Shown here: piece by piece, positions 1-64,000 of the stretch
Position numbering within the stretch: position 1 is the first letter of the stretch
How the letters are laid out: each line of letters starts with the position of its first letter
IMG/VR virus record: IMGVR_UViG_3300047564_001818
DNA length: 64,000 nucleotides
Origin: a virus
Taxonomy: Duplodnaviria > Caudoviricetes
Direction: 5' to 3' (one strand)
The notes under the pieces: model-generated
Database searches by the model: none
Told to the model about the DNA's origin: nothing
Seen by the model: only the letters and a program-made list of their open reading frames with translations
Made by a program: the position numbers and the translations under genes

Positions 1-1845
1 ACTTATTCTAGAAAGTGCAATGTGATACCATTGTCCAGTTAACAACGTGCTTCCTATAATTCTATCAGCACTGTTTGTGTAATAACGAATCTGTCCACCA
101 TTTGAAATATATACTACAGGTGCAACATCTCCAAAGGCTCCTGCTCTAAAATCAAAAATTTCTCTATTTCCTGATAAACTAGTGAGATAAACAAACGCCT
201 CTACAGTAAAATCACCTGTACCAAACCCAAAGTCGTTATTTGCTGAAACACCTATATAATCTTCAACACCATCTAACTGTAAACTGCTAGTGCCAAATCT
301 TTTTATAGCAGTGTCAGTTACAGGGTTGTTATATCTCACAATGGTTTTTCCGCCTCTTTCAGAAAAGGTTTCAAAGCCAGTTTGTTTGCCGCTTACATAA
401 AACTTGCCGTCTGTATCAACAGAACTAACAGTACCTGTTGCTAACACAGTAACACCATCTGTGTCGTAGTAGGTTACAGTTTCTCCTGCAAGATATGATC
501 CTGTTATACCGTCTACTCTAATTGCAGTCTTGCCTGTACCTTTAAGTCCAGTTACACCATCTAGTGCTGTAAGTCCACGATTGGCAAAGTATGTAAAGCA
601 GTTTAACCATTCAACTCGCGTACCGTTAGTAATTACTAGTGCATCTACACCTGGGGTAATAAATGTTACACTATGAAACAGGCAAGCTGCTTCTCTTGAC
701 CCTGTTGTTGCAACACTACCGTCTAGATACGCACCTTTGCCTGCATCTCCGGCATCAAATCCTCTAGGGTCTGTCCCACTAGTTACACTGCCGGATGTTA
801 TGACACTTATATTTCTAATATATGGCGAACGTGTAGTGACTGTAAATCCAGGAGCAAACTTGAACGCATATCCGTTGTAAAAATCTTTTACAGTAATATC
901 TTCTATTGTAACTTCGCCGTTTAATAGAAAAGCATCATTGTTTTGAGTTGCCGGTGTGGGTTTAATAGTAACACTGCGGATACTGTGACCTTTTACAGTA
1001 ACGCCAGCAGGAATAGTCATAGGAAATACTTCTAGATATGTTCCAGGATAAATGTGTATAGTGTCACCGCTTGTAGCTTGACTTAATGCATATGCCAATG
1101 AACGATAGGGATCGTTTGGATGAGTACCTGAATAAGTATCACTACCGTTTACAGCAACATACAGTATATTTCCTTGACGTAAAGTAATGTCAATTCCGTC
1201 TACTTCAACAAATCCTGTGGTTACTGAGCCAGCAAAAAAGTTATTAGTCCATATGTTAGCCCATGACTTACCACCAGTAGCTGGATTACTACCTAAGTTA
1301 TAAGTATTGTGAGCATCTGGAATAATATTTGAATTTATTTCTGCATTAAATGTAACATTGTCTGTATTAGCATCACCTATTGTTATATTACCATTAGCAG
1401 TAATCGATCCTGTGGCAACAATGTTTCCGTAAACATTTGTGTCAGCAAAGATCTCGACAGTGCCAGATCCATTAGGACGAAACTCCAAATCTTCGTTTGA
1501 GGTATTAGTACTGATAACATTATTTTCAATGTCAATACTATCAATTACTAATTTGTTCTGGTATATAACATTATCTGCTGTACCTAATGTCAACACATTG
1601 TCTAGTGTAGAAATAGTATTGCCTAAGAAATTTACACTAGAAATTTGCGCTTCTGTGTTTACTTCTATACCGGGCGCTCTAATTGTACCGTTTACATCTA
1701 AATCGTATTGAGGAGATGCAGTATTGATACCAATTCGGCTGTTATTAACATCAAGATATAGTAGATCATTCTCAAAGGCTAAGTTTACTCCTTCTCTCAG
1801 AAGGTTAGCCCTCAAGAGTGGACCACTAATGCGACCAATAGCCAT
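1..1845 (-). CDS. Virion fibre/tailspike-like protein with beta-helix and LamG-like domains (3'-truncated by window edge; not in ORF track)
   Basis: ATG at 1845 with GAGGAG SD; reads MAIGRISGPLLRANLLREGVNLAFENDLLYLDVNNSRIGINT..., later RQGNILYVAVNGSD...PGTYLEVFP and ends ...TGQWYHIALSRIS at position 1 (LamG-like). Paralog of 1976..4441. Confidence 0.8.
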   Translation of the reverse strand, partial: MAIGRISGPLLRANLLREGVNLAFENDLLYLDVNNSRIGINTASPQYDLDVNGTIRAPGIEVNTEAQISSVNFLGNTISTLDNVLTLGTADNVIYQNKLVIDSIDIENNVISTNTSNEDLEFRPNGSGTVEIFADTNVYGNIVATGSITANGNITIGDANTDNVTFNAEINSNIIPDAHNTYNLGSNPATGGKSWANIWTNNFFAGSVTTGFVEVDGIDITLRQGNILYVAVNGSDTYSGTHPNDPYRSLAYALSQATSGDTIHIYPGTYLEVFPMTIPAGVTVKGHSIRSVTIKPTPATQNNDAFLLNGEVTIEDITVKDFYNGYAFKFAPGFTVTTRSPYIRNISVITSGSVTSGTDPRGFDAGDAGKGAYLDGSVATTGSREAACLFHSVTFITPGVDALVITNGTRVEWLNCFTYFANRGLTALDGVTGLKGTGKTAIRVDGITGSYLAGETVTYYDTDGVTVLATGTVSSVDTDGKFYVSGKQTGFETFSERGGKTIVRYNNPVTDTAIKRFGTSSLQLDGVEDYIGVSANNDFGFGTGDFTVEAFVYLTSLSGNREIFDFRAGAFGDVAPVVYISNGGQIRYYTNSADRIIGSTLLTGQWYHIALSRIS

Positions 1846-1956
1846 CTCTTCTCCTCAACACGGGGATCCTGTCCCTCTCACCGAATTTTCAGCTTGCGCT
1901 CTTTGCTGGTGCCCACAGTTTGACAGTATAGCACAATGGTCGCTGTGCTACATTAT
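1846..1956 (-). promoter_or_regulatory. Candidate structured 5' leader RNA
   Basis: Between a GATAAATA box and the SD: hairpins TAGCACA/TGTGCTA and AGC-GCAA-GCT, plus CTGTC/GACAG long-range pairing. Confidence 0.5.
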
Positions 1957-1964
1957 TATTTATC
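1957..1964 (-). promoter_or_regulatory. T4-type late promoter (GATAAATA)
   Basis: Matches the recurrent nATAAATA box upstream of structural genes; T4 consensus TATAAATA. Confidence 0.7.
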
Positions 1965-1975
1965 GTTTTTTAGTA

Positions 1976-4441
1976 TTACCCTAATACTAGAGTATAGATA
2001 TCCATTAATTCTTTAAAGGTTTCTTCAGTAACAGATTCGTCTTCGCCTGTACTTGGTTGCCATTCTGTTCCATTCCAAGTTTCAAGATATAATAAATCAA
2101 GATTCCATCGTGTATCTCCAATTTCAGGAGAACCGGATCTTTCTGCAGTTGTACCGTATGGTATTACAAGACCTGTAGTGCTATCAAACTTAGCATACCC
2201 TCTATCGGTAGTTGCTATTACAAAAGCACTATTTGATATATTAGAAAAATACGAATCGTTTATGTCTATATCAAACGTATTTACAACAGCATTTCCACTT
2301 CTTATTAGTTCTAAATCACTGTTGCTTAGTGTAGTTCTAATTATATTGTTATCGAAAAGTATATTTTCATTAGACAGGCCGTGAATTTCTAAACTGTAAG
2401 GTGTTAGTCTACCTCTTTCTGCACTGCTGGTTCTAAAAATTATTTCATTACTAAAATTAGTAGCATCAACACTAGTTGCTCTATTGTCAGAATAGATTCC
2501 ACCAAAACTTAAATTAGCAGTCGAGTATCCTTCATATAAGTTTGTTTGAGTGTTATATCTAACGTTGCTGCTAACGTTAGTTCTTTCAATATTTGTGCCT
2601 CTACTTACAATTAACCCAGGATTACTTGTTAAGGTCAATATTTCTGTATACGGTGATATTTCTAAATCTTCAGCAATGTTAATAATAGTATTGCCTGTAA
2701 TTCTTAAATTACCAGTATCAATACGTTCACCATCAATATAAGTAATAGATCCATTTGTATTGACGATAATACTGCTTACTCCAGAAAAGTCTATGTTTTC
2801 GGCATTAATACTTGTGGTACCGGTTTCAAAATCTACAAAAAACTGATCTCCGATTCTATAGGTTCCAAATGCATCAGTACTATTGTAGTAAATTTTGCCG
2901 AAGTTTATTTCAACTGTTTCGTTAGCTTGTTCTACCAGTGTGCCATCATTGGTTACATCTTTACCTGTTCCTATATAAGCAAAGTTATGACCTATTAGAT
3001 ACATTAAGGTATTAGGTCCATTGGCTACAGCACCAAAGTTTCCGTAAACATTTGCACTACCAATACTGCGTATTTCTGCTCCGTATCTTAAACTACTGTC
3101 GCTGAGAGGTTTGCCTATGGATCCCTCTAGTGCGTATAATCCACGGTTAGCAAAATATGTAAAACTATTAAGCCATTCTACTCTTACGCCGTTGGTCATT
3201 GTAATACAATCTACACCAGGTGTAATAAAAGTAGCACTGTGGAATAGCATACTGGCTTCTAAACTGTCAGCATCAAGTTCGCTACCATCTATATAGGCGC
3301 CTCGGCCTGCATCAGCATTGTTAAATCCTCTAGGATCAGCTGCTGAAGTTACACTGCCTTGCGTGATAACACTTACGTTTCTAATGTAGGGACTTCTAGT
3401 ACTTACTAGACCATTTGGTGTAAATCTAAAAGCATGACCTGTGTTAGTTACACTGTTGTAATAAAAATCCTTAACTGTAATATTTTCTATAGTAACATCG
3501 CCTTGTACTAAAAAAGCATCTTGTGTTTCTGTTACAGATGTAGGTGTTATAACTGTGTTTCTTAAATCTTCGCCGCTCACAGTTACATGTGGAGGTACTG
3601 TTAACGGAAAATCTTCTTCGTATACACCAGGAAATATATGAATAACAATTGGTCCTTCTGTACTTCCATCGCTTTGTGCAAGAGCATGTTTTAGTGTACG
3701 GAATGCACCATGCTGATGGTCGCCTACATTAGTGTCACTGCCTAGAGTACTAACATAAAAAATGTTACCTTGTCTACGTGCTACACTAGTGCCGCTAGAT
3801 ATTAATTCTTCAAGTTGAATTGATTGGCCGTTAAGTAAAGTACTATAAATTCCAAGCCATTGTTTACTTGGAGAACCTAAATTACTTGTATTATCTTGAT
3901 CTGGTATAAGATCACTATTAACATCAGCTGCAAACGAAACATTATCTGCATCATTGTTACCTAATGTTAGATTTCCTCCAAATGTAATATCACCTGTAGC
4001 GTGTAAGCTTCCAGTAATATTCCAATTACTGTGCATGTTTAGTGTGCCAGTACCGTTTGGCCTAATTTCTATATTAGAGTTAGAGGTAGTTGAGCTAATA
4101 GTATTAAAATCAAATTTTAAGTTAGCAGTAGCAATACTGGTAGCAAAAATATAGTCTGCACTGGTTAAGAATATATTGCCTATGTTGTTAACTATTTCGC
4201 TATTTTGTATCGAATAGTTTCCAGTATTTACATAGTCTGCTAATAAGTTGACTGTTCTATAGGTTGTTGGTATACTTAAAGTATCGCCAGGTGCTTCTGT
4301 GTTAATACCAATTCGGCTGTTGTTTACATCTAAATGAAGCAGTGCAGTATCACTGGTTGTATTTTTAAAGTTGAGATTTACGCCTTGGCGCAGTAGATTA
4401 TCTTGTAAAACTCCACCTGAGATGCGCCCTAACTGTGACAT
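1976..4441 (-). CDS. Virion fibre/tailspike-like protein with pectin-lyase-like beta-helix region (821 aa)
   Basis: RQGNIFYVSTLGSDTNVG...FRTLKHAL...IFPGVYEEDFP motif, beta-rich repeats, C-terminal GDTRWN...LETWNGTEW fibre motif. Confidence 0.65.
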   Translation of the reverse strand: MSQLGRISGGVLQDNLLRQGVNLNFKNTTSDTALLHLDVNNSRIGINTEAPGDTLSIPTTYRTVNLLADYVNTGNYSIQNSEIVNNIGNIFLTSADYIFATSIATANLKFDFNTISSTTSNSNIEIRPNGTGTLNMHSNWNITGSLHATGDITFGGNLTLGNNDADNVSFAADVNSDLIPDQDNTSNLGSPSKQWLGIYSTLLNGQSIQLEELISSGTSVARRQGNIFYVSTLGSDTNVGDHQHGAFRTLKHALAQSDGSTEGPIVIHIFPGVYEEDFPLTVPPHVTVSGEDLRNTVITPTSVTETQDAFLVQGDVTIENITVKDFYYNSVTNTGHAFRFTPNGLVSTRSPYIRNVSVITQGSVTSAADPRGFNNADAGRGAYIDGSELDADSLEASMLFHSATFITPGVDCITMTNGVRVEWLNSFTYFANRGLYALEGSIGKPLSDSSLRYGAEIRSIGSANVYGNFGAVANGPNTLMYLIGHNFAYIGTGKDVTNDGTLVEQANETVEINFGKIYYNSTDAFGTYRIGDQFFVDFETGTTSINAENIDFSGVSSIIVNTNGSITYIDGERIDTGNLRITGNTIINIAEDLEISPYTEILTLTSNPGLIVSRGTNIERTNVSSNVRYNTQTNLYEGYSTANLSFGGIYSDNRATSVDATNFSNEIIFRTSSAERGRLTPYSLEIHGLSNENILFDNNIIRTTLSNSDLELIRSGNAVVNTFDIDINDSYFSNISNSAFVIATTDRGYAKFDSTTGLVIPYGTTAERSGSPEIGDTRWNLDLLYLETWNGTEWQPSTGEDESVTEETFKELMDIYTLVLG

Positions 4442-4460
4442 TGATTACTCCTTGACACAG

Positions 4461-4468
4461 TATTTATT
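4461..4468 (-). promoter_or_regulatory. Late promoter (AATAAATA) overlapping upstream stop codon
   Basis: Box overlaps the TAA at 4464-4466 and lies 20 nt before the 4441 start. Confidence 0.6.
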
Positions 4469-5024
4469 TGTCAAAGTTATGAATAACTGTTACTGGTTTT
4501 CCTAAAGGTACAGCACCAGTAAATTCAATCCACCATCCTGTATCTGTTTCTGTATAAGGTGCGTTTGGACCAGTTAAATTAACCTGTGCTGTTTGTCTAA
4601 TATTATAGTTTGTTGCCGGAAGTTGATAAACGTTTTCAACAAAAACTAATATATTTTGAGATGCTGCTGGTGCCGGAAAGTCTACGTCTCCGCTGTTTAA
4701 TTCACCAAACACAGTTTCTGTAGCATCGCCATTACCTAGATTCTGTACAACAATACCTGGATCTTGGTTAGGTTCTTTGAATCTAACATTTCTCCAAGCA
4801 CCGTTTTGATAAGCTTCTAATTGATCTGTAGTAGTATTATATCTTACATGACCTTCTGTTGCGGCTGTTGCTATACCTGATTCTCCGGGTCTTGCAGTTT
4901 CTGCACCTTTAGGTACTAGCATAGCACGTTCACTGTCTACTATGACTTGATTGTCATAGTCATATTTTACGCCTTTACCGTAAATATTTCTAAGATTAGT
5001 GTTTTGTGCTTTTAACAATCTCAT
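4464..5024 (-). CDS. Putative virion structural protein (186 aa)
   Basis: EGHVRYNTTTDQLEAYQNGAW fibre-type motif; in late structural operon. Confidence 0.6.
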   Translation of the reverse strand: MRLLKAQNTNLRNIYGKGVKYDYDNQVIVDSERAMLVPKGAETARPGESGIATAATEGHVRYNTTTDQLEAYQNGAWRNVRFKEPNQDPGIVVQNLGNGDATETVFGELNSGDVDFPAPAASQNILVFVENVYQLPATNYNIRQTAQVNLTGPNAPYTETDTGWWIEFTGAVPLGKPVTVIHNFDK

Positions 5025-5025
5025 A

Positions 5026-5361
5026 TTATACTTCCAAATAGCTTACTGTAGCTGCAAGATTAGTAAGTCCTGATCCAATAGTAGGTTCTGCCACAAACGT
5101 AATTCTATCGCCTTGATCCAAAACAATACGTTCTGAATCGAATGTAAAAGTTTCTCCTGGCGGAAGAGTTAGATTTCTTACAACAGTTGTAACAGCATTA
5201 CTAAGTGTGTCGCCAAAAGGTATTAAATGTAGGTCGAAACTAGCACTAGCTGCTAACGAAGTATTGCAAACTAAAATGTTAGTAATTGCATAACTTTTTT
5301 CAACAGGAACAACTAAGATATCTAATGCAGTTGTTGTTAATTGGGCATTTACTATTGCCAT
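5026..5361 (-). CDS. Putative small virion structural protein (111 aa)
   Basis: Beta-rich ORF tightly packed in the operon; GGA SD. Confidence 0.6.
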   Translation of the reverse strand: MAIVNAQLTTTALDILVVPVEKSYAITNILVCNTSLAASASFDLHLIPFGDTLSNAVTTVVRNLTLPPGETFTFDSERIVLDQGDRITFVAEPTIGSGLTNLAATVSYLEV

Positions 5362-5371
5362 ATTTTTTTCC

Positions 5372-6346
5372 TTAAAATAACATACTAAAAAGTAATGATC
5401 TATTCTTACTTACTAATTCGTCTCTAGTTTGATTAGCATTTGCGAAATAAATCCCAGTCTTACCAGTATATTCGTCTGAAATATAAATTTTTGCACCGTT
5501 ACTAGGAAAACTTGGACTTGTGCTAGGATCGTTGTCACCAGGTACACTATTAATATGTAATACATCATCAACTCTTATACTACCAGTTCCTGATGATTTT
5601 AATACTAGATCACTATTACTAGTAAGTGTATCTATAGTTGTTCCTGCGATTCTTATTTCATCAAATTCCCAGCGGTCAATAAAAAGCTGACTTACAGTAA
5701 CTCCATCAATAGCAAAATTAATTACACTGTCGACTCCACTAGTTTCTTCGTCGACCACAATAATACTCGATGTTGATATTACTCCGTCACCTATCTGTCC
5801 AAGAAACACTGTAGAAAATGCTGTAGTAATTGCATCGTCTACATATTTTTTATTTGTAATATGATCGTCGTCGGTAACATTTACTTCATAGTTTGTAGTT
5901 CCAGTAACGCTGATTACTCCTGTGCCGCTGTTTATTAAATAAAGGTCGCCGCCGCCAGTTGATATACTGTTAGTCCTAATTCCAACTAAAGATCCTTCGT
6001 TGTCTCTAAAAACAAATCCGCCTGTTTTAGTAGTTTCTGTATTTGGATCTCTCCAGGTTATGTTTTCGTTAAATGTAAAGAATGCGTCAGAAAATGTACC
6101 TCGGTCTATTCTTAACCCTGCTTCGTCAAGTGTAATACCTGCTCCAGTTTCTCCGCTATTAACAACGATAATATTGTCTCTAACAGCTAAATCTTCACTT
6201 TGAACCGTTGTAGTATTACCCTCAACAATTAAGTCGCCTGTAATAACAACTTGACCTTGTTCAGAACCTGTATTCAATCTTATTTGGCCGCCTTCTTGTA
6301 CGGTTACATAAAAATTGCCATTTGGTACATTAATAAATCTTGACAT
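5372..6346 (-). CDS. Putative virion structural/fibre protein (324 aa)
   Basis: ITGDLIVEGNTTTVQSEDLAVRDNII segment resembles the one in 53535..55406; late operon. Confidence 0.6.
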   Translation of the reverse strand: MSRFINVPNGNFYVTVQEGGQIRLNTGSEQGQVVITGDLIVEGNTTTVQSEDLAVRDNIIVVNSGETGAGITLDEAGLRIDRGTFSDAFFTFNENITWRDPNTETTKTGGFVFRDNEGSLVGIRTNSISTGGGDLYLINSGTGVISVTGTTNYEVNVTDDDHITNKKYVDDAITTAFSTVFLGQIGDGVISTSSIIVVDEETSGVDSVINFAIDGVTVSQLFIDRWEFDEIRIAGTTIDTLTSNSDLVLKSSGTGSIRVDDVLHINSVPGDNDPSTSPSFPSNGAKIYISDEYTGKTGIYFANANQTRDELVSKNRSLLFSMLF

Positions 6347-6359
6347 TTACGATCCTTAG

Positions 6360-6383
6360 TATGGGGGGATTGCTCCCCCCATA
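6360..6383 (-). other. Intergenic 10-bp stem with GCAA tetraloop
   Basis: TATGGGGGGA-GCAA-TCCCCCCATA, no U-tract. Confidence 0.8.
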
Positions 6384-6387
6384 ATCA

Positions 6388-6807
6388 TTAAAGTGCTGTT
6401 AAAACAATATAATCGTTTGAGCTATCGTTTTCTAGATACCAAGTATATTTGTTTCCAGAAAAGTCAGTTGCTACTCGCTTAGTTATTTTTGCAATAGCTA
6501 CTTCTGCGCTGGTTACATCGCCGCCTGATGGTGTTGCATAACCAACTAATCTCATTTGTCCTAATGCCGAAGGTGTAGCAGATTGTAATACACAAGTTAC
6601 AGTATCAGTACTGTCTTTGCCTTTATTTCCTGCTAGATTTCCTACTCTAGTTACTTTAAAAGTTTTTGCACCACGTTGTTTAACAATAGCACCATCTGTT
6701 CTTAATGAAGTGCCGTCATGAAATGCAATTCTTATACCAGCAGCCGAACTGGTAAAAGAACCAATAACATCTACTCCGTTTATATCTTTTCTTAATGGAC
6801 GTCCCAT
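6388..6807 (-). CDS. Putative virion protein downstream of major capsid gene (139 aa)
   Basis: AAGGAG SD and own late promoter; function not recognised. Confidence 0.7.
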   Translation of the reverse strand: MGRPLRKDINGVDVIGSFTSSAAGIRIAFHDGTSLRTDGAIVKQRGAKTFKVTRVGNLAGNKGKDSTDTVTCVLQSATPSALGQMRLVGYATPSGGDVTSAEVAIAKITKRVATDFSGNKYTWYLENDSSNDYIVLTAL

Positions 6808-6889
6808 TGTTTTCTCCTTGACGTTCTAGGTCTACGCGGTGGGTCAATTCCGCATAAGTCCTCCGAATGAGGCACGATTAACGACAAAG
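6808..6889 (-). promoter_or_regulatory. Candidate structured 5' leader (possible pseudoknot at the SD)
   Basis: CCTC/GAGG and TATGCGG/CCGCGTA stems; loop TTGAC is complementary to GTCAA overlapping the SD. Confidence 0.5.
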
Positions 6890-6897
6890 TATTTATC
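6890..6897 (-). promoter_or_regulatory. Late promoter (GATAAATA)
   Basis: nATAAATA box just after the capsid terminator. Confidence 0.7.
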
Positions 6898-6914
6898 AAA
6901 TTTGTATAAGTCAT

Positions 6915-6943
6915 AAAAATAGGCCCCGTAGGGCCTATTTTTT
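6915..6943 (-). terminator. Rho-independent terminator of the capsid operon (bidirectional shape)
   Basis: AAAAATAGGCCC-TACG-GGGCCTATTTTT; UNCG loop, A/T tracts on both sides. Confidence 0.9.
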
Positions 6944-6959
6944 AAGTTATATATACCTA

Positions 6960-8129
6960 TTAGCTGAAGCTTACGTTGCCGCTAGTGATAGCAACTTTAC
7001 CTAGGTAGTCTGCTGCGTTACCAAGTGTCGAAGCAGTGTTTGTTAGTTCAACATAACCATAGCGAGTCATGAAGCTCACAGTTGGTTCGAATGTTGACGG
7101 ATCTAGTACAACACCGCTGCTCATCAATGGAATGTATGGGCAGTAGAATGCGGCTGCGTCTGATTCTGAAGAACCTTTGTAACCGATCAGTACTGCTGAG
7201 TCATCTGCTGCGTATGTATTTACATATACACGCATAGCATTATTCAAAGTACCAACCATCTTAGTGTTAGTTGGTGCTTCAAAAGTACCTTCAGTTGTAC
7301 GAGCAAACGCTGAAGTAGTTGCTGACTGAAGAATTGTTAGCGCGAATGGGCTAACAACTGCCCAGTTACCAGCACCACGACGTGTACGCTGTGCAATCAA
7401 GTTGCTTACACGGTTGATTTGAACTGCTAGAGCAGCATGTTCGTCACCAACGAATGTAGCAGTACCGCTTACAGCAGCTTGGTCGTAAGTTTGGTACACA
7501 CTAGCAAGAGTGCCTAGAGAATTAAGTACTTCTTGGTCGATTTCAGCAGTAATCTCTTGTGCAAGAGCAGCCATGATTTCTGCTTCAACGTCGATGCCAT
7601 GCTGTGACTGTGCGTCTTGAGCAGCTTCGAAAGTCCAGCGTGCGCTGATCTTACGAGTTTTGGCTTCAACAGTTTGCTTCAAGATTTGAATGCTTAGTCT
7701 GTTACCAGCTGTGCCTTCTGCTGCGGCAGTTGCAGCAGCTTTACCAGCAGTAGTACCTGTATATGCTTCAGCGATCTTGAATGGGCTTAGGGCTTCTTCA
7801 CCTGCAACTGCACCTGAAGCGCCTGAGCCAAATGTGTCCGCATAACGAACACGTAGAGTGTGGATTTGACCCACAGGACCTGTCATTGGCTGAACGCCAA
7901 TGAGTTCGTTAGCAATGACTGTTGGCATTACACGACGAATAACTGGTAGGATAACACGGTTGAGTGTTGCGACATTACCGGCAGAAGTAGCACCAGCTGT
8001 AGCAGTTTCTGCTAGATAACGACGAGTGTTCTCTAGTGTAGTTGCCATTACAGCTTTTTTATTGCCTTGTAGGCCTTCAAGAAGTGCTGTCTTCGTATCC
8101 TGCCAGCGACTTTCTAGTAGTTCTGACAT
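6960..8129 (-). CDS. gp23: Major capsid protein, T4 gp23-like (389 aa)
   Basis: GVQPMTGPVGQIHTLRVRY, VEAKTRKISARWTFEAAQD, FYCPYIPL, FMTRYG motifs; follows the scaffold gene. Confidence 0.95.
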   Translation of the reverse strand: MSELLESRWQDTKTALLEGLQGNKKAVMATTLENTRRYLAETATAGATSAGNVATLNRVILPVIRRVMPTVIANELIGVQPMTGPVGQIHTLRVRYADTFGSGASGAVAGEEALSPFKIAEAYTGTTAGKAAATAAAEGTAGNRLSIQILKQTVEAKTRKISARWTFEAAQDAQSQHGIDVEAEIMAALAQEITAEIDQEVLNSLGTLASVYQTYDQAAVSGTATFVGDEHAALAVQINRVSNLIAQRTRRGAGNWAVVSPFALTILQSATTSAFARTTEGTFEAPTNTKMVGTLNNAMRVYVNTYAADDSAVLIGYKGSSESDAAAFYCPYIPLMSSGVVLDPSTFEPTVSFMTRYGYVELTNTASTLGNAADYLGKVAITSGNVSFS

Positions 8130-8139
8130 TATTATCTCC

Positions 8140-9243
8140 TTAATTTAATCCAGCTAGACGGCGTAAGTCTAATACGTTACTGTCGTCTGCTTTACTACTA
8201 ATGTTAGATTGTGACTGAGTGTCACGGTTGCCTGTTACTTCTTTGCCTTCTGATAATATTGCCTTCTGCTTCGCTGGACCTTTACCGTCGATAACTGTCG
8301 GTAGATACTTTTCAAACGCAGTTTGTAGTCTGCCTGTTTGAACACTTTCCAGTAAGTCTGTCATTATTTCGCGTTGATCTTTACTTAACGGAGAAATTAA
8401 CTCGTTAATTGTTTTTTCACGCTTAACAGATTCTTCGAGACGCTTTCTTTGAGCTTCTGTTGCTTCTGCTAGTTTCTTTGCTTTTGCAGCAAATGCTTTT
8501 GTTTCTGCTAGTTGCTTGTTTTTTACATCAAGAACTTTTAGAAGTTTCGCAGTTTCTGAACTTTCATTTAGATATGAAACTCCGTACTCTGCCGCAAATG
8601 CTTCAAATATTTTACGACCAAAGTCGTTTCTTCGTGCTGTGTTAATATCTTCTTTAAGCGCATTGATCTCAGCTTTGAGACCTTTTGCAACTGTTTCAGA
8701 TACTGCACGAGCACTTCTTTCGATAAAGTCTTTTTTAACTTTAGCGAAGTGTTCTTTAGCTTCACGTACTAAACGTACTTTTGTTTCAGCTAAATCTTTT
8801 TTATCTTCGTAAAATTCTGCGATTTCATTTGATAGGGCTTCTACCACAAACTCTTCAAGCTTGGCATAGTTTTCAGCCATTGCTCGTTTGTCTGCATGTA
8901 GTTCTAAGATTTCTTTTTGTAGTTGTTCTACTACAAAACCTTTTAGAAGATTTGCATTTTCACGCATAGCTACTGCATAACGTGCTTTTGCTTCTGCTAG
9001 TTGTTTGCGATCTGTTGCAAACTCTGCAATTTCTTCTTGAAGACGCTCAGATAGCATAGCATCAATTGCTTCTACCATTGTCTGCTTATCATGCTCATAC
9101 TTCTGTGCGAATTCTTCGCGAAGATCAGCGGTAGCAGCACGACGGTTTTCGGCAACCTTTGCTTCCCAAGCTTCTTCAATCTGTGCCCTGACCTCTTGTG
9201 AAACAACATCGTTTTCGAAGAGTGTTTTCAGTGCATCTATCAT
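8140..9243 (-). CDS. gp22: Prohead core scaffold, gp22-like (367 aa)
   Basis: Coiled-coil, E/K/A-rich; sits between protease and capsid genes. Confidence 0.85.
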   Translation of the reverse strand: MIDALKTLFENDVVSQEVRAQIEEAWEAKVAENRRAATADLREEFAQKYEHDKQTMVEAIDAMLSERLQEEIAEFATDRKQLAEAKARYAVAMRENANLLKGFVVEQLQKEILELHADKRAMAENYAKLEEFVVEALSNEIAEFYEDKKDLAETKVRLVREAKEHFAKVKKDFIERSARAVSETVAKGLKAEINALKEDINTARRNDFGRKIFEAFAAEYGVSYLNESSETAKLLKVLDVKNKQLAETKAFAAKAKKLAEATEAQRKRLEESVKREKTINELISPLSKDQREIMTDLLESVQTGRLQTAFEKYLPTVIDGKGPAKQKAILSEGKEVTGNRDTQSQSNISSKADDSNVLDLRRLAGLN

Positions 9244-9257
9244 ACCATTCTCCTAGT

Positions 9258-9881
9258 TTATTGGAGTTTGCTGATTATGTTAATCAGCGATTCCTTTAGA
9301 TACTTTTGTGCCTTTTCGTCGTGTCTTGTTGCCTGTGCTAGTTCGTATGCCTTGTAACCTCCGCGGGCATTCATTAGATGCTCGTAGATTGGTGTTGGGT
9401 ATGCACCTGGGGCGCTAGGCTGTGCTACAACGTCCACGGTGATGATTTCAAAATCAGAGACGGTGTTTGAACCGTCTTCTGATACATTGCCGCTACCTCT
9501 CGATGAGACACCTAGTTTAACGCCAGCTTCAAGCATGGTTTTAACTAGTTGCCCCATCGGTGTTGGTAGGATTTTTAGTTTTCCGTAACCATTTGGACCA
9601 TCCATCCACATTTCATTAATCATGTGGCTAACTCTGTCCAAGTTTATATTAAGGCCTTCTGGATGATCCACTTCTCCGAGAACACTATATCCTCCAGTTA
9701 TTTGATCATTGAGAGTTTTGACAGCCCTGCCTATTTCATTTACAGGATACACTCGCTGATTAGCGTTGCGAACGCCGCCTTGAATGCAAATACCTTTCAT
9801 AAAAAGGTCTTTGCCTTCGTTAACGTTTTCGACAACTATCCTAGCTTGGTCGAATGTCAAATGCTCTCGTAAGTTTCTCAT
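9258..9881 (-). CDS. gp21: Prohead protease, gp21-like (207 aa)
   Basis: NANQRVYP, LGEVDHP, LGVSSRGSG, DVVAQPSAPGAY motifs. Confidence 0.95.
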   Translation of the reverse strand: MRNLREHLTFDQARIVVENVNEGKDLFMKGICIQGGVRNANQRVYPVNEIGRAVKTLNDQITGGYSVLGEVDHPEGLNINLDRVSHMINEMWMDGPNGYGKLKILPTPMGQLVKTMLEAGVKLGVSSRGSGNVSEDGSNTVSDFEIITVDVVAQPSAPGAYPTPIYEHLMNARGGYKAYELAQATRHDEKAQKYLKESLINIISKLQ

Positions 9882-9902
9882 TCAAACTTCCTTAATCTTG
9901 CC

Positions 9903-10916
9903 TTACTTTGCGCGGCTGCTTAACTTGTTAAGTGTGCTAGTTGCGCCTTTATCGGCAGTGTCTGGCTTGCCCTTTTTCTCAGCGCCGTGGCCAGGTTGAG
10001 CAGTCATTTTAGTGGCTGCTTTTGCTCCAGGAACGTTTACGTTCTTGGTATTCATATCTTTTGTTGTTGGTGCAGCTAGACCGCCTTTAGTGCCTGCTGA
10101 TTTGCTTTCGCCACCTTTTGCAATGTTAGCACTTGTGCCGCCCATGTTGTTTGGCTTTGCTACTGCTGACTTAGTGTTTACTCCGTTGTCGCCGCCGATC
10201 TTTGAACCTAGATCACCACCGTTAACTTTTTCAACATACTCACGCATTTGCTCAGAAGCTGACTTCTTGTCTTTTTTGTCATCCTTCTTCATCATCTTTT
10301 TTGCTTCTTCTAGATCGTCGTCAGCTTCAAACGCAAAAGATTCTTTTTCTTCTTCGTCGTCTTCACCTTCTTCGTCTTCTTCGTCTTCTTCGTCGTCACC
10401 TTCGTCGTCCATGTCCATATCCATGTCCATGTCGTCGCCTTCGTCGTCGCCGCCCATTAGCTTTTCAAACTCTGCTTTTAGGTCTTCTAGTGCGTCTTCT
10501 AGATCATCTAAACGACCTTCAGTGTCGCCGCCTTCGTCGCCCATGTCCATATCCATATCTATGTCATCGCCGCCTTCGTCGTCCATGCCAAGGTCTGCCA
10601 TCATGTCGTCAGTTGGGTCGCCGCCCATGTCCATTGGATCTGCTTCTACTTCAAACTCATCAAGGTCGAAGCCTTCGTCTAGATCGTCGTCTGACTCATC
10701 TACTTCTTCGTCGTCTGACTCGTCTAGGTCGTCGTCTGACTCATCCACTTCTTCGTCGTCTGCTTCGTCTACTTCTTGATCTTCGTCTTCTAGAAGTGAC
10801 TCGTAAATATCACGTGACTTTTCTACTACGATTTCGTGGAAAAGTTCTTCTGCTGCTGCTCTGTCTTCGTTGATAAGAAGCTCTAGCATTTTTTCAAATT
10901 TGCTTAGATCTGCCAT
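9903..10916 (-). CDS. Highly acidic prohead core-like protein (337 aa)
   Basis: D/E-rich centre, basic C-terminus, own late promoter and AGGAG SD; directly upstream of gp21. Confidence 0.75.
   Translation of the reverse strand: MADLSKFEKMLELLINEDRAAAEELFHEIVVEKSRDIYESLLEDEDQEVDEADDEEVDESDDDLDESDDEEVDESDDDLDEGFDLDEFEVEADPMDMGGDPTDDMMADLGMDDEGGDDIDMDMDMGDEGGDTEGRLDDLEDALEDLKAEFEKLMGGDDEGDDMDMDMDMDDEGDDEEDEEDEEGEDDEEEKESFAFEADDDLEEAKKMMKKDDKKDKKSASEQMREYVEKVNGGDLGSKIGGDNGVNTKSAVAKPNNMGGTSANIAKGGESKSAGTKGGLAAPTTKDMNTKNVNVPGAKAATKMTAQPGHGAEKKGKPDTADKGATSTLNKLSSRAK
10675..10764. repeat. Two tandem 45-nt repeats in the acidic protein gene
   Basis: 10675-10719 vs 10720-10764, 41/45 identical; encode DDEEVDESDDDLDE units. 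Confidence 0.9.
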
Positions 10917-10970
10917 TTCAAACTCCTATAAATGTTGATCGCACTGGTTCAGTGCGGGGCTGTCATATTA

Positions 10971-10978
10971 TATTTAAC
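10971..10978 (-). promoter_or_regulatory. Late promoter variant (GTTAAATA)
   Basis: TAAATA core about 55 nt upstream of the 10916 start; leader has hairpin CGCACTG/CAGTGCG at 10940-10956. Confidence 0.55.
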
Positions 10979-11034
10979 ATTTATATGAAAAAGTGCGCAG
11001 AAATAGGCTCAAAACGAGACTATTTTGCTTTACA

Positions 11035-11628
11035 TTAGGTTATCCTGAAGTTTTTTTTGAATTCTTCGATGGATATATGTGTTAAGTTTGGTAGTTTACT
11101 CAGTTCATTTGGGACAAATACATTTTCTCCCAACACTCGTATATATCTCTTTTTTGAAAACTTTTGAACTGTAGTTGTAGTTTGTTTAAGCCAATTTCCA
11201 AAGTATGTGGCTCTTTCGTTACTGCGTTTATAGTTGAACGTGTCGGCATATACATTGTTTACGTATTCGCCGTTTACACCTAGACCTTTGTAATCAAATC
11301 CTAATATATAGATTTCGTCACTACCGTGATCACTGGCCATATGCAATGCTGTTGGACCTGAACTCCATCCTTTTGATGGAGTAAAGAAATTAAAACCTGA
11401 CATTTTGCTGAATGCTTTGTTAGGATTAGTCCATACTGAACATCTATGCTGTACTGACTCTTTGTTCAGTTCAATGATCATTTTAGTATCAACTGCTACA
11501 AGATAGTCAGGCAAAAACTCTCTGTATATAGCATTACACCCATATACAGATCCATACTGTTTTAGTTCACTGAGATTTATAGATTTACGACTGGTACCAT
11601 TACCTAGTACAAATGCTACTTTCTTCAA
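11035..11628 (-). CDS. DUF115/Maf-like (CstII sialyltransferase-fold) protein (197 aa)
   Basis: FVLGNGTS, YGCN, WSSGPTA, IYILGFDY motif series. Confidence 0.6.
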   Translation of the reverse strand: MKKVAFVLGNGTSRKSINLSELKQYGSVYGCNAIYREFLPDYLVAVDTKMIIELNKESVQHRCSVWTNPNKAFSKMSGFNFFTPSKGWSSGPTALHMASDHGSDEIYILGFDYKGLGVNGEYVNNVYADTFNYKRSNERATYFGNWLKQTTTTVQKFSKKRYIRVLGENVFVPNELSKLPNLTHISIEEFKKNFRIT

Positions 11629-11631
11629 ACA

Positions 11632-11880
11632 TTAAACTCCGCCAGTTTCTGCGTTAGCTGCTAAGCCATACATCTGCTTAATAAAGTCAAGCTCTTTACG
11701 CTTTTCTTCTGTATGTAGCTCGCTAGCTTTTCGAATTCTATTGATCTGGCGAAGTGTTAATCTTGTTTTGCGTGTATCTTTTTTCTCAACTGGTGAGTCA
11801 TCATACTCTTCCTCGTAGCGTTTATCTTCTACGGGTTCTACAGTTTCTCTATCAAAATAAAATAATTCACGCAGTATCAT
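11632..11880 (-). CDS. Small head-module protein (82 aa)
   Basis: Directly after the portal gene; TATAAATA box 5 nt upstream. Confidence 0.7.
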   Translation of the reverse strand: MILRELFYFDRETVEPVEDKRYEEEYDDSPVEKKDTRKTRLTLRQINRIRKASELHTEEKRKELDFIKQMYGLAANAETGGV

Positions 11881-11885
11881 ATTAT

Positions 11886-11893
11886 TATTTATA
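11886..11893 (-). promoter_or_regulatory. Late promoter (TATAAATA, exact T4 consensus)
   Basis: Overlaps the portal stop codon. Confidence 0.75.
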
Positions 11894-13646
11894 CCGTTTG
11901 GTTAGTTGTTGGCGGAGGCGAACCTAAGTCTTGTCCTGTAGCAGTTTCAGGACCTGCGCCTTCGCCTCCATCTACTGGTGGCGGCTCTTCTCCAGTTTCA
12001 TCTTCTAGTCCGCCAAGATCAGCATCTATGCCAGCACCGCTAATGCCAGCATCTCTCATTTCAGCACTAGCATCGCCTGGTGTAGGATCAAGATTTTCTT
12101 CGTTTTCTTCTCTCCACAAGCGTTCGTTTTCTGCTATCTCTTCTTCGGTCATGCCTAGGAATCGTTTCATTGCAAAACGATTTGAGATATAGGGTATTTG
12201 ACTCATTTGAGTATATGTTGGAACTCTAGCGTTGTCAATTTCTGATTGACGATAAGCAGCAAAGTTTTGTGGTGGTTGGAATTTGAGATCAAACATACTT
12301 GTGTCTATGTTAATGCCTTTTTCTAACATATAACGTTTGAACTCTTGATCAAACTCTTCTACTATTAGGTTTTGCAGACGTTCACAATAGGTGTTAAAAC
12401 GAAGTTCTTGTATGTAGGCTGTGCCCACACGTCCGTCATTATATTGAGCAGCTGAGTCATCTGCCCCAGTTGGTAGGTACGAACTTGGGATACGCAATCC
12501 GCGTACCAGCTTATTAGTGAAGTATCGTAGATCATCAATCTCTCCTAGGTTAGTACCGCCTGGCAGTGTTTCAACTTTTGATCCACGTCCTTCTGCTGTT
12601 TGTGGGAAGAAGTAGTCTTCGTTAATACTCAACGGATTGTAGCTGCTGTCAATAACATTTTGGCCGCCGCCTGTCGAACTAGGAATACGTCTTTGATGTA
12701 TTTCATTTTTAACACGCTCAACAAACGCCATAGCAAGGTGACTAGGCATGTTACCCACATCAACATAGAACACACGTCTTTCAGGAGCACGTTGCACACG
12801 ATAGATAATAATAGCATCTTCAAGCAGTTCTTTTTGTTTGTAAACTTTGAAGATAGTTTCTAATAAGCTGTTGCCAAATGGAAAGTTGTTGTCTAAGCCT
12901 TCTGAGAGACTGAGGTGTACCATATGTTTGGCTTCGATGGCCCATTCATTTTGATCAGTTTGGAAACGACTTCCACTCATGCTTGACTGTGGTTGTCCTA
13001 CCATACCTCTAGCATTGCCTACAGGTTGATATTGACTTCCTCCAGTGCCACCAGTTATAGTGCCGCTTACTTGGAATGGAGTTGTAGCAACACCTTCAAC
13101 AAAGTTAAAGTTTATATTTTTGACCATATACTGTTCAGGAACTTTGCCTTCTGATTCATTAACAATAATACGAGTAACGTTAGCAGGATCAACATGGAAC
13201 CAACGCTTAGTTTCTGGATCACGAAGGAAGAACTGATCGCCAAACTTAAAAACATTTCTTAGTATTTTAAATATTCTTGTTTCAAACTCTTGCAGCTTGC
13301 ACCACTGTTGTAGATACTTCTGAATGATTGTAACTTCTGAGTTTGTGGCCTGTTGTTTGTATTCTACAATAAACGGAGTATTGTTTTGTTTGTTTTTTTG
13401 AGTTGTAAACTCTGCTAGAATATCAAGCGCAGCATTAACTTCACTGTCTAAGTCCATAGTATTATATTGACCATAGCGTTCAACTCTGTTGGGAGATCCA
13501 ACATACACATCAGGTAGATAGCTTGAATAGTTAGAGCGAGCAGGGCCTGCCATGCCTCCGCCATTTCTTAGATTAGTAAAAGGGCTATAACTACCGTTTG
13601 GGTTATTTGCTGTAGGCACGGGGGTAAAATACTTTTTCCAGCTCAT
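11889..13646 (-). CDS. gp20: Portal vertex protein, gp20-like (585 aa)
   Basis: LEDAIIIYRVQRAPERRVFYVDVGNMP, EDYFFPQ...GRGSKVETLPGG, DDLRYF motifs. Confidence 0.95.
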   Translation of the reverse strand: MSWKKYFTPVPTANNPNGSYSPFTNLRNGGGMAGPARSNYSSYLPDVYVGSPNRVERYGQYNTMDLDSEVNAALDILAEFTTQKNKQNNTPFIVEYKQQATNSEVTIIQKYLQQWCKLQEFETRIFKILRNVFKFGDQFFLRDPETKRWFHVDPANVTRIIVNESEGKVPEQYMVKNINFNFVEGVATTPFQVSGTITGGTGGSQYQPVGNARGMVGQPQSSMSGSRFQTDQNEWAIEAKHMVHLSLSEGLDNNFPFGNSLLETIFKVYKQKELLEDAIIIYRVQRAPERRVFYVDVGNMPSHLAMAFVERVKNEIHQRRIPSSTGGGQNVIDSSYNPLSINEDYFFPQTAEGRGSKVETLPGGTNLGEIDDLRYFTNKLVRGLRIPSSYLPTGADDSAAQYNDGRVGTAYIQELRFNTYCERLQNLIVEEFDQEFKRYMLEKGINIDTSMFDLKFQPPQNFAAYRQSEIDNARVPTYTQMSQIPYISNRFAMKRFLGMTEEEIAENERLWREENEENLDPTPGDASAEMRDAGISGAGIDADLGGLEDETGEEPPPVDGGEGAGPETATGQDLGSPPPTTNQTV

Positions 13647-13659
13647 CTATATTCTCCTA

Positions 13660-16176
13660 TCAACGAACAGCACTGATTCTGCCATTTGCAATGTTGCTGC
13701 CCATTGATCTTGTGTTACGCTCTATGTTACCTGAGTCTTCGGCCATCTCTTGCATTACTTCTAATACTTGGCTCATAAGTTTATTTAACTGTTTAATGGT
13801 TTCCTGAGAGCTCTGATTGGTTGTGTTAATACTTTTTACAAGTTCTGTTTTCATGTCTTGTATGTTTTCTGAAAGAATAGCAATGTTGTCTATTTCTATT
13901 TTTGGTATTTCGTTAGTTGGAGTTGATCTCATATTATCAAACATATTTTTTTGAAAATCGACTGGTATACTTCTGCCGTTAGGTAATGGAACAACAGCTT
14001 CAGTGCCATGTAACTGCATTGGGTATCCGCTAGTAGGACCTGTTGCAATACCTCCAGTAGCCATGCCACCGTATCCAGCAAATTCATTTGCTGCGTTTGC
14101 ATTTAACTCACGTTCTTCAACAGTTTCATCGCTGCGCATCCAGTCTGGTAAAAATGATCCAACGTCAGGCAGTTCAAAATCAAATGCACTAGTTACTTTG
14201 TTCCATAAATCGTCAAATATTTTAGAAAAACTAAAATTACTAAACCGATCACTTATATCTGAAAATACTCCGGTTACTGAGTTCCAAGCGTCGGATATCC
14301 ATTCTTCAATTTGAGCAAGACCAAAATATGTAGCTATTCCTGCGAATGCTGCTATTACTGGTGCTACAATTAATGCTCCAATGCCAACAAATGGCGCTGC
14401 TAATAAAACTCCAACACCTACTAGTGCCCCTGTTAAAATTTTACCCCAATTTTCATCAAACCAAGTTGTAATGCCTCCTCCTATAGCACCAAAAGCACTA
14501 CCTAATATATCTGTAAACATTGTTGTAAGCTGCGGTGCAACACTAGTAAATGCACTAGATATTACGCCGCCTTCGCCAAATAAATCTGCAAACAGTCCAT
14601 CTATTTCTACTGTTTGAGGTCCTCCTGTCCGAGTTTCTATAGTTTCAGTTCCGCCAAACAGTGCTGTATCTAAACCAAAATTTCTAAAATTATCAATAAA
14701 AGATTTTATTGTTCCTATAAAATCTTTAAATGCGTTTTTAAAGTCTTCACTTTTTATAAGGTCAGCAACACTTGCAACAGCACCAGCTAGATCTTCAAAT
14801 AATCCACTATCTAATATAGCAGAAGCGATAGTTGCTCTCATTTCTTTGATAGCATCGTCAAAAGTAGTTAAAGTTCCTGTAATTTCTTCTCGTCTAGCTT
14901 GTTCTGCTATTGCTGCATCATATTCAGCAGTTCCGACTTCCATTAGTCTTGTAGCACTATCAAGTATGCTAGCTAGCACTGGATTGCTTTGTCTTAGTGC
15001 AGCAATATAAATAGCTCTCTGCTCACCTTCTAATCCAGCAAACCCTTCTATATTATGACCAGCAGCTTGTAGCGCATCTAATATTACTTGAGGATCAGCA
15101 CCAGCAGCAACTTGACGCATAGCTTCCATTATTTCTGGACCAGCGGCAGTAAGTACCATAATACCTTCTTCAGTCTGAGGTAATCCATCAGCTAGATCTT
15201 TTAGTCCAGCTGCTACGTCTGCAGGTAGTGTATCAATTAAAGCCATACTAGCACGGAAGTTTTCTAGACTGTCTCCTGTTAATTGATTTGCTAAAGCACG
15301 AAATCCTGCATCCTGTGCTTGTGCGGCCATTGATGCTTCTAATTCTTTTCTACTTTTACCAGTAACCTTAGCAAGTCTATCTAGTTGAACTAGGTAATTT
15401 GTAGAGCCCTGAGCCAATTGACCTACACTCATATTTTGCAAGCGACCCATTCTTGATTGAAGTGCAGCATAGTTAGCAATGCCTTCATTAACTTCTTCTA
15501 TTGTAAATCCAAGATTTTTTAGAAAACTAAAATTACCAGTAGCCTTTACAGCTCTATTAATTGCTGTAAATCTATTAACGCCTTCAGTAACAGTGCCACC
15601 TAGCAAACGAAAATTTTCAGAATTATTTCTAACCAAATTTGACATTTCATCTAAATTTAATTCTAAACTAGCGGCTGTCATTCTCATTTCTGTAATACTG
15701 TTATTAAATCCTGCACCTACACTCGATAAATCTCTAAATGTACTGATACTATTGTCAAGCATCTGTGTAAATGGAGTTATTAAGCTACCTATTAAAGGTA
15801 TATGTTGGGCAAAGTCTGAAAGCTGATCGCCGCCATCAAATAAGGCTTTAGTTAATCCAAGAACACTTTGACCGATACTTCCTATCAGTCCGCCTATTGC
15901 ACCAAGCATTGCTTTTGAATACCTGTTGGTAGCGTCAGTGGCTTTCTTAGTGGCTTTGGTTTTTTCTTCTAGTGCATCTCTGTTTTTTGTAACAACAGTA
16001 ATACCGTTTTTAACAGCATCGTTGTGTGCTTTTTGAACTTTGCCTGCTTCTTTTTTCGGATCTCGACCTGTTGAAGCTGCTAGTTTTTCGATTGCTCGTG
16101 TGAGACTGGCCAGTGTAGCTTCACTGGCTACACCGTTTTCACCGCCTACATTACTAATTTCTACTTCTTCGGCCAA
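13660..16176 (-). CDS. Tape measure protein (838 aa, TTG start)
   Basis: Helical A/G/L-rich body; C-terminal MATGGIATGP...HGTEAVVPL motif; next to the gp26/gp51-like pair. Confidence 0.75.
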   Translation of the reverse strand: MAEEVEISNVGGENGVASEATLASLTRAIEKLAASTGRDPKKEAGKVQKAHNDAVKNGITVVTKNRDALEEKTKATKKATDATNRYSKAMLGAIGGLIGSIGQSVLGLTKALFDGGDQLSDFAQHIPLIGSLITPFTQMLDNSISTFRDLSSVGAGFNNSITEMRMTAASLELNLDEMSNLVRNNSENFRLLGGTVTEGVNRFTAINRAVKATGNFSFLKNLGFTIEEVNEGIANYAALQSRMGRLQNMSVGQLAQGSTNYLVQLDRLAKVTGKSRKELEASMAAQAQDAGFRALANQLTGDSLENFRASMALIDTLPADVAAGLKDLADGLPQTEEGIMVLTAAGPEIMEAMRQVAAGADPQVILDALQAAGHNIEGFAGLEGEQRAIYIAALRQSNPVLASILDSATRLMEVGTAEYDAAIAEQARREEITGTLTTFDDAIKEMRATIASAILDSGLFEDLAGAVASVADLIKSEDFKNAFKDFIGTIKSFIDNFRNFGLDTALFGGTETIETRTGGPQTVEIDGLFADLFGEGGVISSAFTSVAPQLTTMFTDILGSAFGAIGGGITTWFDENWGKILTGALVGVGVLLAAPFVGIGALIVAPVIAAFAGIATYFGLAQIEEWISDAWNSVTGVFSDISDRFSNFSFSKIFDDLWNKVTSAFDFELPDVGSFLPDWMRSDETVEERELNANAANEFAGYGGMATGGIATGPTSGYPMQLHGTEAVVPLPNGRSIPVDFQKNMFDNMRSTPTNEIPKIEIDNIAILSENIQDMKTELVKSINTTNQSSQETIKQLNKLMSQVLEVMQEMAEDSGNIERNTRSMGSNIANGRISAVR

Positions 16177-16202
16177 AGTTAAAGATCCAAGTTATATACG
16201 CA

Positions 16203-16210
16203 CATAAATA
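16203..16210 (+). promoter_or_regulatory. Late promoter (CATAAATA) for the gp26-like gene
   Basis: nATAAATA box 41 nt before the ATG at 16252. Confidence 0.65.
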
Positions 16211-16232
16211 TTTTAGATACATACGTATAGTG

Positions 16233-16240
16233 TATTTATG
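16233..16240 (-). promoter_or_regulatory. Late promoter (CATAAATA) for the tape measure/portal operon
   Basis: Inverted copy of the 16203 box. Confidence 0.65.
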
Positions 16241-16251
16241 CGGAGAACATT

Positions 16252-17121
16252 ATGGTAGATTTTAACCCAGACAACTACGAAGCCAATCCTCTGAAGAAGT
16301 ATTTCAGACAACCTAAAGTCTATGTTACACTGCCTAGCAAGGGTAAGTTCTACCCACAGGGCGCAGTTGAAATGCCAGAAAACGGAGAACTGCCAATCTA
16401 TCCTATGACTGCTAAAGACGAACTTACTATGAAAACTCCTGACGCACTGCTGAATGGACAAGCCACAGTGAGTGTTATTCAAAGCTGTGTGCCTGCTATT
16501 AAAAATGCTTGGGCTATGCCTAGCATTGATCTTGACGCACTGTTGATAGCTATTCGTATTGCTACCTATGGCGATACTATGGAACTGTCTGTTAAGGTTC
16601 CAGGTATAGGCGAAGAAAGAAAATTTGATGTTGATCTGCGCAAGCTGTTAAACAAACTGGTCACAGTAGAATACGAATCAGAAATACAAATCAACAACAT
16701 GACAGTAAGTGTACGTCCTTTAGTCTATAAAGAATTTACTGAAGCTAGTCTTAAAACATTTGAAGAACAGCGTATATTTGCATTGGTTAACAATGAAACT
16801 ATATCAGAACAAGAAAAGCTAGCAAAGTTTAACGAAAGCTTTGCAAAGTTAACTGACTTAACAGTTAAGACTATGAGTAAATGTGTTTCAAAAATTACTG
16901 TAAGCGATACAGTGGTTACTAATCAAAATCACATTGATGAGTTTATACAAAACGCTGACAAAGCTTTTTATAAAGCTGTAGTTGAACATCTTGATCTACA
17001 AAAAGAAAAGTTTCAGATAGAACCTATTCAAGTACACAGCTCAGAAGAAGACATAGCCAAAGGTGCTCCTACAAATTGGACTGTGCCTATTACATTTGAT
17101 CAGTCAAATTTTTTCGCATAA
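16252..17121 (+). CDS. gp26: Baseplate hub assembly protein, gp26-like (289 aa)
   Basis: YFRQPKVYVTLPSKG, PMTAKDEL, DLDALLIAIRIATYG motifs; ends ...QSNFFA. Confidence 0.75.
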   Translation: MVDFNPDNYEANPLKKYFRQPKVYVTLPSKGKFYPQGAVEMPENGELPIYPMTAKDELTMKTPDALLNGQATVSVIQSCVPAIKNAWAMPSIDLDALLIAIRIATYGDTMELSVKVPGIGEERKFDVDLRKLLNKLVTVEYESEIQINNMTVSVRPLVYKEFTEASLKTFEEQRIFALVNNETISEQEKLAKFNESFAKLTDLTVKTMSKCVSKITVSDTVVTNQNHIDEFIQNADKAFYKAVVEHLDLQKEKFQIEPIQVHSSEEDIAKGAPTNWTVPITFDQSNFFA

Positions 17122-17152
17122 GGATCTTGCCTCTAAGTGTAGGTGAGATCCT
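17109..17152 (+). other. Predicted -1 programmed ribosomal frameshift signal
   Basis: T_TTT_TTC (17109-17115), 5-nt spacer, 12-bp hairpin 17121-17132/17141-17152; the -1 frame is open into 17127..17345. Confidence 0.75.
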
Positions 17153-17345
17153 CGAAGAAGTAAAACGCTACGAAGGTGAACAAAAGCAGTTTAAATCAGA
17201 ACTGCTTAAGATCTGCTGGTACATGCGTGGCGGCGTTACTATTGAAGATGCTTATTCTCTATCATTTGAAGATAGACTGTTGATAGGCGATATAATCAAA
17301 GAGAACTTAGAAACTACGAAGAAAAGCGGAATGCCTTTCTTTTAA
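17127..17345 (+). CDS. gp51-like hub assembly catalyst, probably expressed as the frameshift extension of gp26
   Basis: CWYMRGGVTIEDAYSLSFEDR; TTG start only 2 nt after AAGGA, poor for independent initiation. Confidence 0.6.
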   Translation: MPLSVGEILEEVKRYEGEQKQFKSELLKICWYMRGGVTIEDAYSLSFEDRLLIGDIIKENLETTKKSGMPFF

Positions 17346-17944
17346 CGACCTACTGCTCCGAACTGACTTAGTTTTTGATTTTTATCAAAGTTCTTGTCAA
17401 CTGTTGTTGGTTCACGACTAGACTTAAATTGAGGTGCTGCTTTTTGTTTAGCACCTTTGCCAAGAGCAGCAATTAATCTATTTCTTTCTTTGGTTGACAG
17501 TTTAAGTGCAGCATTTTTAACTTGTGCATATTGACTAGACACCTTAGCATTGCCAGCACCAGTACTTGCAGGAGTCTGTGCAGGAGCAGGCTTAGCGCCC
17601 TTACCTCTCATAGCCTGCGTTGCCTTTGCCATAAAGATTTTATTGATTCTGTCAGTGGTCATAGGTTGTGCAGTATCTATATCACCGGTATCTACATTTT
17701 TGCTGTCAAGAAAGTCTATTACATCCTGTGTGTCTGCTTGTTTGTCAGTTTTGTTCTGAGTTCCAAGAAATGTCATAAACTGATTGTAAAGATTGTTAGC
17801 TGTTGCTGCTAGATCTGCTTTACCAGCTAAGTTAGCAGCCGTAGATTTCATACCAGGAACTTTACCTAAAACTTTACTTCCGATACTTTGTGCTGCTTGT
17901 GCAAATCCACCTACAGGTGCTTCTGTTATCTCATTGATTTTCAT
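17342..17944 (-). CDS. Basic late protein, candidate internal head protein (200 aa)
   Basis: AATAAATA promoter at 17970-17977, AAGGA SD, N-terminus MKINEITEA. Confidence 0.65.
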   Translation of the reverse strand: MKINEITEAPVGGFAQAAQSIGSKVLGKVPGMKSTAANLAGKADLAATANNLYNQFMTFLGTQNKTDKQADTQDVIDFLDSKNVDTGDIDTAQPMTTDRINKIFMAKATQAMRGKGAKPAPAQTPASTGAGNAKVSSQYAQVKNAALKLSTKERNRLIAALGKGAKQKAAPQFKSSREPTTVDKNFDKNQKLSQFGAVGR

Positions 17945-17969
17945 TCAGAATGATCCTTACATGTTGCAG

Positions 17970-17977
17970 TATTTATT
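17970..17977 (-). promoter_or_regulatory. Late promoter (AATAAATA)
   Basis: nATAAATA box 25 nt before the 17944 start. Confidence 0.65.
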
Positions 17978-27400: not shown

Positions 27401-27515
27401 ATATGACGATGCTATTTTCCGTGCAAGCAGAACTCAGCTTCCGTCATCGCTAACTAGACCACCCGTAAATAGTGCTAATAGATCAAATGATCCTGGCAGA
27501 GTAGGACCTCAATAA
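24498..27515 (+). CDS. Baseplate hub protein, gp27/gpD-like (1005 aa)
   Basis: FTVVEPYSMG, MKIFGDPFFL, FSGLF...VTNNFSKGRFEQTLKL hub-type motifs; position before the spike. Confidence 0.6.
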   Translation: MALNFGSLAKSFTQVTTQLNSVATRIQPITAAATQSLAARGLPSQAGTVNTTASQLTNGFSSLAQSNVANVSGQISNLSGAGRVNVNQLLGTAATGFAGSLGQLGAIGNVVSNFTNTVSGIAGAVRGLTSGNSLQGLGSLLGNFDFEQFAKNIINVVPRDFAQLAFAVGGEFDTLRQRIEAIGDVSNLGDFIDLVFNSGSLIGGSGVATNNGASKSKIPNPLRDHNGFNYVISLGLLGAPEYNIPESYRSKGGLSQYIIRSGGGFYNNRYQVLDELGDTSGNGAGHAEYYIEDLEIDAVIAPNPNTSVAMGTTIRFTVVEPYSMGNFIQAIVGSVKEKGFEQSVNGAPFCLQIDFVGWNEDGQTDANFVTAPIFIPINIINMEFNVTGQGSTYQVQAVAYPDIALSDSVNQIFTDVESSGAVIYQVLNGETNSVTSAINERIDNLEQNDVIAAGDRYIIAFPKDLNAIKNALQQMAPVADTIFTTIDTPAGPQTVEVANPSSQMFEALSAYARNEDNMNEIGLSVIIEDTAEGGNQSFIPPDVYYDPIIDIGVRSQNPVLEKSRTYSFSQGDSITNIIEDIILKSRYAAEKATEESAANGTRQWFKIDTQVYIDNTAQAIADRGRAAKIYVYNVIPYFADEAKFLATNQKPKNTEGLKKAAVKEYNYIYTGLNEDVMEFDLTFNNAFLQTALANFGLNPGPEGHFGTQKIGDSGTNVSTGAGTNRDRQDSQNSEPAIATEETIGYRRNTGSYSRDVKLQVAEMFHDRLINQPTDLITAEMKIFGDPFFLPQQTGNYVGQRASGSPNLTTDGTMAYLENELLVVVNFKTPFDYQIEGATMEFPQVVPQFSGLFTCWAVTNNFSKGRFEQTLKLIRRIGQNDQPTTGNTGAVAIDESRSIVTTPRRADRDQQGSAASSGQDRDRQGSGPPPVARVNGVTFDPRTDLFQPPSRTIDTPAGSRTIQPPPIRIYDDAIFRASRTQLPSSLTRPPVNSANRSNDPGRVGPQ

Positions 27516-27518
27516 CAT

Positions 27519-28766
27519 ATGACTGAAATTGTAATAACAGATAGAGAACGTCAACTATTGAATTTTCTAGCCAAAGGTGAATCCTTCGGGTCAGATCCTT
27601 ATATCAGCTTGTACCCTTCTACAACTGAACCTGCACTTACACAAATGACACTAGCAGAAGTTGACAGATTTCAAACACAACGAATTAATGCAGGAATTGG
27701 TTCTAGTGCGTGCGGAAGATATCAATTTATAAGAAAAACTTTAAGAACCTGTGTAGGATTTTTAGGAGTTGACCCTGCAAGAACAAGATTTACTCCTGGT
27801 GTACAGGATGCTCTAGTATTGAAATTATTAAAAGAAGCTAGACAATTAGATGAATGGTTAGCTGGAACATTACCTACTGATAGATTTATGATTAAAATGG
27901 CACAAGAATTTGCAAGTATGCCAGTACCATATGCTATGAACGGAAGACATCGACCTGTGCAAAAGGGAGAAAGTTATTATTCAGGAGACAATTTAAATAG
28001 ATCAAAAGTTGATCCTGGCCCTAACGATCCTAATAGAATACAAAAAAGAGAAGCAGGCACTGATACCATATATCAAGAACTGGAAGACATAAGAACTGGA
28101 GGTGTAGGAGGTTCGACAACTATACCGGTTAACGCTGATGGCCCGAGTGGAGTTGTTCCATCAACTGGAACAACTCCTAGATCACAAGCAGCCGCGCAAG
28201 CCGCAGGTGTAGGTGTAGGTGCATATGTAGGTGGAAACGCAGGTGCAAGACCACTAACGTCTACAATACTACCACCTGCTACAGGTGCTGTCTATCAGTA
28301 CAGAAACACAGATCCTTTAGATGACAGATATGATTTTAGAACAGGCGAAAAAATCAAAGACCTATCAATACACGGCACTGGACCGGCATCTGCAACTCCT
28401 GTAATTAATGGTAATATAGGTCCTGCTAATGTGGCAATAACTAATAGCGGTTCAGAAACTCCAGTGCCTGCACCAGAATTAGATAGTGGAGTTTTAAACC
28501 AAGTAGCTGAACTACAGTCAAGTGTTACTAGTGCTGTAGGAAATCTTCTAACAGATCCAACCGGCGCAATTGCAGGTATAGCAGATCGTGCAGCATCACT
28601 GTTTAATGCTGATGCATTAAATTCTGCACTTACAGGCGGCCGGACCACAGACGCAACTTCTTTTGATAGTGCAGTAATTACAGGATCGCCTCCGCCGGGC
28701 ACTAGTACAGCAGCTACGCCCACTAGATCAACACCACCTAGCCCAGTAAGTTCAGGACGAAGATAA
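27519..28766 (+). CDS. Baseplate-associated lysozyme, lambda-R-like muramidase N-domain (415 aa)
   Basis: LAKGES, SSACGRYQF, FTPGVQD, AQEFASMP. Confidence 0.75.
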   Translation: MTEIVITDRERQLLNFLAKGESFGSDPYISLYPSTTEPALTQMTLAEVDRFQTQRINAGIGSSACGRYQFIRKTLRTCVGFLGVDPARTRFTPGVQDALVLKLLKEARQLDEWLAGTLPTDRFMIKMAQEFASMPVPYAMNGRHRPVQKGESYYSGDNLNRSKVDPGPNDPNRIQKREAGTDTIYQELEDIRTGGVGGSTTIPVNADGPSGVVPSTGTTPRSQAAAQAAGVGVGAYVGGNAGARPLTSTILPPATGAVYQYRNTDPLDDRYDFRTGEKIKDLSIHGTGPASATPVINGNIGPANVAITNSGSETPVPAPELDSGVLNQVAELQSSVTSAVGNLLTDPTGAIAGIADRAASLFNADALNSALTGGRTTDATSFDSAVITGSPPPGTSTAATPTRSTPPSPVSSGRR

Positions 28767-31465
28767 TGACTACAGGAAACTATACAAGAACCGCATCTAG
28801 AGATACAATAGTAAAAGACTCAGGACCTTATGAAGCACTGGTAGTAAACAATCTTGATCCTAAATACATGGGCAATCTAGAAGTAGAATTACTCAAATAC
28901 ACAGGTGCAGGCAACAGTCCAGAACGCAGCGGGGAACTAGTAACAGTTAGATATCTGTCTCCGTTTTATGGAATTACATCAAGCCGCGGTGTTGGTATAG
29001 AAGATGGTTATGCTAATACTCAAAAAAGTTACGGATTTTGGGCAGTGCCGCCGGACATTGGCACAAGAGTATTAGTTATATTTGCTGAAGGAAATCCTAA
29101 CTTTGGATTTTGGATTGGTTGTATACAAGACGATTATATGAACTTTATGGTTCCTGACGGTCGTGCATCAACAGAACGCACTACTGATGCTACACCACAA
29201 AATCTAGTTGGTGCAAAATTACCTGTTGGGGAATACAACAAGTTAATAGAAACCGGCGAACTAATAGATCCAACACTGTTTGAAAAACCTTACAATAAAG
29301 ATTTTACTAATGTACTGGAAGTACAAGGTTTAATATTTGACGAAACTAGAGGTACAACCACTAGTAGTGCTAGACGCGATTCGCCCAGTATGGTTTTTGG
29401 TATAAGCACACCTGGACCAGCAGACAAAAGAGCAGGTAACCCTAGAGTAGAACTAGGACCAGAAGGACGCCGTGCTAACGTACCCTTCAACAGACTAGGC
29501 GGTTCAAGCTTTGTTATGGATGATGGCGACGACAAGTTTGTTCGTGCTACACATGCTGAAGAAGGTCCGCCATTCTATATAAACAAAGAAGCAGGTGAAA
29601 CCGGCGGCGACGAAACAATTCCTCAAAACGAGTTAGTTAGAATTCGAACAAGAACCGGTCATCAAATACTGTTACACAATTCAGAAGATCTAATCTACAT
29701 AGGCAACAGTCGTGGTACAGCTTGGATAGAAATCACATCAGATGGCAAAATAGACATTCATGCACAAGACAGTGTTAGTGTCATGTCGAACAATGACATT
29801 AATTTCACTGCTGAAAGAGATTTTAATGTAGAAGCAGGCCGTAACATCAATATGAAAGCTACTGCTCGTTATAGCGATGGTGCACATTATCTAGACAACA
29901 AGGAAAGCGGCCGTGTACAAATAGAAAGTGTATGGGATACAAACTTTTTTGTAGGACATGATTATAAACTCACAGTAAAAGGCAACAGTGATATTGCTGT
30001 AGATCTAGAATCAAACACAACCGTTAAGTTAAACTATCAACTACACGCTAATCAAAACATTAACATATTGTCTGATAAAAATACACATATGAAAACTGGT
30101 CACAGTTTTTACAGAACATCCAGTCGTGCTATACACGATAATGCTGGACAAAACTATATGTTAAAAGCAGCCAACGTTGATGTAAGTGTTGGACAAAGCT
30201 ATAAAACATCAGCAGGGTTAATAAGTCAACAAGCATCCGGTGAAATCATATCAAATGCTTCAAGTATATCTAGAACTTCTAGCGGATCAATCTATGACAG
30301 TGCATCTAGCGGTATTAGCTTGTCGGGCGGAACTGTTATAGCAGGCGATGCTGCTGAAATACATTGGAACAGCGGATTAGCAACCTCTGGTTCACAAGCA
30401 CAAACTGCACAAAATGCTCTGCAAGCAATAGATGCAATTGATGCAGACAGAGCTAGTCCGCTACCTACAATTGTTCTACCATTTGTATTTCCAGGAGCAA
30501 TACAACCTGTTCCTTATGAAAGTATTCTTACAAGAGCTCCACAGCATGAACCTTGGACACATCATGAAAATATGAATCCGAAAGCATTTAAAAAGGAAAA
30601 AACTGACAGAGAAGCTCCAGGTACATTATCTAGCAATGATAGAGTAATTACTCCTGACACATTTGCAAAAAATCTTGGATCTATTACTACAAGTCAAACT
30701 GTTCTAGGATCAGGAAACATTCCAGGATTCGATGGCGGAACAGGAGACTCGGGTTTAGTAAATGGCACTGTACCACAAGGAACTGCAAGAACCTATGGCG
30801 GCGACATACAAGTTGATACAACTAGAGGTGATCCTTCAGGCAATGATATTACTAACTACTTTTTTGTTGGTGACGGCCCGTTGGCTACTATTAGAACTAG
30901 AAAACGAGGACTTACTACACAAGTTGCAGAACTATTTGCTCCAAACTTCCAAGCCTTTATAGACGATCTCGAAGCCACCGGTTATGAAATCAAAACACTA
31001 ATAGGATATGCTAAACGAGAAATAACCAGCGGCGGCGCCTGGTCAATTCATGCCAGTGGTGCTGCGATTGATATTAATCCACCTGCTGTAGTTACGAACG
31101 GATTTCCAAATGGATATTTTAGTCCACGACCTGCAAATGCTCCTATGACGGATATGCCTCCTAATACACTCCAGCTAGCTAACAAGCATGGGCTAGGATG
31201 GGGAGGAGCATGGGATGATATCGACGATGCTATGCATTTTAGTGCAGCTAAAAACGAAGGCGGCGCATTTCAGATTCGTAGAGGATTTATTCCTCTAGGA
31301 CCTAGCAGCACAAGAACAGACGGCGTCCCGTCAATTGAAGCCGACGCCGCCGGACAAGTTACAAATCGAGATCGTCAAGGTGCAGATTATGTAACGCCAA
31401 GCAACATTGACGACGCAAGATTACCAGGTGCACAAAACGCTGACGGATCTGCCAGAGGTCGATAA
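28766..31465 (+). CDS. gp5: Baseplate spike, gp5-like, with C-terminal M15-type peptidase (899 aa)
   Basis: FWAVPPDIGTRVLVIFAEG OB-fold, RTRTGHQILL, beta-helix repeats; SIHASGAAIDIN...WGGAW..DAMHF. Confidence 0.8.
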   Translation: MTTGNYTRTASRDTIVKDSGPYEALVVNNLDPKYMGNLEVELLKYTGAGNSPERSGELVTVRYLSPFYGITSSRGVGIEDGYANTQKSYGFWAVPPDIGTRVLVIFAEGNPNFGFWIGCIQDDYMNFMVPDGRASTERTTDATPQNLVGAKLPVGEYNKLIETGELIDPTLFEKPYNKDFTNVLEVQGLIFDETRGTTTSSARRDSPSMVFGISTPGPADKRAGNPRVELGPEGRRANVPFNRLGGSSFVMDDGDDKFVRATHAEEGPPFYINKEAGETGGDETIPQNELVRIRTRTGHQILLHNSEDLIYIGNSRGTAWIEITSDGKIDIHAQDSVSVMSNNDINFTAERDFNVEAGRNINMKATARYSDGAHYLDNKESGRVQIESVWDTNFFVGHDYKLTVKGNSDIAVDLESNTTVKLNYQLHANQNINILSDKNTHMKTGHSFYRTSSRAIHDNAGQNYMLKAANVDVSVGQSYKTSAGLISQQASGEIISNASSISRTSSGSIYDSASSGISLSGGTVIAGDAAEIHWNSGLATSGSQAQTAQNALQAIDAIDADRASPLPTIVLPFVFPGAIQPVPYESILTRAPQHEPWTHHENMNPKAFKKEKTDREAPGTLSSNDRVITPDTFAKNLGSITTSQTVLGSGNIPGFDGGTGDSGLVNGTVPQGTARTYGGDIQVDTTRGDPSGNDITNYFFVGDGPLATIRTRKRGLTTQVAELFAPNFQAFIDDLEATGYEIKTLIGYAKREITSGGAWSIHASGAAIDINPPAVVTNGFPNGYFSPRPANAPMTDMPPNTLQLANKHGLGWGGAWDDIDDAMHFSAAKNEGGAFQIRRGFIPLGPSSTRTDGVPSIEADAAGQVTNRDRQGADYVTPSNIDDARLPGAQNADGSARGR

Positions 31466-31468
31466 CAA

Positions 31469-31476
31469 GATAAATA
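31469..31476 (+). promoter_or_regulatory. Late promoter (GATAAATA)
   Basis: 4 nt before the gp25 ATG; no SD. Confidence 0.65.
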
Positions 31477-31480
31477 CTGT

Positions 31481-31918
31481 ATGAGTCAACTAGAGAAAAA
31501 TCTTTATAAACGTGTAACAGTTAAGCCTAACGGTTCTACAGCCAGCACAGGCAGAGCCTATAGAGGATTTAGCACTGTGAGCACTAAAAACAAAGGATAC
31601 AGTCTTTACGATTTTGAATTAATCAAACAGGATATCATCAATCATTTTCATATACGCCAGGGCGAAAAATTAAGTGATCCTACATTTGGATGTATTATTT
31701 GGGACCTACTTTTTGAACCTTTTACTGCTTCAGTTCAAACCGCTATTGTAGAAAATGTTACAACTATTGTTAATTATGATCCTAGAGTAAATGTAGACAG
31801 CATTATAGTTGATACATACGAGCAAGGCATTAGCGTAGAGTGCCAAATCACTTACCTTCCCTACAGTATTTCAGAGCAGTTAAGATTCCGATTTGACCAA
31901 CAAAATGGTCTGTTATAA
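31481..31918 (+). CDS. gp25: Baseplate wedge, gp25-like (145 aa)
   Basis: IKQDIINHFHIRQGEK..PTFGC.IWDLLFEP, VNYDPRV. Confidence 0.9.
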   Translation: MSQLEKNLYKRVTVKPNGSTASTGRAYRGFSTVSTKNKGYSLYDFELIKQDIINHFHIRQGEKLSDPTFGCIIWDLLFEPFTASVQTAIVENVTTIVNYDPRVNVDSIIVDTYEQGISVECQITYLPYSISEQLRFRFDQQNGLL

Positions 31919-31942
31919 TTAACTACGCAGTTTTCTAAACTA

Positions 31943-31950
31943 GATAAATA
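31943..31950 (+). promoter_or_regulatory. Late promoter (GATAAATA)
   Basis: Followed by AAGGA SD and the 31974 start. Confidence 0.7.
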
Positions 31951-31973
31951 TCATAGTAAACAAGGAATCTCAC

Positions 31974-34900
31974 ATGTCTGCAAGCGATAGACAAAATAGA
32001 CTATTAGTGGCTGAAGATTGGAAAAGAATCTATCAGAGTTTTAGAAATGCAGATTTTCAAAGTTATGACTTTGATAATCTCCGTCGCACAATGATCAACT
32101 ATCTGCGTCAAAACTATCCTGAAGATTTTAATGATTATATTGAAAGCTCAGAATATCTTGCGCTGATTGACATGATTGCGTTTCTTGGACAAAATCTAAG
32201 TTTCCGTATTGATCTAAACGCTAGAGAAAACTTTTTAGAAACAGCAGAACGTAGAGAATCAATACTGCGTCTTGCTAGAATGTTGGCCTATAATCCAAGA
32301 CGAAATCAAGCAGCTAACGGTCTACTAAAAATAACCACAGTTAAAACCACTGAAACAGTGAGAGACAGCTCGGGTGTAAATCTTAGTGGCGTTGTAGTAC
32401 GCTGGAATGATCAGTCAAACAGCAACTACTTTGAACAGTTTATTAAAATACTCAATGCTGCACTTCCTGTTACTAACAGTGTAGGAAATCCTTTAAAGAG
32501 CGAAAACATTGAAGGTGTGCAAACACAAAAATATCGTATTAATGCTACAAACACAACTGTTCCAGTTTTTCCGTTTTCTAAAAATGTCGAAGGTGTGAGC
32601 ACTCGTTTTGAAGTTGTAAGCACAGACTTTGATCGTGGAGTTATAAGAGAAGAGCCACCTCTGCCAGGAACAAGTCCTGCATTTTTATTCCGTGATGACG
32701 GTCAGGGTGCAGGCAGCACTAATACTGGTTTCTTTATGCATTTCCGTCAAGGCAAACTAGACAACGGAACTTTTAATGTATCTAATCCTACACCAAACCA
32801 AGTAGTTTCTATTGATGCTGAAAACATTAATAACTCAGATGTATGGCTATATGCCGTAGACACTAACGGATTTGAAACTATACAATGGAGCAAGCTTGAC
32901 AGTGTAGAAGGCAACAATATTATCTATAACAGTTTGTTCCAAGGTATACGCAACGTATATGCTGTTACTACAAGAATAGGTGATAGAATAAATCTAGTGT
33001 TTAGTGACGGTGTGTTTGGAAATCTTCCCAGTGGAAACTTTAAAATCTATTACAGAACCAGTGCTAACAGACCTAGTGTTATTGCACCCGGCGCCATTGG
33101 AAATGTAAACATAGAAATACCATATCAAGGCCGCAGCGGATCACTAGAAACACTAACATTAGGCCTAAGGTTACAAACCACAGTTGCTAATGGTACTGCT
33201 ACAGAATCCAATGACAGCATTAAACAAAATGCTCCTGCAACTTATTACACACAAAATAGATTAATTACAGGAGAAGATTATAATATTGGTCCGCTTGCTG
33301 TTAGTCAAGATATTATCAAGACCAAAGCTGTAAACAGAATATCAAGTGGAATCAGTAGATATTTTGATCTCAAAGATGTAAGTGGCAAGTATTCAAGCAC
33401 TAGCTTGTTTGCAGACGACGGCGTAGTTTATAAAGAAACATTTGACACAAAAACACAGTTTACTTTTAGTACACAAAGTGATGTTGAAGGCATTATTGTT
33501 AATGTAGTTGAAGGCATTATTTCTAGTACTAACTTAAAAAACTTTTATTACAGCGAGTTTCCACAAATTATTGTAACAGATCTCAATGCTGCATGGGAAA
33601 ATACAACAGAGTTTACGAATCAATATACAGGTTTTATTAAAGACATAGATGGCACTGCTTATACACTGGGATCATTTACTGCTAATAATCTAAGACTTGT
33701 AGAAGCAGGTACACTGATGAGATTTGTACCTCCTCTGTCACAGTCAGGCGCAACACAATATTTTCTACCTAACGGAACCTACACAACCAACAGTGAAGCA
33801 GTAGGAGCAACTTCTTACAAATGGACAAAGGTTGCAGGTGTTACAGGCAACGGAGCACAGACTACAGAAACTGGAGCCGGCGCTGTAACACTGGTTGATC
33901 TAATACCCGATGGTGCCATACTAGAACAGATCATACCAAAGTTTTCTAGATCACTTAGCGATGATTTAAAAACACAAATCATTGATCAAACATTTGCTTA
34001 TAGAGATTACGCACTAAGATATAATGTAAACACTAGATCGTGGACATTAGTTCTAGCAGCTGACATTAACACAGTTGACGATTTTGCTACAGGTAAAACA
34101 GGTGATGCTAGCGGACAAAACCTAGATTCAAGCTGGTTACTGTATTTTAAAACTGATGGCGAAACCTATACTATTACCTATAGAAACCTCAGATATGTAT
34201 TCGAAAGCGCAGAAGAGATACGATTCTTCTTTGACAGTGCTGACAAAGTCTATGATCCAAAAACCAGTAAAATACTGAGAGATAAAATCACAGTACTCAA
34301 CATCAATAAACAACCTGACGCTAATAGTAGCTTTACTAGAGATTTTGTATGGAATATTAGCGACGCCTACAGAGACAAAGAAGGTTATGTTGATACTAGA
34401 AAAATACAGGTACAATTTTTTGACCTAGACGACGATGGTGTAATTGACGATCCTGATCTATTTGAAAAACTAGTCGAACCTAATGTTAACTCACAGCAAA
34501 AGATTGTATTCCAGCAGCGTTATACTACTAGTGACGGAGTAGAAGATTTTAGATATTTTGACAACATCAACAGTACAGTTAAAATTGTAACCAACGAATC
34601 TGCTATTGTTTACAGCAGAGAAGTTGATGGACAGGTTTTCTATCTGTTCGAAGAAGGCGTATTTAAAACACTAAACAAAAGCCGCAACAATACTACTATT
34701 AATACCAATTACAAAGCATTTGTAGGACGCAGCGGTTTAAAGTTCCATTATGTTCATGTAGCAGATTCAAACTATAGAATTGATCCAAGTGCTAGCAATA
34801 TCATTGATACTTATCTGCTTACTAGAAACTACGATACAGAAGTTAGAAAATATCTTGCAGGCGGTAGAGCCACTGAGCCTAAGCCAGAAAGCAATGATCA

Positions 34901-35444
34901 GCTGTTTAGAAATTATGGCAGCGCAATAAATGCAATAAAATCAATAAGCGACGAAATAGTATATCATCCAGTTAAGTACAAGATACTGTTCGGTAATAAA
35001 GCAAAAGAAGATCTACAAGTGAAGTTTAAGATAGTAAGAAACAGAGACCTAGTGGTTAATGAAAATGAACTTAAAGCTGATATTATACAAGCTGTTGACA
35101 GATTTTTTGCTATTGAAAACTGGGACTTTGGAGAAACTTTCTACTTCCAAGAACTTAGCGCATACATTATGAATCAACTTAGCCCAAAATTGTTAAGTGT
35201 TATTATTGTGCCTAGACAAGGATCACAGAGTTTTGGTAGCTTGTTTGAAATAAAATCAGAACCAGATGAAATCTTTATTAGTGCAGCAACAGTATTTGAC
35301 GTAGAAATAATAGACGAACTAACAGCTACTGAGTTACAGTCTTCAGGCACAGTAATAACCAGCGTTACTACAACTACAACCGCAGGCATAGTCAGTTCCG
35401 CAACAGCAACATCAAGCAATACTAGTGGAGGTTACAGCTTCTAA
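31974..35444 (+). CDS. gp6: Baseplate wedge, gp6-like (1156 aa)
   Basis: DFDNLRRTMINYL..YPEDFNDY, NARENFLETAERRESILRLARMLAYNP, FSDGVFG, QNRLITGEDY. Confidence 0.85.
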   Translation: MSASDRQNRLLVAEDWKRIYQSFRNADFQSYDFDNLRRTMINYLRQNYPEDFNDYIESSEYLALIDMIAFLGQNLSFRIDLNARENFLETAERRESILRLARMLAYNPRRNQAANGLLKITTVKTTETVRDSSGVNLSGVVVRWNDQSNSNYFEQFIKILNAALPVTNSVGNPLKSENIEGVQTQKYRINATNTTVPVFPFSKNVEGVSTRFEVVSTDFDRGVIREEPPLPGTSPAFLFRDDGQGAGSTNTGFFMHFRQGKLDNGTFNVSNPTPNQVVSIDAENINNSDVWLYAVDTNGFETIQWSKLDSVEGNNIIYNSLFQGIRNVYAVTTRIGDRINLVFSDGVFGNLPSGNFKIYYRTSANRPSVIAPGAIGNVNIEIPYQGRSGSLETLTLGLRLQTTVANGTATESNDSIKQNAPATYYTQNRLITGEDYNIGPLAVSQDIIKTKAVNRISSGISRYFDLKDVSGKYSSTSLFADDGVVYKETFDTKTQFTFSTQSDVEGIIVNVVEGIISSTNLKNFYYSEFPQIIVTDLNAAWENTTEFTNQYTGFIKDIDGTAYTLGSFTANNLRLVEAGTLMRFVPPLSQSGATQYFLPNGTYTTNSEAVGATSYKWTKVAGVTGNGAQTTETGAGAVTLVDLIPDGAILEQIIPKFSRSLSDDLKTQIIDQTFAYRDYALRYNVNTRSWTLVLAADINTVDDFATGKTGDASGQNLDSSWLLYFKTDGETYTITYRNLRYVFESAEEIRFFFDSADKVYDPKTSKILRDKITVLNINKQPDANSSFTRDFVWNISDAYRDKEGYVDTRKIQVQFFDLDDDGVIDDPDLFEKLVEPNVNSQQKIVFQQRYTTSDGVEDFRYFDNINSTVKIVTNESAIVYSREVDGQVFYLFEEGVFKTLNKSRNNTTINTNYKAFVGRSGLKFHYVHVADSNYRIDPSASNIIDTYLLTRNYDTEVRKYLAGGRATEPKPESNDQLFRNYGSAINAIKSISDEIVYHPVKYKILFGNKAKEDLQVKFKIVRNRDLVVNENELKADIIQAVDRFFAIENWDFGETFYFQELSAYIMNQLSPKLLSVIIVPRQGSQSFGSLFEIKSEPDEIFISAATVFDVEIIDELTATELQSSGTVITSVTTTTTAGIVSSATATSSNTSGGYSF

Positions 35445-38400
35445 TGGCTTACAACGACAATCAAAACGAAAATCCGTTACCAGTTCCAGGCAACGAAAAA
35501 CGTTCAGCATCTGATCTAATTCCAAAGTTTTTTAGAACAGAAGCTAACAGAAAGTTTTTACAAGGAACTATTGATCAATTAATACAGCCCGGAGTTGCAG
35601 AAAAACTAAGCGGATTTGTGGGTCGTAAAACTGCCAAAGCTTTTCGTAGTACAGACAACTATGTGGGTGATGTAAGCAGTAACAGAGAAAATTATCAATT
35701 TGAGCCTGCGGCTGTTATTAAAGACAGTCTAGACAATGTTACTTTTTATAAAGACTACAACGATTATTTAGGAGCTTTAAACTTTTTTGGAGCCAACACC
35801 AGTAATCATGATCGTCTTAACAGCCAAGAATACTATGCTTGGGACCCGCACGTTGACTGGGACAAGTTTGTAAACTTTCGTGAATATTACTGGTTACCTA
35901 ATGGACCATTATCTGTACCAGTGCGCGGCCAACAAAGAACAATAGTTAGCACTTATACTGTTACAACTGTAGTAGAAGATGACAACACAGCATATATTTT
36001 TAACGACGGTTTTGTTAGAAATCCAACACTAAAACTCTACAGAGGTCAAACCTACAGATTTGAAATAGATACCCCTGGACATCCTATTGCTTTTGCTATT
36101 AGCAGAACATTCACGCCGGGTGCTGCTATACTAACTGCAGGTAGAGAAGGCTTGCGAGCAAGTGGATTGTTTGATGGCATACTCTACGGTAACGAATATG
36201 ACCAAGGCGACTTTATTATATTGCCTAGCAGCGGTAGTGTAACCTTTGAAGAAGATGAAAACGTTAGTACATTGTATCCTGATGGTATTCGCAAACTGGG
36301 CGAAGATGGAGAAGAAGTTGCTACTGTTTACATAGAAAAAGGCACAATAGAATTTACTATTCCTGCCAATGCTCCTGATAGACTGTACTATATTAGTAAA
36401 AACAATATTGACACTAGCGGATTGTTTAGAATTTATGATGTTGAAGAAAACACATTTCTTGATGTAGTTGCTGACATATTAGGCAAGAAAACATACCGTA
36501 CTGCTGATGGTATAGAACTGTCAAATGGTATGAAACTAGAGTTTACAGGAGACGTTGCACCTGCCGAATACAGCAACAACTCATGGTATGTAGAAGGTGT
36601 TGGAGACAAAATACGTCTAGTCAAAGACATTGATCTTACAATTCCAGCAGCCTATTCTCAAAATAAATTAGTACCATTTGATGCTGATGCATTTGACATA
36701 TTACCGTTTGCTAATGCTAGTTCATTTCCAGCTGAAAAAGATTATATTGTTATTAACAGAGCAGCACAAGATAAAAATGCTTGGAGTCGCTATAATCGTT
36801 GGTTCCACCGAACTGTAGTAGAAACTAGTTTCTTACGCAACAATCTACCTGTAAACATTGACGAAGAATCTAGAGCCAAACGTCCTATTATTGAGTTTGA
36901 GGCTGGCTTAAAACTTTACAACTTTGGTACAGAAGCCAAGCGCGATGTTGATCTAGTAGACGTTTTTACTAAAGATGTATTTTCTACAATAGAAGGGCAA
37001 ATAGGTTACAACGTAGACGGTATTGACTTTGCTGATGGAATGAGAATATTATTTACAGCAGATACTGACATACTAGTACGTGGTAAAATATATCAAGTTA
37101 ACTTTATACAAATAGGGAATCGTAGACAGATTAGTCTAGTAGAAACTGCTGACAGTGAACCGCTAGAAAACGAAACTGTGTTTATTACCCAAGGCAACAA
37201 ATATGCTGGCCAAACATTCTACTATAACGGCACAGATTGGCGTCTAGCACAAGAAAAAACACAGCGTAACCAACCTCCTATGTTTGACCTTTGCTGTCCG
37301 CAAGGAAACGAATTTGCTGACACTAATGTTTTTGACAGCGCAACATTCAGAGGAACAAAACTTTTTAGCTATAGACAAGGCACTGGCACTGTTGATCCTG
37401 AACTAGGATTTCCTTTAACCTATAGAAATATTGAAAACAGCGGCGATATACTGTTCGACTTCAATCTACTCACTGACAGTTTTACAGTTCAAACTGATAG
37501 CGGCATTGTGACTGTGACTACTGATACTGCTAATCTACGAAAATACAACAATAGAATTGACTTTGCTTGGGTTAATGGCTGGTCGAGTGTAGCATCAACT
37601 AGTAAACAATATGTAGTAAGACAGTATGTAGCAGACGAACTTGTTTTAAATAACTTTGAAATAGATGTCTATGATAAGGCAGGCAATCTTAACGACCTTA
37701 AAGTTATTGTACAAGTCAACAATAGTCTAAAAGTAAAACTACAAGATTATGAAGTTGACAGAACTGATGCCAGGGCATTTGTTCGTTTCTACAATAATCT
37801 AAACGAAGGCGATGTAGTAGTCATTAAAACTCGCAGCGCCACAGAAAAAAATGCCAACGGCTACTACGAGTTCCCGCATAACTTAGAACGCAACCCGCAA
37901 AATCAAGATGTAACAGAGTTTACGTTAGGTGAAGTTATTGATCATGTAGACAGTATGATTGAAGAAATTAACAGTTTCAGTGGTGTATTTCCGGGAACTA
38001 GCAATCTAAGAGACTTAGGCAACGTTGACGCTTACGGTAAGAAGTTTGTTAAGCACACCGGACCTATCAACTTACCTCTCTATCACTTAACTACTAAAGA
38101 TTACAATATTTTTAAAGCACTAAGATACAGCAGAGATGAATATGCCAAGTTTAAACGTGTGTTTTTAGAAACTGCTGAAACATTGGGATTTGATGGCGAA
38201 ACAAGAATACATGTTGACAAAATACTAGCGGATATTAACAAGGACAAAATTAAAAGTCAGCCTTTCTATTTCTCAGACATGATAGGTTATGGACCTCTCA
38301 ACAGAATAGAATATGAAGTTTTAGATTCTAGGTCAATTTTTTATGCTCTTAGTAGAACATTCTCACTGTCAACAGTTAGTTCAGCTAGTGTATTAATATA

Positions 38401-41400
38401 TCTAAACGGTCGTCAACTGATACACAGCAGAGACTACACATTTAACACAGACGGTTATGCACTGATCAGTGCAGGCCAACAAGAAGGCGACATAATCGAA
38501 ATAGTTGAATACTCTACAACTGACGGTAGCTTCATTGCTCCAACTCCTTCTAAACTAGGCCTATTCCCTAAGTATGAACCTGAACTGACTATAGACGACA
38601 CTTATCAAACTGAAGAACCTAGCACTACAGGCCCATACAAGATTTATGGAGAAGTTGACGTTGGTCCAATTCTAGCAGGTACTAGAGGTTGGTTCTATCC
38701 TGTTTATACTACACGTTCGGCAGCACGAGCAGCAGATCAAGCACTTGGCGGCACAGGAGTAGTCGAATCGTATCAGTTTAAAGGTCTTAATAGAACGTTG
38801 TATATGGCAGTAAATGCCCAAAATACTAGAGGCGGCCAAGATAACATAGAAATAGATGCTTATCCTGTAGGTATACCTTTTGTGAGAGGTCACGACGGCA
38901 GCTATATTAGAGCTTATCTTGACTATAGAGATAATCTACTAATAGAACTAGAAAATAGAATATTTAATAACATCAAGGTTGAATGGTCAGAAGACATAAC
39001 AGATATCTACAGTTTCCTTGGCGGCGATTTTAGAACTAGTGAGTTCTCTAAAACTGAAATTGACAGAAGCTTGCTAACAGATTTTACCCAATGGCTGAAG
39101 TTAGTAGATAACGATTATACTGACAATTTCTTTTATGATAGACTAAACGAGTTTACATTCAACTATTCAAATGCTAATAATCCTCAAGGCAAACTGATAC
39201 CGGGATTTTGGAGAGGCGTGTACAAACGTGCGTTTGACACAGACCGTCCTCACAGTCATCCATGGGAAATGATAGGATTTGCTATTAAACCTGAGTGGTG
39301 GAACACAGTGTATGGACCTGCTCCGTACACTAGCGATAACTTAATAATGTGGAGAGACTTAGAACAAGGTATCGTAAGAGAGCCAAATAAAGAAACAGTA
39401 GTTCGTGCTAAGTTTACTAGACCTGGTCTAGTAAACTTTATTCCTGTAGATGATCAAGGCCGCTTAAAATCACCATTGGCATCTAGTTATGTTAAAAACT
39501 TTGTACCGAGATTAAGTACAGGTAACTTTAACTTTGGAGATGAAGCACCTGTAGAAACAGCATGGCGAAGAAGTTCGCAGTATCCATTTGCTGTAATTAC
39601 AAGCTTGCTCTTAAACAAGCCTGCCCAAACTATGGGCTCGGGGTTTGACGTTAGCAGAATTTCTAAAAACTTAGCAGGTCAAAAGGTTTACGCAGCGTCG
39701 AGTAAACCAATATCAAATCTAGACATTGTATTTCCTAATACAATTTCTGACAATCAAAGAATATTAACTGCTGGTTTTGTAAACTACATTTACAATCTAG
39801 TAGCTAGTGACATACTAGCAGTATATAGTGACTATCAAACACAACTTACAAGTTTGACAAATCAGCTAGGCTTTAAACTAGGTGGATTTACTGACACACA
39901 AAAGTTAAATCTAATACTTGAAAGCAGATCGCCTGCTGCAACGTTTGAAGGCGGCGTGTTTGTACCTCAGGAAAACTATAAAATAGTATTCAATACTAGT
40001 TCTCCTGTTGATCTAGCAGTTTATAGCGGTGTAGCAGTAGAAAAGGTAGCCAACGGATTTGTTGTGAGAGGTTATAACAACGATGCTCCGTTCTTTGAAT
40101 ACTATGCACCTAGAACAGGTACTAGTGGTGTTTCTGTAACAGTAGGCGGAATCTCAGAAACTGCTTCAGAATGGCGATCAAATACTAGATACCAAGAAGG
40201 TCAAATTATACAAAATACCAATGCCTTCTATAGAGCAACGGCAACTTTTACGTCAGGCAACACTTTTGACACTGATAACCTAGCACGATTACCAGTATTA
40301 CCTATTGTTGGCGGAAAAACAGCAGAGTTTAAGCGAACTTTTGAAAATACACAAGTTAGATCAATACCATACGGAACGTTACTAGCAAACAGCCAGGCAG
40401 TAGTTGACTTTTTATTAGGATATGGTGCTAGACTAGAAGATATAGGATTTGATTTTAACTTTGTAGAAAACGAAGGTCGTGTTAACAACTGGGATTCAGC
40501 AGCAAGAGAGTTCTTGTTCTGGACCACACAAGGTTGGGCCAGCGGCACTGTGATTACAATATCGCCGGCAGCTAATAGATTCTTTTTCCAAAGAGATTAT
40601 GCTGTTGTTGATGACATTTACGACAAGTTTTACAATTACAGTATACTTCAAGCAGACGGTCAATCACTGCCTAGAGAGTTTGGCAGCTTGTTAAGAGATC
40701 AAAACAGTTTTGGTTTAGAAACTGTAAACACAGACGAAGGGCTTTACTCAATAGCATTGCCCTTAGTACAAAAAGAACACGTAGTACTACTAGACAATCG
40801 CACAATATTTAACGATATTGTTTACCAGCCTAGCACAGGCTATCGCAGAGACAGAATTAAAGTAGCAGGTTATCGTTCAGACAACTGGAACGGCGGCCTA
40901 AATATTCCTGGTTTTGTATACGACGAAGCAATAACCACAGAATGGACACAGTGGCGAGATTATGCTATAGGTAGCTTGGTTAAGTATAAACAGTTTTACT
41001 ATGTGGCTACTGAAAATGTTTCCGGTAGTAAAGATTTTAATAGTAACTTCTGGTTTAGACTAAATGAAAAGCCAGCGCCAGAACTGATCACTAACTTTGA
41101 TTACAGAATCAACCAGTTTACAGATTTCTATGACCTAGACACCGATGGATTTGACGCTGAACTACAGCGTATGGCACAACATTTAACAGGTTATCAAAAG
41201 CGCCAGTACCTTGCTAACATCATTAACGACGATGTTAGCCAGTACAAGTTCTATCAAGGTATGATACAAGACAAAGGTACTAAGAATGCACTTACAAAAC
41301 TGTTTGGCAAGCTTAGTTCGGCCGGCGAAGAAAGTCTTGAGTTTTTTGAAGAATGGGCGCTACAAGTAGGACGTTTTGGTGCAGTTGATAGTGTACAGCA

Positions 41401-44400
41401 GATAGAGTTTAATCTTAAACAAGATAAAATGCAAGAGTCACCACAGGCTATTGAACTTGTAAACAGTTTACCTGCTCTAAACTTTGACAAAATATATCGC
41501 ATCTTGCCATTTGAGATGTACGACAAACCTGCAGATTACAATCACAAACCGTTTCCGATTAAACCGCTGGATAAAGAATATATCAGATCAGCAGGCTACG
41601 TAAATGAAGAAGACGTTTCATTCATAGTAGGCACTACAGAAGAACTCAACACAGGTGACGTAAATCTTTTAGGACTAGGTGAATATGTTTGGGTTACCGA
41701 AGTAGGTGCAACTCCTTGGGATGTTTACCAACATGTAGCTACTAATGCTAGAGTAATTGAACTAGAGGACAACCAAGAAACTAACAGTCAAGGTATACCT
41801 CTAATGAGTCTACTACTTGACAAGTGGGCCAAGGACCACGTTCAACCTGGCGATCTAGTTGGTGTAAGATCTGCGCAAGACAACAATCTTAATAGCATAT
41901 ATAAAGTCGATAGCATTGATCTAGAAGTTGTTAAAATACAAGTTCCTGCAGATAACGAAATAACACCATTTGGCACAGCAAACTACATTTTAACTAAGCT
42001 AAGAAGTGTAAGAGCTAACGATCTAACTGGTCTTGCAGCACTAGCACAAGAAAAATTGTACAACAATCAACGTGTATGGGTTGATGACTACAACGGTGAT
42101 TGGGCTGTTCTTGAAAACACACCTGTTTATGTAAATCGTCAAACTCTATCAAATCTGTCTGATTTTGACAGCACTGTGCAGGACTTTGGTGCAAGCATTG
42201 CAGCAACTCCTGACAACAACAACATTTTTGTAGCAGCACCAGGTGATGCCAACGGTAAGATATTCTTCTATCGCAGAACTAAAGAAACATTCAACTTCAA
42301 CGTTGATCAAGAGATAGTGCTAGATGAACCTAATCTCTATACTGTAACTAATAGTGGATTTGCATCTAGTGTCGACGTTTCAGAAGACGGCGAGTATTTA
42401 GTTGTAGGATTACCCGATGCTAGCGGTGTAAAAACTAGATTTAAAGGAAACTTTGATGCCGATGTTACATATAACAAAAATGAAATTGTAAAATATCGTG
42501 ACAGCTTGTGGAAAGCTAACAGAACTATTCTTCCACAAATTGCAACACAGTCGTTCAGCACATTTGATACCTACGTTAACATTGCTAACAGTGCAGACGT
42601 AGATTCTACTAGCCTTACACTGCTAGTAGCAGGTGATCCAGGGCTTGAAGACAATACTGTTGATCACTTGTTAGTTCGTGCTCCTAAAGACATGTATCTA
42701 GGCACTAAAGCTGGTGATACTATAAACTTATTTTGGAACAGACGTAGTTATGCTTACCCAACACTGGATGTGTTTCTTCCGTTTGATGGAGTAATACCTC
42801 AAATAACACCAGAGTTTTTACAACAAGATCATGAAATTATAGAAAAAATAGATCATGTATTTTTTGTAGAAACTTTTGTTACACTACCCAGTGTTGGCGA
42901 TATTGTAACTACGGATACTGGTCAAGCAGAAGTGTTTTATGTAAGCACTAAAAGAGATAGTGCAGTTCTTTATCTAAAAAATACCAATGGTACATTTGAT
43001 ATTAGTGGCGAATTGTTTATACAAGCAGTAGACTTTGTAGGGTTTTATACAGAAGAAGACACTTACAATACTAGTGATACAATTGACGGTTTTTGGTATA
43101 TAGAAACACCTAGCTATTCAAACAACGGTCGTTATTATGATGTAGGTCGTGGACTTGTATATGCTGATGTAAGACTACAAGGATCTACTAGATCGCTAAA
43201 TGCTTACTATAATGTTCAAGATACTATAGGTGTTATAGGTAACTATGTTTTAAACAGAGATAGAGTTAGTTTTGTAACTCAGTTAGCCTATAGAGGAGAC
43301 CCTGCAGGCGCAGACGGTGTGAACGGAACAGAACAAAACATACCTTCAGATCTTTGGGTTGTTAGAGCTGGAAAAATCTTTACTGATACATTGACAGCAG
43401 GAGACAGTTTTGAATTCCGCATGTATGATCTTGATAACAGAGACTTAACCAACACACTTGATCTTGCTGGTATTACTGGAAACTACACTGTTACTAACAA
43501 AACACAAACTGTCTATGATCTGTGGGACGGATACATTGATTTTGAATTTACGAGATTTGACTTTAGTGGTTTTCCTTTTGAACCTCAAATAGGAGACATA
43601 ATTGAAGACGTTCAAACTCCTAGAGACGGCACAGGCGGCCTAGCTCTTACTAGCATAACAACTAGTAGTGCTGAAGTTGTTTACTTACAGCGCAACTTTA
43701 ACAGCGTCAGAGTTTATGTAAAAGTTCTCTCAGGCACGTGGGCACAACAAAACAATATTGGTCGTTACGAAATAAGACGCAATGCCAACAACTCAATTAG
43801 AGGACCGGGTGATGTCGATCGTGTTATGGGAACTGTTAACTCTCCTAATAATGATATTGTGGTAGGAACAGCACAGGTTGGTAAACTCATAGTATTCCAA
43901 AACACAGTAAACTTTACAGATACAAGAGCATGGAATGCTATTCCTCCTGTAGTAGATGAAGAATATTTCTTCTTTGACGAAACAGTAGAATCAGGTATAG
44001 CTCGTGAACCTAACACACCGTTCAGCCTCAACAAGGATTATACACAGGTCTACCACATTCCTGCTGATGAGTTTGGCACAGCAGGACCTGCAGGCGAAGG
44101 CGCAGTGGCCATATTCCGCAAACTACCAGACGGCAGATACAGGTTTAAAAAGCTGTTTGTAAGCGAATACGGAACTGCAAACAGAGGGTTTGGTAAAACT
44201 GTTAAAATTAAACAGGTCAACAACTATTATACACTGTTTGTGTCAAGCATAGGAAATGGCAGTAGAGATCATCCTGGCAGCGTAGAAATATTCCGTCACG
44301 GTACTAAACCTAGCGACAGTTTCCGTGGAGAATATAAACTTACTGCTTACTCACAAGGTGATATAGTAATCTACAAAGATGAATACTATGTTGCTAGAAA

Positions 44401-47400
44401 GAATGTGTCAGAGACTGAGAACAGAATACAAGATCCAATCTATTGGAATAATATTAGCTGGCGTAGAGGAAAAGATGTCAACTACAGAGGTGACTGGGAT
44501 AACAGCTACGGATATGCAACAGGAAGTATTGTACGATACAACAGTAAATTCTATCAAGCACAGACTAACATAGCAGCAGATGAACCATTTAATACTGCTC
44601 TATGGCAAGAACTTAGTGAGTTGATTGATTATGTAGGATATCTACCAAATCTAACTGGTGTAAATGCTTACAATGAAGATGTGTTTGATCCAGTAACTAA
44701 TATTGCACAGTTTAGCAACGCATTTGATGTAAGCAGAGATGCACAAGTTATCGTAATCACTGCTGAACTAGTTAATGCCAGCAGCACTAGTGAAACTAAG
44801 GTATTGGTATACAGAGAAACTGGCGACAAATACCTGTTGGATCAAATCATTGATGCTCCTGAATTACAAAACACAACTGATTGGGCAAGAAAAATTAGCA
44901 TACGTCCGAGCGGAACACAGTTTGCTATCAGTGCTCCTTTAGATGATGTTATAAAAACTAATCAAGGTCAAGTGTATGTTTACAATCAAGTAGACGGCGA
45001 GTTTGTGTTAAGTCAAACATTAACACCGCCAAACAATGAAGAAAGTGAACAGTTTGGTTATGACATTAGTTTTGGTGAAGATAACCTTGTAGTATCTAGT
45101 TTAAATGGCGATCAAAGAATACCTGCTACTTTTGACAGCGGCGCAACTGTGTTTGACAACAACTTTACTAATTTTAGAAACATTAAACTAGATACAGGTG
45201 TAGTTTATATATTTGAAGAACTTAACAATAGATTAGTTTATAGCGAACAGTTCCGCTACGATTCTGCACAGTCAGAGTTTGGTGAAACACTGTTAGCTAA
45301 TGATAATCATGTTTATGTGGGTGTGCCGTCACATGCGTCTAACGAAACTTCAAAAGGTATCGTAGTTGATTACAGAAAGCCAAAAGGTGTTTATGCTTGG
45401 AATACACTAAGATCAAGTGTTACACCTGTTGACATCTCTAGAATAGAAGGCATATTCCTTTACAACAAGCGTACTAATCAGATTGTTAGTTACATTGATT
45501 ATGTTGATCCAATACAAGGCAAGATCCCGGGTGTTGTAGAACAAGAGTTAACTTACAAGATAGGATTTGATCCTGCGGTATACAATGTTGGCGATTTAAC
45601 TGACACAACAGTTGATCCTTCAAGATACTGGGGTGCAGAACACGTAGGCCAAACTTGGTGGAACATTAATACTGCTAGATTTGCTTTCCCATATCAAGGA
45701 TCAACTGCGTTCCAAAAGAACGAATGGAACCGTTTGATGCCAGCAGCAACTATTGACATTTACGAATGGGTAGAAAGCGATTTACTACCGAGTCAATGGG
45801 ATCAGCTAGCAGACACTGATGCAGGAGTTGATAGAGCAATAAGTGGTACATCTGTTTATAGTGACGCCAAATATAGTGCTAGATTAACTTATGACGATGT
45901 TGGCCAAACTTTTAGTGTCAAATATTACTTCTGGGTACAGAATAAGAAAACTGTACCAGTAAGCAGAGACAGACTTATTAGCACTTTTGAAATGGCTAAT
46001 CTAGTTGCTAGACCAAGAGAACAAGGCTATAGATTTGTTAGCTTCCTAAGTGAAAATAAGTTTGTAGTAAACAACTTTGAAAATCTAGTAACTTCAGATG
46101 ACTTAGTACTAAACATACGTTATAGCACAGGACCGCAAAAAGAACAAAACACACATGCGCAGTACCTATTGATGTCAGACGGGTTAGACCGCAGCAGACC
46201 AGATCCTGACGTTGAACGCAAGTGGTTTGATAGCTTGATAGGTGTTGACACCAACAACAGACCTGTACCAGATCCAAACATACCGGCTGCTAAACGCTAT
46301 GGTATACAGAATCGTCCAAGACAGGGCATGTTTGTAAATCGCATAGAAGCACTCAAGCAAGCTATAGAGCGTGTAAATCTTGTAATATCTCAAAATCTAA
46401 TAGTGGATCAATATGATATTGACAGACTGTTCGAAAAAGAACCACAGCCATCTACAGCTACAAAATTGTATGATCTGTCAGTTGACACTTATGCTGATCT
46501 ACGATTTGTAAGTACAAACAAAGTAACACCTGCTAGACTGAGACCTGTAGTATTGAATGGTCGTTTGATTAGAGTAGACATCACAGAAAGCGGACGCGGG
46601 TACAAAGTTGCTCCTAGCATTGAAATAGTTGGCAGCGGAGTAAATGCAGAAGTTGAACTAACAATTAATAATCTAGGACAAGTAATTGCAGCAGAAGTAG
46701 TTAATGACGGTTCGGGATATGACGAAAACACACTAGTTAACGTAAGAAGATTCACTGTCCTAGTAAATAGTGATGAAACACTAAACGGTAAATGGGCACT
46801 TTACTCATGGAACAACAACACTAACTCATGGTTTAGAAGCAGCCTACAAGATTACGATGTAAGCTTGTACTGGAACTATGTTGACTGGTATGCAGAAAGC
46901 TACAATCAGTTTACAAACATTGATTACGAAGTTGATGGTGCTTATCTATTGAGCAGTCTAGATGATCTAGTAGGCGATATAGTAAAGATCAAAAACGTAG
47001 GTAGTGGCGGCTGGCTGCTGTTAGAAAAAGTTGCCAGCGAGCGTACAGAAGATTATACCATAAACTATAAGACTATAGGTCGTCAAAATGGTACAATACA
47101 GTTTAAAGACAGCTTGTATGATTATTCTAAGAATACAGTCGGATTTGATAATCGCAGCTTTGACAGCTGGTTCTATGATAATAATCCTGCCAAAGAGTTG
47201 AGAATCATACTAGAAACACTGCGTGACAACATATTGATTACTGATCTTGCTGTAGAATACAATCAACTGTTTTTTGCAAGCTTGCGTTATATTCTAGCAG
47301 AACAGCCAAGAGTTGATTGGATGTTCAAAACTAGTTTTGTGAATGTTAAACATAATCTAGGTGCGCTTGAACAAAAGATAAATTTTGAAAACAATAAGCT

Positions 47401-50400
47401 ACCTAGTTATCAAGCTTATGTCGAAGAAGTAAAACCATACAGCACCAAAATAAGAGAGTTTGTAAGTTCGTATAACAGTCTAGACAATACCAACAGCAGT
47501 GTAACAGACTTTGATAATGCACCTTACTATGATGAGTTGACTAAACGTATAGAAGCTAGTCGTGCAGTTATACGTGACGGTGTATTGTTTGGTGCCAATT
47601 CTCTTGCTAACGAATATCCACGCAAGCATTGGGCGGATAACATAGGTTATGGCGTAAAAGAAATACGCATAGCTAATCCTGGCAGTGGATATACCGGCGA
47701 ACCTAAAATACGCTTAGAAAGCAGTGAAGGCACTGGGGCTACAGCTCGTGCATACTTAGGTTATGGACGCATTACTAAGATTGAAGTAACCAATCCGGGT
47801 CAAGGGTATATTACAACACCTAGAGTAGTAATAGAAGGACCGCAGAACGACACAGGCGTACCGGCCTTAGCTAGTGCCATACTAGGCAACGGACTGGTAA
47901 GAACACCTTCAATAAGAATCAAGTTTGACAGAACAGCAGGCATTTACACATTTGAAGATCTAGCCGAAACAGAAACATTCACAGGTTCAAATGTAAGATC
48001 TGTATTTGATCTAGAATGGCCAATGGATCTTGATAATAGAAAAGTTAAAGTATATGTAAACGGCACTGAACAGTTAAGAAGTCAATACAGCTACAAGAAT
48101 GTAGACTATTTGCCAACAGCTGAATCTTTAGCTAAAGATTTTGTGTATAACAATATAACCAGCGCAGCAGGTCCTGGAACACAAAAGTTAGTAGAAGGTT
48201 ACAGCTACCAAAAAGGTCGCATAACTTTTGCTCGTCCTCCTGCCAGTGGTGCAACCATAACAGTTGAATACTACAAGCCGTTAAGTATGCTAGGAGCTGA
48301 AGACCGTATTAGGTTTGCTTATGCTCCTGTTGCAGGTATGTTAGGTAACGATCTAGCACAGCTAATGAGCGGTGTAGACTATGGTGGTGTTGAAGTACGT
48401 GGATTTGATTTTGGCGGCCCGAGCGGATGGGATAGCCAAGGATGGTACACAGACACTTGGGATACCTTTGATAACACATTTGAAGATGAAGTATTTGTAG
48501 CAGATGGATCTACTATAACAGTCGAACTATCACAACCACTAACTAACGGCGTTGTCTACAACCTTTATAAGAACGGTGTAAGATTAGACGATCCTAGCTA
48601 TAACAATGGAACACCTACAAATCCAAATGCTGTAACTAATAGCATAACAGGCAACGGTGTAACTACGGTTATCGATCTTGACGATCTAGGTATACCATTG
48701 TTAGACGGCGACATACTGATTGTAAGAAAAGTTACTAGCGACGGCAGTGTAATACCCGATCCTCTCAGCTATGATATGGCACTGTCAGGCGGTGATTTAG
48801 CATATCAAACAGCTAGAGGCGTTAACCCGGAAGAGATTGTTATAGACGGTGACGGTTTTGTTACACCTACAACATCAAGCGGTCCAGAAGAACTAGTACC
48901 AGGACAAGTTCTTGATACACTGGATATCAAAGTCTATACTAGAGAGAGTAGCGGCCAAGGCATGATCTATAGCCAAAGCTACATTATGAACAGTGCCGTT
49001 ACTGTTTATGATCTAGGTGTTATACCCGGCAATCAAAACAGTGTGATTGTAAAACTTAACAATGTAATATTACCAGCAGACCAGTATACTATAGACTGGA
49101 CTAATCGTACAGTTGAAATATTAAACCCAATCAATGGTGCAGAACTGAATATTGTTACTGTTGGTCTTGGCACTCAAAACATCATGGACTACGGATTCTT
49201 TACATCTGTAGAAGGTCAAACTGATTATGTAACTACAGTTGAATGGACAGACAATGCTAATGTGTATGTCACCGTGAATGGTGTACAACAGGCTGTATTA
49301 GTGTTTAGAAATAGTGTTAACAATAGAACTGCATTTAGATTCGACACACCGACCGCAGCAAGTGATATAATATATTGGGTTGTATTTGATAATAGCACAG
49401 AAGTAAACTACAGTCAAATAGTCAAAGACTCATTTACAGCCAACGGTACAGATACTCAGTTTGAACTGCTAACTGCTCCGTTCTATGCTCAGCCTAACGA
49501 ACACAACATACTTGTTAAAGTAGGCAACTCAATACTAAACGCAGGATACAATCTACAGTTTACTATACCAAGCACGGGCGACAGAGAATATGCACTAGAA
49601 ACATTCCAACAGCCTGTAGGTTCACTTGATGTGTCTGAAGTGAAGGTATTTTTAAACGGCATAGAGATTACAGCTCCAGTACAGTGGCGTTTAGATATTA
49701 ATAACAGTTCAGTTATATTATCAGATGAAGTAGGTGTACCTGGAGATCTTTTAGAATTTTATGTAATTGCAGACGGCGACTATAGAATTTCTAATAAAAC
49801 TGTAACACTTAATACTGCACCTGCTAATGGTACTGTAGTTGAGATATATCAGTTTAGCAATCATGATTTGTTGGGCATTGAAAGAATTAACTATGATGTG
49901 GTTGCCAGAACAACATTAATACCAGAAGACATACAGTATGTAACCTACAACAGACTAACAGTAGGAGAAATCACACTAAGATCACCAGCAGTGGATGCTG
50001 AGTATGTTTGGGTAGCAGTAAACGGCGAACTGTTAACACCTAGTGTTGACTACTACGTAACCAATGACAGAACTAAACTAAGACTAGTACGCACCCCTGC
50101 TGCTAATGATGTGATTGATGTAATACATTTTACAACACCTGTAAATGTAGCGAGATTTGCATATCGTCAGTTTAAAGATATGTTGAACCGTACGCACTTC
50201 AAGCGTCTAGATACCGCAGCAACAGCACTAGCACAACCGCTGAACTACTACGATCTAAGAATAGAACTAGTTGACGGAACTGCATTGGCTGAACCAAACA
50301 AGGGTCAAAACATGCCGGGAATCGTTTGGATTAACAGTGAACGTATTGAATACTTTGTAAAAGAAGGCAACACACTGCGTCAGTTGCGTAGAGGTACACT

Positions 50401-50845
50401 GGGCACAGGCACACCGGCAACACATCCTGCAGGTGAAAAGGTGTTTGACCAAAACGTAGGAAAAACTGTGCCTTACAAAGATCAAACACTGGTACAAAAC
50501 TTTGTAGCCGACGGTGTAACAGACACATTTGCTGTTAGTTTTGGAGTAAACAACGCTAACGAAATAGAAGTATTTGTAAGTGGAGTTAGATTAAGAAAAG
50601 CAGCAATCACAGTGTTTGATCCTAATCTTGCTCTAGACAGCCCTGCAGGTGATGTAGAACAACCTGCAGAGTTTACAGTTGAAAACGGAAACGTTGTACT
50701 AGATACAGTGCCTGCCGATGAAGCTAAAATCACTGTTGTCAAAAAGATAGGTCAAACTTGGACTAGATTGGGCGAATCGCTGTCAACTGCGGAAAATAGC
50801 ATAGCAAGATTCTTGCGTGCAGGCACAACTGAGCTACCAGAATAA
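35444..50845 (+). CDS. Giant multidomain baseplate protein in the gp7 position (5133 aa)
   Basis: Single uninterrupted ORF with TAATG coupling to gp6; FG-GAP-like blades, CBM5/12-like repeats, NPGxGY repeats. Confidence 0.85.
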   Translation: MAYNDNQNENPLPVPGNEKRSASDLIPKFFRTEANRKFLQGTIDQLIQPGVAEKLSGFVGRKTAKAFRSTDNYVGDVSSNRENYQFEPAAVIKDSLDNVTFYKDYNDYLGALNFFGANTSNHDRLNSQEYYAWDPHVDWDKFVNFREYYWLPNGPLSVPVRGQQRTIVSTYTVTTVVEDDNTAYIFNDGFVRNPTLKLYRGQTYRFEIDTPGHPIAFAISRTFTPGAAILTAGREGLRASGLFDGILYGNEYDQGDFIILPSSGSVTFEEDENVSTLYPDGIRKLGEDGEEVATVYIEKGTIEFTIPANAPDRLYYISKNNIDTSGLFRIYDVEENTFLDVVADILGKKTYRTADGIELSNGMKLEFTGDVAPAEYSNNSWYVEGVGDKIRLVKDIDLTIPAAYSQNKLVPFDADAFDILPFANASSFPAEKDYIVINRAAQDKNAWSRYNRWFHRTVVETSFLRNNLPVNIDEESRAKRPIIEFEAGLKLYNFGTEAKRDVDLVDVFTKDVFSTIEGQIGYNVDGIDFADGMRILFTADTDILVRGKIYQVNFIQIGNRRQISLVETADSEPLENETVFITQGNKYAGQTFYYNGTDWRLAQEKTQRNQPPMFDLCCPQGNEFADTNVFDSATFRGTKLFSYRQGTGTVDPELGFPLTYRNIENSGDILFDFNLLTDSFTVQTDSGIVTVTTDTANLRKYNNRIDFAWVNGWSSVASTSKQYVVRQYVADELVLNNFEIDVYDKAGNLNDLKVIVQVNNSLKVKLQDYEVDRTDARAFVRFYNNLNEGDVVVIKTRSATEKNANGYYEFPHNLERNPQNQDVTEFTLGEVIDHVDSMIEEINSFSGVFPGTSNLRDLGNVDAYGKKFVKHTGPINLPLYHLTTKDYNIFKALRYSRDEYAKFKRVFLETAETLGFDGETRIHVDKILADINKDKIKSQPFYFSDMIGYGPLNRIEYEVLDSRSIFYALSRTFSLSTVSSASVLIYLNGRQLIHSRDYTFNTDGYALISAGQQEGDIIEIVEYSTTDGSFIAPTPSKLGLFPKYEPELTIDDTYQTEEPSTTGPYKIYGEVDVGPILAGTRGWFYPVYTTRSAARAADQALGGTGVVESYQFKGLNRTLYMAVNAQNTRGGQDNIEIDAYPVGIPFVRGHDGSYIRAYLDYRDNLLIELENRIFNNIKVEWSEDITDIYSFLGGDFRTSEFSKTEIDRSLLTDFTQWLKLVDNDYTDNFFYDRLNEFTFNYSNANNPQGKLIPGFWRGVYKRAFDTDRPHSHPWEMIGFAIKPEWWNTVYGPAPYTSDNLIMWRDLEQGIVREPNKETVVRAKFTRPGLVNFIPVDDQGRLKSPLASSYVKNFVPRLSTGNFNFGDEAPVETAWRRSSQYPFAVITSLLLNKPAQTMGSGFDVSRISKNLAGQKVYAASSKPISNLDIVFPNTISDNQRILTAGFVNYIYNLVASDILAVYSDYQTQLTSLTNQLGFKLGGFTDTQKLNLILESRSPAATFEGGVFVPQENYKIVFNTSSPVDLAVYSGVAVEKVANGFVVRGYNNDAPFFEYYAPRTGTSGVSVTVGGISETASEWRSNTRYQEGQIIQNTNAFYRATATFTSGNTFDTDNLARLPVLPIVGGKTAEFKRTFENTQVRSIPYGTLLANSQAVVDFLLGYGARLEDIGFDFNFVENEGRVNNWDSAAREFLFWTTQGWASGTVITISPAANRFFFQRDYAVVDDIYDKFYNYSILQADGQSLPREFGSLLRDQNSFGLETVNTDEGLYSIALPLVQKEHVVLLDNRTIFNDIVYQPSTGYRRDRIKVAGYRSDNWNGGLNIPGFVYDEAITTEWTQWRDYAIGSLVKYKQFYYVATENVSGSKDFNSNFWFRLNEKPAPELITNFDYRINQFTDFYDLDTDGFDAELQRMAQHLTGYQKRQYLANIINDDVSQYKFYQGMIQDKGTKNALTKLFGKLSSAGEESLEFFEEWALQVGRFGAVDSVQQIEFNLKQDKMQESPQAIELVNSLPALNFDKIYRILPFEMYDKPADYNHKPFPIKPLDKEYIRSAGYVNEEDVSFIVGTTEELNTGDVNLLGLGEYVWVTEVGATPWDVYQHVATNARVIELEDNQETNSQGIPLMSLLLDKWAKDHVQPGDLVGVRSAQDNNLNSIYKVDSIDLEVVKIQVPADNEITPFGTANYILTKLRSVRANDLTGLAALAQEKLYNNQRVWVDDYNGDWAVLENTPVYVNRQTLSNLSDFDSTVQDFGASIAATPDNNNIFVAAPGDANGKIFFYRRTKETFNFNVDQEIVLDEPNLYTVTNSGFASSVDVSEDGEYLVVGLPDASGVKTRFKGNFDADVTYNKNEIVKYRDSLWKANRTILPQIATQSFSTFDTYVNIANSADVDSTSLTLLVAGDPGLEDNTVDHLLVRAPKDMYLGTKAGDTINLFWNRRSYAYPTLDVFLPFDGVIPQITPEFLQQDHEIIEKIDHVFFVETFVTLPSVGDIVTTDTGQAEVFYVSTKRDSAVLYLKNTNGTFDISGELFIQAVDFVGFYTEEDTYNTSDTIDGFWYIETPSYSNNGRYYDVGRGLVYADVRLQGSTRSLNAYYNVQDTIGVIGNYVLNRDRVSFVTQLAYRGDPAGADGVNGTEQNIPSDLWVVRAGKIFTDTLTAGDSFEFRMYDLDNRDLTNTLDLAGITGNYTVTNKTQTVYDLWDGYIDFEFTRFDFSGFPFEPQIGDIIEDVQTPRDGTGGLALTSITTSSAEVVYLQRNFNSVRVYVKVLSGTWAQQNNIGRYEIRRNANNSIRGPGDVDRVMGTVNSPNNDIVVGTAQVGKLIVFQNTVNFTDTRAWNAIPPVVDEEYFFFDETVESGIAREPNTPFSLNKDYTQVYHIPADEFGTAGPAGEGAVAIFRKLPDGRYRFKKLFVSEYGTANRGFGKTVKIKQVNNYYTLFVSSIGNGSRDHPGSVEIFRHGTKPSDSFRGEYKLTAYSQGDIVIYKDEYYVARKNVSETENRIQDPIYWNNISWRRGKDVNYRGDWDNSYGYATGSIVRYNSKFYQAQTNIAADEPFNTALWQELSELIDYVGYLPNLTGVNAYNEDVFDPVTNIAQFSNAFDVSRDAQVIVITAELVNASSTSETKVLVYRETGDKYLLDQIIDAPELQNTTDWARKISIRPSGTQFAISAPLDDVIKTNQGQVYVYNQVDGEFVLSQTLTPPNNEESEQFGYDISFGEDNLVVSSLNGDQRIPATFDSGATVFDNNFTNFRNIKLDTGVVYIFEELNNRLVYSEQFRYDSAQSEFGETLLANDNHVYVGVPSHASNETSKGIVVDYRKPKGVYAWNTLRSSVTPVDISRIEGIFLYNKRTNQIVSYIDYVDPIQGKIPGVVEQELTYKIGFDPAVYNVGDLTDTTVDPSRYWGAEHVGQTWWNINTARFAFPYQGSTAFQKNEWNRLMPAATIDIYEWVESDLLPSQWDQLADTDAGVDRAISGTSVYSDAKYSARLTYDDVGQTFSVKYYFWVQNKKTVPVSRDRLISTFEMANLVARPREQGYRFVSFLSENKFVVNNFENLVTSDDLVLNIRYSTGPQKEQNTHAQYLLMSDGLDRSRPDPDVERKWFDSLIGVDTNNRPVPDPNIPAAKRYGIQNRPRQGMFVNRIEALKQAIERVNLVISQNLIVDQYDIDRLFEKEPQPSTATKLYDLSVDTYADLRFVSTNKVTPARLRPVVLNGRLIRVDITESGRGYKVAPSIEIVGSGVNAEVELTINNLGQVIAAEVVNDGSGYDENTLVNVRRFTVLVNSDETLNGKWALYSWNNNTNSWFRSSLQDYDVSLYWNYVDWYAESYNQFTNIDYEVDGAYLLSSLDDLVGDIVKIKNVGSGGWLLLEKVASERTEDYTINYKTIGRQNGTIQFKDSLYDYSKNTVGFDNRSFDSWFYDNNPAKELRIILETLRDNILITDLAVEYNQLFFASLRYILAEQPRVDWMFKTSFVNVKHNLGALEQKINFENNKLPSYQAYVEEVKPYSTKIREFVSSYNSLDNTNSSVTDFDNAPYYDELTKRIEASRAVIRDGVLFGANSLANEYPRKHWADNIGYGVKEIRIANPGSGYTGEPKIRLESSEGTGATARAYLGYGRITKIEVTNPGQGYITTPRVVIEGPQNDTGVPALASAILGNGLVRTPSIRIKFDRTAGIYTFEDLAETETFTGSNVRSVFDLEWPMDLDNRKVKVYVNGTEQLRSQYSYKNVDYLPTAESLAKDFVYNNITSAAGPGTQKLVEGYSYQKGRITFARPPASGATITVEYYKPLSMLGAEDRIRFAYAPVAGMLGNDLAQLMSGVDYGGVEVRGFDFGGPSGWDSQGWYTDTWDTFDNTFEDEVFVADGSTITVELSQPLTNGVVYNLYKNGVRLDDPSYNNGTPTNPNAVTNSITGNGVTTVIDLDDLGIPLLDGDILIVRKVTSDGSVIPDPLSYDMALSGGDLAYQTARGVNPEEIVIDGDGFVTPTTSSGPEELVPGQVLDTLDIKVYTRESSGQGMIYSQSYIMNSAVTVYDLGVIPGNQNSVIVKLNNVILPADQYTIDWTNRTVEILNPINGAELNIVTVGLGTQNIMDYGFFTSVEGQTDYVTTVEWTDNANVYVTVNGVQQAVLVFRNSVNNRTAFRFDTPTAASDIIYWVVFDNSTEVNYSQIVKDSFTANGTDTQFELLTAPFYAQPNEHNILVKVGNSILNAGYNLQFTIPSTGDREYALETFQQPVGSLDVSEVKVFLNGIEITAPVQWRLDINNSSVILSDEVGVPGDLLEFYVIADGDYRISNKTVTLNTAPANGTVVEIYQFSNHDLLGIERINYDVVARTTLIPEDIQYVTYNRLTVGEITLRSPAVDAEYVWVAVNGELLTPSVDYYVTNDRTKLRLVRTPAANDVIDVIHFTTPVNVARFAYRQFKDMLNRTHFKRLDTAATALAQPLNYYDLRIELVDGTALAEPNKGQNMPGIVWINSERIEYFVKEGNTLRQLRRGTLGTGTPATHPAGEKVFDQNVGKTVPYKDQTLVQNFVADGVTDTFAVSFGVNNANEIEVFVSGVRLRKAAITVFDPNLALDSPAGDVEQPAEFTVENGNVVLDTVPADEAKITVVKKIGQTWTRLGESLSTAENSIARFLRAGTTELPE

Positions 50846-50848
50846 ATA
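50841..50848 (+). promoter_or_regulatory. Late promoter (AATAAATA) overlapping the giant gene stop
   Basis: Overlaps TAA 50843-50845; AGGA SD follows. Confidence 0.65.
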
Positions 50849-50864
50849 CAGTATAGGAAAAACA

Positions 50865-51467
50865 ATGAGCGGAAACATGCAAGATAACAATGGTGTAAGA
50901 GTACAAGGGCATATTAAAATATTTGATCCTGAAACAAATCACGTCTATATTGACAAAAGAAATGCTATTCATTATGAAAATATGAGTATTGCCCTTGCGG
51001 AAAGTTTAAGTAATGCTGGTCAAGGATTCATATATGAAATGAGCTTTGGAAACGGTGGAACTTCAGTTGATCAAACAGGTGTTATAACCTATCTAACACC
51101 AAACTCAACTGGTACCAATGCCAGCTTGTACAATCAAACCTATACTAAGATTGTAGATGACCGCTCAGTAAACAACACAGATCCTGCTCGCAACAAAATA
51201 GAAACTCGGCATGTTAGTGGCACTAACTATACTGATATCCTTGTTAGCTGTTTGTTAGACTACGGTGAGCCTAACGGTCAACAAGCGTTTGACACTGCTA
51301 CTAATACAGATGACGCATATGTGTTTGATGAGCTAGGACTACGCAGCTATAATCCAGACGGCACAGGTAGATTGCTTACTCATGTTATTTTCCATCCTGT
51401 ACAAAAATCACTTAACCGTTTAATTCAGATTGATTATACAGTAAGAGTACAGAGTTTAGCAGGGTAA
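50865..51467 (+). CDS. Baseplate wedge/collar-fibre-like protein in the gp8 position (200 aa; start revised from 50817)
   Basis: ATG 50865 follows the promoter and AGGA SD; FGNGG, VFDELGL, LLTHVIFHPVQKS motifs. Confidence 0.65.
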   Translation: MSGNMQDNNGVRVQGHIKIFDPETNHVYIDKRNAIHYENMSIALAESLSNAGQGFIYEMSFGNGGTSVDQTGVITYLTPNSTGTNASLYNQTYTKIVDDRSVNNTDPARNKIETRHVSGTNYTDILVSCLLDYGEPNGQQAFDTATNTDDAYVFDELGLRSYNPDGTGRLLTHVIFHPVQKSLNRLIQIDYTVRVQSLAG

Positions 51468-51477
51468 GGAGTAGACT

Positions 51478-53532
51478 ATGCCATATGAGATTAGATACAC
51501 TGACGCTGTTAACAAAGGCATTATAACCGTTGAAGATGGAACAGTCAACGATGAAACAAGTTTAACTTTTGTAGGACGTAACTACACAGGGTATGGGCAA
51601 GTTGTAGCTGAAAACTTTTTACATCTTTTAGAAAACTTTGCTAATTCAACTGCGCCTCTACGTCCAGTTGAAGGACAACTTTGGTATGATACCAGTGTAG
51701 GTGTTGATCAACTAAAAATATATGATGGTACTAATTGGGTAGCAGCAGGCGGCCTCAAAAAAGCTACAGCAGAACCGGCAGTAGCTAACTCTACAGCAGG
51801 CGATCTATGGGTAAACACAGAAAGTCAGCAGCTTTATTTGTTTACTGGAACAAGCTGGGTATTGGTAGGCCCTGAGTTTAGTGATGGCCTGCTTACTGGC
51901 ACACAATCAGAAGCTATCGTAGGCACAGATGATGTTACCTACACAGTACTGAGCATTAAAATTCAAAATCAAACAGCTATTATAGTCAGCGCACAGCCGT
52001 TTGTTCCCAAAACAGCAATACCTGGTTTTAGAAATGGTATTAATCCTGGTATGAACATCAGTGCCGAAGCACTGGTCGGATTAAACGTTTTAAAATATTG
52101 GGGAACTGCAGAAAAGGCAGAAAATTTAGTAGTAGCAGGCGAAACTGTATCTGCTAGTAACTTCTTAAGAGGCAATGCTAGTTCGTCAACTAACTTTGAT
52201 CTAAGAATTAAAAATAATGAAGGTCTAAAAATAGGTACCGGCGGCCAACTGTCAATAGGCATAGACGGTGAAGCAGGTGTTATACAGCACAATACTAGTG
52301 GATCTAACATTGACTTTAGATTAAGAAGTGGTACAAGTACTCCTACTATATTAAGAATTGACGCTGCTGGTCTAGTTGGTGTTAACAATGCTGCTCCTGA
52401 AGAAGCACTTGATGTTAAAGGAAACGTTAAGATATCATCAAAAACAGGAGAACCGCAAACCGGCGTTTTAAGAGTTGAAAGCACTGTAAACAGCAGCAAT
52501 ATCAGTACAGGATCTATTGTTACTAACGGTGGTTTAGCTGTAGCTCTTAATGCTTACATAGGCGGAAATCTTGATGTAGGCGGAGCTATTATATCAGAAA
52601 ACATTGCTCCTGATCAAAATGTTACTAGAAACATTGGTACAACAAATCTACGCTACGATCAAGTGTATGCTCAAACATTTTTTGGAAATCTACAAGGAAA
52701 TGTAAGTGGCACAGTTAGTGGCCGTGCAGGCTCGGCCGACAGATTAGCTAGTGCTACTACTTTTGGAGTTAGTGGCGATGTTGAAAATACCAGTTTTGCT
52801 TTTGATGGACAAATTGGCGGAACTACAAAAACATTTGATATAAGAATTTCTAACAGTTTTATTTCAAATAAAGAAACAATATTTGATGCTAATAATGCAG
52901 ATGAAATATTAATTAATAGAGTAGTTGGCGAAAGCGGTGTTTACAAAATTACTAAACGCAATTTCTTAAAAACAATTCCTCTTATACCTGCAGGCGTTTT
53001 TGTACCTTTTGGAGGAGAAACACCACCGTCAGGTTGGCTGCTCTGTGATGGTTCAGAAGTGTTGAAATCTGATTACACTTTGTTATGGGAAGCTATTAGA
53101 CATAATTTTAAAGATCCTTTATTACTTAGTGACAGTGGTGTTAATACTTTTGCGTTACCCGATATGAGAGGACGTTTCCCCTTAGGACTCGATAATCTTG
53201 GTGGTCCTAGTGCAAACAGAGTTACCAATATTGCTGCTGATGTTATTGGTGGAAATGCAGGAACAGAAACTAGTAGTATAGGCCTAAATAATTTACCAGA
53301 ACACGAACACGATCTACGAGGTGATAGTGGAACACAGTACTATGGAATTAGAGCAGGATCGGGCGAACCTGTAGACGATAACGCTGTTACTCTAACTATT
53401 GAACCTGGATTGGGCGGCACACAAGGCATAGCATCAAGCGGCGGAATACAAACTACAGGATCACTAGGCGATCCATTAAACGTAATGAATCCGTACTTGG
53501 CTATTAATTATATTATCTATACTGGAACATAA
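51478..53532 (+). CDS. Fibre protein with tail-collar domain, gp10/gp12-like (684 aa)
   Basis: IPAGVFVPFGG..PSGWLLCDG...FALPDMRGRFPLG collar motif; C-terminal NVMNPYLAINYII. Confidence 0.8.
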   Translation: MPYEIRYTDAVNKGIITVEDGTVNDETSLTFVGRNYTGYGQVVAENFLHLLENFANSTAPLRPVEGQLWYDTSVGVDQLKIYDGTNWVAAGGLKKATAEPAVANSTAGDLWVNTESQQLYLFTGTSWVLVGPEFSDGLLTGTQSEAIVGTDDVTYTVLSIKIQNQTAIIVSAQPFVPKTAIPGFRNGINPGMNISAEALVGLNVLKYWGTAEKAENLVVAGETVSASNFLRGNASSSTNFDLRIKNNEGLKIGTGGQLSIGIDGEAGVIQHNTSGSNIDFRLRSGTSTPTILRIDAAGLVGVNNAAPEEALDVKGNVKISSKTGEPQTGVLRVESTVNSSNISTGSIVTNGGLAVALNAYIGGNLDVGGAIISENIAPDQNVTRNIGTTNLRYDQVYAQTFFGNLQGNVSGTVSGRAGSADRLASATTFGVSGDVENTSFAFDGQIGGTTKTFDIRISNSFISNKETIFDANNADEILINRVVGESGVYKITKRNFLKTIPLIPAGVFVPFGGETPPSGWLLCDGSEVLKSDYTLLWEAIRHNFKDPLLLSDSGVNTFALPDMRGRFPLGLDNLGGPSANRVTNIAADVIGGNAGTETSSIGLNNLPEHEHDLRGDSGTQYYGIRAGSGEPVDDNAVTLTIEPGLGGTQGIASSGGIQTTGSLGDPLNVMNPYLAINYIIYTGT

Positions 53533-53534
53533 CA

Positions 53535-55406
53535 ATGAGTTATCAACTAAACAAGACTGACGGAACACTGTTAACTGATTTGATCGATGGACAGATCGAT
53601 ACCAACAGCACTAATCTTGTGTTAGTTGGTAGAAACTATTCTGGCTATGGCGAGTTTTTTAATGAAAATTTTATAAAATTACTAGAGAATTTTGCCAACA
53701 CCGCAGCACCGAGCAATCCTTTATCTGGACAGTTATGGTGGGATACTAGTGAACAACGACTAAAAGTGTTTGACGGTAATGTATGGAAAGCCAGCGGCGG
53801 CCCATTTGTACAAAATACTCGTCCTCAAATGGTTGCTGGTGATCTTTGGATTGACAATTTAAGAAATCAATTGTATGCGTTTGACGGAACAGACTTAATA
53901 CTGGTAGGTCCGCAGTATACTCAGCAACAAGGGATAAGCGGGTTTCAAATAGGTAGTTTACTAGACGAACAAAGTCGTTCAAGAACAGTGACTTATCTGT
54001 ATGTAGGAAATCAACTGGTAGGACTGTTTAGTAATCTAGAATTTACTCCTATTTTTAGTCAACGAATTAGTGGACTTGTTACACTAACTAATCCTAATGG
54101 AACTATATTTCCTGGATTTAATGTTATTGATAAAGAAAACTTTAAGTATAGAGGAACAGCAGAATCAGCCAATGCGCTTATTACAGCAGGTGGCCAGACT
54201 AGAACTGCGGATTCGTTTTTACCATCAAACGCAAATGGTATTACATCAGGTACATTAGCAATACAAAACTCGGGCGGCCTATCAATTGGGTTATCTCAAA
54301 ATCATGTTCAAAAAGTTGTAGGTCCTAGATTTTACTTTGAAAATCAGCTAACTGATCACGATATTAGTCTTAGAGTTCGCAGTAGTGCATTTGGTTCACT
54401 TACTGTTGACGGAATTTATATAGACGCAAGTACAGCTAGAGTTGGCATATTTAATGTAGATCGTTTACCAGAATATACACTTGATGTTGAAGGTGATCTT
54501 AGAGTAACTGGAAATTTAATAGTAGAAGGCACACGAGTTGCATTAGATGTAGCAACATTACGAGTTGAAGATAAAATTATTGAAATTGGCGTACCAAACG
54601 ATAGTACAGAATTAACCGACGCACTCGTTGATTCGTCAGGAATTAGTATCAATAGTACGTCAGGTAGTAAAGATATACTCTGGAAAAATGCTACTAATGC
54701 ATTTACTTCTAATGTAAACTTTGACTTACTAAACACTAACTCAACTTATAAAATCGGCGGAGTCGATAAGCTTACAAATACTTCATTAGTAAATGTTACC
54801 AAGGCACTAGATTTAAATGAGATAGGTACACTACTATATCTAAACGTAGACAGTATAGGCATAGACGGAACCATTGTAAGTTCAAACGCAGCTATGAATT
54901 TACAAGCTACTAGTGGAATTAATATCACTGCTGGCGGCAACATTGCTATTCAAGATAGCAGAAAAATTACTGGGCTAGCAGATCCTGAAAACGATCAAGA
55001 CGCTGCTACTAAAATATATGTTGATGAAGAGATTGCTACTGAACCTATAGTTTTTAGCATGGATATTACTGGTTTAGGTAGCGGATCAGCACTTCAAAAT
55101 GCAGTTGGCACTTATCTAACAGATCTTTATACTCCTACAAGTATTACTACAGGTAAAGTAGCAAGAATACACACAACATCGTATAGTGGTGCTCTAGTTC
55201 AAGGTGTTGATGTTGAAAGTATTAAAAATGTTAGTTTAATAGCAGTTGACTCAAACGGAACACAAAATGAATCAGTAGTACAAGATATTGTGTTTGATCC
55301 TGCAGGCGCTAGTGGTATAGTTATTCTTACACCTTCTAGAACTATGATGGTTTATCAATCAACTGGATCAGCGTGGCAATATCAAAGCACTACTACATAT
55401 TCATAA
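53535..55406 (+). CDS. Fibre/baseplate protein paralog (623 aa)
   Basis: Shares the GxNYxGYG...ENFxxLLENFA...GQLWWD N-domain with its neighbours. Confidence 0.7.
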   Translation: MSYQLNKTDGTLLTDLIDGQIDTNSTNLVLVGRNYSGYGEFFNENFIKLLENFANTAAPSNPLSGQLWWDTSEQRLKVFDGNVWKASGGPFVQNTRPQMVAGDLWIDNLRNQLYAFDGTDLILVGPQYTQQQGISGFQIGSLLDEQSRSRTVTYLYVGNQLVGLFSNLEFTPIFSQRISGLVTLTNPNGTIFPGFNVIDKENFKYRGTAESANALITAGGQTRTADSFLPSNANGITSGTLAIQNSGGLSIGLSQNHVQKVVGPRFYFENQLTDHDISLRVRSSAFGSLTVDGIYIDASTARVGIFNVDRLPEYTLDVEGDLRVTGNLIVEGTRVALDVATLRVEDKIIEIGVPNDSTELTDALVDSSGISINSTSGSKDILWKNATNAFTSNVNFDLLNTNSTYKIGGVDKLTNTSLVNVTKALDLNEIGTLLYLNVDSIGIDGTIVSSNAAMNLQATSGINITAGGNIAIQDSRKITGLADPENDQDAATKIYVDEEIATEPIVFSMDITGLGSGSALQNAVGTYLTDLYTPTSITTGKVARIHTTSYSGALVQGVDVESIKNVSLIAVDSNGTQNESVVQDIVFDPAGASGIVILTPSRTMMVYQSTGSAWQYQSTTTYS

Positions 55407-55410
55407 AAAC

Positions 55411-55418
55411 GATAAATA
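55411..55418 (+). promoter_or_regulatory. Late promoter (GATAAATA)
   Basis: AGGGG SD follows before 55445. Confidence 0.65.
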
Positions 55419-55444
55419 ATATAAATGTTTAGGGGTTAAACTAA

Positions 55445-56923
55445 ATGGCATATCAAATTGATAGATACAATAATACACTACTGACTGTAGTTGAAGACGG
55501 AACAATAGATCAGACAACTGATCTAAAGTTTATAGGTAAAAACTATGCCGGATATGGCGAAATACAGAACGAAAACTTTCTTTATCTGTTAGAAAACTTT
55601 GCAGGAGCTAACCAGCCCGCTAGACCCCTAAGCGGTCAAATTTGGTTTGACACTGCTAATAGTAAATTAAAGTTTTATGATGGTACTAAATTCCGTACTA
55701 CAGGCGGCGCCGAAATAGCCACAACTGAGCCTACTGGATTAGCTATAGGTGATTTTTGGTGGGACAGTGCTAACGATCAACTGTATGTGTATAATGGAGT
55801 TAGTTATATACTAATAGGACCACAAAACGCAGGCGAAGGCGTTACACAAATGCAGAGTCGTGAAGTATTAGATTCTACAGGCGCTACTAGAGGTGTTATT
55901 GTATCGACAATAGAAGATGAAATTGTATTTGTTATAAGTCCTAATGAATTTGACTTAAATGCCAGTACTCCGATTACTGGGTTTAACAGAATTAAAAAAG
56001 GTATCACGCTCAAATGGACACAACTTGCTGATGCAGGTGTAACAAATAGCACAGGTGTTGCCGGAAGAGACTTTAGGTTTTGGGGTACGGCATCAAATGC
56101 TGAAAAACTCGGCGGTGTTGCTGCTTCTGAATTTGTACAAAAATCAGGAGTTAGTTTTGATAGTGTAGTTGAATTTGGTGATACTGGACTCACAATCGGC
56201 GACAGTCAAGATTTTCAACTTATTGTTGAAAATGGTACTGAAGGTGTTATACAAAATGTTAGCGGACAAAGCAGTATAGTAAAAATTAAAACTACTAACG
56301 GATCAGGCGTATTAACTCATGTTGCTGCATTTAGTACTGTTGGTTTCCTACCTGCTGCTGATAACGCTTTTGATATGGGATCAACCAGTATACGCTGGAA
56401 AGAAATACATGCCTTAAACTTCATCGGAGAAGCAAGCAGGGCAACTGCACTAAGAGTAGGATCAGATTTCCGTACAGCTAGCGTCAGTGCTACCAATAAC
56501 AGTGTAGCAGTAAGAGATCCTACAGGTAATTTAGCAGCTAATCTGTTTCAAGGTACAGCAACACAGGCACGCTATGCTGATCTTGCTGAAAAATATACAA
56601 CCGATCAAGAATACCCAGTTGGAACTGTAATGGCAGTAGGCGGCACTGCTGAAACTAGAGCAGCAAAAAACAGTGATTTAGCTATCGGTGTTATTTCAGA
56701 CAACCCTGCATATCTAATGAACAGCGATGCTGAAGGGCAAGCAATCGGTCTTAAAGGCCGTGTTCCGGTTAGAGTATTAGGACCAGTTAAAAAAGGGCAA
56801 GCAGTGTATGCATGGGAAGCGGGTGTTGCTTCGACATTAACAACAAACGGTTTAGTTGGAATTGCATTAGAAACAAACAATGATGAGGGCGAAAAACTAG
56901 TAGAATGTGTACTAAAAGTTTAA
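55445..56923 (+). CDS. Tail fibre with C-terminal intramolecular-chaperone-like domain (492 aa)
   Basis: Same N-domain; ARYADLAEKY...GVISDNPAYLMN...GLKGRVPVRV. Confidence 0.7.
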   Translation: MAYQIDRYNNTLLTVVEDGTIDQTTDLKFIGKNYAGYGEIQNENFLYLLENFAGANQPARPLSGQIWFDTANSKLKFYDGTKFRTTGGAEIATTEPTGLAIGDFWWDSANDQLYVYNGVSYILIGPQNAGEGVTQMQSREVLDSTGATRGVIVSTIEDEIVFVISPNEFDLNASTPITGFNRIKKGITLKWTQLADAGVTNSTGVAGRDFRFWGTASNAEKLGGVAASEFVQKSGVSFDSVVEFGDTGLTIGDSQDFQLIVENGTEGVIQNVSGQSSIVKIKTTNGSGVLTHVAAFSTVGFLPAADNAFDMGSTSIRWKEIHALNFIGEASRATALRVGSDFRTASVSATNNSVAVRDPTGNLAANLFQGTATQARYADLAEKYTTDQEYPVGTVMAVGGTAETRAAKNSDLAIGVISDNPAYLMNSDAEGQAIGLKGRVPVRVLGPVKKGQAVYAWEAGVASTLTTNGLVGIALETNNDEGEKLVECVLKV

Positions 56924-56932
56924 GGAATCATC

Positions 56933-57862
56933 ATGACAGAAATCACAGCAGCAAGACTTAATAATCTACAGGCAAGAGTCGAACTTATACTCGGTAACGG
57001 TGCCGGCCAAAATGGCTATGGACAAACCATAGCTAGTGTAAACGTTCTCAATGACGGCGACACCACTATAGAAGCAGACGATTTAAATAACATTTATGCT
57101 GACATGATACGTGCTAGAATTCATCAAGTTGGTCCGGGAGATTTAGGTATTGCTGAAGTAATACAAAATTTAAATGTAATTGCCGAAGAAACTAGCTTTT
57201 TTGTTAACAACTCTGGAATAACCAGTGTTGATGCTGATGGCACCAAAAAGGGTATTGCCGATTTCGAACGTCTAATGACTCAAATTGAAGCTGATAAGCT
57301 TATAATACATCCTAGTCAAGCAGCAATCGAGCCTGCTATTAGCAGCGTTCGAGTATCTCCGTGGAATGGTTTAATTGTACATGAAGTACAAGTTAACTTT
57401 ACTACTGAAGATCAACGACGCCATTTTTTTAATACCGGCGGCGAAATATGGTTTCAAGCTAATAACAGTTTAGCTACTACTCCAAAAGGTTTAGACTGGG
57501 CACAGCTATGCAGTCAAGTAGGAACTATAAAGTTTGGAGCTAACGCAACAATTTCAACCACAGGCGGCGGGTCAAGCATAGGTAATTATGATTTAAACGG
57601 ATCATTACAAATAATTTATCAAAAAATTGGTTCTGGCACATACAGTGCAATATATGCAGGTAATATTTACACTATTAAAGCAAGATTAGACGGCAATTTA
57701 AGAATAGTCTTCCGTATTGAGTTTAATGATGTAGTTGTAGATAATAATGTTGATAATAATGTTGATGGAAGACTTGAAAGCACAGTTAGACAATACCGTG
57801 CAATAGGCGATTATGTAGAAGTACCTGCACCGTCTTATTTTAATTCTTCAACTTTGTCGTAA
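56933..57862 (+). CDS. Virion structural protein (309 aa)
   Basis: Paralog of 57912..58913 (YGQ, RRHFFNTGGEI). Confidence 0.65.
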   Translation: MTEITAARLNNLQARVELILGNGAGQNGYGQTIASVNVLNDGDTTIEADDLNNIYADMIRARIHQVGPGDLGIAEVIQNLNVIAEETSFFVNNSGITSVDADGTKKGIADFERLMTQIEADKLIIHPSQAAIEPAISSVRVSPWNGLIVHEVQVNFTTEDQRRHFFNTGGEIWFQANNSLATTPKGLDWAQLCSQVGTIKFGANATISTTGGGSSIGNYDLNGSLQIIYQKIGSGTYSAIYAGNIYTIKARLDGNLRIVFRIEFNDVVVDNNVDNNVDGRLESTVRQYRAIGDYVEVPAPSYFNSSTLS

Positions 57863-57886
57863 TTTATTTTATTAGCATATAATTAA

Positions 57887-57894
57887 AATAAATA
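57887..57894 (+). promoter_or_regulatory. Late promoter (AATAAATA)
   Basis: AGGGG SD follows before 57912. Confidence 0.65.
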
Positions 57895-57911
57895 CTTCGA
57901 AGGGGTGAAGA

Positions 57912-58913
57912 ATGTCCACAACTATACCTATAGCAGCGAGCAGATATAATACGCTTAGAACTTTAGTAAATAAAATATTAGGAAATTCTGTAGTATCTAC
58001 ACCTAATTATGGATATGGCCAGGCGTTTTCTACTACAGCCGTAGTGGGAAATTTCAACACTAACGGATTAGCAACTGACAAAGTTACAGCAGAACAATAC
58101 GAAAACCTTTATATTGACTTAATACGTTTACGAGTTCATCAAGTTGGCGCTGGTGCTACTACCATAAATCCTTTTGTAGAAGGCGGCTTTGCTACTAATC
58201 CTAGCGCAGATATAATTGAACTAGCATATATTCAGGCATTAGAAACTCTAGCAACAAATATAGAAACAGATAGACTTTTAATAAATGCTGCTACGCAGGC
58301 TGCTGAAGTAAATCTTCTTACAACAGCAGGAGCTCCAGTAGCCAGTACACGAGTATTTGCCACACAAGGATCATGGAATGGTACTATTGTACACATTGTA
58401 AAAGTTACATTTGATGATGCGCAACAGAGACGACAATTTTTTAACGCAGGCGGCGAAATAAGATTTAATGCATCTGTTGCATACACAGGAACACAACAAA
58501 AGACTTTAGATTGGCAAACCCAGTTAAATGCCATGGGAACTATTAGTTTTAAAGCTAATCAGACAGTGTCTAATAACGGTATTGGTTCAAGTTACTCAAT
58601 TGGAAATTATAATTTAACATCAACATATCAGCTATGTTATGATCAAACTGGCGGCGCAACCTACGCTCGTAATCATTATTATATTAGAGCACTACAGCTT
58701 AATGATAGAGAACTACAGTTTAGAATAGAGTTTGAGGACGGACTTCCTAATAATCTTACTTTTGGTATCGACGAGCCTGTGTTAGGCAATTTTACTAGCG
58801 CTCTTAAACTTCTACAGCCTGACGGCTCAGTTAATATTAACGGTACAGTAACTGATACTGTAGTAATACCTACGGCAGATTTGCCAACAGGTACAAATAT
58901 ATCTACACTTTAA
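57912..58913 (+). CDS. Virion structural protein (333 aa)
   Basis: Paralog of 56933..57862 (RRQFFNAGGEIRF). Confidence 0.65.
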   Translation: MSTTIPIAASRYNTLRTLVNKILGNSVVSTPNYGYGQAFSTTAVVGNFNTNGLATDKVTAEQYENLYIDLIRLRVHQVGAGATTINPFVEGGFATNPSADIIELAYIQALETLATNIETDRLLINAATQAAEVNLLTTAGAPVASTRVFATQGSWNGTIVHIVKVTFDDAQQRRQFFNAGGEIRFNASVAYTGTQQKTLDWQTQLNAMGTISFKANQTVSNNGIGSSYSIGNYNLTSTYQLCYDQTGGATYARNHYYIRALQLNDRELQFRIEFEDGLPNNLTFGIDEPVLGNFTSALKLLQPDGSVNINGTVTDTVVIPTADLPTGTNISTL

Positions 58914-58925
58914 TTCACTAACTGA

Positions 58926-58954
58926 TTGACTTTTAAAGATTTTCCATATATACT
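58926..58954 (+). promoter_or_regulatory. Host sigma70-type promoter for the AT-rich island
   Basis: TTGACT (58926-58931), 17 nt, TATACT (58949-58954); GGAGGT SD follows. Confidence 0.75.
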
Positions 58955-58974
58955 TTACTAAATCGGAGGTATAT

Positions 58975-59328
58975 ATGGACGAGCGCCTTGAAAAAGCATT
59001 AGAATTTGCCAATTATATGAAAACTCTTTCAAATCAACGTAGAGTTTTACAAGAGCAATTCAAAGAAAGCTTAATTTATTTTTATAATGGTAGTCAATTT
59101 ACTATTAGTATAGAATTAATTAATTATGCTAACATGTTAGTAGAAAAAGATATTACTACTGATACTGTGTTTGTAGATGACAACGAAATACCTGTTTCTA
59201 TTACAGATCTATCTAAGTTTTTAGAAGATATTCAAGATCAATACTTTCAAGCTTTAAACAAATATTACTATGATTATAGTAAATTAAAATCTAATAGAAG
59301 TGTTGAAAAATTAATCAATCATGAGTAA
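58975..59328 (+). CDS. Hypothetical protein (117 aa)
   Basis: Strong GGAGG SD; overlaps the next gene. Confidence 0.7.
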   Translation: MDERLEKALEFANYMKTLSNQRRVLQEQFKESLIYFYNGSQFTISIELINYANMLVEKDITTDTVFVDDNEIPVSITDLSKFLEDIQDQYFQALNKYYYDYSKLKSNRSVEKLINHE

Positions 59329-60172
59329 AGGTGTCCTGCTAATAGCAAACAATAATAGTCAAATTGACTATGTAAAACAATCTGTGTATCTTGCTAAAAG
59401 AATACAAAAATTTTTAGATGTTCCGATTAGTATTATTACTGATAGTCCTGGATATTTAAAAGATTGTTTTGATTTTTCAATTTTTGATAAAATAATTAAT
59501 TTTCAACAAAAAGACAACAATCGACGAATTCTTTTTGACGGAGAATACAGTCAAAAAATAGTACAGTGGCAAAACGGCACTAGAATCAATGCTTATGATT
59601 TAACCCCATATGATCAAACGTTACTGCTAGACACTGACTTTATTATAAACAACACTCTATTAAAATCTGTGTTTAATTCTTCTAATGATTTTATGATCTA
59701 TGAAGATTCTTACGATCTTAGTCAAGTTAGAAATACAGTAGAATTTAGTCGAGTAAGTGATACAGGCATTGATTTTTATTGGGCCACAGCAGTTTATTTT
59801 ACAAAAACAGAAGAAAACAAAATATTTTTTAATTTAGTAAAACACATTAAAGAAGAATGGGATCATTATGTACGTGTATATAGATTACCTAGCACTATTT
59901 ATAGAAATGACTACGCCTTCAGTATAGCTGTTCATATTATGAACGGATTTCAAAAAGGTAATTTTGCAAAAAAATTGCCTGGTAAAATATATTACATAAC
60001 AGACAAAGATATTTTAATAAAACATCAAGACACTGCTATGACATTTTTAGTAAGCAAAGAAGACAGACTGGGCGAATATACACTTTTAAAGACTGACAAT
60101 TTAAATGTACATGTTATGAATAAACTAAGTTTACAACGTGTAATCGATGAACAGGATATAGAACATGTCTAA
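59321..60172 (+). CDS. GT-A fold glycosyltransferase (283 aa)
   Basis: KGVLLIA start, LTPYDQTLLLDTD (DxD), RNDYAFSIA. Confidence 0.7.
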   Translation: MSKGVLLIANNNSQIDYVKQSVYLAKRIQKFLDVPISIITDSPGYLKDCFDFSIFDKIINFQQKDNNRRILFDGEYSQKIVQWQNGTRINAYDLTPYDQTLLLDTDFIINNTLLKSVFNSSNDFMIYEDSYDLSQVRNTVEFSRVSDTGIDFYWATAVYFTKTEENKIFFNLVKHIKEEWDHYVRVYRLPSTIYRNDYAFSIAVHIMNGFQKGNFAKKLPGKIYYITDKDILIKHQDTAMTFLVSKEDRLGEYTLLKTDNLNVHVMNKLSLQRVIDEQDIEHV

Positions 60173-61010
60173 AGGTATAGTAATTGTTGCACAAAATAAT
60201 TATAAGATTAATTATGTAGAACAAGCAATAGTGCTAGCACTCAGTTTAAAACTAACTAATCCCAATCTTCCGATTTCTATTATTACTAACGATAAAATTT
60301 CAAAAAACGATGCAGAACTTTTTGATAAAATAATTGAAATTCCTTGGGACGATCTTGCAGTTAGTAGTGATTGGAAAATTGAAAACAGATGGAAAGTTTA
60401 CTATTCTACACCGTACGATGAAACTATTGTAATGGACACAGACATGATTGTGTTAGAAAATATCGATCATTGGTGGAAATATTTTAAAAACTATGATTTA
60501 TTTTTTACTACAAATGTTTTAACTTATCGTAACGAGATAGTTTCCGACGATTACTATAGAAAAACTTTTACAAATAATAAATTGCCAAACTTGTACACTG
60601 GAATTTATTATTTTAAAAAGTCTAATTTTACACAAAATTTCTTTGACAATTTAGAAATTGTGTTTAAAAATTGGGAAAAATTTTACAGTATATTTTTAAC
60701 AGAAAATACTCCTGATTTTGCTAGTATGGATGTGTGTGCTGCTATCGCAGTAGAACTTTTAGATTGCAAACACTTAGTTACAAATACAAAAACGTTAATA
60801 CCCTCATTTGTTCACATGAAGTCTCGTGTTCAAAATTGGGAAATGTCATCACATAATTGGCAACGAACAATAAGTGCATACTTAGATGACGAATGTAATC
60901 TAAAAATTGGTAATTATCAACAAACAGGAATATTTCATTATACTGAAAAAGACTTTGTAAGTGTTACAGATGCTAAAGAAAAGTATAGGAAAAGATTAAA
61001 TGACAAATAA
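60165..61010 (+). CDS. GT-A fold glycosyltransferase paralog (281 aa)
   Basis: KGIVIVA start, STPYDETIVMDTD, SMDVCAAIA, FHY. Confidence 0.7.
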   Translation: MSKGIVIVAQNNYKINYVEQAIVLALSLKLTNPNLPISIITNDKISKNDAELFDKIIEIPWDDLAVSSDWKIENRWKVYYSTPYDETIVMDTDMIVLENIDHWWKYFKNYDLFFTTNVLTYRNEIVSDDYYRKTFTNNKLPNLYTGIYYFKKSNFTQNFFDNLEIVFKNWEKFYSIFLTENTPDFASMDVCAAIAVELLDCKHLVTNTKTLIPSFVHMKSRVQNWEMSSHNWQRTISAYLDDECNLKIGNYQQTGIFHYTEKDFVSVTDAKEKYRKRLNDK

Positions 61011-61617
61011 TTTACAGTCTTTGTTCCAAAAAATAAAAATTGATACACAATCGGCAAATTTAGCCTATATCTATTACGACAAAACTGAAGGAACTATTCA
61101 TAAAATTTCTTCACGTAAAGAAGTTACTGAATATGAAATTTTAGAAATTGAACGTAAAGCAGCAGAATCTTTTTTAACTGGAGAAAAAAAGACAGGTGAT
61201 TATCAAATTGCGTATGACGTTGCAACTAAAACAGTAATATTAAAACATATTAACGAAAAAAATTCCTTAACAACTTATGATAAAGTTCTATATCAAATAC
61301 CCAAACACAGCAGTAAGTCTGCAGACTTAATTATAGTCCAAAATCTTAAAAACAGTACTTGGAATATTTCCATAGACAATACTACTTTAGAATTTGTAAA
61401 AGAACACGGTCTTTCTTTGTATGACAAAATTTTGCTAAGTGTTACAAAAAAAGACGATCCCAATATCTTATATAGAACTCTCTATATCGAGTTAGAGATG
61501 TTAATTGAAAAAGAAGTAAAAATTCCATTCAAGTTTGATTTTGAATTTCACGGTAGAGATGTAAGTATATACACAAACAAGTATTTTGACTCGTATGCTT
61601 ATAAGGTTGTAGGATGA
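61000..61617 (+). CDS. Hypothetical protein (205 aa)
   Basis: Overlapping operon member; function not recognised. Confidence 0.6.
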   Translation: MTNNLQSLFQKIKIDTQSANLAYIYYDKTEGTIHKISSRKEVTEYEILEIERKAAESFLTGEKKTGDYQIAYDVATKTVILKHINEKNSLTTYDKVLYQIPKHSSKSADLIIVQNLKNSTWNISIDNTTLEFVKEHGLSLYDKILLSVTKKDDPNILYRTLYIELEMLIEKEVKIPFKFDFEFHGRDVSIYTNKYFDSYAYKVVG

Positions 61618-62534
61618 CAAAAAAAATTAAAATAATTGACTACGATATTATCTATCTAAGTTATGATGAACCCAATGCTGAACGCAACTATGCAGATCTT
61701 TGCAAGAAAGTTCCCTGGGCTAAACGTGTTCACGGAGTAAAAGGTTCAGATGCTGCACACAAAGCATGTGCAGAACTAAGTGAAACTGATAGATTTATCA
61801 CAGTTGACGGTGATAATCGTATAAGAGAAGAGTTTTTGAATCAAGAAATAGATTTTGAAGAGCATTCTGATTTAACCAATACAGTTATTAGTTGGTGCGG
61901 AAAAAACACAATTAATGGACTTATGTATGGTAATGGTGGTTTAAAATTATGGCCTAAAAAATATGTTCTTAATATGCGTACTCATGAAAATGCTGACATT
62001 AATAATGCTCATGCACAAGTTGACTTTTGTTGGGATGCGCAATATATTCAAATGAACAGTTGTTACTCAGACGTATACAACAACGAAACTCCTCAACAAG
62101 CCTGGAGAGCAGGATTTCGAGAAGGGGTAAAACTTGCAACTGACCAAGGAATTCGAATAGATAAAGAAAAATTTAAAAATAATCACTGGAGATGTTTACA
62201 CTGGGCATATATATGGTCGATGGTAGGCTCTGATGTTAAAAACGGGTTATGGGCAATCTATGGAGCTCGAGAAGGGTTGTTTAAAACAATGTGCACCGAC
62301 TGGGATTACATACAAGTTAGAGATTTTGAATATTTAAATTCTCTATGGAATGAAAAAAATATAACACAAGATAATTTATTAGAAATTATAATAGATTACG
62401 GAAAACAGCTGATAACAAACTTAGATATTCCAATATCAGAAAACCCATTAAACGAGCAACAAAGTAAATTTTTTAAAGAAGTTTATCAAATTCCTACAAG
62501 AATTCCATACCAAAAGTTTATAGAAAAACTATAA
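61614..62534 (+). CDS. GT2-like glycosyltransferase (306 aa)
   Basis: IIYLSYDE, AAHKACA, FITVDGD (DxD), WRAGFRE. Confidence 0.65.
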   Translation: MTKKIKIIDYDIIYLSYDEPNAERNYADLCKKVPWAKRVHGVKGSDAAHKACAELSETDRFITVDGDNRIREEFLNQEIDFEEHSDLTNTVISWCGKNTINGLMYGNGGLKLWPKKYVLNMRTHENADINNAHAQVDFCWDAQYIQMNSCYSDVYNNETPQQAWRAGFREGVKLATDQGIRIDKEKFKNNHWRCLHWAYIWSMVGSDVKNGLWAIYGAREGLFKTMCTDWDYIQVRDFEYLNSLWNEKNITQDNLLEIIIDYGKQLITNLDIPISENPLNEQQSKFFKEVYQIPTRIPYQKFIEKL

Positions 62535-62537
62535 TAG

Positions 62538-64000
62538 ATGTCGATCTATAAGTTTTACAGATCTAGCTTATCTATTAAAAAAACTTTTAAAGATTTAAAT
62601 TTAGTTATCGATACTAATGGTAAGGTAATTCAAAATTCTGATAACTTAGAAAATGTTACACAAGGTCTTAATTCAATAAGCCCTAGTTTATGTTTAGCAA
62701 AATTTACACAAGTAACTATGCATCTAGGTTCAGGATTAGTACATAGCTGTCATCATCCTAGACAGCACAAAATTCCATTAGACGAGTTAGAAAAAAATCC
62801 AGCTGCGCTTTTTAATACTACAGTTTTAAAAGCTGCTAGAAAAGAAATGCTCAACGGTGTTCGTCCTAACGAATGTGATTATTGTTGGAGAATTGAAGAT
62901 AATAAAAATCCTAGTGATAGACATTATAAGAGCAGCGAAGATTGGGCAATCAAAGAATACGACTCTATTGTAAATTCTACAGGAGAAGAGTTTTTTAAGC
63001 CCTCATATCTAGAGGTAAGCTTTGGAAATGCTTGTAACTTAAAATGTGTATATTGCGGCCCCGAATTTAGCACAAAATGGGTTGAAGAATTAAAACAGCA
63101 AGGTCCTATAAAAATTACCGATGGTAATGGTGGTGTTCAGTGGGCACAAGGTTGGCAAGATTTAGATACTATATCGATTCCTAATAGAGAGCATAATCCT
63201 TATATCGAAGCATTTTGGAAATGGTTTCCAGAAATTTATCCTAGTTTAAAACATTATAGAATAACTGGCGGTGAACCTCTTCTTAATAAAAACACACTTA
63301 AAAGTTTAGATTATTTAATAGAAAACCCAAAACAGGATTTAGAATTAAGTATTAACACAAATTTAAGTGTTCCACAAAAAATATGGGATAATTTTATAAA
63401 TAAAATAACTGAGTTAGAAAAATCTGCTAATTTTAAAAAGATAACAGTTTATACTAGCATAGAAAGCTGGGGAGAAAAAGCAGAATACGCTAGAACAGAC
63501 TTAGATTTTAATTTAGTAAAATCTCGTTTTGAAGAGCTTTTAGAAAAGACTTCTGTAAAATGCACTGTAATGGCTACATATAACATTTTAGCTGTTACTA
63601 GTTTTACAGATTTGTTAAAATGGATTTTAGAGCTTAAAAAAGAATATAACTACAACCCTAAAAGAGACATAATTTATAACAATACAGGTTATGATTTGAG
63701 AAAAAGTAAAATTAAAAAATCCATAAATGATATTAGAGTTAGCGTTGATATTCCTTATCTAAGACATCCTGAATTTTTAGATGTTCAGCTTTGCGACGAT
63801 GAGCTTTTACTAAATTATATGATACCAAGTTTAAATTTTATGATAGATAATACTAGTGAAGATCCTTATAGATTACATTTAGGATTTGAAAAATTTGAAT
63901 TAGAAAAATTTAAAAGAATAATAGAAAACAGGTTGTATCTCAAAAACGATGACATTAAAAATAAAGCAAAATTTTATGATTTTATTAAACAAATTGACAG
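62538..64000 (+). CDS. Radical SAM protein with N-terminal Twitch/SPASM-like Cys cluster (3'-truncated; not in ORF track)
   Basis: ATG 62538; CLAK...SCHH...CDYCW; CNLKCVYC (CxxxCxxC) at 63033-63056; TGGEP; frame open to the window end. Confidence 0.9.
   Translation, partial: MSIYKFYRSSLSIKKTFKDLNLVIDTNGKVIQNSDNLENVTQGLNSISPSLCLAKFTQVTMHLGSGLVHSCHHPRQHKIPLDELEKNPAALFNTTVLKAARKEMLNGVRPNECDYCWRIEDNKNPSDRHYKSSEDWAIKEYDSIVNSTGEEFFKPSYLEVSFGNACNLKCVYCGPEFSTKWVEELKQQGPIKITDGNGGVQWAQGWQDLDTISIPNREHNPYIEAFWKWFPEIYPSLKHYRITGGEPLLNKNTLKSLDYLIENPKQDLELSINTNLSVPQKIWDNFINKITELEKSANFKKITVYTSIESWGEKAEYARTDLDFNLVKSRFEELLEKTSVKCTVMATYNILAVTSFTDLLKWILELKKEYNYNPKRDIIYNNTGYDLRKSKIKKSINDIRVSVDIPYLRHPEFLDVQLCDDELLLNYMIPSLNFMIDNTSEDPYRLHLGFEKFELEKFKRIIENRLYLKNDDIKNKAKFYDFIKQID

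Follow-up and report, generated by a model that had tools for sequence, protein, structure and literature searches.

The window analysed here, a 64,000-nucleotide stretch of DNA from a virus of the Caudoviricetes (IMG/VR record IMGVR_UViG_3300047564_001818), carries a single-copy gene of the T4 gp26/gp51 family that very probably yields two proteins, a 289-aa form and a 364-aa form, the latter by a -1 slip on the sequence U_UUU_UUC. Comparison of homologous loci established the signal, its register, the conservation of the -1 frame as coding sequence, the existence of homologues fused in frame, and the existence of two-gene relatives that lack the signal. The slippage itself, the slip rate and the function of the products are inferred, there being no protein, ribosome-profiling or RNA data.

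The zero-frame gene, ORF1 (16252..17121, + strand), encodes the 289-aa short form, a gp26-family baseplate hub assembly protein, and ends AAT TTT TTC GCA TAA. Two upstream elements were read from the sequence: a Shine-Dalgarno GGAG (16242..16245, +), 6 nt 5' of the ATG, and a T4-late-promoter-like sequence, CATAAATA (16203-16210), which remains putative without function data. The slippery heptamer T_TTT_TTC (17109..17115, +) falls on a conserved Phe-Phe motif near the 3' end and is followed, after a 5-nt spacer, by a hairpin of 12 bp with an 8-nt loop and two G-U pairs (17121..17152, +; arms 17121-17132 and 17141-17152), a candidate frameshift stimulator. Read in the -1 frame, the sequence continues as ..NFF-RIRILPLSVGE.. 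for 76 codons to a stop at 17343-17345; this extension (17115..17345, +, stop included) would supply the long form with its C-terminal domain. The transframe product, 16252-17115 joined to 17115-17342 (+), consists of 288 + 76 residues and is therefore 364 aa long, with GAPTNWTVPITFDQSNFFR as its predicted junction tryptic peptide. An initial annotation, made without database searches, had described the terminal codons of ORF1, the heptamer in its X_XXY_YYZ register, the hairpin and the 364-aa fusion, and all were found in the window, the fusion by translation. At its stop the extension overlaps by 4 nt (17342-17345) the 3' end of a convergent 200-aa ORF (17342-17944, -), whose only match was a weak one in PHROG, to 'Hsp70 heat shock protein' (E 3e-4).

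ORF1 is a member of PF12322 (T4_baseplate), the family of T4 gp26 and gp51, which it matched over residues 41-243 at 48.4 bits (curated cut-off 24.5; E 1.3e-12), in support of its earlier description as gp26-like. It also matched PHROG 150, 'baseplate hub' (E 3.7e-15), and its AlphaFold2 model had a pLDDT of 83; from BFVD only other baseplate-hub proteins were retrieved. The window spans the structural region of a jumbo myovirus related to T4 and encodes gp46/gp47, a gp55-type late sigma factor, a major head protein, a gp20-type portal (11889-13646) and baseplate proteins that resemble gp5, gp25 and gp6. By protein similarity the closest isolates are Phosso, Atu_ph07, PA5oct and the Rak2-like phages (27-34% identity); no match to the locus was found at the nucleotide level when it was searched by blastn against 50,697 phage records. 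An ORF of 5133 aa (35444-50845, +), among the largest phage ORFs likely to be met, immediately follows the gene of the gp6-like baseplate wedge protein (31974-35444), and a SegE-type GIY-YIG homing endonuclease gene (18776-19225, -; PF19835, E 1.7e-33) separates the locus of ORF1 from the genes of the recombination nucleases gp46/gp47.

Divergently transcribed from ORF1 is a gene for an 838-aa protein (13660..16176, -). Its position is occupied likewise in PA5oct, BF, RaK2, 121Q, GAP32, XaC1, SCTP-2, RsoM2USA and the metagenomic contig L055, and the syntenic counterparts in relatives are annotated as virion structural proteins, with tape-measure similarity given in the RaK2 record. Searches of Pfam and PHROG with the 838-aa protein returned no match; in the ESM Atlas the nearest Pfam-bearing clusters were tape measure proteins (0.93-0.94), which serves as a lead only. 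By inference this neighbour is probably the tape measure protein. The parallel drawn in the initial annotation, with chaperone pairs beside the tape measure gene, thus carries a caveat: the neighbour is only a probable tape measure, and its gene is not downstream of ORF1 but transcribed in the opposite direction.

To examine conservation of the slippery site, homologous loci were gathered by similarity to ORF1 alone, without the site as a criterion. The sample comprised 25 IMG/VR contigs (38-75% identity), ten isolated jumbo phages and four others, and it spans Rak2-like jumbo phages, Atu_ph07, KVP40, cyanophages and a pelagiphage. The 14 isolates were Atu_ph07, Phosso, PA5oct, Serratia BF, RaK2, 121Q, GAP32, XaC1, SCTP-2, RsoM2USA, KVP40, Syn9, P-SSM2 and HTVC008M, the last four of which were located with the Pfam model. 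All 32 distinct loci had the heptamer in the correct frame, even where protein identity was as low as about 27-30%, so that the check proposed at the outset, on the slippery site and the -1 register across homologues, was passed on both counts. Within the pattern NNT TTT TT(C/T/A), 29 loci had TTTTTTC, two had TTTTTTT and one had TTTTTTA. The residue before Phe-Phe differs among the loci (N, S, H, D, R or V) and its codon is AAT, AGT, TCT, CAT, GAT, CGT or GTT, with T as the third base in every one of the 32. In the other ORFs of the window, T_TTT_TTY encodes a single Phe-Phe pair out of 37, and conservation of Phe-Phe in the protein therefore does not account for the nucleotide pattern. Judged on these sequences, an X_XXY_YYZ heptamer in the zero-frame register with conserved synonymous positions, as is looked for in a programmed -1 site, is present here. 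The site and the -1 register are kept in every homologue checked that lacks a separate gene for the long form. The overlapping heptamer A_AAT_TTT was also considered as the shift site and rejected: neither tRNA could re-pair on it, and the AAT codon is not conserved in the family.

A separate observation concerns Phe-Phe pairs across the window as a whole. In ORFs of at least 150 aa, TTT makes up 80% of Phe codons, yet the slippery T_TTT_TTY form occurs at the single pair in 37 noted above and a T-ending codon precedes Phe-Phe in just 5 of the 37, which suggests selection against accidental frameshift sites.

The same NFFR fusion could also be made if RNA polymerase added one U on the T6 run, giving a subset of mRNAs that encode it in a single frame. 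The identical product and the longer runs at the site in two relatives (T9 in RsoM2USA and T7 in HTVC008M) are compatible with such transcriptional slippage, but we regard it as very improbable. Bacterial RNA polymerase generally needs runs of about 8-9 bases to slip, and the T6 run is short. The run is, moreover, always phased as T|TTT|TTC behind a T-ending codon, a phasing that is needed for tandem tRNA re-pairing and is irrelevant to a polymerase, and which therefore counts against slippage during transcription. NNC TTT TTT, equally a run of six T, was never found among the 32 loci.

The three reading frames beyond the heptamer behave differently across the relatives. The zero-frame tail past Phe-Phe is 0 to 11 codons long and unconserved, and the +1 frame closes within a few codons, whereas the -1 frame is open for 57-82 codons in all loci. 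Alignment A1 shows conservation of the -1 peptide from the very first position, the peptide beginning R-x-(R/K)-(I/L)-L and continuing with the motif W-(Y/F)-M-R-G-G and then, at the C terminus, N-L-E-T-T-K-K. Searching 1.84 billion representative proteins with a profile of the extension gave 491 matches, most of them ORFs of 44-98 aa with inconsistent N termini. Among the best 150 of these 491 were 19 single-frame proteins of 319-351 aa that have the extension as their C terminus. In these natural in-frame fusions, which come from uncultured relatives, the junction reads ..(N/Q/S)-F-R-x-(K/R)-(I/L)-(I/L), and when one of them (P0140) was compared with Atu_ph07 and Phosso by tblastn 98% of its length was aligned, as two segments in different frames. 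The coding DNA of P0140 and of a second fusion, P0118, was not found in viral or metagenome collections, and no pattern scan was possible on the alignment of these fusions (A2), its sequences being too diverse. AlphaFold2 modelled a natural fusion as a confident single unit (pLDDT 90.6, pTM 0.86), with the extension forming three main helices and a short fourth between the last two. No structure in the PDB matched this model at E <= 0.001 by Foldseek, the extension gave only generic helical matches in VIA-align (Z <= 6), and nothing meaningful was retrieved with it from Pfam or PHROG, even at E 10.

These data bear on the reading under which the locus holds two separate genes, the 72-aa ORF being translated from the TTG at 17127, or by termination-reinitiation after the TAA at 17119, to give a free gp51-like protein. 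GenBank annotates relatives in this manner (BF gp247, 121Q 595, GAP32_242, KVP40.0327 and Syn9 gp13), and an ATG lies within the first three -1 codons in Atu_ph07, Phosso, 121Q, KVP40 and P-SSM2, so that separate initiation is possible in those five relatives. In the window, however, the TTG is the only early start and follows AAGGA at a spacing of just 2 nt, as the initial annotation had correctly remarked, and no ATG occurs before codon 36 of the extension. Across the family the starts are ragged, the first ATG falling anywhere from codon 1 to codon 47 and none being present in PA5oct, yet residues 5' of any start are conserved as protein. Neither the invariant NNT TTT TTY nor the in-frame fused homologues would be explained by two separate genes, and we consider this reading very improbable. 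That the frame break is functionless, whether by chance overlap, sequencing error or decay of the gene, has nothing beyond the bare existence of the break in its favour and is effectively refuted by the comparative data, the same break recurring at this motif and in this register across 32 distinct loci of independent origin, both isolates and metagenomes, with both frames conserved as protein.

Production of both forms from one gene by a -1 slip can be set against the arrangement in T4, where gp26 (208 aa) and gp51 (249 aa) are hub assembly chaperones (Leiman et al. 2010, PMC3004832, Table 2) and gp51 is needed for assembly and absent from the particle (PMC3004832). Both T4 proteins match the PF12322 model over its full length. 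In gp26 the domain stands alone, and in gp51 it occupies residues 1-201 and is followed by a 48-aa tail; gp51 homologues carry a second, newer Pfam domain, PF28602. T4 gp26 ends ..EFFELL and so stops at the same Phe-Phe motif as the short form of the window. When the alignment of the fusion was compared with that of gp51 by hhalign, the two were colinear across the shift site (query 47-348 to target 30-255; probability 85%, E 6e-6), and the match of the extension alone to the C terminus of T4 gp51 was modest (E 7e-4 / 8.5e-5, probability 26-60%). Going by these profile alignments, the predicted long form is of the gp51 type, having past PF12322 a tail homologous to that of gp51, with the caveat that the extension-alone match is modest. 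The description of the 72-aa ORF as gp51-like consequently stands for the C-terminal tail of T4 gp51 but not for gp51 as a whole.

The window and T4 thus share the family, and gp51, its C-terminal tail included, aligns colinearly with the predicted long form, whereas T4 uses two paralogous genes, divergently transcribed, in place of one gene and a slip. That genes 26 and 51 are separate in T4 had been stated in the initial annotation and is correct. Phe-Phe is encoded by the non-slippery TTC TTT in T4 and by the slippery TTT TTC in the window, and the extension has 76 aa in the window against about 48 aa in T4 gp51. Gene 25 directly follows gene 26 in T4. A second two-gene relative is L055, which keeps the synteny of the window: the portal gene is followed by a gene for an 824-aa homologue of the 838-aa protein (E 2e-13) and then by an orthologue of ORF1 (31% identity, E 4e-50) that ends ..SSFI on the non-slippery TCT TTC. 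Next comes a second PF12322 gene, in which the extension is in frame behind the junction CGT TTT CGT. Taken as controls, T4 and L055 indicate that relatives with a separate long gene lack the slippery site, which is invariant in those without such a gene. An intein splits the T4-type portal gene of L055 (3596-6481, -) and carries an HNH endonuclease (Pfam Intein_splicing, E 1.3e-15; HNH_3, E 1e-4).

Two further observations were made in these relatives. Two Cys-x-x-Cys pairs, a putative zinc ribbon, are invariant in the in-frame long paralogues (C95, C98, C251, C254) and occur in both T4 gp26 and gp51, whereas these four Cys are absent from ORF1 of the window, from its close relatives and from the short paralogue of L055 (ORF A, 9018-10001); one gp26/gp51 lineage appears, on sequence, to have lost the putative ribbon. 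In a T4-like IMG/VR contig (L042, 58% identity), the end of the gp26 gene encodes Phe-Phe as GAG TTT TTT AAA; with G as the base before it, this T6 run departs from the canonical X_XXY_YYZ, and the -1 frame at that point is gene 25, which has its own ATG.

The small ORFs annotated in relatives were also compared with the extension. GenBank notes record that KVP40.0327 and Syn9 gp13 match only the C terminus of gp51, the former being like 'a 40 amino acid stretch at the C-terminus' of gp51, and gp51 of cyanophages and vibriophages was described as lacking the first ~200 aa (Sullivan et al. 2010, PMC3037559). Both ORFs occupy the same position and the same -1 frame as the extension of the window, past an NNT TTT TTC that ends a gp26-like gene, but they are annotated as independent genes, and a frameshift is proposed neither in the GenBank notes nor in PMC3037559. 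The small ORFs of KVP40 and the cyanophages have 57-65 codons against 76 in the window, and by tblastn the extension of the window was too diverged to be linked with them.

The hairpin downstream of the heptamer is stable in the window (dG -17.5 kcal/mol), with a z-score of -3.0 for the 60 nt downstream and of -4.1 for region 17109-17170, in which 0 of 200 shuffles folded as well. In the five closest sequences, 90% of the cells are paired, against 38-52% with the partners slid, and two pairs are changed on both sides; with n=5, shuffle controls were not exceeded. On the covariation that the initial annotation had suggested looking for, the five-sequence signal stays within the shuffle controls, and the hairpin is not family-wide. 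Of the conserved RNA structure that is looked for 5-9 nt past a programmed -1 site, the window and its close clade have this hairpin. Different hairpins occur at the site in Atu_ph07, PA5oct and RsoM2USA, none was seen downstream of the heptamer in contigs L009-L016, L020 and L023 or in BF, RaK2 and GAP32, and no Rfam family matched 16900-17400. The hairpin was accordingly rejected as a family-wide stimulator, many relatives having none, and its lack of conservation beyond the nearest clade means that no general stimulator has been identified. It is plausibly a lineage-specific local enhancer and not a defining feature.

The arrangement proposed for the window resembles that of lambda gpG/gpGT and P2 E/E', which are frameshifted tail assembly chaperones (Atkins et al. 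2016, PMC5009743), and the same review describes the G-T frameshift as conserved in long-tailed phages 'except T4' (PMC5009743). As in those systems, a non-structural tail-assembly gene would have, towards its 3' end, a heptamer on which a -1 slip occurs, the products would be short and C-terminally extended forms with a common N terminus, and the gene adjoins a tape measure gene, in the window a probable one. The heptamers differ (U_UUU_UUC in the window, G_GGA_AAG in lambda G/GT-type systems), and so does the gene order: a G/GT-type pair lies on the same strand between the tail tube and tape measure genes, whereas the window gene is divergent from the putative tape measure gene and does not have this placement. 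No sequence similarity to any Phage_TAC Pfam family was detected.

In VIA-align searches with a fused homologue, the only matches to the N-terminal ~90 residues were weak ones to 3klu (YqbN, Z 4.8), 2ob9 (Z 4.7) and 3fgx (Z 4.2). The second of these is the HK97 tail assembly chaperone, and the other two we take, as XkdN-like proteins, to be of the chaperone type. None of the three was in the top 50 for the model of the window's own ORF1, a list filled by a helical hairpin. A G/GT-like chaperone role, including the non-structural nature of both forms and what they bind, is inferred by analogy and not shown, the inference being drawn because of T4 genetics and these weak fold matches to tail assembly chaperones. 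Both products of a G/GT-type pair would be missing from virions, with the shared part bound to the tape measure and the extension to the tube; the only precedent for this is the T4 one of gp51.

Under the proposed mechanism, most ribosomes would stop at the TAA at 17119 and release the short form, the equivalent of gp26. A fraction of ribosomes with tRNA-Phe in both the P and A sites on UUU UUC would slip back by one base; this tandem slippage on U_UUU_UUC may be aided in the window by the hairpin 5 nt downstream, with an efficiency in the host that is unknown. The slipped ribosomes would read CGC AUA AGG and onward to the stop at 17343 and so produce the long form, whose extra 76-residue helical domain would correspond to the C-terminal tail of T4 gp51. 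Together the two forms might act, like those of lambda G/GT, as non-structural chaperones of hub and tape-measure assembly, the shared body binding the hub or tape measure and the extension recruiting another subunit.

No report of this frameshift was found in the full-text literature or in the GenBank records of relatives; most subscription journals were not covered, and the absence of a report is unproven. We suggest, as a tentative proposal that may prove wrong, that the G/GT-type chaperone of tail or hub assembly, long missing from the T4 superfamily as a whole, is the gp26/gp51 family. Expression by the -1 slip on U_UUU_UUC would then be ancestral and retained by cyanophages, pelagiphages, KVP40-like phages and Rak2-like jumbo phages, T4 genes 26 and 51 and the tandem pair of L055 would be derived, 'hard-wired' duplicates, and the role of the extension would be to bring a tube or hub subunit to the tape measure. 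If this is true, the textbook exception 'except T4' for tail-chaperone frameshifting (PMC5009743) would be removed, and the puzzle noted in 2010, that 'gp51' of cyanophages and marine vibriophages is only about 20% of the normal length (PMC3037559), would be explained. One core gene would be re-annotated in hundreds of T4-related genomes, among them those of jumbo phages and of cyanophages that abound in the ocean. There would be a testable way into what T4 gp26 and gp51 do biochemically, which is still unknown, and the ratio of short to long form would become open to study by locking or abolishing the slip in cultivable relatives.
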